Shown here one piece after another: positions 1-32,650 of a stretch of 32,650 nucleotides of DNA. Origin of the DNA: a bacterium (lineage in GTDB: Bacteria > UBA6262 > WVXT01); the NCBI GenBank assembly GCA_046759165.1, contig JBHIBS010000019.1, positions 1-32,650 of the forward strand, written 5' to 3'. How positions within the stretch are numbered: position 1 is the first letter of the stretch; the number at the start of each line of letters is the position of its first letter. The notes below the pieces were generated by a model. That model did no database searches, was not told the origin of the DNA, and saw only the letters and a program-made list of their open reading frames with translations. The position numbers were made by a program, and so were the translations under genes.

Positions 1-11
1 TACAATTAGTG

Positions 12-37
12 TACGGGTTCGATTTATCGAACCCGTA
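12..37. repeat. Perfect palindrome TACGGGTTCGAT-TT-ATCGAACCCGTA (REP-like)
   Basis: 12-bp arms with a 2-nt loop. The core CGATTTATCG recurs at ~7686 and ~21505. Confidence 0.7.
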
Positions 38-161
38 AATTGCTAATGAGCAGTTTCTACCTATAGCCCATGCAAGAAAAATCCCTGGAACAAACGTCAG
101 GGATTATAATTTTTCAAATTCGTCGCTTCAGCGAAAGATTCTCGGTTTCTTCGCTCCCCAG

Positions 162-191
162 AAACAAAAATGCTCTCGCAAAGCGAAAGCA
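162..191 (-). terminator. Probable intrinsic terminator of the mac operon
   Basis: Minus strand TGCTTTCGC-TTT-GCGAGAGCA hairpin (one G.U pair) followed by TTTTTGTTT, 11 nt after the macB stop. Confidence 0.55.
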
Positions 192-202
192 ACACCGAAT
201 AT

Positions 203-2161
203 TTACTCATATCTCAATGCATCAATTGGACTTAATAAGGATGCTTTCCTGGCCGGCCACAGACCAAAGAAAAGTCCTATCCCGACAGAAAAGAGAAAAG
301 CAAGAAGAACTGCACCCACAGAAACTTTTGTTGACCACCCCGCAAATTTTGAAAGTCCGCCAGATATAGCTCCACCAAACAAAATTCCCAATATTCCACC
401 AACAAGACATATCGCTATTGCCTCAATTATGAACTGTGAAAGTATATCCTGATTGTTTGCCCCGATTGCTTTCCTCAGTCCAATTTCCCTTGTTCTTTCC
501 GTTACTGAAATAAGCATAATATTCATAATTCCGATTCCACCAACAAGAAGGCTGATAAAAGCAATGGAGCCAAGAAGCCAGGCAAAGGTCTTTACGGTCG
601 AGGAAACGGCTTCCTGGATTTCAGCCATATTTCTAACTTCAATTGTATCCTCTTTATCAGAAGGAATATTGTGCCTGAGAATAATCAATTTTTTTATCTC
701 CTCCTCCACCTTTTCCATTTCTTTTTCATCTTCAACCTCAACATCAATGTGATCAACATATTTTTTACCCAAAAGACGGTACATTGCCGTATTTAATGGA
801 AGTATAATTTCATCATCTCTATCTCTCCAGCCAGTTGCCCCTTTTTCCGGTAGAGTTCCAATTACTCTAAAGTTTATTCGATTTATTTTTACGTATTCTC
901 CGACTGGATTTTCATCTCCAAAAAGTTCCCTGACAACAGTTTTTCCAAGCAGGGCAACTTTTGAGCGGGTAATCATTTCCACATTGTTGAAAAATCTGCC
1001 CTCGTGGGCTTGAGAGGCCCTGATAAAGGGATATTCCGGCGTTACACCTGTAATTCTTGTATTCCAGTTTTTGTTTCCATAAACGACCTGTGCCCTCCCG
1101 GAAACCGAGGGACTGACTCTTTTCACTAAAGCAATTCTTCTTATTTCGTTTGCATCTTCAATTGTAAGCCTTGTAACGGTTCCAGCCTCAAGTGCAACTC
1201 CCCTCAATCTGTGCCAGGCAGGGCGAACGGTCAAGAGATTTGAACCAAGTGAGGCAAGACGTTTTTTAATATCCTCTCTTGCGCCAGTTCCAAGGGCAAG
1301 CATTGCAATTACTGCTGCAACGCCAATAAGAATCCCTAAAATGGAAAGAAAAGAGCGAGACTTATTGGAAAGGAGAGATCTCACTGCTTGAGAAAAATAG
1401 TTTTTCAGTCGAAAAAAATCAAAGTGGTGAATCTTTAAATCAGATGGAGGCTCACCTCGCTCCTCACCCATGGTGTGAAGTTTACCGGTAAGATATTTGT
1501 CAGAAACAATTTCTCCATCAAGAAGTTTGATTATTCTATTCGCCCCTTTTGTCAGTTCCTCCTCATGAGTTACCATAATTATGGTAATTCCAGAATCATT
1601 TAAACTTTTGAGGATTTTCAAAAGTTCTTGGGCTGAAGAAGAATCGAGATTCCCTGTCGGCTCATCTGCCAGAATTATTCTCGGGTTCTTTATCAAAGCC
1701 CTGGCTATTGCCACCCTCTGCTGTTCTCCTCCTGAAAGTTCATTTGGATTATGATCTATCCTGTCCCCTAATCCCACTGTTATCAATAAATCTTCAGGTG
1801 AAGAAAACTTTCTATTCTTTAGGTCCGAAGTATACACCAGTGGAAGAGAAACATTTTCTCTTGCCTTGAGTCTTGGAAGAAGATTAAACATTTGAAATAT
1901 AAAACCGATAGCCTCATTACGGAAGGTGGCAAGCTCTTCCTGAGGGAGTGTGGAGACGTCTTTTCCAAATAAATGGTAAGACCCATGTTCCGGTCTATCA
2001 AGAAGGCCAAGAATATGAAGAAGTGTTGATTTCCCGCTTCCAGAGGGTCCCATTATGGCAACAAATTCACCAGAAGAAATTTTAAGTGAAATATCCTTTA
2101 AGGCAGGGACATTAACTTCTCCAATATGGTATGTTTTGCTGATGTTTTTTAATTCTATCAT
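203..2161 (-). CDS. macB: MacB-family ABC transporter (fused ATPase + permease)
   Basis: Walker A GPSGSGKS, signature [15 protein letters not shown], Walker [12 protein letters not shown]; FtsX-type C-terminus [28 protein letters not shown]. Confidence 0.95.
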
Positions 2162-2163
2162 TC

Positions 2164-3102
2164 TTAGCGGGAGCCCCTCATCCCGGGAAGTCCAAAATAT
2201 CTCCTTTTAGATTCTGGCCTTCCCTTTTCACCGGATACAAGAACTAAATTGGATTCTTCTAGACCAGATACTATTTCAACATTTTTTCCATCTTCAATTC
2301 CCGTTTGAACTTCTCTATTTTCAGGCTCTCCAGATTTCGTTTTCAGAAGTACAAATTTCTTGCCTTTTCTTTCCTTGACAGCAAGGGCTGGCAGAAGAAG
2401 AACATCCTCCTTTTTACTTATTGTCACATCAACGTTTGCACTCATTCCCGAGCGAAAAATCCCCAAGGTTTTTTCTGGCAATATATCCACTTGATATATA
2501 GTCACATTATTCACAATCTGAGATTCATAGGCGATATGTTCAATTTTTCCCTCGATATTTTTCTCCGGATAGGCATCAAGGACTATTTTTGCTTTCTGGC
2601 CGGGTTTCAATTTTCCCATGTCTGTTTCATCAACCTGAGCCTGAACGATTAAATTATCAGCCATAACCAGAATCGGGTCTTGGGATGTTACTGTCTGGCC
2701 AGGTTCAACGTTTCTTTTAATAATAAACCCTTTTAACGGCGCGACAATCGGTGTAGGCTTATAAACATCTTCCCATTTTTCCGACTCTTCCTTCCCTTGC
2801 GCCCTTGCCGCATCAAGGAGAGCCGCCCGATCCAGAGAACTCATCCAGGCAAGAATTTCTCCCTTGCCGATCTCTTCGCCTTCTGTAACCAGAACTTCCT
2901 CTACTCTCCCGGAAACTGGTGGTTTAATTTCCAGGCGATTTCTTGGTTTCACCACCCCACTGGCAGAGACAATTAAGGAAATTGAACTACGCTGGGGTCT
3001 TATTTCTGTATAAGGAGTTTCTTTTCTTCTGCCTCTTGAGAGAAAAAACACTCCCACTATCAACGCAATAACAATAATCAATATCCAATTTTTTATGCTC
3101 AT
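2164..3102 (-). CDS. macA: MacA-like periplasmic adaptor (efflux membrane fusion protein)
   Basis: N-terminal TM anchor, lipoyl-like motif VSGRVEEVLVTEGEEIGKGEILA, VDETDMGKLKPGQKA. Start placed at ATG 3102, overlapping the tolC stop (TAATG). Confidence 0.88.
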   Translation of the reverse strand: MSIKNWILIIVIALIVGVFFLSRGRRKETPYTEIRPQRSSISLIVSASGVVKPRNRLEIKPPVSGRVEEVLVTEGEEIGKGEILAWMSSLDRAALLDAARAQGKEESEKWEDVYKPTPIVAPLKGFIIKRNVEPGQTVTSQDPILVMADNLIVQAQVDETDMGKLKPGQKAKIVLDAYPEKNIEGKIEHIAYESQIVNNVTIYQVDILPEKTLGIFRSGMSANVDVTISKKEDVLLLPALAVKERKGKKFVLLKTKSGEPENREVQTGIEDGKNVEIVSGLEESNLVLVSGEKGRPESKRRYFGLPGMRGSR

Positions 3103-4415
3103 TATTCCCCCTCGCCTAAAACTCTCTTCCATTCAGCGCTGGCAACAAACCCACTATATTCAGCATCAAGCAAAGATTTTTTTGAGTTTATAAACTCATT
3201 CTCTATCGCGTCCCAATCCTGATAGGAAATAAGGCCGTTAACATACTTTACCCGGGAAATCTTGGCCCGCTCTTCGGAAGCTATGAAATATTTTTCTCTA
3301 ACTTTCACATTCTCCACGGCATCGATAAGTCCGTTATATGCTTGTTCAAGTCCCGATAAGATTTCTTGCCTTACCTCCCGGAGATTCTCTTCTGATTTGA
3401 CTCTATTAATCTGGGCAATTTTCCAATCATATATTGTCTTTCCTCCGGAAAAAAATGGATAAGAAAGACTCAGGCCAACATTCCACCGCCCTCTTTCCAG
3501 AGGCCATTCAGCGCCACTCCTCGAGGTACTTCCACTGAAGGAAACCTGGGGATAAAAGTCTCCTCGTGTATATCTCAAATTATGTTTTGCTGAATCAACT
3601 CCATATCTTGCTGCTAAATAATCAGGACTTTTTACCAGCAATTCCTGAAATGACAAGATTCCTTCTGGAGGGACCGCCTTGAGTGTTCCGCTCACAGCAA
3701 TAACTTCAAAATCATCTCTTCCCATTTCTTTTAAAAGTTTCATCTGTTGAGTCTTTAGATTTCGCCTCGCACAAGATGACTCATACTCTGCCTGATACAG
3801 ATCCGCCTCAGAACGCAAATATGCGCCTTTATCTTCCCTCCCGGCTTCATACCTCAATTTTACCAATTCTGTATTTTCTCTTCTCCTTTTCAGTATCTCC
3901 TCAGAAAGTGAAATGGTCTTTTGAGCACTTAAAACTTGAGCAAAAGCAACCTTCAAATTATATATTGTGTCCGAAACAGTCCTTTTAAATTCTGCCTCTT
4001 CTCGTTCAAGCTCTGCTCTTTCCTTTTTTAACTTACTCGAATTCTTAAAACCAGAAAATATGGAAAGTTTTCCAGAAATTCCATAATTAAATTCTTCATC
4101 TTCTCTTCCGCCCTCAGCAAACGATTCAAAACTCGTTATAGAACTTGATTTCTTCCAGCCTGCACTTGCAGAAATCTGTGGTAAAAAATTTGTAAACGAA
4201 CTTCTATAGGAAAGACTTGCGGATTTAACAGATTGGCGGGCAGAGATTATGCGCGGATTTTTTTCTTTTGCCTCAGCAAGCACATCTTCCCAGACAAGCG
4301 CTTCAGCAAAAACAACGTTTAAATTTACAATAATGACACCTGCCAGTAATAAACCCCCTAGGAAGCCCTGCCATAAATGGCGAGGCATTCTTTTAGAAAT
4401 AATGATTCTCTTCAT
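3102..4415 (-). CDS. tolC: TolC-family outer-membrane efflux protein
   Basis: Signal peptide, two OEP repeats (FLPQISASAG; FYPQVSFSG...LSYPFFSGG), located in the macAB operon. Confidence 0.9.
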   Translation of the reverse strand: MKRIIISKRMPRHLWQGFLGGLLLAGVIIVNLNVVFAEALVWEDVLAEAKEKNPRIISARQSVKSASLSYRSSFTNFLPQISASAGWKKSSSITSFESFAEGGREDEEFNYGISGKLSIFSGFKNSSKLKKERAELEREEAEFKRTVSDTIYNLKVAFAQVLSAQKTISLSEEILKRRRENTELVKLRYEAGREDKGAYLRSEADLYQAEYESSCARRNLKTQQMKLLKEMGRDDFEVIAVSGTLKAVPPEGILSFQELLVKSPDYLAARYGVDSAKHNLRYTRGDFYPQVSFSGSTSRSGAEWPLERGRWNVGLSLSYPFFSGGKTIYDWKIAQINRVKSEENLREVRQEILSGLEQAYNGLIDAVENVKVREKYFIASEERAKISRVKYVNGLISYQDWDAIENEFINSKKSLLDAEYSGFVASAEWKRVLGEGE

Positions 4416-4822
4416 TCTTCTCTCTTTTTATGGTGTTCCTTAATTCTCTTTTTCCTTCTTTCCCTAAATTCTTCTTTAAGCTTTTTAAATTTTTCTAATT
4501 GCTCGGCTGTGAGTAATTTTTCAATCTGGCTATCAGTCTCTCTCCTAACAGCCATGACCCTTTCCCTCATTTTTCTCATTTCCTCCCTGATTTTTTCCCA
4601 ACCCTCTTTCATAGTTTCAGAGATTTTTTCTTCCTGCTCTTTAGACAGCTCCAACTCTTCGGATAACCTATCTAGACGTTTCTGATGAAATTTTTCTCTC
4701 CTTTGTTCTACCATTTTCATCTTTTCGTTACTCATCAATTCTTCACCGGTTTCTGCACCTAGTTGATTAAATAAGGGGAAGAATAAACTCGCTATTAACA
4801 AACTTCTCAAGATGATTTTCAT
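4412..4822 (-). CDS. Spy/CpxP-like periplasmic helical protein
   Basis: Signal peptide from MKIILRSLL (AGGAGG RBS upstream); LTxxQ-type motifs ELELSKEQ and LLTAEQ. Confidence 0.7.
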   Translation of the reverse strand: MKIILRSLLIASLFFPLFNQLGAETGEELMSNEKMKMVEQRREKFHQKRLDRLSEELELSKEQEEKISETMKEGWEKIREEMRKMRERVMAVRRETDSQIEKLLTAEQLEKFKKLKEEFRERRKKRIKEHHKKREE

Positions 4823-4841
4823 CTCTTTTACCTCCTTTCGT

Positions 4842-5276
4842 CTATCCAAAAGGACCGTAATAGATTTCCAGTAATTCTTCTTCAAAACTTTCTTCTGACT
4901 GCACGTCAATCAGTAAATCCGATATTATCTCGCTTGGTCTGTGATAAAAAAGCTTTTTATAATTTATCCATCCCACTATTAGTAAAAAGAAAATTAAAAC
5001 TACGAGAATTGATTTCTTAAACACTGCAAAATATGCTTGCGGTATCCGTTGCTTTCCTTCATTTTTAATGCGTGCAAACAATCTGGTTTCAAAGAATTTT
5101 TCAGGTTCTTTCTTTTCCTTTAAAAGAAATATCCCTTTTATCTGTTTCAAATATTCCAATTCTCTGGTACAACCAGCGCAGGTCTTGAGATGATTAAGTA
5201 ATTTTTTCTCTTCATCCTTTGTTATTTCCTGGTCAACATAGGCAGGTATCAATATTTTGAATTTCTTACAGGACAT
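4842..5276 (-). CDS. Zinc-finger (HxxxCxxC) transmembrane anti-sigma factor
   Basis: MSC...HLKTCAGC motif, single TM helix, directly after an ECF sigma gene. Confidence 0.85.
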   Translation of the reverse strand: MSCKKFKILIPAYVDQEITKDEEKKLLNHLKTCAGCTRELEYLKQIKGIFLLKEKKEPEKFFETRLFARIKNEGKQRIPQAYFAVFKKSILVVLIFFLLIVGWINYKKLFYHRPSEIISDLLIDVQSEESFEEELLEIYYGPFG

Positions 5277-5279
5277 AGC

Positions 5280-5858
5280 TCATTCCCCCTCTGGATAGAG
5301 AAAAGCCAATTTCTCCTTCAGTTTTTGCCGGGCCCTAAATAACCATATCTTCACTTTAGTAAGAGAAATCTTCATTACTTGAGAAATTTCTTTATAAGAC
5401 AGCCTATCTATTTCTTTCAAAGTTAAAATAATACGGTCCTTTTCTGGCAAAGAATTCATTGCTTTCTGGACAATATCCTCTAATTCTTTTTTTCTCAACT
5501 CTTCAGTAATATCTCCTTCCTTACTTACCAAAACATCTTTCAACTTTAGTTTCTCTTCCTGGTTAAATTCTGTTTCATAAGATATAATTCTATTTTTTCT
5601 GTTCCTGAGTTTATCAAGACACCTGTTAATTGTAATTCTATAAAGCCAGGTGGAAAAAGAGGATTCCCCTTTAAAACTACCTGCCTTAGTATAAACTTTG
5701 AGGAAAACTTCCTGAGCAATATCATCTGCTTCTTGGGGATTACCCATAATGGAATAAATTGTATTAAAAACAGTCATTTTATACTTCCTGACCAGCAATT
5801 CAAATGCTTGCTGGTCGCCTTTTTTAACCTTGGCAAGAAGTTCAAAATCTTCTTCCAT
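5280..5858 (-). CDS. ECF-type RNA polymerase sigma-70 factor
   Basis: Region 2 ADDIAQEVFLKVY...FSTWLYRITINRCLD; region 4 LSYKEISQVMKISLTKVKIWLFRARQKL. Confidence 0.95.
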   Translation of the reverse strand: MEEDFELLAKVKKGDQQAFELLVRKYKMTVFNTIYSIMGNPQEADDIAQEVFLKVYTKAGSFKGESSFSTWLYRITINRCLDKLRNRKNRIISYETEFNQEEKLKLKDVLVSKEGDITEELRKKELEDIVQKAMNSLPEKDRIILTLKEIDRLSYKEISQVMKISLTKVKIWLFRARQKLKEKLAFLYPEGE

Positions 5859-5888
5859 TGAGTTTGCACCTTTTTACACCTCTACTAT

Positions 5889-5918
5889 TTAGACGATAGA
5901 GGCGAATGAAATGTTACA
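5889..5918 (-). promoter_or_regulatory. Putative ECF autoregulatory promoter TGTAAC-N17-CGTCTAA
   Basis: AAC-containing -35 and CGT-containing -10, typical of ECF promoters, 30 nt upstream of the sigma start. Confidence 0.6.
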
Positions 5919-6009
5919 CTTCCCTGTATTCTTTTATAGCAAAAAGCACAGGGAGATGCTTGAAGCACAGGGGGATGCTTGTGCTCAAATGGAATATAAA
6001 CTTTCGCAG

Positions 6010-6166
6010 GATTTAGGGACTGGCGGGCAGAAATTATCCGTTGGTTTTTCTTTTTTGCCTCTGAAAGAACCTCTTCCCAGGTAAGTCGCTGGGCTAAAAG
6101 ATAACTTGAACTTCCAATAATCACAAATAAAAAGATAACTCCTTCATCAAATATTTGAACAGTCAA
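6010..6166 (-). pseudogene. 5' remnant of a second TolC-like gene
   Basis: A hydrophobic leader then LTWEEVLSEAKKKNQRIISARQSL, matching LVWEDVLAEAKEKNPRIISARQSV of the TolC at 4231-4293; homology then stops. Confidence 0.75.
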
Positions 6167-6224
6167 AAATTATCTTGCAAAAGTCGAGTAATTATCGTTG
6201 TCCGCAATCCTTCAGGCCTGGGGC

Positions 6225-6394
6225 GCTCTAGCGTCTTTTGCCCCTCGCTAAAATGCCCCGATTTATTCATCGGGACAGCGACCCTTCGCTCTTCCTCGGA
6301 TGACCTCGGCGTTCGTATCCGGGGCACTCACCGTCTCGCGCCCGTCGCTATCTTGGAGCTCCTTATTCGTCGCTCCAGCGACCCTTCAAATCCC
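6225..6394 (-). repeat. Structured element 3' of tRNA-Glu, related to the tRNA-Gln-linked repeats
   Basis: Contains CTCTTCCTCGGATGACCTCGGCG (6289-6311, identical at 27471 and 27610), GACCCTTCGCT (also at 27321) and TTCAAATCCC (6385-6394), an inverted copy of the tRNA T-arm. Confidence 0.7.
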
Positions 6395-6412
6395 TTTCTT
6401 ATGCATAATTCG

Positions 6413-6488
6413 TAGCGCCAACGGGATTTGAACCCGTGATCTCTGCCTTGAGAGGGCAGCGTCCTAAACCAGACTAGACGATGGCGCC
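6413..6488 (-). tRNA. tRNA-Glu (anticodon CTC), CCA not encoded
   Basis: GGCGCCA...TGGCGCT acceptor stem, anticodon arm CTGCC-CTCTCAA-GGCAG, T-arm GGGTTCAAATCCC. Confidence 0.96.
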
Positions 6489-6514
6489 ATTGACCACAAC
6501 CGTAAATTCCTACA

Positions 6515-7549
6515 TCACTGAGATTCTTCGGGAATCTCTGGAGGTTTCTCTTCTCCTACGCTTAGTAATTTCTCTCCCAGCCTATCGAGTTTCTTCTCAG
6601 CTTCCTCGTATTTCGCTCTACTACTGGAAAGGTGTTTACCCAATACCTCAAAATCTTCCCTGAACTTTACTAAGTCTCCATGGAGGCGAGTCAGATTACC
6701 CAAAATCTCTTCCGCAGCTTTCTCAATTCTCAATCCTTTAAGTCCCAGTACTAAAGCCTGCAAATAGGCGTAGAAGCTGTTGGGCGAGACTGGAATCACT
6801 TTCTTTGAAAGCGCGTAAGAACAGATCCCTTTCCCTTCACAGAGAGGCTCATCCTTAATTATCGTCTCATAATATACATTTTCAGCGGGAATGTAGAGGA
6901 GTGCAAAATCGAAAGTATCCTCATCCGGTAAAATGTACTTATCCGAAACATCGTCAATATGTTTTTTGACATCTCTGACAAACTCCTTGCGACTTCTCTG
7001 CCTTTCCTCTTCACCACTGCTTTCTAACATTTTTTTGAAGTTCTCCAGTGGAAACTTGGAATCTATTGGAACAAGCCGATTCCCCAGGCGAATAACCGCG
7101 TCTACAATTTCGCCATTTTTGAATTTGTGCTTGAGGCTGAAATGTTCTTGTGGCAGAATCTGGCCTAAGAGATTTGCCAGCAGGAATTCACCCACTTCAC
7201 CACGAAAGGTAGGTGCCCTCAGAAGCTCCTGAAGGCTGGATATATCTTTCCCTACTTCATAAATTCTCCTGTTCGCCTCCTCCATTCTCCCCAGGCTCTC
7301 CTTTACAGAAGTGACAACCTCGGTAGTATTGACGAGCCTTTCACTTACTTGGCTGGTAACAGCGTTTAACTGGTTTGTCAGCTGAGTCGTTAGGTTTGCT
7401 ATCCGCTGTTCCATTACCAGAAGCGCCTGCTCACTTCCTCTCCTTTCCTCCAAATCCCTAATTCTCCTTCTTGTATTCATGGCCATCCAGAGTATAAGAA
7501 TAACAAGAACCCCCACTGCTCCAAGTATCGCCCATATGCTCAATCCCAT
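6515..7549 (-). CDS. rmuC: DNA recombination protein RmuC
   Basis: N-terminal TM and coiled coil, RGEVGE, VPIDSKFPLE, KYILP.E.TFDFALLYIPAE, VSPNS. Confidence 0.93.
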   Translation of the reverse strand: MGLSIWAILGAVGVLVILILWMAMNTRRRIRDLEERRGSEQALLVMEQRIANLTTQLTNQLNAVTSQVSERLVNTTEVVTSVKESLGRMEEANRRIYEVGKDISSLQELLRAPTFRGEVGEFLLANLLGQILPQEHFSLKHKFKNGEIVDAVIRLGNRLVPIDSKFPLENFKKMLESSGEEERQRSRKEFVRDVKKHIDDVSDKYILPDEDTFDFALLYIPAENVYYETIIKDEPLCEGKGICSYALSKKVIPVSPNSFYAYLQALVLGLKGLRIEKAAEEILGNLTRLHGDLVKFREDFEVLGKHLSSSRAKYEEAEKKLDRLGEKLLSVGEEKPPEIPEESQ

Positions 7550-7567
7550 TAATTTCCCTCCATTTAA

Positions 7568-7592
7568 AGCAGAACCACCGCTCTGCCACTAC
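7568..7592 (-). repeat. GTAG-type REP-like hairpin
   Basis: Minus strand GTAGTG-GCAGAGC-GGTG-GTTCTGC-T. Confidence 0.5.
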
Positions 7593-7593
7593 T

Positions 7594-7783
7594 GAGATTA
7601 AAAGATAGTTTGTGAATAGTTTTTGGAATTCCAGCTAAAAAACGAAGACGACTTATTCTCCTTCAAGCAAAAATTTGTTCGACCCCGATTTATCGGGGGA
7701 GTTTATTTTTGCTCCCTGCAGAGTCCGAAGTTTTTCTGGCGTGAAGAAATTCCTCAGTGATGAACAAACTATCTTTTGATTTC
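7594..7783 (+). ncRNA. Structured ~180-nt repeat element, full copy 1 (candidate ncRNA or non-autonomous mobile element)
   Basis: Terminal IR AAAAGATAGTTTGT/ACAAACTATCTTTT; nested stems GGAATT/AATTCC, AAAAAC/GTTTTT, GAC/GTC, AGCAAAAAT/ATTTTTGCT; cap hairpin CCCCGATTTATCGGGG. Colinear with the copies at 19321 and 21418. Confidence 0.7.
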
Positions 7784-7798
7784 TATTTTTTTCTTTTT

Positions 7799-7828
7799 AT
7801 TATACCAAATTTAAAAACCCGAAAACAA
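7799..7828 (-). promoter_or_regulatory. Putative sigma70 promoter for rmuC (TTGTTT-N18-TATAAT with extended TG)
   Basis: Perfect -10 preceded by TGn in an AT-rich intergenic region. Confidence 0.5.
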
Positions 7829-7835
7829 GGATGAT

Positions 7836-8987
7836 TTACATTGACCTCTTGTATATCTCCTCTATCTCTTTGGTGATGGGACGCCGTGGGTTCAAAGTGA
7901 GGAGACGCTCATTCTTGCTCATGGTCTCGGCAAAACCAGCCAGAGACTCCTCCTTCACTCCTATCTCTTTCAAGCCCCTGGGTATTCCTATATTTTCTGA
8001 AAGCTCTCTTACTGCCACTACACTCAGGTGAGCGGCCTCCTTTTCGGATAGACCTTCTACCCTCTTTCCCATAGCCTCAGCAATGTTTCTATACTTGATA
8101 GGGTTGGCTACGAGATTGAACTCCATTACTTCAGGCATAAGTAGAGCATTTGCCAACCCATGGGGAGCCCCATAGAAGAGGCTAATTGAATAACCCATTC
8201 CATGAATTATTCCAGCGCCTGCGGAACTAATTACCATTCCAGCGAGCATGGACGCAAAGAGCATCTTCTCTCTAATTTTTAGGTTCTCTGGTTGAGAAAT
8301 TGCTCCTGGCAAAGCCTCAGCAATTAGGGCTATCGATTTCAAGGCCAAGATATCACCAACCGGATTTGCCTGCGTCGAGACATATCCTTCAATCGCATGA
8401 CTTAGAGCATCCATTCCTGTATTGGCGGTAAGAGAGGCTGGCATACTCAGGGTTAACAGTGGATCGAGTATGGCAAGTTTAGGGCTAATAAGGGGGCTAC
8501 TGATTATCTGTTTTAACATTTTCTTTCGGTCGGTAATAACTGCATATTTTGTAACTTCACTTCCTGTTCCGGCCGTCGTGGGGATAGCGAAAATTGGAAG
8601 GGCGGGTTCCTTTACCTTATCCGCCCCGAAATAGTTAATAAGTTCACCCTTGTTTGTCATAAGTAGCGCAATTCCCTTTGCTGCATCCATCGGGCTTCCT
8701 CCGCCAAGACCAATCACTACATCCACTCCACATTCTTTAGCAACTTTTGCTCCTTCCTCCACTGTCTCGATACTCGGGTCAGGCTCCACCTTATTAAACA
8801 CTTCTACCCGAAGATTATTTGAAGTGAGCGAATTTATCACCTCCTCCAGGCTACCCGACTTCTTTGACGAGGACTTCCCTGTAACTATCAAAGCCCTCTG
8901 TCCAAATTTCCCAACTTCTTCGCCCACTCTTTTCAAAGTTCCCTCGCCAAAGATAATTCTAGTTGGAGAATAGAAAATGTATTCCAT
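7836..8987 (-). CDS. Iron-containing alcohol dehydrogenase
   Basis: GLGGGSPMDAAK, IPTTAGTGSEVT, GMDALSHAIE, His ligands in HGMG...PHGLANA. Confidence 0.93.
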   Translation of the reverse strand: MEYIFYSPTRIIFGEGTLKRVGEEVGKFGQRALIVTGKSSSKKSGSLEEVINSLTSNNLRVEVFNKVEPDPSIETVEEGAKVAKECGVDVVIGLGGGSPMDAAKGIALLMTNKGELINYFGADKVKEPALPIFAIPTTAGTGSEVTKYAVITDRKKMLKQIISSPLISPKLAILDPLLTLSMPASLTANTGMDALSHAIEGYVSTQANPVGDILALKSIALIAEALPGAISQPENLKIREKMLFASMLAGMVISSAGAGIIHGMGYSISLFYGAPHGLANALLMPEVMEFNLVANPIKYRNIAEAMGKRVEGLSEKEAAHLSVVAVRELSENIGIPRGLKEIGVKEESLAGFAETMSKNERLLTLNPRRPITKEIEEIYKRSM

Positions 8988-8989
8988 GG

Positions 8990-11900
8990 TTACCTCCTTG
9001 TGTACCCACCGCTGAGGAGTCCCCCCTCACCCCATTCCTCTCCCCTATGGGGAGAGGGAGATTTTGCCAATATTTCACAAACTGATTTATAATCACAAAA
9101 TTCACACCTTTTTGGCATAACGACCGGTTCAAAATCTTCTTCCCGAATTTTCTTTATAATTGTCTTTATTTTCTTTTCTAAATCACGCTCCATATCTTTC
9201 CCAATTTCTATGGTGACGAGTTCATTATGGCGCAGCCAGTATAAGCTCAATTTTTCTACTGGATTGTATCCAAGAATCTTCTCAGCCCCCCATTTGTAAA
9301 GCTGAATTGGCAAAACATAGGGCTGTTCATTCTTCTGGCGATTGGTCTTATAATCGATAATATGGTATCCATTCCCGGAAGTTCTATCAATTCGGTCGAT
9401 TATTCCCCTGATTTCAGAGTCTTCAATGAAAAGATGGAATGGCTGTTCTACTCTAACGATGTTACCAATTTGGCTCTCTGAATTGTCCAAAAATCTTAGA
9501 AGAATTGATTTAGCTTCTCTCTCATAAATATTTCGAATCTCCCTGTCAGTGATTCCATGAGCTTTGGCCAGTGAACGGAATTTACTTATCAATTCCGATT
9601 CTCTCCATTCTTCTCTCTCTTTTCTTGATAGAATGTATTCTTCCAGGGTCTTGTGAATTACTGTGCCGAATGTTGACTCTTCAATCACCTCTTCTTCTTT
9701 CTCTCTTTCCAATCCGGGGTCTGGAGGAAGATTGAATAGGTAGAGATATTTGTACCTTAATGGACACTGGTCAAAAGTGGCAAGCTGGGTAACTGTAAAA
9801 GAAGGAGGGGAAATTTCGTGGGAGGGAATCGACTCATAGGATGAAAATACAACCCTTCTTATCTCTTCCAGCGGCAGGGTCTCGATCTCTTTCTCTCTTT
9901 GGGCCGCGGGATAAATTCCTTTCTCCCAGACTTTCCTCTCCTGTAAAAACTTCTCCCTCCTATCTTCAATTAAGGAAGAGAACTTCTCTTTTACTTTCCA
10001 CTTCTCATCAAGAAAATAGGACATGAATGGACTCACCTTTTCTTGGGTGCTCTTGGTGCCGGAAATTATCAACTTCTCTCGAGGTCTGGTCAGACTAACA
10101 TAGAGAAGCCTCTTCTCTTCCATGTCGATGCCTCTTCTCCTTCCCCTCATCTCTTCTTTGGTAGATATGATGGAATCTTCATCATAAGCATAAAATGGTA
10201 AAGTTCCTCCTTTGAAAGGAAAAGCCTTATCCTTGACATTGGCTAAAAAAACGATGGGAAATTCCAATCCCTTTGCCTGGTGAATGCTCATTAGTCGTAC
10301 AGCGTTCTCCTCCCCAGGTTTAGCTTCACTCTCCACCACTCCCTGTTGAGTAACCTCATTCACATAGGCAATGAAATCTTCCAGTGTGGAGAAGATGTTT
10401 CTCTCCTCAAATTCTTGGATGAGGTTGAAAAACTTTTTAATATTCGCCAGGGTTCTCCTCCTTTCGGTAGGAGGCAAACTCTGGGCATAATGGAAATAGT
10501 TGCTCTGGCTAATCACTTTATATACCAGTTCACCTAAACTGTATCTACTCTTCTCTACGAAGAATCTCTCCAAAAGGGCTCTGCAATTCCTGATGGCCTT
10601 CTTATCTTCTTCTCCAATATCAAGACCATCCAACTTCCCCAGGGCATCGTAAAGGGGATAACGCTTCTTCACCATCTTCTCTTTGTCTTCAATTTCTCGC
10701 TCAGCAAAGACCGTGGCCAGAGAAGATAGACTGGAATTCTTAATTCTGAAAATGGGCGACCTCAGTAACCTTATGAGGGAGATGTCATCAAAGGGATTAT
10801 TGATTGTGCTCAAAAGTGCCACCAAATCCCTTATTTCTGGCCTTTCATAGTAACCTGTTCCGCCAGTAGTAATAAAAGGAATCCCGTGCCGCCTCAGAGC
10901 CTCCTCATATATTCCCACTGGAGTCTTAATTCCTCTCAAGAGTATCGATATATCCTTGAGCTCTAAACTCCTTCCCCAATCTTCTTTTCTGATCGGATTC
11001 TTTAACCGGTAGCCTCTCAGGAGCTGGAGAATTCTCTGGACAATAAATTCAGCCTCCTCTTCCTGATATTCTGCCAAAAATATCTCAACAGCACATCCCT
11101 CTCCTTCCTCTTCTGAACTTATGGGCTCATAACCAGGAATTTCCTTATCCAGAGCCTTATTGACCACTTTAAGAATCTGATTAAAGGAGCGGAAATTCTT
11201 AGTCAAAGAAAGGCTCAATTCAGATTCCTTGCCAAAATCTTCAATATTCTCAGGCTTAGCTCCTCGAAAGGCATAGATGGACTGTTTGATATCGCCCACC
11301 ACGAAGTAGTTGTGAGAGAACTGGCGTAAGAGTTTATCCTGAAGGGATGTGGTGTCCTGGTACTCATCGACCAGGACATATCTGAACTGCTTCTGGTATT
11401 TCTCCTTTATCTTTGCATTATTCTTGAGAAGATGCAAAGTCTCTAGGAGAATCCCGGAAAAATCGAAGTAGTGGCGCCTTTTAAGTTCCTCCTCATAAGA
11501 AGCATAGATCTTGGCAATCAGGCGGGTTAAATTTCTTTTCTCCTCACCCTTTGCTTTTGGAATCTGACGCAGAAATTCTGAAGGACATATTGCCTCATTT
11601 CGTAGCTCTTGAACATATTCATAGATCCTACTCAAGAAATCATCCAGCCACTGGTCGATAGTGACCCGGGGCAACTTTCCTTCCTCAAGCAGCGCTTTCC
11701 CCACCTTACAGAAAAGGATCTTAGCCTCTATCTCATTAATGACTCTGAAATTTGGCTCCAAACCTACTTCCAGAGCATTCTCTCTAAGAAGCCGTGTACA
11801 AAAGGAATCGATGGTGCTGATGTAAGCTCTCCTTGCCAGAACTTCCCTGGGAAGAGACATATTCTCCAACTCTCCTTCCAACCTCTCCCTCATCTCTCCA

Positions 11901-12103
11901 GCAGCCTTATTGGTGAATGTTACTGCCAGAATGCTCTCTATAGCCTCCTCAGGAGATACTCCCTTCTCCACGAGATTAGAAAATATGTTTAAGTACCTGT
12001 TTACCAGAACCGATGTCTTCCCTGTCCCGGCTCCTGCCTTCAGGCAGACAGTACCTTCAACCTCAACAACCGCCCTCTTCTGTTCTAAAGTTAAATCTCT
12101 CAT
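8990..12103 (-). CDS. UvrD-like helicase fused to a RecB-type nuclease (AddA/AdnB-like motor subunit)
   Basis: AGAGTGKT, VTFTNKAA, LVDEYQDT, GDIKQSIYAFRGA, NFRS, MSIHQAKGLEF; nuclease GIIDRID..IIDYKT with CP...CxxCxxxxxC. Confidence 0.9.
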   Translation of the reverse strand: MRDLTLEQKRAVVEVEGTVCLKAGAGTGKTSVLVNRYLNIFSNLVEKGVSPEEAIESILAVTFTNKAAGEMRERLEGELENMSLPREVLARRAYISTIDSFCTRLLRENALEVGLEPNFRVINEIEAKILFCKVGKALLEEGKLPRVTIDQWLDDFLSRIYEYVQELRNEAICPSEFLRQIPKAKGEEKRNLTRLIAKIYASYEEELKRRHYFDFSGILLETLHLLKNNAKIKEKYQKQFRYVLVDEYQDTTSLQDKLLRQFSHNYFVVGDIKQSIYAFRGAKPENIEDFGKESELSLSLTKNFRSFNQILKVVNKALDKEIPGYEPISSEEEGEGCAVEIFLAEYQEEEAEFIVQRILQLLRGYRLKNPIRKEDWGRSLELKDISILLRGIKTPVGIYEEALRRHGIPFITTGGTGYYERPEIRDLVALLSTINNPFDDISLIRLLRSPIFRIKNSSLSSLATVFAEREIEDKEKMVKKRYPLYDALGKLDGLDIGEEDKKAIRNCRALLERFFVEKSRYSLGELVYKVISQSNYFHYAQSLPPTERRRTLANIKKFFNLIQEFEERNIFSTLEDFIAYVNEVTQQGVVESEAKPGEENAVRLMSIHQAKGLEFPIVFLANVKDKAFPFKGGTLPFYAYDEDSIISTKEEMRGRRRGIDMEEKRLLYVSLTRPREKLIISGTKSTQEKVSPFMSYFLDEKWKVKEKFSSLIEDRREKFLQERKVWEKGIYPAAQREKEIETLPLEEIRRVVFSSYESIPSHEISPPSFTVTQLATFDQCPLRYKYLYLFNLPPDPGLEREKEEEVIEESTFGTVIHKTLEEYILSRKEREEWRESELISKFRSLAKAHGITDREIRNIYEREAKSILLRFLDNSESQIGNIVRVEQPFHLFIEDSEIRGIIDRIDRTSGNGYHIIDYKTNRQKNEQPYVLPIQLYKWGAEKILGYNPVEKLSLYWLRHNELVTIEIGKDMERDLEKKIKTIIKKIREEDFEPVVMPKRCEFCDYKSVCEILAKSPSPHRGEEWGEGGLLSGGYTRR
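9021..9060. repeat. CCCCTCACCC...CCTCTCCCC-TAT-GGGGAGAGG palindromic repeat inside the helicase 3' end
   Basis: 9-bp perfect hairpin at 9037-9057; translated as SPSPHRGEEWGEGG after the last conserved Cys. Confidence 0.65.
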
Positions 12104-15096
12104 TCTCCTGTTATCTTCTTATCACAAAGGAAATTGAAATCGCAATTCCAGCAGTTCCTTGGCCTCTGCGGATAGTATCCCTGGAGAATCCCCTTTGCCT
12201 TTTCCCTGAGATGCTTTAGTGCCTCCTCAAGGGACCCTTTGGTGGAAAGGACCACTCCCCCAGCAGAATATTGCTTACCCACCTCGACCGTTGCCTTAAT
12301 ATTGGCTTTAGAGTTCTGGAGGTCTTTACGGAGCCAGTAGATGGAGAGCCTCTCTACTGGCCTCCTCAAGTCTTCTCTGGCACCAAAAAAATAGATGGGT
12401 AACTGGAAACTTTCTCCCTCGCTCATTTTCCGACAGAGGCGGAACTCCATAAACGGATTCTTACTGGTCTTATAATCGATCACTTCCTCGACTCCTCCCT
12501 TGAGGCGATCCAGACGGTCTATTCGTCCAGAAATAGTCAACCTATCCATCTGCCAGGTGAATTCTCTTTCCTTCTCCTCAATGGAGAAACTCTCTCTTTT
12601 CCTCTCCTTCTCAAGATACCTCAGAAGAATTTCGGAAGCTAATCTCTGATAGACTTCTTTCTCAAACAGAGTGGAGAAACTCCCCCCTTCCTCGGAGAAG
12701 ACCTTCTCAACCTCCTTCTGCATATCCCTTTCTGCATGAGAAGAATATAGAGCATCTCTGCTATTGTATTTCTCATGAAAGGATGCAAGAATCCTGTGGA
12801 GGAGTCTTCCAAAAATTAAAGCAGGTCTCGGCTTAATCCAGATCTTTAGGAGGAAGGAGAAGAAGAACTTTGCCGGACATTCGCTGTATGACTCAAGCTT
12901 ATACGAAGAGAATGGATAATTAGTAGAAATCTTCACTCTATCCCAGAGAGTCTCCTGGTCGAACTCTCCCCTAATTCTCATTATCTCATTATATTTCTCT
13001 CTATCAATCTCTACAAGCAGGCCTTCTAAATCCTTATCTCCAGTTGTGAGCCAGAAGTTAACTAAATCCTCCCGCGTTAAAATTTCATCCTTCGCCTCAG
13101 GGCTCAGAACCGATGGCTTATCAAGAAATTCTATCCCTCTATTCCTGCATTTCTCAAGTAGTTCGTCTTCCCTTTCTGCCTCAACGAATTTCAAGACCAA
13201 AGAAGAGAGAAGTGAATCGCGATTAGACTCATAGGTTTTTCCATAAGTTAAATATAGCCTCTCCCTTGCTCTACTTATAGCTAAATTGAAGATCCTCTCC
13301 TCTTCTTTCAGATGTTCGGAAAGTTCGGGAAGGGGCTTCAGTCCCAATTTCTTCTTCTCTCGAAGGCCTAAAAGGGAAGATTCGGGTAAATCTCGCGGAA
13401 ACTTTCCTTCCACAAGGCCAGTTACGAAGACTACCGGGAAGAAGTTCCCGCCTGCCCTTTGCACAGTCATAATCTGGACGCTATCCTCTTGGGGAACAAA
13501 TGTAATTGCTTCCTCCCGACCGTAAGAAGCAAGCATCTCGTCAAGATAGCTCATGAAATCAAAAAAAGACAAATTGTTTTCGATCTTCTGGAACTTCTTC
13601 ACCACTTCCAGAAAATAGCTCAGATTCTGAGCCAACCTCTTGCTCTTCGTCCCTGCTTTCAGATAACCGAACCTCAAGAAAACTCTGTAAATAAGCCTTT
13701 CCAGGGATTCCTCTCTTGCCTCTTTCTCCATCTCCCCTAATGCTACCAGAAATTTCCGAAGGGAGGAGACAGTATCCCCCTTCAAACCACGTCCGGGATA
13801 GCTTACGCCAGACTCAGCCTTCTCGGGAAAGTCCTGGGGTAATTCCTTCACCACCATTCCTATGGCAGCTAAGAAAGGCAATCCTTTCCTTTCACTATAG
13901 GTGAGGAGCCTCTGAATATCAACAGGGTCGATCTTGAATTGCGGGGCTGAGAGAGCTCTCAGGAGATAGATGTTCATCTCTTCTGCTCCCCATAGGCACT
14001 TTAAAATGGAGATAATCTGGACAATTTCTGGCTGCTTGAAAAATGCTATGCCTCCCATTACTGTGTAATCGATATCGTAAATTTTCAGGGCATCTTCTAG
14101 GTTCTTTATCTCTCTAGAGACACCGCGGCAGAGGATAGCGATGTCGTGATAATGGTAGCCCTGGCGAGTCAAACCGTAGACCTTTCGGGCAATGAACAGA
14201 GCCTCCTCGCTTCCACTGCCACATTTCACTAAAGCTATCTCGGGGGAGCAGGTGGAAACTTCGGAAAGGGAAATTATGTGTGGCTCAAACTCAGTTAAGA
14301 ATTTCCTGTCCGCATCGTGGGGCAGAGCTCCACGAAAACGAAAGACGCTCTCTCCTTCATTACCTGAAAAAAGTACCTCCTGTTTCTCCGAGGCTAAAAG
14401 AGAGAAGAGTTCGTACTGATTCAAATCGATGTTCTGAAAGTCGTCGAGGAGAATGTGGCTAAATCTTTCCCTATAATTTTTAAGAATATCCGGATGACTT
14501 TTAAAAAGTCGAATGGTTTTCAAAACCAGGTCTCTAAAATCTAACCGGTTCTCTTTGCGTAGGTAATCCTGGTAGTCTCTGTAAATTCTTTTCAAATCTC
14601 CGAATTTCCCATAGGCGGGCAGGCTAACTTGGGAATTAAGTTTCAAAAGGTCAATGAAGTCGACCACCTCATCTAAGAAACCAGAAGCGTGCTTGACACT
14701 CCGATAGTAGTTCAACTTCAAACCTTTGAGAATTTTACTCAGAACTAACCTTTCCTCCAAACCATCGAGGACCTGAAAGTTGGGGTAGATTCCGGGAACC
14801 CTACTATAATTTTGCCGGAGAACTCTCTTGCAGAAAGCGGTGAAGCTATTGACCCAGAACTCTCCATATCCCGGCTGAAGATGGGGTCTCAAGGTCCCCA
14901 CCATTTCCTCTTGATCGGTAAAGACAAGTATCTTTTCAGGTAGAGCAATTCCAGAAGATATGAGATATTCGATTCTTCTCTTTAAAACTTCGGTCTTGCC
15001 CGACCCGGCTGGACCTAAAAGAAGAAGCGGTCTACCTCGATGAGTCACCGCCTCCTTTTGCTCTCTATTCAAGCCTTTTAGAATATCCACCTTCAT
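12100..15096 (-). CDS. Degenerate UvrD-like helicase fused to a RecB-type nuclease (AddB/AdnA-like subunit)
   Basis: GPAGSGKT is present, but motif II is LLDDFQN and there is no NY/FRS motif. Nuclease GRIDRLD..VIDYKT with CP...CWNCDFNFLC. ATGA overlap with its partner gene. Confidence 0.85.
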   Translation of the reverse strand: MKVDILKGLNREQKEAVTHRGRPLLLLGPAGSGKTEVLKRRIEYLISSGIALPEKILVFTDQEEMVGTLRPHLQPGYGEFWVNSFTAFCKRVLRQNYSRVPGIYPNFQVLDGLEERLVLSKILKGLKLNYYRSVKHASGFLDEVVDFIDLLKLNSQVSLPAYGKFGDLKRIYRDYQDYLRKENRLDFRDLVLKTIRLFKSHPDILKNYRERFSHILLDDFQNIDLNQYELFSLLASEKQEVLFSGNEGESVFRFRGALPHDADRKFLTEFEPHIISLSEVSTCSPEIALVKCGSGSEEALFIARKVYGLTRQGYHYHDIAILCRGVSREIKNLEDALKIYDIDYTVMGGIAFFKQPEIVQIISILKCLWGAEEMNIYLLRALSAPQFKIDPVDIQRLLTYSERKGLPFLAAIGMVVKELPQDFPEKAESGVSYPGRGLKGDTVSSLRKFLVALGEMEKEAREESLERLIYRVFLRFGYLKAGTKSKRLAQNLSYFLEVVKKFQKIENNLSFFDFMSYLDEMLASYGREEAITFVPQEDSVQIMTVQRAGGNFFPVVFVTGLVEGKFPRDLPESSLLGLREKKKLGLKPLPELSEHLKEEERIFNLAISRARERLYLTYGKTYESNRDSLLSSLVLKFVEAEREDELLEKCRNRGIEFLDKPSVLSPEAKDEILTREDLVNFWLTTGDKDLEGLLVEIDREKYNEIMRIRGEFDQETLWDRVKISTNYPFSSYKLESYSECPAKFFFSFLLKIWIKPRPALIFGRLLHRILASFHEKYNSRDALYSSHAERDMQKEVEKVFSEEGGSFSTLFEKEVYQRLASEILLRYLEKERKRESFSIEEKEREFTWQMDRLTISGRIDRLDRLKGGVEEVIDYKTSKNPFMEFRLCRKMSEGESFQLPIYFFGAREDLRRPVERLSIYWLRKDLQNSKANIKATVEVGKQYSAGGVVLSTKGSLEEALKHLREKAKGILQGYYPQRPRNCWNCDFNFLCDKKITGE

Positions 15097-15160
15097 CCCT
15101 AATTAACCGACCACGGGTTTATTTGCGGGTAGCATAGCCCTTTACGACCCTAATTTTTAC

Positions 15161-15292
15161 GGGGACAAGCCACTACACCACCTCCATTAATGCAAAGCTC
15201 CGCTCTACCACAATTCAAAACCTTGCACAATTTGAAATCGTACCTACAAAATTTCGAATTCACCCCATTGTAGGCACAAATTCAATTTGTGC
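15161..15292. repeat. Cluster of GTAG-type REP-like sequences including an inverted doublet
   Basis: 15225-15249 and 15268-15292 are inverted copies (TTGTAGGYACRAWTTCAAWTTGTGC, 4 differences). Further units ending in CTAC at 15161-15176 and 15192-15208. Confidence 0.6.
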
Positions 15293-15293
15293 A

Positions 15294-15335
15294 ATTTATG
15301 AACAGCTTCTGGAATTTTAACCAAAAAAGGAGGAC
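15294..15335 (+). repeat. Left-arm fragment of the ~180-nt element
   Basis: TGAACAGCTTCTGGAATTTTAACCAAAAAAGGAGGAC aligns with TGAAAAGCTTTTGGAATTTTAGGCAAAAAACAAGGAC of copy 2. Confidence 0.7.
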
Positions 15336-15850
15336 ATCTCCTCTTCGAAAGCTTCAAAAACCGGCCTATCGTAAAGGGCAAAAATAATCAACTTAACTTT
15401 TATATCCTTCCATTTTCTTAAGAAATCAAACGTCTCTCCGAGCATAATCTTAGCGCACTCTTTGAGGGGAAATCTGCCCACACCCGTTCCAAAAGCTGGA
15501 AATGCTAAAGAACCGACTCCCAGTTCTTCTGCCTTCTTAAGAGTATTCAGAGTGGCCTTACCTATTATCTGAGCATTCGTTACCAAATTCTGTTCCATCA
15601 CTGCTGCGTGGATGATATATTTTGCTGGCAAACTCCCTGCACCAGTAGCCACCACCTCTCCTACTGGTTTTGGTCCCTGAGCCACTGCCTCCCTTTCAAT
15701 AACCTTCCCTCCCTTCCTCTTGATTGCACCAGCCACTCCTCCTCCCATCCAGAACTTATTGTTAGCCGCATTGACAATAGCGTCAACTTTCAGAGTGGTA
15801 ATATCTCCTTGAAAAAGCTTTATCCTGGTATTTTTTAGCAAAACCTCCAT
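15317..15850 (-). CDS. Macro domain protein (ADP-ribose binding/hydrolase, YmdB-like)
   Basis: GDIT..VDAIVNAAN..GGGVAGAI, IIHA, AFPAFGTGV. Confidence 0.93.
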   Translation of the reverse strand: MEVLLKNTRIKLFQGDITTLKVDAIVNAANNKFWMGGGVAGAIKRKGGKVIEREAVAQGPKPVGEVVATGAGSLPAKYIIHAAVMEQNLVTNAQIIGKATLNTLKKAEELGVGSLAFPAFGTGVGRFPLKECAKIMLGETFDFLRKWKDIKVKLIIFALYDRPVFEAFEEEMSSFFG

Positions 15851-15851
15851 T

Positions 15852-17006
15852 CTATTCTTTTTCCCTTCCCATTTTTTCTTTTAAAGTCGTCAGGAGATTC
15901 TCAAAAGATTTTTCGAATGCATCCACTCCTTCTCTCTGAAGGGTCTCACAGACCTCTTCTAAATTGACCCCAGCTCTTTCCATCCGAGAAAGAACGTCTT
16001 CAACCATGCCGAAATTCTCTTCCAGAGATAATCTCGGCTTTCCATGGTCTCTAAAGGCATCCAGCGTTACCTGAGGAATGGTATTCACCGTATGGGGACC
16101 AATCAATTCTTCCACATATTTCACATCACTATAAGCAGGATTCTTAGTGGAGGTGCTTGCCCAGAGCGGTCTCTGGACTCTGGCTCCTCTTTTTGCCAGG
16201 TCTTTGAACTTGCCTCGAGAAAATATCTGTTTAAACTTTTGATAAACCTTCTTGGAATTGGCTATTGCCGCTTTTCCCATAAGCTCCTCTAAATTTCTCT
16301 TCTTTTGAAGACCTTTCTCCCACTCTATCAGTGAACTAATCTGCCTATCCACCAGTGTGTCTATCCTGCTCACAAATAGACTGGCAACCGAGACCACTCT
16401 CCTCAAATCTCCTCCCTTTCTGGAAAACTCTTCCAGTCCCTTTATGTATGCCGTGGCAACGTTTTCGTAATGGGACAAAGAGAATATGAGAGTAGTATTT
16501 ATGTTAATGCCTTTCGATATCAGACGCTCGATTGCCACAGCCCCTTCTTCTGTTGCCGGGACTTTTATCAAAATATTTTCCCTTCCTATTCTCTCAAACA
16601 ATTCTTGCGCCTCACCGAGAGTCTTTTCAATATCGTATGCGTATTTTGGAGGAACTTCGATACTCACATATCCATCTTTTCCCTCTGTCTCTTTATATAT
16701 TCTGTAAAGAATATCTGCCGCCAGAGTTACATCCTTTATTGTCAAACTACTATACACCTCTTCGGCAGTCTTGTTTTTTTGAGCCAGCTCTTCAATTTCA
16801 GAATCATATTCACTACTTTGAGTAATTGCTTTTTCAAATATAGTCGGATTGGATGTAACTCCACAGATGCCATCTTGTTCAACCATTTTTTCCAGCTTTC
16901 CCGAGGTGAGAATGGACCTCTCAATATTATCATACCAGATGCTCTGTCCAAAATTCTTAATCTGATAAACTGGATTCTTTCCCATTTCCCTTTTCCCAAA
17001 ACTCAC
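15852..17006 (-). CDS. tal: Transaldolase (long type); alternative start at 16985
   Basis: GQSIWYD, GVTSNPTIF, ILIKVPAT (catalytic Lys), FVSRID, RPLWASTSTKNP. Confidence 0.95.
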   Translation of the reverse strand: MSFGKREMGKNPVYQIKNFGQSIWYDNIERSILTSGKLEKMVEQDGICGVTSNPTIFEKAITQSSEYDSEIEELAQKNKTAEEVYSSLTIKDVTLAADILYRIYKETEGKDGYVSIEVPPKYAYDIEKTLGEAQELFERIGRENILIKVPATEEGAVAIERLISKGININTTLIFSLSHYENVATAYIKGLEEFSRKGGDLRRVVSVASLFVSRIDTLVDRQISSLIEWEKGLQKKRNLEELMGKAAIANSKKVYQKFKQIFSRGKFKDLAKRGARVQRPLWASTSTKNPAYSDVKYVEELIGPHTVNTIPQVTLDAFRDHGKPRLSLEENFGMVEDVLSRMERAGVNLEEVCETLQREGVDAFEKSFENLLTTLKEKMGREKE

Positions 17007-18229
17007 AAAAGGCTCATCTGCTCTGGCTCTGCTCTCTTTTCCTCTTCAAATATCTTTACTTTCCCATACACCCCATCATATCCTGGGGAAACCTTGACTT
17101 TCCTTTCCCTTACCCTGGCGATACCTTCGGCGATTTTGGAATGGATTTTATAAATTTCATCGAAAGGAACTTTTAGCATAATTTTGAATTCACTGCCAAA
17201 TTTTTCAATCAGGTAGTGGTATAACTTATCCACTTCTGTCGACTTGGAGGTCTTTCCAATCGCCTCGCCGATTACTTCTTTTAAGAGAACAAGACTTGTA
17301 AAAGGAATTGCGCCCTGAGGTTTGAAGCCGATTTCCCTATCGGCGAGTTCGTCCACTCGATGCATAACTCCTATAGTGAGAGGTTTGCCACACCGCGGGC
17401 AAATGTTATTATAACTCTTTGTCTCTTTGGGAGAAAGACACACGTTACAATTCCTGTGACCGTCATAATGGTACTTCCCTTGCTGAGGGAAGAACTCTAT
17501 AGTACCCAAGAATTTATCCTTTTCCTTATTCTTGATTGCAGAAATTATTTCTCCATAATCAATTTTGCAATCAAAAATATTGGCTTCCCTTCCCAAACTG
17601 GCAGGAGAATGAGCGTCACTATTGGAGATTAAGGCAAACCTGTCGAGATTGCCCAGGGCCCAGTTCATTTCAGGGTCGCTGGACAATCCTGTCTCCAGAG
17701 CATAGATTTGCGAAGTCAATTCTCCAAAGCATTCTTTTATGTCGTCAAACCCGGAATTTGCCCCAAAGAGCGAAAACCAGGGAGTCCAGATATGCGCCGG
17801 CACAACAAAACATTCACTGGACGCTTCCAGCACTATCTTCGTTAACTCCTTTGCCGAAATTCCCAAGATAGGTCTTCCATCAGAGTACAAGTTACCGATT
17901 CTTGAGAGTTCCTTATTCAACTTGTGGACTATCTCGAAACTGGGAACAAAAACGAGAATATGAATTTTTCTTACACTTCCGCTCTGAGAATAGATACAAC
18001 TTATCTCGCCAGTCAGGAAAAAATGGACGCCACCATACTCATAAACACCATAGGTCACTGGCTTAAGGCAATCTTCAAGTTCATCCAGCCAGTGGGGATG
18101 AGTAAAGTCCCCTGTTCCTAAAATATCAATTCCCTTAACCTTAGCATACCGGCTTATCTCTCGAACCCTCATCTCGCCCGAGGTAGCCCTTGAATATCGA
18201 GAGTGAATATGAAAATCAGCGATCAACAT
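17003..18229 (-). CDS. Endonuclease Q family (PHP domain + zinc finger)
   Basis: ADFHIHSRYSRATS, GTGDFTHP, PAHIWTPWFS, ETGLSSD, SNSDAHS, CxxC...CPRCG, PGYDGVYG. Confidence 0.9.
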   Translation of the reverse strand: MLIADFHIHSRYSRATSGEMRVREISRYAKVKGIDILGTGDFTHPHWLDELEDCLKPVTYGVYEYGGVHFFLTGEISCIYSQSGSVRKIHILVFVPSFEIVHKLNKELSRIGNLYSDGRPILGISAKELTKIVLEASSECFVVPAHIWTPWFSLFGANSGFDDIKECFGELTSQIYALETGLSSDPEMNWALGNLDRFALISNSDAHSPASLGREANIFDCKIDYGEIISAIKNKEKDKFLGTIEFFPQQGKYHYDGHRNCNVCLSPKETKSYNNICPRCGKPLTIGVMHRVDELADREIGFKPQGAIPFTSLVLLKEVIGEAIGKTSKSTEVDKLYHYLIEKFGSEFKIMLKVPFDEIYKIHSKIAEGIARVRERKVKVSPGYDGVYGKVKIFEEEKRAEPEQMSLL

Positions 18230-18596
18230 TTTTCTTCCTAACTATCAAAAAAAGCATCAACCCTATCCCTAACCCGTCTATCAGAATGTCGTAAATCGAC
18301 CCTTGTCTGGTGGGAACAAAACTCTGATGGATTTCGTCAGATATTCCATAAAGTAGGGAAAGCGCCCCGGACCACGCATAAGTTTTTGACAGATTAATCT
18401 TAATTGAGTGGAAAATCGCCCTCCAGATAAGAAAGGCGAGTATTCCGTATTCAGTAATGTGGGCAATTTTTCTGAGGATTATATCCCAGGTTCCCCAGGG
18501 CGTTGCAAGATTCGGAAGGCTGGAGAGGTAGAAAATGGTACCACACCACAAACCCACTGGTAGCCACAGTCTCAAAAACGGAAGAATTTTCCTCAT
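18216..18596 (-). CDS. VanZ-family membrane protein
   Basis: RKIAHITEYGILA, YGISDEIHQSFVPTR, DILID. Confidence 0.9.
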   Translation of the reverse strand: MRKILPFLRLWLPVGLWCGTIFYLSSLPNLATPWGTWDIILRKIAHITEYGILAFLIWRAIFHSIKINLSKTYAWSGALSLLYGISDEIHQSFVPTRQGSIYDILIDGLGIGLMLFLIVRKKNVDR

Positions 18597-18625
18597 CTCT
18601 CTTTGCCTTGAACATCAACAATTAC

Positions 18626-18820
18626 TCACTTGTAGCATTCAATAAATCTTTCCAAAGACCTGTCGTAAGTCCTCTCCACTTTGAGAGGAAAAAAACATGC
18701 TGGCAGTTCTCTCGACCTCCAGTGATATCTTATACACTCGCAACAAATCCCTTTTCTGGAACAAGGCTCATAGGTACAGTTGCAATTCTTCCGATTTACC
18801 TCTTGGTTGCATTCTCTCAT
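18626..18820 (-). CDS. Small Cys-rich protein (DUF6485-like)
   Basis: CNCTYEPCSRKGICCECIRYH...LPACFF...ERTYDRS; start at MRECNQ with an RBS-like AAGGAAG. Confidence 0.75.
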   Translation of the reverse strand: MRECNQEVNRKNCNCTYEPCSRKGICCECIRYHWRSRELPACFFPLKVERTYDRSLERFIECYK

Positions 18821-18855
18821 TTGTACTTCCTTTATGAGATCCAATATCTGTTATC

Positions 18856-18897
18856 GAAAAATAGTTTGTGAAGAGCTTCTGGAATTTTAGCCAAGAA
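18856..18897 (+). repeat. Left-arm fragment of the ~180-nt element
   Basis: AAAATAGTTTGTGAAGAGCTTCTGGAATTTTAGCCAAGAA matches the left arms of copies 1-3; it ends at the stop codon of the upstream gene. Confidence 0.75.
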
Positions 18898-19191
18898 TTA
18901 AAATCCAATTTTTTTAGACGGCTCGCCAGCTGCTTTTATCGCTCCAAATTTCTGTTCATACTTTTTAATATTCTCTTGTAGGGCAAGGAGGAACCTCTTG
19001 GTATGGCCAGGGCTTGAGATTATTCTCGCCCTCACTTTCGCTTTCGGCTCCTGAGGCTGAACGTAAATGAAATCCATTGTAAACTCAGTCTCTCTATGTC
19101 TTATAAAGGCCAAATTCACATATGCCCCCTGAGCCATGGCATCGTCCATTTCGATTCGAATTTGTACCTGTTTCTCTTGTTCTTCGGGCAT
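18898..19191 (-). CDS. DUF3467-like protein
   Basis: GAYVNLAFIRH..TEFTMDF...AKVRARIISSPGHTKRFL.AL..NI.KYE..FG.I; start at MPEEQ with an AAGGAGG RBS. Confidence 0.8.
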   Translation of the reverse strand: MPEEQEKQVQIRIEMDDAMAQGAYVNLAFIRHRETEFTMDFIYVQPQEPKAKVRARIISSPGHTKRFLLALQENIKKYEQKFGAIKAAGEPSKKIGF

Positions 19192-19320
19192 AACTTTAAC
19201 CTCCTTGACTTGTCCTCCCCGCTTAGTATAAACGTGGCGACCTTTCCGATATTTCTTCGGCTCAACCATCTTTATAATGCCATGCGAAGCTTACGCCTCA
19301 CTCCTCCTTATTCATGTTAC

Positions 19321-19502
19321 ATTCAAAAGATAGTCTGTGAAAAGCTTTTGGAATTTTAGGCAAAAAACAAGGACGAATTCTTCTCTTCTAAGCAAATCAC
19401 TGTTTGACGAGCGAAGCGAGGAGTTTTGATTTGCGCCATGCTGAGTCCGAAGTTTTTTGCCGTAAAGAAATTCCTAAGTAATGAACAGACTATCTTTTGA
19501 AT
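19321..19502 (+). ncRNA. Structured ~180-nt repeat element, full copy 2
   Basis: Perfect 18-bp terminal IR ATTCAAAAGATAGTCTGT; stems GGAATTT/AAATTCC, GGCAAAAAAC/GTTTTTTGCC, GGAC/GTCC, GCAAATCA/TGATTTGC; cap GAGCGAAGCGAG. Confidence 0.7.
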
Positions 19503-19513
19503 CTAACCAAGAA

Positions 19514-19882
19514 TCAATACTTATAACCTTTGTCAAAGGCCTCCTTGAAATCGTACCCGTCCTTGAAATCCTCAATACTATCTTCTTCTGTCTTAGCCAA
19601 AAGTCCAGCATCAACCATATTGAAAACTATATTGCCGAAATCTTCTGTCCTTCTAACTCCCCAATTCACAAAAACTGTGCGAGTCATCAGCCCGAAACGT
19701 TCCAGACCGTATTCCCTGATGCCCTCAAGCAGTTCCCGACCACTAAGGTGTCTGGGCCTATCGAATTTACTTTGCGTGTAATTTAAAGCTTCCATAACGA
19801 AATCGTAAGCCTCCACTTTATAGCAAGGGTTCTTAGCCACAATTTCTTCGACAACCTTCAAGAAATTCATTCTATTATTCAT
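19514..19882 (-). CDS. Conserved hypothetical protein (Minf_1886-like)
   Basis: Y..EAYDFVMEAL...RHLSGRELLEGIR...FG.M...V...WGV..TEDFGNIVFNMV..GLL.K.EEDS.EDF. Confidence 0.75.
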   Translation of the reverse strand: MNNRMNFLKVVEEIVAKNPCYKVEAYDFVMEALNYTQSKFDRPRHLSGRELLEGIREYGLERFGLMTRTVFVNWGVRRTEDFGNIVFNMVDAGLLAKTEEDSIEDFKDGYDFKEAFDKGYKY

Positions 19883-19884
19883 CG

Positions 19885-20796
19885 TTAAACTTCGCTCAGG
19901 CAAACCCTCCTGAAATTACAGGAGTTGCAGGTTTCCTGGTTGATTGTCTTGGCAAAATTATCTTTGGAAGCTATATTCTGAACAGGATCTACCAGTAACG
20001 TCTTCATTTCCTTGATATTCTTTCTGATATATCCCTTAATCTCTTCTATCTCTCTGGCATTTAACCTGTTTGTGATACCCCTCTTATTGTACAAATTGTA
20101 CTCAATCGTTCTAACTTCTTCCGAACCCACATTCCAGTGGTCAATTGCAAATAGAGTGTAACAACCAAGTTGAACGTCGCTTCCGGCACGTTCAGATTTA
20201 CCGGTTTTCCAGTCTATTATGGTAATCCCGCCATTTCGATCTCTGTAAGCGAAATCTAACTTGACATTGATTTTGCTATCTTCGAAGAGAAAACCCTGAA
20301 ACTCTTCTATGGGCAACCAGAGTGAAAAGTCGATATTCTTAACCATATCAAAAATATCTGAACTGTAAAAATTCTGAATGCATGTCTCTACGTGCTTCCT
20401 GAGGTCTTTCCATCTCTCTTCTTCCACTTTTACATCATATTCGTGCTCAAATAAGGCACAGCTTTTAGGATCTTGCCAGTACCTTTTGTTCTTCGACGAT
20501 TCGAAGTCGTACCGCATCTGCCCCCTGGTTAATTCGATGAGGCGATTCATCCAAGGTACTCTGCCAGACTTCGTCTCCTCCAGGACATTTTTGATAGAGT
20601 TATGTACTATCTCTCCTGCCCACATAAATCTGTTCTTCAGTTTCCCGAGAATATATATCTGCCTGACTTCGTCAGGAGCATCAAATTCCCAACCACCCCA
20701 GTGTCCGTAATAGGTGTAATAGTATTTCCTGTGACATTCCCTGAAAATATCATTTCTCGATTTTGACCAGGAGAACTCATTCTTTAATTTTCCCAT
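19885..20796 (-). CDS. Stand-alone PD-(D/E)XK nuclease (RecB/Cas4-like, 4 Cys)
   Basis: FSWS...CHRKYY, GEIVH, VKLDFAY, IIDWKTG, QLGCY, CNSCNFRRVC; start at MGKLKN with a GGAGG RBS. Confidence 0.85.
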   Translation of the reverse strand: MGKLKNEFSWSKSRNDIFRECHRKYYYTYYGHWGGWEFDAPDEVRQIYILGKLKNRFMWAGEIVHNSIKNVLEETKSGRVPWMNRLIELTRGQMRYDFESSKNKRYWQDPKSCALFEHEYDVKVEEERWKDLRKHVETCIQNFYSSDIFDMVKNIDFSLWLPIEEFQGFLFEDSKINVKLDFAYRDRNGGITIIDWKTGKSERAGSDVQLGCYTLFAIDHWNVGSEEVRTIEYNLYNKRGITNRLNAREIEEIKGYIRKNIKEMKTLLVDPVQNIASKDNFAKTINQETCNSCNFRRVCLSEV

Positions 20797-20834
20797 TTTC
20801 CCTCCCATTGGTTGGTTTCCTGAAAGCAGCCAGC

Positions 20835-21404
20835 TTAAAATTCGACCCCGGGGATTTCAGCTTCTTCCTTTTCCACCACGAAATAAGTTCGCGACTCAGC
20901 CAGACCCCTCCTTTTAGCAAAGAACCGACCAAAGACTTCTCTAATGTGAGCATTAAAAGTCTTCACAGCCCGATTATACCTCACCCTGGCCACAGCAATT
21001 CTGTTTGTAGTTCCCGACAGTTCATCCATTAGCCTGAGGAAGGTCTGATTGGCTTTCAAGTCGGGATACCGCTCAACGATTGCCAGAAGACGGGCTAAAG
21101 CACCATCCAGTTCCTTGGCTGCCTTAAGCTTTTCCGCAACTGTTCTTGCTCCAGCAAGAGCTGAGCGCGCATCGGCTACGTGGGTAAATACTTCCCTCTC
21201 ATGCTTGACATACCTTTTAACTGTAGCCACCAGATCGGGAATTAATTCGCTTCTCCTCTTGAGCTGTGTATCAATCTGAGCCCAAGCCTCGCTCGCTTCT
21301 TCATCCATTCTCACCACGCGATTAAGGCCAGAAATGTACCAAGCAATCCCAACAAAAATCAAAAAGACAAAAATAGCCAGAAAAATCCATGCCTTTCTCA
21401 TCAT
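20835..21404 (-). CDS. lemA: LemA family protein
   Basis: N-terminal TM, AWAQIDTQLKRR..LIP.LV.TVK.Y..HE, ERYPDLKANQTF, NRIAVAR.RYN. Confidence 0.92.
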   Translation of the reverse strand: MMRKAWIFLAIFVFLIFVGIAWYISGLNRVVRMDEEASEAWAQIDTQLKRRSELIPDLVATVKRYVKHEREVFTHVADARSALAGARTVAEKLKAAKELDGALARLLAIVERYPDLKANQTFLRLMDELSGTTNRIAVARVRYNRAVKTFNAHIREVFGRFFAKRRGLAESRTYFVVEKEEAEIPGVEF

Positions 21405-21417
21405 TTCCTCCATTTTA

Positions 21418-21599
21418 AAGAAAAGTTGATTTTGAAGAGCATTGGAATTTTAGCGAGAAACGAGGCTAACAATAACACTTCCAAACAGAATTTTGGTTGA
21501 GCCCCGATTTATCGGGGCGAGTTTAATTCTGTGCCCTGCAGAAGCCGAAGTTTCCGGGCGGTAAAAAATTCCTCACCGATCGAAAAATCAACTTTTCTT
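21418..21599 (+). ncRNA. Structured ~180-nt repeat element, full copy 3 (most divergent)
   Basis: Perfect 16-bp terminal IR AAGAAAAGTTGATTTT; stems GGAATTTT/AAAATTCC, GAAAC/GTTTC, GGCT/AGCC, ACAGAATT/AATTCTGT; cap GCCCCGATTTATCGGGGC. Confidence 0.7.
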
Positions 21600-21771
21600 A
21601 TTTATTACCATCTCCCGGTGGCACCTCCGCGTTCGATTCTTTAGGAATAAAATCCTCTCCCACTGCGCTCCCGTAAAGGGAAATAGACTTGAGGTTATCT
21701 CCGTGCAATCCGATCATTGCCTGGTTGAAAGGCATTACAACTTTCCTAACACGGTTATTTAACTTTTCCAA
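21598..21771 (-). pseudogene. Truncated nucleotidyltransferase-domain gene (5' fragment, 57 aa, not in the ORF track)
   Basis: Manual translation LEKLNNRVRKVVMPFNQAMIGLHGDNLKSISLYGSAVGEDFIPKESNAEVPPGDGNK*. It has a Pol-beta-type LYGS motif and ends before the catalytic DxD region. Confidence 0.65.
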
Positions 21772-21830
21772 ATTGACAAGATTGACAAGAACGGTCCTAA
21801 AGATCCCCCTTCACTCAAATTATTGGTTGC

Positions 21831-21859
21831 ATTTTAACATATTTTCCCAACTTTTTCAA
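21831..21859 (-). promoter_or_regulatory. Putative sigma70 promoter TTGAAA-N17-TAAAAT with extended TG
   Basis: Near-consensus hexamers with canonical spacing upstream of the NTase remnant and lemA. Confidence 0.55.
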
Positions 21860-21879
21860 CCATCTAAGGATGGAGTCAA

Positions 21880-22704
21880 TTATCTTGAAGATTCCCCGGT
21901 AGGCAGATTTTGTGTGAGGCTCTTAAATCTTTCCCGATTTCTAATAAGTTCAGCTTCCTCTAACTCGACCTGTTCGAGGTAGAGCTGTGCCCTCTCGATT
22001 CTATCGGCTGTAGGCGGATGGGAGCGAAATAGAGTTTCAAATTTAGTTGGAGGTTTCTTCTCCATAGCTTTAAGTTTCTCAAAAAAGTCAACCATTGCCC
22101 TGGGGTCGTATCCGGCAGCAAGGGAATAGCGGACTCCAGAATTGTCAGCCTCAAACTCGTTCTTCCGGCTATATCCGAGAAGCATTAAGGAAAAAAAGAA
22201 ATCGGTATATTGCCTCAACTGGCTCAAATCTCTTTTAGTGAGTATTTCTCCAATGAGGACAATTGCCGAGTAACCAAATGCTTTTTCAAACCGTTTTGCA
22301 CCATGGCGATAGACAACGTGTCCAATCTCATGTCCCATCACCCCTGCCAGTTCAGCTTCATCATCCAGCTCCTTAAGAATTCCCCTGGTCACAAAAATGA
22401 ATCCTCCAGGAGCGGCAAAAGCGTTCACCATCGGAGTATCCAGGACAGTGAAGTAGTAAGCTATCTCCTTCCTCTCGCAAACATCAACCAATTTCTGTCC
22501 CACCTCATTTATATACTCATGTAACTCGGGGTCATCGTAAACACCAAACTCATTTACTACCTGTTGAGCAGTTTCTTTCCCCAGGGCTACTTCCTGCCTT
22601 GTAGAGAGTAATCTAATTTCCTTTTCCCCTGTAACTGGATGGACTGCACATCCTATCATGAACACAAAGGATAAAAGTAAGAGGATATTCAAAATTCTTC
22701 TCAT
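21880..22704 (-). CDS. M48-family zinc metalloprotease lipoprotein
   Basis: Lipobox MIGC, VNAFAAPGG, HEIGH, YSRKNEFEAD, SHP...DRI. Confidence 0.92.
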   Translation of the reverse strand: MRRILNILLLLSFVFMIGCAVHPVTGEKEIRLLSTRQEVALGKETAQQVVNEFGVYDDPELHEYINEVGQKLVDVCERKEIAYYFTVLDTPMVNAFAAPGGFIFVTRGILKELDDEAELAGVMGHEIGHVVYRHGAKRFEKAFGYSAIVLIGEILTKRDLSQLRQYTDFFFSLMLLGYSRKNEFEADNSGVRYSLAAGYDPRAMVDFFEKLKAMEKKPPTKFETLFRSHPPTADRIERAQLYLEQVELEEAELIRNRERFKSLTQNLPTGESSR

Positions 22705-22717
22705 CTAATTTCTCTCC

Positions 22718-23482
22718 CTAAACCGCAAGCCATCCTCCATCTACAAAGATTGTCTGCCCAGTTATGTAATCAGAAGCATCACACGCAAGAAAGACAGCTA
22801 TTCCTGCCAAATCTTCTGGTTTGCCCCATCTGCCCAAAGGAATTCTTGCATTTATTGCTGAAAATCTTTCCGGATCCTGCCGCAAAGGCTCGGTCAAATC
22901 AGTCGTAAAATAGCCTGGTCCAATGGCATTAACTCTAATATTATATTTCGCCCAGTCGCTAGCGAGAGACTTGGTCAGTTGAGAAACCCCTCCCTTACTT
23001 GCTACATAGGCAGAAATATTCTTGCCACCGATAAAACTGGCTATCGAAGAAATGTTTATAATTTTTCCTCTCTTCTGTTTAATCATTACTCTCCCCACGG
23101 CCTGGCAACATAGGAAAGTGCCTTTCAAATTGATATTGATCTCCTTGTCCCAATCTCTTTCTGAAAAGTCTTCAGAGGGCACTCTGGTAATCCTTCCAGC
23201 ATTATTGAACAGGAAATCTATCTTCCCAAATTTTTCCAGTGTTTTCTCTAACATTCTATCAATATCTTCTTTCCTCGACACGTCAACCTGCAGGGGAAGC
23301 ACCTCTCCTCCCCAATTCTTGATTTCCTCAGCTACTTTCTCAATTTTTTCTATGTCCCTGCTCGTTACAGCAAGGTCTGCCCCAGCCTGAACAAGACCAA
23401 TAGCAATACCCTTACCTAGACCACGGCTGGCTCCAGTCACTATCCCCACTTTCCCCTTAAGGCTCATCTTTTCTAAAATCAT
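22718..23482 (-). CDS. Short-chain dehydrogenase (KduD/gluconate 5-dehydrogenase-like)
   Basis: TGASRGLG, NNAG, YVASK, VNAIGPGYF, RIPLGRWG, VDGGWLA. Confidence 0.9.
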   Translation of the reverse strand: MILEKMSLKGKVGIVTGASRGLGKGIAIGLVQAGADLAVTSRDIEKIEKVAEEIKNWGGEVLPLQVDVSRKEDIDRMLEKTLEKFGKIDFLFNNAGRITRVPSEDFSERDWDKEININLKGTFLCCQAVGRVMIKQKRGKIINISSIASFIGGKNISAYVASKGGVSQLTKSLASDWAKYNIRVNAIGPGYFTTDLTEPLRQDPERFSAINARIPLGRWGKPEDLAGIAVFLACDASDYITGQTIFVDGGWLAV

Positions 23483-23910
23483 AAATTCTTCCTCCTATAG
23501 CTCAACTTTCCCATTATGCTTCTTATTTTCTTAGGGGGCTTGACTATAAACGCCACTATTGTAAATACGCCAATAAAAACTGTTGGTAACTGTATCGTCA
23601 AAGGATTAACGTCAGGATAAACCAACCTCTCTAAATAATGAACTATGAACGAACCAGAATAGACTAAAGATGCTTCATATCTTAGCCTGAGTTCATTTTC
23701 GAGGATGGTCAAGGGGCAATACCTGCCGAGAATGCTCAAAGAGGCAACATAGAAAATACCCAAAAGGTGGAGAGACCTGAACAGCCAGCGGTCAAAGAAT
23801 TTCTTCCTGAAGAAGATAGCATATAAGGTAAGCAGAAACCCAAGTAGCATAAATAGTATAAACAGGAAATGTACCACAATGATTGCATCAACAAATATTT
23901 TATACGCCAT
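23479..23910 (-). CDS. DUF2784-like membrane protein
   Basis: D.IIVVHFLFILF, CPLTILENELR, SFIVHYLERLVY. Confidence 0.8.
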   Translation of the reverse strand: MAYKIFVDAIIVVHFLFILFMLLGFLLTLYAIFFRKKFFDRWLFRSLHLLGIFYVASLSILGRYCPLTILENELRLRYEASLVYSGSFIVHYLERLVYPDVNPLTIQLPTVFIGVFTIVAFIVKPPKKIRSIMGKLSYRRKNL

Positions 23911-24031
23911 TTTCTATGAACTCTCTTTTGATTTCCCACCTTAGAACCATTCCATTCCTATAATTCTCGAGCTTGTAACCAACTATGAATCTCTTTCGAA
24001 AAGGAAGGAAATATCTCAACTCCCATCATTA

Positions 24032-24697
24032 CTACTTTACCTTCTGAGCTAATCTGTGGAGTTCTGGATTAGCTAGAGCCTCAACTTTTTTCCTCACCAC
24101 ACGAGAATAATACTCTCTCTCGGTCTTGGTCATCTTCTCCCCTCTTAACTTCTTAAGGAATAGTTCTTTTTGCTTAGAAGAAAAGACCTGTGAAAGGGCA
24201 TACTCAAGACCAAATTCCTCTTTCATAGAAGCAAGTTCTGTAAGTTTAGATTTCTCTTCTTTAAAATAGTTCTTAAAAGTATTTTTTAATCTTTCTGCCG
24301 ACATCAAGTTGTTACCAACTTGTAATTCCTCTCGTCTTTTAAGCTTTCCAAGCATCTCATTATAATCCTCCTTTTTGAAAGAAAGTAACTTATAAAGTTT
24401 ATCCGCCCAAGAAAATTTTACATTCAAAACTTCGTATAAAACAAGCGACATCAGCACTAATTTTGATAGGTATAATTTACCAAAAGGCTTTTTTAAATGC
24501 CATTTGACCATATCATAATTGAACCGGCCTTTCTCAGCACTATTAGCCAACAAAAGAGGAAACCCTTCCCATAGGCGAAGATTCTTGCTTTGTACAACTT
24601 CAGCAAGAGTAGCATTGACGTCCAGACTCTCTTCTTTCTCAAACAAAGGATATCCAAGCATTTTAGCTTTTTTTAAAAGAGTTTTATTGTTCATCAT
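24032..24697 (-). CDS. Hypothetical protein, partner of the upstream nucleotidyltransferase (putative antitoxin/regulator)
   Basis: Overlaps the upstream gene stop; basic helical C-terminus FSSKQKELFLKKLRGEKMTKTEREYYSRVVRKK. Confidence 0.6.
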   Translation of the reverse strand: MMNNKTLLKKAKMLGYPLFEKEESLDVNATLAEVVQSKNLRLWEGFPLLLANSAEKGRFNYDMVKWHLKKPFGKLYLSKLVLMSLVLYEVLNVKFSWADKLYKLLSFKKEDYNEMLGKLKRREELQVGNNLMSAERLKNTFKNYFKEEKSKLTELASMKEEFGLEYALSQVFSSKQKELFLKKLRGEKMTKTEREYYSRVVRKKVEALANPELHRLAQKVK

Positions 24698-25275
24698 ATA
24701 ACCCTTCTTTTTTAAGAATACTTAAAAAATGAGCAAAATTCTTATTCACCTTCTCTTCAGAAACATCAAATGACGCTGTTTGGTGAAAACGTCTTTTAAG
24801 GAATCTTATATTTATCTCTTTTTTCTTCGCTCTAATCAAGGCCAAACAATATTCTATATCTATAGCTGCACCTCTAAATAGTTTACTTATAATAAGGCCA
24901 TAATGATTGAGTGCCCCTAAGTAAATAAGATTAAATTCTTTTATCAAGATATGATTGCCCTTTTGAAGAGGTGACTCCAAGACTTCTGTTGTATGTACTT
25001 TTTTGCCCCTAAATAACTCAAAAATAAAACCATCGCCTCTTGCCCAACCCCAGCCGGTTACTGACTTATAGCCAAGTTGTTTCAGTATTCTTATGAGGTA
25101 ATCATATTCAGCTTCGTTTGGTATCAGCAAATCTATATCTTTTGTAGATTCCTTTACATCTAAAAGTGTCATCGCTGTTCCATCACAAGCAATAAGATGC
25201 ACTTTTCTTTTAAGATAGCCATCCCATACTGAAAGTTCATCCAAATAGACCTTGTTTATCTATTCGATATTTCAT
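24684..25275 (-). pseudogene. DUF6036/AbiEii-like nucleotidyltransferase with a +1 frameshift near codon 11
   Basis: ATG at 25275 gives MKYRIDKQGLFG*. Removing one T joins it to LDELSVWD...IACDGTAM...TKDIDLL. The span is 592 nt = 3n+1. Confidence 0.7.
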
Positions 25276-25340
25276 ACAATTTATTGCATCTATTTATACA
25301 ATTCTGTATCAAATTATACAGTGTATTTATAAACTGTCAA
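25272..25340 (-). promoter_or_regulatory. Consensus sigma70 promoter TTGACA-N16-TATAAT with overlapping ATACA..TGTAT inverted repeats
   Basis: -35 at 25335-25340 and -10 at 25313-25318; palindromes ATACAATTCTGTAT and ATACAGTGTAT. Confidence 0.7.
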
Positions 25341-25417
25341 GAACTAAATTTTAAATTTGTATGCTCCTTAAGAAAAATCCTATGGTCTGTAGGATATGTT
25401 TAAAACTTAGAAAATTC

Positions 25418-25460
25418 TGGTGGCGAAGGAAAGACATGAACATGGGACGTCCCGGTTTTA
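25418..25460 (-). pseudogene. Degenerate tRNA-like 3' half ending in CCA
   Basis: Minus strand AACCGGGACGTCCCATGTTCATGTCTTTCCTTCGCCACCA: V-loop GTC, T-loop-like GTTCAnnTC and terminal CCACCA at tRNA-like spacing; the stems are decayed. Confidence 0.45.
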
Positions 25461-25476
25461 TTGGTTTGTGACTACG

Positions 25477-25505
25477 ATTCTACCATATCTTGAAAGGTGG
25501 GTCAA
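25477..25505 (-). promoter_or_regulatory. Putative sigma70 promoter TTGACC-N17-TAGAAT with extended TG
   Basis: Near-consensus promoter immediately upstream of the tRNA-like remnant. Confidence 0.55.
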
Positions 25506-25542
25506 TAGAAAGGATTAAGGCATATAATCAAATTCATATTCT

Positions 25543-26799
25543 TCAGGATGTTTTGGGTAGGTATATCATAAAAGTAGTACCTTTGCCCCCTTCTGTTTTT
25601 AATTCTATTCTCCCATGGTGATTACTAATGATGTCTTTCGATATTGTAAGACCTAATCCTGCCTCACCTTTTGTGCTAAAGAATGGTTCAAAAATTCTTG
25701 ACTTTACCGTTTCAGGTATTCCCTGGCCATTATCTTTAAATTCAACAATTACCCATTTATCGTCCGATTTCGTCTCTACAGATAGCCTGCCGCCTTGAGA
25801 AAATGCATCGATGGCATTATTAATAAGATTGATAAATGTTTCCTGAAATTGCCCCTTATTTCCTGAAACGATTAGAGAACTTTTATCTAATTGCTTGCTT
25901 AATATGATTCCTTTCTTTATAAATTGATAACTCATTAAAGTCAAAGTTTCATCCAAGGTTTTATTTATATCGATTTTTTCAACTTTGGAGTAGTCTTGCT
26001 TGGTGAAATTCAGAATCTCCTCAACTACCTCGTTTCCATGAGATGTTATATCGCAAATATCTTCTATATTTTTTTCTAAATCCTCGGTTGACAGTGGTCT
26101 TTTAATATTATCCAGCAAATATTTCCCTTTACTCGAAATTATCCCCAAGGGGGTTTTCATCTCATGAATTATGGTTCCAATCAACTTTCCTATAGAAGCC
26201 ATCTGTGTTGAACGATATAATTGATTTTTGGCTTCACGAAAAAGACTTTCAATATGCTTCCTATATAACTCTCTTTTCTTCGTCTCTTCACCAAAATATC
26301 CACTGACTATTGCTACAATAAATAAAAATGGAATTCTTAAAAGCAACCCTGTATTAAACAGTTCAACTCGACCTGTATCTTTAACAAGCATACCAAAGTA
26401 AAAAATAAACGCCAAAAATGCAATTATAACACTCATCTTTAAACTTGAAGCTAAAGCAGACGCAAATATGACCAAAAAGTAAGCCATATAAAGGTCTGTA
26501 TCAATACCTCTGGTTAAATATATAACTGACGAGATAAAAAATATGTCAATCAAAAAAATGGAACTCATAAATTTGCCTGAATAAATTCTTCTTTCAGAAA
26601 CAAAAATTAAGTAGAGATTAAAAATGGTAAAGGCAAGCCAAATTAAAACTGATTGAATTGGAAGAACGAATTCTTTATCGGGCTCGTACAGAACCAGGAA
26701 AATAACTATCACAAGAATTAACCATTGAAAGATGATGATGAAACTCTTGTGATTAAGATTGTAAACTTTTCTTTTAGCTTTACTAAAAAATTGCTTCAT
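25543..26799 (-). CDS. Membrane-bound sensor histidine kinase (orphan)
   Basis: About 6 TM segments, H-box HEMKTPL, N-box NLINNAIDA, DNGQGIP, FEPFFSTK, GLGL. Confidence 0.92.
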   Translation of the reverse strand: MKQFFSKAKRKVYNLNHKSFIIIFQWLILVIVIFLVLYEPDKEFVLPIQSVLIWLAFTIFNLYLIFVSERRIYSGKFMSSIFLIDIFFISSVIYLTRGIDTDLYMAYFLVIFASALASSLKMSVIIAFLAFIFYFGMLVKDTGRVELFNTGLLLRIPFLFIVAIVSGYFGEETKKRELYRKHIESLFREAKNQLYRSTQMASIGKLIGTIIHEMKTPLGIISSKGKYLLDNIKRPLSTEDLEKNIEDICDITSHGNEVVEEILNFTKQDYSKVEKIDINKTLDETLTLMSYQFIKKGIILSKQLDKSSLIVSGNKGQFQETFINLINNAIDAFSQGGRLSVETKSDDKWVIVEFKDNGQGIPETVKSRIFEPFFSTKGEAGLGLTISKDIISNHHGRIELKTEGGKGTTFMIYLPKTS

Positions 26800-26817
26800 A
26801 TTACAAATCCTCTAAAT

Positions 26818-27252
26818 CTACCAACTGGATATTGGAGTTCCATCAAGGCCGAGATGTGTGCAATCAATGCAAATTCCCCCTGTTGCAGAATTATAGCACC
26901 ATCCACCGCTATCAGTGATATTAGGGCCTAGGACTTGATTTGTTCGTGAATGATCCTTAAGGCTCAAATATGGAATCTCATTTACATAATCAGGATTCAG
27001 GGAATTGGAAAGTGGGCTAGGAGGCCATGCTCCGTCATTAGTTCCATAATAGGTCATAATTGCCATACGCAAAATACCCAGATTCCCCTTTGCGGTATTC
27101 TCGTTTCCTTGGCGAATTAAATTGCCAGCTTTGGCGATAAGAATAACTGCAAGTAGCCCAATAACTGCTACAGAAATCATCAGTTCGGTCAAAGTGAACC
27201 CTTTTAAATTTGACACGCTACATCCTATTTTATTCAATTTTCTCAAAAGCAT
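26818..27252 (-). CDS. Type IV pilin / T2SS pseudopilin-like protein
   Basis: Prepilin cleavage/methylation motif KG-FTLTELMISVAVIGLLAVI. Confidence 0.88.
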   Translation of the reverse strand: MLLRKLNKIGCSVSNLKGFTLTELMISVAVIGLLAVILIAKAGNLIRQGNENTAKGNLGILRMAIMTYYGTNDGAWPPSPLSNSLNPDYVNEIPYLSLKDHSRTNQVLGPNITDSGGWCYNSATGGICIDCTHLGLDGTPISSW

Positions 27253-27320
27253 TACCCACTTACAATCTTATACTTCCTATCAGACAAGAAAAGTCAAAAG
27301 AAGAAAAGCTCCCCTCCAGT

Positions 27321-27684
27321 GACCCTTCGCTTCTCCTCCCATTAGGTCGGGGCTCACGCCCTTCGAATCCTTCCGCAGGTAACCTAGACTGCCGGGGGAG
27401 AATTCGCTTTTTCCCCGTCCCATCTACTCCCACGGCTCAAAAGCCAGCCAACTCGCTTCCGCGCTCCACACTCTTCCTCGGATGACCTCGGCGCTCGTTG
27501 GCTTCGAATCCCTGCAGGTAACCTAGACTGCAGGGGGAGGATTCGCTTTTTCCCCGTCCCATCTACTCCCACGGCTCAAAAGCCGGCCAACTCGCTTCCG
27601 CGCTCCACACTCTTCCTCGGATGACCTCGGCGCTCGTTGGCTTCGAATCCCTGCAGGTAACCTAGACTGCCGGGGGAGGATTCG
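27321..27684 (-). repeat. tRNA-Gln-linked tandem repeats: two 139-bp units plus a divergent distal unit
   Basis: GCAGGTAACCTAGACTGC occurs at 27375, 27514 and 27653 (period 139). The tRNA 3' 18-mer is repeated at 27389-27406 and 27528-27545 with one mismatch each. Confidence 0.93.
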
Positions 27685-27737
27685 AACCTCCACGCCAAGA
27701 TCCAGAGTCTTGTGTCCTACCATTAGACAACCCGGCA
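27667..27737 (-). tRNA. tRNA-Gln (anticodon CTG), CCA not encoded
   Basis: TGCCGGG...CCCGGCA acceptor stem, anticodon arm CAAGA-CTCTGGA-TCTTG, T-arm GGAGGTTCGAATCCTCC. Confidence 0.96.
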
Positions 27738-27741
27738 ATTT

Positions 27742-28068
27742 TTATCCTTTTTGCTGTTCTTTTTTCTCTTGTTTTTCTTCCTTCTTTTCTTTCTTTTCTT
27801 TCTCTCCCTTTTTTACCTCGTCAACATAGTTTAGCTGGAGAGTGGCGAGAGTCTCACTAATTAACTTTTCTTCCTCTTTAACCAGATTTCCTTTAGTCCT
27901 CTCTTTTAACATTTCCATCATATCGATTGTTACTTTTGCCTGCTCTAAATTTCTCTCAATCTTGCCTGTCAAGGGATTAGTAACTTTACCCATCTGCTGC
28001 ATTGCTGCCTGGGAAAGGGAAAGAACAAGGCTCATAAAAAGCATGTTCGATTTTCGTTCTTCAGCCAT
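27742..28068 (-). CDS. DUF1844-like protein
   Basis: F.SLV.SL...A...MG...NP.TG....NL..AK..ID...ML...TKGNL...E...L..LQLNYV. Confidence 0.8.
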   Translation of the reverse strand: MAEERKSNMLFMSLVLSLSQAAMQQMGKVTNPLTGKIERNLEQAKVTIDMMEMLKERTKGNLVKEEEKLISETLATLQLNYVDEVKKGEKEKKEKKEEKQEKKEQQKG

Positions 28069-28087
28069 CCTGCCTCCTTGAGAGAAA

Positions 28088-29632
28088 CTATAGGAAGTTT
28101 TTGATTGTGTAATCTATTCTCTTTAAGACTCTCTCTTTGCCGACAAACGATAAGAGAGCAAATAGACCCGGCCCTCTCGTGCGGCCGGATACTGCCGCCC
28201 TGATAGGATGGAACACTTCACTCGTCCTTTTACCGCTCTGCTCAGCATAGTTCCGAACTTCCCTTTCAATTTTCTCTTCTGAGAAGTCTTCCAACTTAGT
28301 GAGCCTTTCCCTACAATCGCATAATATCTCTTTAACGCCTTTAACCTTCAATACTTTGTCTTTAGCCTCCTCTTCGTAATCTTCATCTTTTAAATCTTCC
28401 TTAAGCATATATTTTATTAAATTGGGAATATCCTTCAGTAATTTTATTTTTTCCTGTTCAAGGGAAACCGCCTTTGTTAATACATTCTCTACCCATTCTC
28501 TAACTTCTTCATCTGTGTCCCCTTGGACCAGATTTTCTTTAATTATAAACGGAAGCGCTTCCGTAGTAAGATTATACGGTTTCATTTTCCTTATATATTC
28601 GCCATTCATCCAGAGAAGTTTCTGAGGGTCGAAAATGGCAGCCGATTTTGCGCACCTTTCTAAAGAAAACTTCTCTTTCAATTCCTCTATGTTGAAAATC
28701 TGCTGACTATCTTCTGTAGCCCAGCCCAGAAGGGCTAAATAATTCCTCACCGCTTCCGGGAGATAGCCTTGGTCCCGGTAGTATTCCAATGCAGTTGCCC
28801 CATGCCTCTTGCTTAAACGGGCTCCGTCCGAGCCGAGAATCATCGGGATATGGGCAAATTTTGGCTTCTGCCAGCCGAGGGCCTGATAGAGGAGAATCTG
28901 CCTGGGAGTATTGGATATGTGGTCATCACCACGAATCACATGGGTTATCTCCATCTCGTGGTCATCAACTACAACTGCAAAATTGTATGTGGGAGAGCCA
29001 CTCGATTTGAGCATAACAAAATCGTCCAGTAATTTACTCTCAAAGCTCACTTTCCCCCTCACTATATCTTCAAATTCTGTAACTCCCTCCTGAGGAGTCT
29101 TGAAGCGCACCACAGGCTTCCTCCCTTCCTCTATATACATCTTCTCATCTTTTGCACTCAGACTGCGACATCTGCCATCATATTTTGGTGGCCTCTTCTC
29201 CTGAAGTGCCTTCTTTCTCATCTCCTCCAGCTCTTCAGGAAGACAATAACACCGATAAGCCTTACCAGATTGAACCAGTTCTTCAGCATACTTCTTATAT
29301 AACTCAAGTCTTTTCATCTGGAAGTATGGTCCATATTTTCCAACTTCTTCAATGACTATCTGGGAAGGTTCACGAATTTCTTCAACTAATCGTCCGCCCG
29401 GCTTGAGAGTAATCTTGGGGCCCTCATTCCAATTCATACCCAACCATTCGAGCCCGTGAATAATCTGCCGCACAGCGTCATCTGTGGAGCGCACCTCATC
29501 AGTATTTTCTATCCGCAGAATAAACCTACCACCCTTCTGCCAGGCAAAAAGCCAGTTAAATAGTGCAGTGCGGGCTCCTCCTAAATGGAGATAACCTGTG
29601 GGCGAAGGTGCAAATCGTACCCGAACAGACAT
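28088..29632 (-). CDS. gltX: Glutamate--tRNA ligase
   Basis: VRVRFAPSPTGYLHLGG, THVIRGDDHISNT, LSKRHG, anticodon-binding domain PIRAAVSG. Start at ATG 29632 after GGAGG. Confidence 0.96.
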   Translation of the reverse strand: MSVRVRFAPSPTGYLHLGGARTALFNWLFAWQKGGRFILRIENTDEVRSTDDAVRQIIHGLEWLGMNWNEGPKITLKPGGRLVEEIREPSQIVIEEVGKYGPYFQMKRLELYKKYAEELVQSGKAYRCYCLPEELEEMRKKALQEKRPPKYDGRCRSLSAKDEKMYIEEGRKPVVRFKTPQEGVTEFEDIVRGKVSFESKLLDDFVMLKSSGSPTYNFAVVVDDHEMEITHVIRGDDHISNTPRQILLYQALGWQKPKFAHIPMILGSDGARLSKRHGATALEYYRDQGYLPEAVRNYLALLGWATEDSQQIFNIEELKEKFSLERCAKSAAIFDPQKLLWMNGEYIRKMKPYNLTTEALPFIIKENLVQGDTDEEVREWVENVLTKAVSLEQEKIKLLKDIPNLIKYMLKEDLKDEDYEEEAKDKVLKVKGVKEILCDCRERLTKLEDFSEEKIEREVRNYAEQSGKRTSEVFHPIRAAVSGRTRGPGLFALLSFVGKERVLKRIDYTIKNFL

Positions 29633-29650
29633 TAAAGCCTCCGACATTAT

Positions 29651-29751
29651 CTGGACTCCTTGCGAAAGCAAGGTTTCCATCTATGAATCCTCCCTTTCGG
29701 GAAGACTCCAGTCTTTACCCTGATTTCATCAAAAATTCCAGACTCTTTCAC
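29651..29751. repeat. Module CTGGACTCCTTGCGAAAGCAAGGT...AGACTCCA plus an inverted left arm of the ~180-nt element
   Basis: 24-mer identical to 32370-32393. AAAATTCCAGACTCTTTCAC is the reverse complement of GTGAAAGAGTCTGGAATTTT. Confidence 0.7.
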
Positions 29752-29753
29752 GC

Positions 29754-30626
29754 TTAATAGATTACTTTGTTCAGGGGATACTCTATTATTCCCTCAGCGC
29801 CAGCGCGCTTCAGTTCCGGAAGAATCCTCTTTGCCATTTCCTCTTTTAGGATTACCTCAAGGGCTACCCAACCCGGAATGGTCAAAGGGGAAACTGTTGG
29901 CTTTTTGAGTCCAGTCACGATCTTCATAAGTTTGGGAATGTCCTTCTCTCTCACGTTCATCTTTAATCCCACCATACCCTCTGCCGCCAGAGCTCCCTGC
30001 AAGAGAATAGAGATATTCTCAATCTTATTCCTCTTCCAGGGATTCTGATAAGACCTCTTATTGGCAATGAAACGCGTTGTCGATTCTATAACCGTATCTA
30101 TACCTCTTAAATAATTTGCCTCCAGAGAAGAGCCCGTCTCGGTCAATTCTACAATAGCGTCAGCTAAAGTGCCCGCCTTCCCCTCGGTGGCTCCCCAGGA
30201 AAATTCCACCTCTGCTTTTACTCTTTTCTTCTTCAAATAATCTTTAACTACATTAACTAACTCAGTGGCTATCTTCTTCCCCTTCAGGTCCTCCACGGAT
30301 TTAACTCGTGAATTGTTGGAAACAGCCAGGACCCACTTTATAGGACGGTAACCAGACTTGGAATATACAAGTTCACACACTTCCCTTACTTTTGCCTTAT
30401 TGTCTTTAATCCAGTCGTAGCCAGTGAGCCCTGCATCAAAAGTACCATCCTCAACATATCTAGCCATCTCCTGGGCCCTTACCAGCATAATTTCCAATTC
30501 CGGGTCGTCGCAAGAGGGAAAATATGACCTCTCTCCTACATAAATGCGTATGCCAGCTTTACGAAACAGTTCCATAGTTGGCACCTGGAGACTCCCTTTC
30601 GGTAAACCCAATTTTAATCTTGGCAT
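29754..30626 (-). CDS. hisG: ATP phosphoribosyltransferase (long form)
   Basis: [48 protein letters not shown]-terminal regulatory domain PTVSPL. Confidence 0.95.
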
Positions 30627-30667
30627 TTATCCCTCCCTTAAGAGCGTTAATCCGCCACTCGACGGGA

Positions 30668-30739
30668 GTCATTGCGAGGGAACGAAGCGACCGAAGCAAT
30701 CTCGGGATTGCCACGCTCCTTTCAGTCGCTCGCAACGAC
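30668..30739. repeat. Palindromic intergenic repeat GTCATTGCGAG...GAAGCAATC...GATTGC...CTCGCAACGAC
   Basis: Outer IR GTCATTGCGAG/CTCGCAACGAC with an inner GCAATC/GATTGC stem; a widespread short-repeat type. Confidence 0.8.
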
Positions 30740-30740
30740 A

Positions 30741-31232
30741 TTATAAATTTCTCTTCTCCATTACAATAGCATCTTCTCCGGTATAGGCATAGTAGCCTTC
30801 TGTGACTCTCACTTTCCTGAAACCCCATTTCTCGTACAACCTCTGTCCAACCTTATTGGAAGTTCGAACTTCTAGGGTTGCTATTTTGGCTCCCAAGTTT
30901 TTTGCCTTCTCCAGAAGGATTCCGAGGAACTTACTCCCTATGCCACGATTCCTATACTCTGGATGTACGGCAAGATTGGTTATGTGCGCTTCATCTTTAA
31001 CCGTCCAGAAGCCACCATAAGCAACCATCCCACCCTTTTTCTCTTCCTGAGACTTTTCTCTCATTACGTAAAAGTGGGAAAAAGGTAGTATCAGCTCATG
31101 ATAGAACATTGCCAGTGACCACGGTTCAGGAAAAGATTCACTTTCTATCTTCACCACCTCCTCGAGGTCGCTGTAATCCAATGGGAGTATGGTAAGTTTC
31201 AAATCTTCCGCGTCCTTTGCCTCTCTTCCCAT
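30741..31232 (-). CDS. rimI: Ribosomal protein alanine N-acetyltransferase (true start may be TTG at 31202)
   Basis: IE..SFPEPWS, EAHITNLAVHPEYR.RGIG, LEVR.SN, YY....EDAIVM; follows tsaB. Confidence 0.92.
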   Translation of the reverse strand: MGREAKDAEDLKLTILPLDYSDLEEVVKIESESFPEPWSLAMFYHELILPFSHFYVMREKSQEEKKGGMVAYGGFWTVKDEAHITNLAVHPEYRNRGIGSKFLGILLEKAKNLGAKIATLEVRTSNKVGQRLYEKWGFRKVRVTEGYYAYTGEDAIVMEKRNL

Positions 31233-31900
31233 TTCACTTCAGCCTCCGGTTTCCTTATATATAGCGGAAAGACTTCATCATACTTTTTCCCTTCCCCTGA
31301 AACAAGTTTCTCCAAACCCAGCTGCGCAACTCGGTCTGCCGAAGCATAACGCTTCTCCTTCTCGACAATCTTTGCTTTCTTCTTTAGAGAATCTTTAATT
31401 AGCTCTTCATAGATGTCCACTGCTTCACCGAGAAAGAGTATAGTTTCCCCTTTATCTTTCAATCCTTCCAACCAGCTCTCTATCCCAATTAGTTGATGGG
31501 GAGTTAATCTCTTTCTGCCCTCATATAGTGCGGTGTAGATTTCCCGGCGCAGAGCGTCAATCATGGGACAAACTACTTCTCCAGATGTCCCCATGCCAAA
31601 GGCTAATCCATCGAGGCTCGGAATTCCTACCAGCGGAATGTTTAAACTCTGAGCAAGCCCTCTGGCTGTGGAAACTCCAATGCGAATTCCAGTAAATGAA
31701 CCTGGGCCAATGCTGACTGCAATTCCATCTATATCCTTGATAGCCATACCATTGCTTATCAATATTTCATCAAGGAGTGGAATTACCCTTTCCGAATGGA
31801 AAAGTCCCAGGTGGAGTGAAATCTCATCCCGTATCTTCTCTCCATCTGCCAAGGCTATGCTACAGGTCTTAGTTGATGTCTCTATTCCCAGAATTACCAT
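31199..31900 (-). CDS. tsaB: tRNA threonylcarbamoyladenosine biosynthesis protein TsaB
   Basis: ILGIETST, HSE, GPGSFTGIRIG, IDA.RREIY, PLYIR. Confidence 0.95.
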   Translation of the reverse strand: MVILGIETSTKTCSIALADGEKIRDEISLHLGLFHSERVIPLLDEILISNGMAIKDIDGIAVSIGPGSFTGIRIGVSTARGLAQSLNIPLVGIPSLDGLAFGMGTSGEVVCPMIDALRREIYTALYEGRKRLTPHQLIGIESWLEGLKDKGETILFLGEAVDIYEELIKDSLKKKAKIVEKEKRYASADRVAQLGLEKLVSGEGKKYDEVFPLYIRKPEAEVKWEERQRTRKI

Positions 31901-32348
31901 TTAGCTTGATTTCTCTGCCAACCAGATTGGTTATCCTTATCTCCCGATCGTGCTCAGAAATTATCTTTAATTCTATTTCGATTCTCTCTTCGGGCCAGAG
32001 TGGCCTTATCTTTTCAGCCCATTCAATAGTTGTTACTCCCTGGTTATAGAAATATTCTCTATATCCCAGTTCTTCTACTTCCGATAATTTATCAAGACGA
32101 AAGAGGTCAAAATGGTAGAGTGGAATTCGTCCTTTATACTCATTGATTAACTTGAAGGAGGCACTACTTACAGAGCTTCGAACTCCCAACCCCTGGGCAA
32201 TGCCCTGAGTGATGGTTGTCTTGCCAGAGCCGAGCTCCCCGACAAGGCAGATTATATCTCCAGGCACAAGGCTTTTGCCGATTGCTCTACCAATCTTTCT
32301 TGTCTCTTCCTCACTCCTTGTAACCTTTACCAAACATCTGTTGTTCAT
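31869..32348 (-). CDS. tsaE: tRNA threonylcarbamoyladenosine biosynthesis ATPase TsaE
   Basis: GELGSGKTT, YHFDLFRL, IEWAE. Confidence 0.95.
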   Translation of the reverse strand: MNNRCLVKVTRSEEETRKIGRAIGKSLVPGDIICLVGELGSGKTTITQGIAQGLGVRSSVSSASFKLINEYKGRIPLYHFDLFRLDKLSEVEELGYREYFYNQGVTTIEWAEKIRPLWPEERIEIELKIISEHDREIRITNLVGREIKLNGNSGNRDIN

Positions 32349-32359
32349 TATTCAATAAA

Positions 32360-32473
32360 GTCAAAAACTCTGGACTCCTTGCGAAAGCAAGGTGAAATAC
32401 CTCTCGCCCTTTCGCGTAGACTCCAAACTTTTTGGCATTAAGAAATTCCTCAGCGATAAACAAATTATCTTTT
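32360..32473 (+). repeat. Chimeric copy: right arm of the ~180-nt element enclosing the CCTTGCGAAAGCAAGG module
   Basis: GTCAAAAA...TTTTTGGC stem, then ATTAAGAAATTCCTCAGCGATAAACAAATTATCTTTT matching the right arm of copy 1. Confidence 0.75.
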
Positions 32474-32499
32474 AACGTCTCAGAAGCTATATCCCAAAT

Positions 32500-32650
32500 C
32501 TATTCACCAAGATGTCGGATGATACCGTATTTCCTTAGAATCGCAAGATCTGCCTTTCTGGCTGTTTGGTCTTCTTTTATTCTGTAATCAACGTCCATGA
32601 TTTCTATAAACTCTGCCGTATAGTCCTTTAACACGCCTGGATATTCAAAT
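32500..32650 (-). CDS. 3' end of a hypothetical protein (runs off the window)
   Basis: Open frame FEYPGVLKDYTAEFIEIMDVDYRIKEDQTARKADLAILRKYGIIRHLGE* ending in TAG at 32500-32502. Confidence 0.65.
   Translation of the reverse strand, partial: FEYPGVLKDYTAEFIEIMDVDYRIKEDQTARKADLAILRKYGIIRHLGE

Follow-up and report, generated by a model that had tools for sequence, protein, structure and literature searches.

The antisense T-arm copies found downstream of two tRNA genes in the window (the whole stretch of 32,650 nucleotides analyzed here) are the 5′ ends of lineage-specific, gene-less small modules that sit at the 3′ ends of tRNA genes. The most likely identity of this module, the A unit, is that of a miniature mobile element at tRNA 3′ ends, although it may in addition, or alternatively, be a trailer RNA of the kind known as rtT in E. 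coli; control of pre-tRNA maturation by the A unit is unlikely. A units are rich in GC and purines, lie directly 3′ of tRNA genes and have a modal length of 138 nt. Read in the tRNA sense, each consists of a spacer, an anti-tail, a conserved three-helix core, and a tail copy that repeats the end of the tRNA in direct orientation. The anti-tail is the reverse complement of the T-loop plus 2–5 nt and also includes a few bases that complement the 3′ end of the acceptor, while the tail copy reproduces the host tRNA directly from T-loop position 56/57 to the 3′ end (typically 17–22 nt). Anti-tail and tail copy are the two arms of a terminal inverted repeat, or closing helix, of the unit, and the anti-T-loop matches the neighboring tRNA because the tail copy of the unit duplicates the end of that tRNA.

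Both host tRNAs match the cloverleaf model (ARAGORN and Rfam RF00005): tRNA-Glu(CUC) at 6412–6488 (−), host of the first locus, with 65.1 bits, and tRNA-Gln(CUG) at 27665–27738 (−), host of the second, with 61.3 bits. A first-pass annotation of this DNA, made from the sequence alone, had claimed that each is trailed by an antisense copy of its own T-arm and that this element follows the difference between the two T-loops. Both claims held. The copies are exact reverse complements at Glu and at Gln, with GGGATTTGAA complementing the Glu T-loop segment TTCAAATCCC (6423–6432, −) and GGATTCGAAG complementing the Gln T-loop TTCGAATCC (27678–27686, −).

The trailer of tRNA-Gln is a 139-nt tandem repeat of 2.6 units, with two full copies (98% alike) and a partial third, each period starting within the T-loop and extending to the recurrence of that point. 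A unit 1 (27526–27664, −; 139 nt; tandem repeat D1) comprises the spacer, the anti-T-loop (27641–27650), the core with a 23-mer shared with the Glu locus (27610–27632), and the tail copy GAATCCTCCCCCTGCAG (27528–27544). A unit 2 (27387–27525, −; 139 nt; tandem repeat), 98% identical to unit 1, has its anti-T-loop at 27502–27511, the 23-mer at 27471–27493, and the tail copy GAATTCTCCCCCGGCAG at 27389–27405. The unit tail is a direct copy of the last 17 nt of the tRNA, starting from GAATCC in the T-loop, and the core holds the reverse complement of the 23-mer in the tRNA sense. Partial unit 3 (27296–27386, −; nhmmer match 27296–27376) belongs to a different A subfamily; it contains a spacer, an anti-T-loop (27361–27370), the 5′ half of a core and the truncated start of a second module, B (GGGTCACTGG), and it is 90% identical over 83 nt to the resident unit of a relative (G005). 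The Gln anti-T-loop sequence occurs three times in the tRNA sense, once at each of the anti-T-loop positions given above. An array of two near-identical units and a third from another subfamily fits the composition that serial entries would give.

The Glu locus is a decayed A unit, broken by two insertions of the REP-like module B and lacking the tail copy. Directly behind the tRNA, the sequence shows a trailer spacer (6395–6411, −) with a small palindrome, TTATGCATAA; this spacer is also present behind the orthologous tRNA-Glu of a relative (G006). It is followed by the anti-T-loop (6385–6394, −), the 5′ end of the decayed unit and an exact reverse complement of the Glu T-loop plus the first 3 nt of the T-stem 3′ strand. 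The first nested B copy (6319–6384, −; blastn) comes directly after the GAAG that ends the anti-T-loop. Beyond it lies a 33-nt fragment of the A core (6284–6316, −; nhmmer 6283–6317) with the P2 hairpin and the purine motif GAGGAAGAG; the 23-mer is inside this fragment (6289–6311, +). The second nested B copy (6217–6284, −), a variant with a GTCCCGAT/ATCGGGG stem, follows the GCGAAG of the A core. Module B has at least 33 copies in the genome of the window (blastn). The A unit behind the orthologous tRNA-Glu of G006 is complete; B is nested in it at the same point, and its tail copy contains the encoded CCA.

The first-pass annotation had also reported two exact sequences common to the two loci. 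The 23-mer is indeed common to both, with three copies in the window rather than two (at 6289, 27471, and 27610) versus none in 100 shuffles. The other sequence, GACCCTTCGCT, is likewise present at both loci (6280–6290 at Glu and from 27321 at Gln), where it corresponds to an A/B junction, with B placed after the GCGAAG of the A core. The 23-mer is not common away from tRNAs, as five of its seven genome matches (up to 3 mismatches) lie in tRNA-adjacent arrays. One of the two matches outside arrays, on contig C22, adjoins a decayed tRNA-Asn-like 3′ end, and the other, on contig C7, still has a tail-like segment at its end, with no tRNA near. On the + strand, ORFs are listed in the window at 6155–6415 and 27210–27485.

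The tail copy is as regular as the anti-tail. It starts 119–123 nt past the tRNA end at 10 loci in 6 genomes with 5 host tRNAs. Among the metagenome matches listed, an exact 14-nt tail copy was found in 66 of 82 tRNA-adjacent units, and the unit period was 136–194 nt with a median of 140. At the 66 metagenome loci listed, the direct repeat extended to the left of position 56/57 by 0, 1, or 2 nt (28, 36, and 2 loci, respectively). The commonest repeat length among the metagenome matches listed was 17–22 nt, ending at the tRNA 3′ end and including the CCA where it is encoded; longer repeats at metagenome loci were those of second units of arrays. In the genome of the window (1.885 Mb in 165 contigs, 40 tRNAs, 92% complete), seven of the tail copies outside tRNAs follow an A-core 3′ end, the others being a short repeat behind tRNA-Gly(CCC) and one unexplained Ile-like match on contig C62; the remaining extra copies are cross-hits between two similar Gly tRNAs. 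In this sense, the A unit is an insert with the tRNA 3′ segment repeated directly on either side of it, and the tRNA itself is restored. No ORF is shared among the unit copies, between which there are gaps of 1 and 2 nt as well as compensatory changes in pairs; these three features speak against a coding module. In Rfam scans of the loci at gathering thresholds, extended to E values of up to 10 at the Gln locus, tRNAs were the only known RNA families found.

The agreement between trailer and host extends well beyond the two loci first noticed, and this host tracking is beyond chance. Within the genome of the window, 7 of the 40 tRNAs are followed, 14–61 nt downstream, by a 9-mer that is exactly the reverse complement of the one in their own T-loop. 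Four different 9-mers are involved: TTCGAATCT (Ser-TGA), TTCAAGTCC (Leu-CAA and Leu-GAG), TTCAAATCC (Glu-CTC), and TTCGAATCC (Gln-CTG, Ser-CGA, and Ser-GGA). A pattern search with two T-loop positions left free returned 33 matches in 9 of 12 genomes of the phylum, 26 of which were judged to be tRNA-linked from their 3′ ends. All 26 agree with the tRNA at both free positions and 25 of them at position 9, the exception being Ser-CGA of G001, which has a trailer of the Ser-TGA type; among the non-tRNA matches, two of seven agreed.

A core-motif scan of metagenome contigs yielded at least 137 motif matches at no fewer than 122 loci. We counted the 82 matches that, among those listed, lie within 90 nt downstream of a tRNA, leaving out 55 listed matches (second units of arrays, B/A composites, and contig ends). 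Among these 82 units, the anti-T-loop agrees with the host T-loop at nine of nine positions in 72, with one mismatch in 8 and with three in 2, both of which have Gln-TTG as host. The hosts among the matches listed represent at least 20 anticodons and at least 12 T-loop 9-mers. Perfect agreement was found for 21 of the 29 distinct combinations of host, T-loop, and anti-T-loop among the matches listed, whereas 10,000 permutations averaged 3.3 and never exceeded 10. Where the T-loop of one tRNA species differs between contigs, the anti-T-loop followed it every time for Glu-CTC, Leu-GAG, Ser-CGA, Ser-GCT, and Ser-TGA, and in two of three variants for Gly-GCC.

The core helices are backed by compensatory changes. 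In an alignment of 18 units from 7 genomes, which is almost free of gaps, RNAalifold gave a 5′ domain made up of the three helices P1, P2, and P3, the first of which has an inner extension. Pairing is kept through two-sided changes in 9 of 14 pairs (for example, CG/GC/AU in P1 and GC/CG in P2). Paired cells amounted to 94.8%, versus 75.8 ± 1.9 after shuffling (0 of 500 shuffles reached the observed value) and 31–41% when the partners were slid. The covariance model built from this alignment retrieved at least 125 units at 100 or more metagenome loci, with 90.2% paired cells versus 75.5 ± 0.7 among the 115 distinct units listed, a figure that leans towards the model, as the alignment was fitted to it. 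Wobble pairs favored the tRNA-sense strand in the family set (11 G-U versus 1 A-C) and did so mildly in the large metagenome set (35 versus 19 among the matches listed). It should be noted that such a strand bias cannot separate RNA from single-stranded DNA. The minimum-energy folds of five of six single units close by a helix between the spacer plus anti-tail and the tail copy, so that terminal inverted repeats are present with a host-specific sequence; the fold energy was not better than that of shuffles in four of the six (z of −0.2 to +1.1).

These folds bear on a suggestion made in the first-pass annotation, namely that the pre-tRNA could adopt an alternative hairpin that sequesters the T-arm. 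In that case, pairing of the trailer with two parts of its own tRNA, the T-loop and the acceptor 3′ strand, would delay or gate folding and processing. The tail copy lacks the TTC of the T-loop, so that the full 9–12 nt are complementary only to the tRNA itself, and in the fold of the tail-less Glu locus, and only there, the anti-T-loop pairs with the T-loop of the tRNA. However, the fold of tRNA-Gln with unit 1 leaves the acceptor and T-arm helices intact and places the anti-T-loop on the tail copy. Moreover, the pairing persists next to dead tRNAs: matching anti-tail and tail copy are kept beside decayed tRNAs on contigs C22 (Asn-like) and C61, where the unit tail is that of tRNA-Leu(CAG), a tRNA that sits on another contig. 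The Gln fold and the C22 and C61 units thus point to the unit's own tail copy as the steady partner of the anti-T-loop. Other observations also weigh against a gating role, since terminator-like hairpins can intervene, the trailer is found on a minority of tRNAs (7/40) with the same tRNA lacking it in close relatives, and the GAA by which the pairing is extended belongs to the GAAG with which the core invariably starts. The sequestering hairpin finds little support here, and we regard control of maturation by such pairing as highly improbable.

The A family is confined to one lineage among the genomes searched. A BLAST search with one unit detected it in 9 of 41 genomes, that is, in the genome of the window and in all eight genomes of the same family, and in none of the 32 others; three other genomes of the phylum had none (0/3). 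The pattern CGCCGAN{7,10}GAGGARRAGC was also tried in a scan of genome contigs and discarded as too unspecific (120 single matches, most of them in unrelated taxa that are largely GC-rich). Unit content differs among family members, although their flanking genes are 80–89% identical to those of the window. The outgroup G009 has a syntenic Arg-Ser-Ser tRNA cluster without the unit. At tRNA-Asp, G005 has a unit and G001 only a stub, G000 and G008 lack the unit, and a Y1-transposase gene is found in G003 and G004. At tRNA-Glu(CUC), the site is filled in G006, decayed in the window, and without a unit in G004 and G005. The "empty" Asp and Glu sites could be deletions between direct repeats. Between G000 and G008, the units are ~87–88% identical and the flanking genes ~86–89%, which fits selection on the units as well as mobility. 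The core subtype at Gln is GCCAAC in all four genomes in which it is readable in full (G000, G008, G002, and G001), and that at Leu is GGGCGC in three genomes. Orthologous loci in different genera mostly keep their core subtype, which suggests that most copies were vertically inherited and that recent movement has been rare. One consequence for annotation is that A units break assemblies and yield pseudo-fragments of tRNA ends.

The first-pass annotation had offered a second suggestion, that the inverted T-arm pair is a DNA recognition site for a tRNA-targeting element, and this lies closer to the evidence. The A unit behaves like an insertion bracketed by the tRNA 3′ segment, has colonized at least 20 tRNA species, and is present or absent at orthologous sites; the enzyme of such an element is putative. 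Two metagenome loci carry further signs of insertion. At L206, the native spacer and then tRNA-Tyr come directly after the second tail, which places the unit inside a tRNA operon, and at L285 the terminator-like hairpin behind the first tail differs from that behind the second. The A unit may well be a non-autonomous mobile, or formerly mobile, insertion module that targets tRNA 3′ ends. We infer that recombination over the identical segment would bring it into a tRNA gene at the T-loop/3′ segment, regenerating the tRNA and leaving the displaced tail at the far side. Tandem arrays would then arise by repeated entry or by unequal crossing-over, and the likely recognition structure would be the tail/anti-tail hairpin in single-stranded DNA.

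A point against an insertion module is that a trans-acting enzyme would need to serve ~20 different tRNA tails. None of the recombinase candidates in the genome of the window is tied to the units: its PF00589 matches (two full-length and three fragmentary) lie away from them, and neither the two Y1_Tnp genes nor the two IS110-type genes are associated with any. There is no integrase gene inside the 136–194-nt units, and no autonomous transposon with the same ends was seen when the genome of the window was searched for the Y1_Tnp, Phage_integrase, RVT_1, IS110, and TnpB domains; the TnpB domain itself had no match there. Two specific origins were considered and rejected. A retroelement is disfavored by the lack of any RVT_1 match in the genome of the window (92% complete) and by the tail copies of the CCA-less hosts examined, which do not systematically gain a CCA. 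As to a link with an IS110 bridge RNA, an IS110-type gene does lie ~250 nt downstream of tRNA-Pro(GGG), without any A-like sequence or tail copy.

A variant of the insertion module would use the anti-T-loop as a guide. By analogy with the guides of IS200/IS605 elements or the bridge RNAs of IS110, a gene-less element of ~138 nt would base-pair with the T-loop-coding strand and be inserted by a host or trans-acting enzyme, rebuilding the displaced tRNA end. Single changes in the guide would retarget such an element, which would explain the 12 matched T-loop variants over 20 tRNA species. We consider this idea doubtful; if it were true, the E. coli rtT repeats would be a fossil of the same process.

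tRNA genes are classic landing sites of mobile DNA, and integrative elements use them as attB sites through tyrosine integrases, with a sublocation in the T-loop. A units resemble such elements in that a direct repeat spanning the T-loop through the 3′ end flanks the insert, the tRNA is restored, and copies accrete in tandem at one site. They differ in having no integrase, or any gene, in their 138 nt, and in that one A core serves ~20 tRNA tails and carries an inverted copy of the target. To our knowledge, the known users of tRNA genes carry their own integrase and have one fixed specificity. Here, a single gene-less module stands behind ~20 tRNAs, each unit matching its host in inverted as well as direct orientation, and if the module is mobile, it would find its targets through structure or base pairing at the sequence that is most conserved across all tRNA genes.

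Direct repeats from the T-loop to the tRNA 3′ end are also the classical signature of integrase att sites, and the units might accordingly be scars of larger integrative elements, with the tail copies as old attR sites of deleted tyrosine-integrase islands and the core as the remnant of an att arm. Besides the resemblance of the repeats to att sites, integrase gene fragments adjoin tRNA-Met and tRNA-Thr, and contig C22 has remnants of A plus tail at 2.9 and 6.4 kb from tRNA-Asn, with an AbiE-type islet in between. Such scars would nevertheless have to share a constant length of ~138 nt over 5 hosts, 6 genomes, and dozens of metagenome loci and to retain an intact, covarying internal structure; the units are arranged in tandem arrays, and no integrase remnant was found in or beside those examined. 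This origin therefore appears improbable to us.

The closest likeness to a described system is with the E. coli rtT RNA (RttR), which we take to be Rfam RF00391. In E. coli K-12, three 178-nt units lie downstream of tyrV, and the tail copy at the end of each, AATCCTTCCCCCACCACCA, is 19 nt long and begins within the T-loop (offsets 159, 337, and 515). The RttR small RNA is annotated at 1287066–1287236, and its 3′ end is exactly that of the first tail copy. An anti-tail, GGGGAAGGAT, complements the tail, and the predicted minimum-energy fold of the unit closes by that pairing. A units, too, sit directly 3′ of a tRNA gene, often in tandem, and end in a direct tail copy begun in the T-loop; in both cases, a GC-rich unit with several hairpins is closed by the pairing of the tail copy with an anti-tail inside the unit. 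There are, however, several differences. The A units show no sequence or covariance-model similarity to rtT (Rfam, Gln locus 27250–27760, E values of up to 10). The E. coli units serve one host tRNA as opposed to at least 20; their anti-tail complements the region of the T-stem 3′ strand instead of the T-loop and lies ~67 nt from the tRNA rather than 14–60 nt; and the E. coli unit overlaps the tpr ORF.

This parallel raises the possibility that the A unit is itself an rtT-like trailer RNA, which would be compatible with a mobile origin and which we put forward tentatively. It would be a putative stable, structured RNA of ~125–140 nt, cotranscribed with the tRNA and cut at the tail copies by the tRNA 3′-end machinery; the tail copy would be a processing or protection signal, and the anti-tail would close the RNA. 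Its cellular role might, for example, be in stress or stringent-response signaling, or be that of a sponge. In addition to the matching layout, annotated end, and closing helix of the E. coli units, such an RNA is favored by the covarying core helices, the family-set wobble pairs, and the conservation of the units at the level of their coding flanks. A scan of the window revealed no promoter- or terminator-like site between the tRNAs and the units, which is weak evidence either way. On the other hand, terminator-like hairpins occur between the tRNA and the anti-tail at the metagenome loci L274 and L285. Units are often truncated or split by B, as is that of the Glu locus, orthologous tRNAs of close relatives differ in unit presence, and fold energies are no better than those of shuffles in most units (4/6). 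Nor would a cellular function account for tails that are host-specific at 20 tRNA species.

A preprint still describes how rtT acts as unknown (bioRxiv 10.1101/2024.07.17.603846). No description of tRNA-tail-matched trailer modules was found in the literature searched, a search that did not extend to the older tyrT literature. If expressed, the A units would form a large new family of tRNA-linked small RNAs; whether mobile or expressed, they add dozens of cases with which the E. coli tyrT/rtT repeats, identical to them in layout, can be compared.

Two further classes of elements resemble the A unit as a mobile module. Integron attC sites and the attP site of CTX phage are folded single-strand recombination sites. 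Like them, the A unit forms an imperfect hairpin of two helical segments with an asymmetric bulge, its arms remain complementary while their sequence varies between copies, and arrays build up at one attachment point. The difference is that one arm of the A unit is fixed by the tRNA gene, and the likeness concerns the sequence and fold of the A unit only. With REP/BIME-RAYT systems and miniature inverted-repeat elements, A units share the nature of small, GC-rich, structured intergenic repeats with compensatory changes; as in REP/BIME-RAYT systems, they are nested as a mosaic with a second family, B, and two Y1-transposase genes are present in the genome of the window. Unlike those of miniature inverted-repeat elements, the terminal repeats of A units are host-derived and locus-specific, and the flanking repeat is not a short target duplication of fixed length but spans 14–47 nt or more and mostly ends at the tRNA 3′ end. 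A units also differ from both in being found almost exclusively at tRNA 3′ ends. The Y1 genes of G003 and G004 are preceded by the hairpin of module B, not by that of A.

Module B, the REP-like repeat nested in the A units (the gene-less modules found 3′ of tRNA genes), is a dispersed structured repeat of approximately 66–90 nt, represented in the window at 6217–6384. Its nesting point within the A units lies after GAAG. At least 33 copies were found in the window's own genome, examples being C27:14421, C25:4827, and C2:49587. The stem of its first hairpin varies through compensatory variants (GGAGC/GCTCC, GTTCC/GGAAC, and GTCGC/GCGAC), while the loop remains constant as GACGAATAAGGAG. Many copies are located at contig ends, and several directly precede a start codon and its Shine-Dalgarno sequence.

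Genes coding for Y1 (IS200/RAYT-like) transposases were found directly 3′ of tRNA genes. Such a gene lies downstream of tRNA-Asp in two relatives, G003 (locus L064) and G004 (locus L062); in the own genome, one adjoins tRNA-His (C4:49828–50160) and another is present on contig C40. The Y1 genes of G003 and G004 are preceded by GGGACAGCGACC, which is the reverse complement of one arm of a module B hairpin. Module B may be the REP family of these transposases.

At locus L015 of relative G006 (contig C84, locus positions 1300–1800, minus strand), a copy of tRNA-Trp that covers its 5′ portion as far as the T-stem is fused to a chimera of B and A and to a degenerate tail of Trp type, and an intact tRNA-Trp is located about 50 nt beyond the recognizable tail remnant. 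The arrangement resembles a tRNA copy that has been split at the T-loop. Locus L036 (G002:C23:12100–12800) contains two tandem tRNA-Leu(GAG)-like 3′ parts, the second of which begins in the anticodon stem; only this second part carries an anti-T-loop (the reverse complement of the T-loop) and B/A remnants. In the own genome (C85:143–250), a 21-nt direct copy of the 3′ end of tRNA-Gly(CCC) begins 14 nt downstream of that tRNA, and no A unit separates the two.

Fragments of tyrosine-integrase genes are located immediately upstream of tRNA-Met and tRNA-Thr in the own genome (C58:4535–4810 and C14:28652–28831). In the region C22:13876–20310, downstream of tRNA-Asn, genes for an AbiEi-type antitoxin and a DUF4062 protein are followed by the 3′ half of an A unit with an Asn-like tail, then by 3.3 kb of housekeeping-like genes and a full A unit, also with an Asn-like tail.

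The motif TGATTCACA(N2-4)GG is found immediately 3′ of Ser and Asp tRNAs (including the relatives' Ser and Asp trailers), immediately 5′ of the 5′ ends of tRNA-Asn and tRNA-Val, and 5′ of ribosome-binding sites adjoining other repeats; copies in the own genome are on C76, C54, and C22:13780. This motif may mark a processing site or the end of a repeat. In several relatives, a third repeat, CCTCTCCCC(N3-5)GGGGAGAGGA(N)AAGGTGAGGGG, has been inserted beside or within A units, in Leu-Gly tRNA spacers (L039, L041, and L044) and at L010/L020.

Another, AT-rich repeat family of the window (7593–7784, 19316–19507, 21518–21603, and 32429–32480), in which approximately 150 nt separate the inverted arms (families D2, D3, D8, and D10; pairs I3 and I14), is unrelated to the modules at tRNAs.

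Follow-up and report, generated by a model that had tools for sequence, protein, structure and literature searches.

Copies of the repeat in the window

Three full copies of an intergenic repeat, three fragments of it and a separate small hairpin are found among the genes of the window, i.e. the whole 32,650-nt stretch of DNA analysed (Table 1). An earlier note, made from the sequence alone, had placed three copies at these positions. Their locations proved correct, but the covariance model R1 sets the edges slightly inwards of the extents proposed there, leaving a somewhat narrower unit. For copies 1-3 the element had been read on the + strand of the window, hereafter the reader's strand; at copy 1, mRNA sense corresponds to the - strand. 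Overlooked in that reading were the three fragments, the GTAG-headed hairpin beside copy 1 and the orientation of the element against its flanking genes.

Table 1. Copies and fragments of the repeat in the window, with match scores and neighbouring features.
Feature	Coordinates	Strand	Characteristics	Neighbourhood
Full copy 1	7599..7778	+	subfamily A, cap CCCCGATTTATCGGGG; R1 189.6 bits	stop of Fe-alcohol-dehydrogenase-like gene (7836-8987, -) / start of RmuC-like gene (6515-7549, -)
Full copy 2	19324..19499	+	subfamily A, cap GAGCGAAGCGAG; R1 175.1 bits	15 nt past stop of Minf_1886-family gene (19514-19903, -); upstream of ORF 18898-19269 (-)
Full copy 3	21420..21597	+	subfamily C, diverged P1 AAGAAAAGTTGATTTT; R1 150.6 bits	immediately upstream of ribosome-binding site and start of ORF 20835-21413 (-)
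Weak fragment (model positions 15-73)	15293..15348	+	nhmmer E 1.1e-06	spacer region 15097-15316
Fragment, 5' arm only (model positions 5-49)	18853..18897	+	nhmmer E 1.8e-08	abuts stop codon of ORF 18898-19269
Fragment, 3' arm only (model positions 125-188)	32414..32476	+	nhmmer E 1.2e-09	near window end
Separate small REP-like repeat	7569..7592	-	GTAGTG then hairpin GCAGAGC..TCTGC	adjoins copy 1, outside the 180-nt unit

When compared by blastn, copy 1 is 77% identical to copy 2 over 180 nt (E 9e-33) and 77% identical to copy 3 over 116 nt (E 2e-15). The orthologue of copy 3 in the genome G001 is 93% identical to it, and an R1 match at 32349-32474 (E 0.0011) falls on the 3'-arm fragment. DNA contigs of related strains, obtained from four runs, have loose ends at 7598/7599 and at 7777-7781, in agreement with the covariance-model edges of copy 1. 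A search with positions 6900-8400 returned no RNA run. One poorly supported contig that skips from 7563 to 7799 (side 26) was not used as evidence.

Family scans of 12 ORFs out of the 60 listed for the window returned one Minf_1886 family protein, BepA-like and MacB-like matches below threshold and, as the sole match of ORF 20835-21413, MamQ at 90.1 bits, far below the cut-off of 250 bits. No transposase, recombinase or reverse transcriptase was found among the 12 ORFs scanned, which agrees with the earlier statement that the window encodes no cognate enzyme. After these scans, an identification of the element as a streptococcal BOX/RUP-type repeat was dropped.

The earlier reader had not recognised the family, and it has no match in Rfam: only two tRNAs of the window reached the gathering threshold, the best hit around copy 1 had an E-value of 1.6, and copies from the Fusobacterium-like genome G020, from G011 and from F. 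vincentii gave nothing at E<=0.1 except 16S rRNA elsewhere in one locus. FuFi-1 and the other Weinberg 2017 motifs (in the excerpts of PMC5737381) were rejected as candidates, given the lack of an Rfam match. A search of the literature on repeats, hairpins and small RNAs of Fusobacterium yielded no description of the repeat, and the passages of PMC11005410 and PMC11039985 consulted do not mention it.

A dispersed family with a patchy host range

The claim that the element is dispersed and multi-copy was borne out in the 1.9-Mb genome from which the window comes. There, nhmmer returned 84 matches, comprising 31 near-full-length and about 50 partial copies, and R1 gave 55 matches at E<=0.01, i.e. 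53 loci after removal of two reverse-strand duplicates. The unit measures 165-190 nt and contains no ORF in any of its copies; single-arm fragments and internally deleted short forms are also present. A nested deletion series of 27, 51, 97, 122, ~212 and ~275 nt is seen in G020, which also carries near-identical copies, suggesting recent spread.

Within the small uncultivated phylum to which the window belongs, 10 of 12 genomes carry the family, and two genomes of the same order are entirely devoid of it. In the Fusobacteriota sample it was detected in the Fusobacterium-like genus g15 (17/19 genomes) and in g40 (1/4) and in none of the 24 other genera. Among 139 other bacterial families sampled, only that of G020 was positive and 138 were negative. 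The distribution is patchy and crosses phyla: the hosts are the Fusobacterium nucleatum group and one tiny phylum of uncultivated bacteria. The window-type element had no match in the plasmid collection and none in phages; a phage search with the Fusobacterium type gave one match, at a contig end.

A rod-like fold with two-sided changes

The element is an imperfect palindrome that folds, on either strand, into a single long rod in which six to seven helices are nested. Its terminal stem P1 has 14-16 bp and is 97.5% paired across 55 sequences; the P1 sequence varies by subfamily and the apical hairpin is variable. RNAalifold, applied to 27 genomic copies (of the full copies, four were left out because they carry an insertion, lack an internal part or are strongly diverged), recovered P1, the GGAATT:AATTCC stem, GGAC:GTCC alternating with GGCT:AGCC, and GCAAAAAT:ATTTTTGC with its variants. 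The joining motifs TGAAnAG, TGTYYGA..GAGTTT and CCGAAGTTT are conserved among the genomic copies and two apical caps are interchangeable, so that the stems, motifs and swappable caps listed in the earlier note were found again. Lineages that share little else keep the unpaired motifs ATTTTAG, TGTYTGA..GAGTTT and CGTTAARAAATT: stems and termini differ among subfamilies, and loops stay constant.

Copy 2 folds at -62.8 kcal/mol, as compared with a shuffle mean of -37 (z -6.7; none of 200 shuffles was as good). Two-sided changes affect 27/38 pairs within the window's genome (27 of the 31 full copies) and 34/38 pairs over 55 sequences from three lineages, in which the paired fraction of cells is 92.9%, compared with 70.1% for shuffles. 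For covariation the score reaches 0.619, as opposed to 0.212 in shuffled alignments (0/500 as high), and it falls to 0.08-0.15 with partners slid. These values support the nested stems with compensatory changes that the earlier note described. Its further claim, that selection acts on a single-stranded fold, is not established by them, since most two-sided changes separate a few subfamilies and thus represent few events, and since palindromic DNA repeats can stay symmetric through hairpin-templated repair, with no need for an RNA function.

The two strands differ in their folding. In 21 of the 27 copies the fold of the reader's strand is the more stable one (mean -59.6 versus -53.7 kcal/mol), and this strand also has the better consensus energy (-19.7, against -13.5 for the opposite strand). 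G-U pairs exceed A-C mismatches on the strand absent from mRNA, with 81 versus 25 over all pairs and, still on the non-mRNA strand, 31 versus 16 when only pairs predicted from both strands are counted; the ratios per lineage are 66:20, 5:1 and 32:23. This excess is not explained by co-transcription alone.

Position and orientation relative to genes

Copies land, or persist, almost exclusively in the short spacers that follow stop codons. On gene calls that are crude longest-ORF calls, copies are separated from the preceding stop codon by a median of 11 nt (range -12 to 282) and from the next start by 70.5 nt; both neighbours lie on the opposite strand for 27/31 full copies, and, where the flanking genes are co-directional, 27/28 full copies and 70/71 of all nhmmer matches in the window's genome are oriented against them. 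Nine out of ten G020 copies with co-directional flanks likewise share one orientation, and 9/20 copies lie between convergent genes in that genome. Given the one-way orientation, the sequence present in host mRNA is the reverse complement of the reader's strand, and the position of the copies at genes, including one within the rplW-rplB spacer, implies co-transcription.

Two other causes of the orientation were considered and rejected. Along the G020 chromosome the element strand flips five times and thus tracks genes, not replication, which rules out replication as the cause; in the window's genome 1386/1533 adjacent ORF pairs are co-directional and the GC skew tracks the gene strand, so that a replication effect is inseparable there. 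An intrinsic terminator fits only one of three scanned copies: a stem followed by a T run is present in copy 1, on the antisense strand, and absent from copy 2 and from a G020 copy.

Orthologous sites and search for a mobiliser

Relatives differ in the presence of the element at the same sites, a polymorphism on which the earlier note had made mobility depend. The site of copy 2 is free of the element in G004 and G005, where it bears a GTAG-headed small hairpin, and the rplW-rplB site and a second one hold full elements, mini forms or unrelated hairpins among sister species, the mini form in an orthologous spacer being 48 nt long. In each filled/empty comparison the element stands where another hairpin is found, without a clean insertion. 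As in the earlier reading, no target-site duplication was seen, either in the flanks of the copies or at three filled/empty orthologous comparisons, with the proviso that a palindromic TA or TTAA duplication is indistinguishable from the stem end.

The search for an autonomous partner with matching ends was negative, as the genome contains neither a 5'-ORF-3' arrangement nor multi-copy transposase ORFs, and the flanks of its single IS6-type transposase gene are unrelated to the element ends. The copies resemble MITEs in being short (<300 bp), non-coding and dispersed and in having terminal inverted repeats; ends matching a host IS and target-site duplications, both typical of MITEs, were not observed. 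The outer palindrome of one G020 subfamily, CTGTTGCAAA, resembles IS6-family ends, but a link to IS6 was rejected: PF13610 genes are missing from both G020 and G043, and no ORF is bracketed by a pair of such ends facing outwards. The Rpn-like PF04754 was also discarded, being found in 0/19 genomes of g15.

Nature of the family

The element probably represents a new family within the ERIC/Correia/BOX/MITE kind of dispersed repeats: small, non-coding, non-autonomous and co-transcribed with host genes. The rod may be kept because it is needed for mobilisation, or because it would be the least harmful self-folding insert in a transcript or terminator loop, or for both reasons, and hairpin-templated repair could help to keep the arms matched. 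The orientation lock, in turn, could arise from RNA-level selection on the co-transcribed strand or from transcription-coupled, strand-specific insertion at gene 3' ends. Several observations count against this explanation: the conserved unpaired motifs are not obviously needed by a purely selfish palindrome, the strand with the G-U excess is not the one in the mRNA, and neither a target duplication nor an autonomous partner was found.

A domesticated cis-acting mRNA module in the 3' UTR or intercistronic spacer, such as an RNase III/RNase E site, a 3'-end stabiliser or a cistron insulator, is rather unlikely. Its orientation would be locked because only one strand has working loops. Such a module would agree with the location past stop codons in a single orientation, with the copy in the rplW-rplB spacer, which belongs to a ribosomal-protein operon and must be transcribed, with the loop motifs kept in three lineages and with the G020 orientation, which tracks genes and not chromosome position; moreover, this kind of action has been reported for ERIC and Correia elements (in a passage of PMC3049150). 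However, the variable content of orthologous spacers, i.e. the element, its mini form or unrelated hairpins among sister species, indicates that no particular gene needs the element, and neither the G-U excess on the non-mRNA strand nor the two same-order genomes devoid of the element fits this scheme. The better fold, consensus energy and G-U excess of the reader's strand could rather point to a multi-copy structured ncRNA gene on that strand, antisense to its neighbours, as could the conserved internal loops, which are purine-rich on the reader's strand, and the apical hairpin of copy 1 followed by a T-rich tail on the same strand. We consider such a gene quite improbable: no conserved upstream sequence could act as a shared promoter, the 5' flanks vary between copies, promoter-like scans stay at background level, only one of three scanned copies has a terminator-like feature, a convergent RNA gene in the rplW-rplB spacer is unlikely, and many copies are truncated. 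The multi-copy ncRNA suggested in the earlier note was right as to copy number, but a free-standing ncRNA fits poorly with a context that is antisense to both neighbours in 27/31 cases, lacks a shared promoter and includes the rplW-rplB copy.

Movement as a REPIN-like ssDNA element by a REP-associated tyrosine transposase (RAYT) appears highly improbable, even though the window's genome has two proteins above the NCBIfam REP_Tyr_transpos cut-off (NF047646; 85.8 and 80.1 versus 80 bits), RAYT matches occur in 9/12 genomes of the phylum, with up to nine in each of the relatives, and the lack of target duplications is expected for HUH enzymes. GTAG-headed small hairpins are present too (14 copies in the genome by a regex census), and several copies of the element have the same hairpin in their 5' flanks. 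However, 0/19 genomes of g15 have a RAYT match, though 17/19 carry the element, and RAYT was therefore rejected as a common mobiliser. Similarly, the element-positive genomes G006 and G007, both incomplete, lack a RAYT match, and neither RAYT gene is flanked by the element. The 180-nt unit is not a GTAG-headed, GC-rich palindrome of 20-40 nt: a GTAG head is lacking and the conserved loops are not the same in the two arms, so it is not a simple inverted REP pair. A further, unlikely possibility is movement of the element in trans, folded as a single strand of RNA or ssDNA, through an enzyme that would be common to both host groups. This enzyme would recognise the constant loops (ATTTTAG / CGTTAARAAATT, TGTYTGA-cap-GAGTTT), not the termini, and would integrate the element strand-specifically, in a transcription-coupled manner, into hairpins at gene 3' ends. 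If true, such trans-mobilisation would jointly account for the absence of duplications, the diverging termini, the near-absolute orientation lock, the nesting in other palindromes and the G-U excess on one strand.

Comparison with known repeats

The preferred assignment to small dispersed repeats invites comparison with the described families. The bcr1-type repeats of the Bacillus cereus group are mobile and ~155 nt long, are reported to be transcribed and to retain a predicted RNA fold by compensatory changes, and have a TTTAT target duplication. The present family resembles them otherwise but shows no duplication and inhabits other host lineages. REP/REPIN sequences with their RAYT are also extragenic palindromes kept as hairpins without target duplication, and RAYT genes and GTAG-headed hairpins occur in the window's genome; the present unit, in contrast, is five times longer, is not headed by GTAG and is found in 17/19 genomes of g15, in which no RAYT match was obtained. 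Correia elements possess fixed 26-bp terminal repeats, create a TA target duplication and occur in both orientations, whereas the termini of the present family differ from one subfamily to another and flanking duplications were not observed. Otherwise the Correia elements (NEMIS) of Neisseria (see also PMC3049150) are alike in having terminal inverted repeats that pair, many copies and long forms alongside short ones that arise by internal deletion, and in being co-transcribed; they are said to be cut by RNase III.

With the enterobacterial ERIC/IRU (see also PMC3049150) the family shares a 100-200 nt imperfect palindrome located in intergenic transcribed regions, a long mRNA hairpin and size variants due to internal insertions/deletions; reported transcript effects of ERIC depend on orientation. 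It differs by the absence of sequence likeness (no Rfam or plasmid match), by its occurrence in other phyla, by a nearly absolute orientation bias and by termini and stems that vary by subfamily while the loops remain constant. BOX, RUP and SPRITE of Streptococcus pneumoniae, as presented in PMC3049150, are likewise small interspersed repeats with tight folds, with a modular build (boxB may be absent or repeated), slow turnover and enrichment in the spacers of convergent genes and close to the 3' ends of genes. According to the same paper, those repeats agree with the coding strand in only 61-63% of cases, as compared with 27/28 and 9/10 for the present family among co-directional flanks, and they have no sequence likeness to it.

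Since bacteria commonly harbour small palindromic repeats, one more family is unsurprising by itself. What is unusual here is that the fold and a few unpaired motifs are kept while stems and termini change, that the orientation lock is far stronger than reported for the pneumococcal repeats, that none of the usual hallmarks of a transposase partner is seen, and that the host range is limited. Bacteria of the Fusobacterium nucleatum group are cultivable and genetically tractable, and this second host allows the explanations above to be tested directly. Maps of transcription starts and 3' ends exist for this group (PMC11005410). Finally, the family occupies dozens of spacers per genome and short-read assemblies break at repeat edges, which makes it worth masking or annotating.

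Copies, fold and covariation of the element

Blastn identity between copies agrees with the earlier note, which had described three alike, identically laid-out stretches in the window: copies 1 and 2 share 77% identity across 180 nt (E 9e-33), and copies 1 and 3 share 77% across 116 nt (E 2e-15). Contigs of related strains (four public DNA runs) end at 7598/7599 and 7777-7781, which delimits the repeated unit without recourse to any model. A whole-genome search, which the note had proposed, revealed that the element is multi-copy in the window's genome, G000 (1.885 Mb, 41.9% G+C, 165 contigs, the window being contig C19). An iterated nhmmer profile gave 84 matches, of which 31 span no fewer than 165 of its 192 positions, and R1, a covariance model trained on 27 copies, gave 55 matches at E<=0.01, or 53 loci after two reverse-strand echoes were dropped.

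Four of the 31 full copies were omitted from the RNAalifold alignment, namely one with a 36-nt insertion (C45:7296-7515), two with internal deletions (C4:14368-14524 and C26:15858-16008) and a divergent one (C17:20206-20381). The other 27 yielded a single rod of 38 pairs, 27 of which show a two-sided, pair-keeping change in at least one copy. At least four subfamilies are distinguished in this genome by the terminal stem P1 and the inner stems P2 (GGAATT/AATTCC vs GCAATT/AATTGC), P4 (GAGGAC/GTCC vs CCATCTC/GAGATGG) and P5, while the unpaired motifs are common to all. We also aligned 55 sequences drawn from the window's family (27), genome G011 (7) and the Fusobacterium-like genome G020 (21). 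In this alignment, biased towards the structure of the model to which it was fitted, 92.9% of cells are paired (shuffles, 70.1%), two-sided change is seen at 34 of 38 pairs, and covariation scores 0.619, compared with 0.212 in shuffles (0/500 as high) and 0.08-0.15 with partners slid. Since many two-sided changes separate subfamilies, independent events are fewer than cell counts suggest. The covarying nested stems that the note had proposed hold in both alignments; the element is real and its predicted fold well supported.

The strand on which the element was described (the reference strand, plus for copies 1-3) is nearly always antisense to the flanking genes. Its predicted fold is the better one for 21 of the 27 aligned copies (averages -59.6 vs -53.7 kcal/mol); for copy 2, the values are -62.8 kcal/mol (z -6.7) and -52.0 (z -6.2) on the opposite strand. 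G-U pairs exceed A-C mismatches on it 81:25 over all pairs, 31:16 on pairs predicted from both strands, and 66:20, 5:1 and 32:23 by lineage. This excess thus lies on the non-mRNA strand, and is present although the sense strand of the window's genome is G-rich (skew ~0.15-0.2), so that simple strand bias does not explain it. These predictions modestly favour the reference strand as the one that folds.

Orientation relative to genes

According to crude longest-ORF calls, both neighbours run opposite to the reference strand in 27 of the 31 full copies of the window's genome; the remaining four comprise a reversed copy, two with convergent or divergent neighbours and one at a contig end. Over all matches, 71 have co-directional flanks, and 70 of these face against the genes. 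The median distance from the upstream gene's stop codon to the beginning of the element is 11 nt (range -12 to 282), several ORFs ending within the element, and that from its end to the following start codon is 70.5 nt. Transcription and replication are inseparable as causes in this genome, since its gene-strand bias is extreme (1386/1533 neighbouring long ORF pairs co-directional) and in long contigs 88-100% of ORF bases fall on a single strand, which the GC skew follows. On the other hand, the complete 2.4-Mb genome G020 separates them. Among 21 copies examined there, nine have both neighbours opposite, one both same, nine convergent and one divergent neighbours, and one is without a flank; along the chromosome, the strand of these first nine switches five times. 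This is impossible from a single origin and terminus, so orientation follows the genes and replication is ruled out as its cause in G020.

In the relative G003 (L026 1207-2527), a full element lies within the ribosomal-protein operon, in the order rplD-rplW-element-rplB-rpsS, with the longest ORF call of rplB beginning 2 nt past it. The element must therefore be transcribed in mRNA sense there, and cannot be a strong terminator in that sense. Pattern scans found a terminator-like site at copy 1 only among scanned copies, on the antisense strand, and promoter-like matches at background level only.

Candidate mobilising enzymes and relation to known families

Coordinates of element copies, fragments and candidate enzymes (G000, window's genome; C, contig; L, locus)
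Feature	Position	Size or basis
Full copies 1, 2, 3	window 7599-7778, 19324-19499, 21420-21597 (+)	
Element fragment, 5' arm	window 18853-18897	nhmmer/R1 searches
Element fragment, 3' arm	window 32414-32476	nhmmer/R1 searches
Element fragment	window 15293-15348	nhmmer/R1 searches
RAYT-type gene 1	G000:C4:49789-50478 (L058 1462-2151)	229 aa
RAYT-type gene 2	G000:C40 (L059 1198-1869)	223 aa
IS6-type (DDE_Tnp_IS240) transposase gene, single in G000	C18:32031-33137 (L103 910-2016)	368 aa
Outer-palindrome loci, examples	G020:C1 1141254-1141280, 1040867-1040917, 433343-433464	

Two proteins of the window's genome exceed the NCBIfam cut-off for REP-associated tyrosine transposases (RAYT), and its relatives have up to nine RAYT matches per genome. 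Both genes lie among housekeeping genes, without flanking repeats. None of 19 genomes of g15, the genus of the Fusobacterium-like genomes, has a RAYT match, so a RAYT cannot be the common mobiliser. PF04754 is likewise absent from g15. The IS6-type gene, close to a contig end, encodes a protein with a cysteine-rich extension at the N terminus; the flanks of the gene are unlike the element ends, no inverted repeats were recognised there, and the gene is absent from G001, G003, G020 and G043. Neither an autonomous 5'-ORF-3' arrangement in the window's genome nor a repeated transposase ORF was found. Separately, window 8990-15096 (-) holds two adjoining large helicase-nuclease genes (1037 and 998 aa) with UvrD/PcrA-like and AddA/AddB-like matches and Cas4-like nuclease ends, all under equivalog cut-offs.

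In one G020 subfamily, the element is enclosed by a further, outer palindrome, CTGTTGCAAA..TTTGCAACAG, which comes with runs of A and T, that of T following the palindrome. The 22 loci of this subfamily on G020:C1 form a size series of 27, 51, 97, 122, ~212 and ~275 nt. By its sequence, the outer palindrome looks like a bidirectional terminator. It also resembles IS6-family ends; an IS6 transposase was not found in G020, its host. Deletion junctions inspected in the 122-nt form and in a mini form of the relative G007 lie at short direct repeats.

No Rfam family matches the element, and the novelty claimed for it stands in this respect. It differs from MITEs in target duplication and IS partner, and from REP/REPIN in the GTAG head and RAYT co-occurrence. 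The nearest known kind is the co-transcribed small palindromic interspersed repeats (ERIC, Correia, BOX/RUP/SPRITE, bcr1). Pneumococcal repeats were reported to be enriched near 3' ends and between convergent genes, and to agree with the coding strand in only 61-63% (PMC3049150); the orientation lock of the element is far stronger than this figure for BOX/RUP/SPRITE. No account of it was found in the openly readable literature, including the open portions of Fusobacterium RNA papers. We file the element as a rod-shaped, non-autonomous intergenic repeat of one orientation, putatively carried within host transcripts.

Distribution and turnover at orthologous sites

In a survey with strict filters and at most 22 candidates scored per genome, where weak relatives may be overlooked and match counts are not copy numbers, the element occurs in 10 of 12 species genomes of the window's GTDB phylum (family f1 9/9, window's genome included; f3 1/1; f2 0/2, at 98% and 76% completeness). 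Among 139 other families, one genome each, only that of G020 has it; in a 121-genome sample of G020's phylum, g15 is positive in 17/19, g40 in 1/4 and the other 24 genera in none. Exact matches in public records are MAGs ('Clostridia bacterium' or 'bacterium'). Copies of G020 are 80% identical to stretches, without annotation, in Fusobacterium animalis and F. vincentii records, from which we infer that G020 is probably a Fusobacterium. Among the genomes sampled, the element is limited to two unrelated lineages, the window's phylum and the Fusobacterium nucleatum group, and such patchy cross-phylum spread speaks for horizontal movement. This restriction, the constant loop motifs, the G-U excess on the non-mRNA strand and the lack of a target duplication and of an enzyme call for explanation; since one host lineage is the F. 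nucleatum group, each is testable in strains and data that already exist. A viral collection gave a single match of the Fusobacterium-type motif (IMG/VR, L111 12122-12144), which lies no more than 75 bases from the end of its 12-kb contig and may be host flank.

The empty-site comparison suggested in the note revealed that relatives differ in element presence at orthologous sites. At the copy 2 site, the same genes are 39 nt (G004) and 64 nt (G005) apart, with a small hairpin GCAGAGC..GCTCTGC and no element; G001 and G002 carry other variants there, and copy 3 is retained in G001 at 93% identity. The rplW-rplB site holds full elements in G003 and G007, a 29-nt GC hairpin in G005 and, in G006 and G008, the element's first 25 nt followed by unrelated hairpins, between flanks 98% identical to G003. 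A third site has a full copy in G003, a different small hairpin in G004 and, in G007, a mini form of 48 nt, consisting of P1 and its junction motifs, between flanks matching those of G003. A target duplication is visible in none of the filled/empty pairs compared, as the note had observed in the window.

Small hairpins accompany the element. A REP-like repeat at window 7569-7592 (-), GTAG(Y)(R) followed by the hairpin GCAGAGCGAARCTCTGC, is present at 14 places in the window's genome; such GTAG-headed repeats often lie just downstream, in gene sense, of the element, and a GTAG-type hairpin stands alone at an element-free orthologous site of G004 and G005. Hairpins (GTC)CCGATKNATCGG(GAC) occur alone in spacers at 41 intergenic places of the window's genome (e.g. 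C3:4056, C41:3957, C10:34383) and at orthologous sites without the element; the same module is also its swappable apical cap. Finally, between genes matching window ORFs 20835-21413 and 21880-22704, G004 has two extra ORFs (L039 3746-4950), one of 140 aa and one of 270 aa whose tail is, by eye, rich in glycine, and G005 and G002 have a similar extra stretch of 1.5-1.6 kb where the window (21600-21880) has only a 282-nt spacer.
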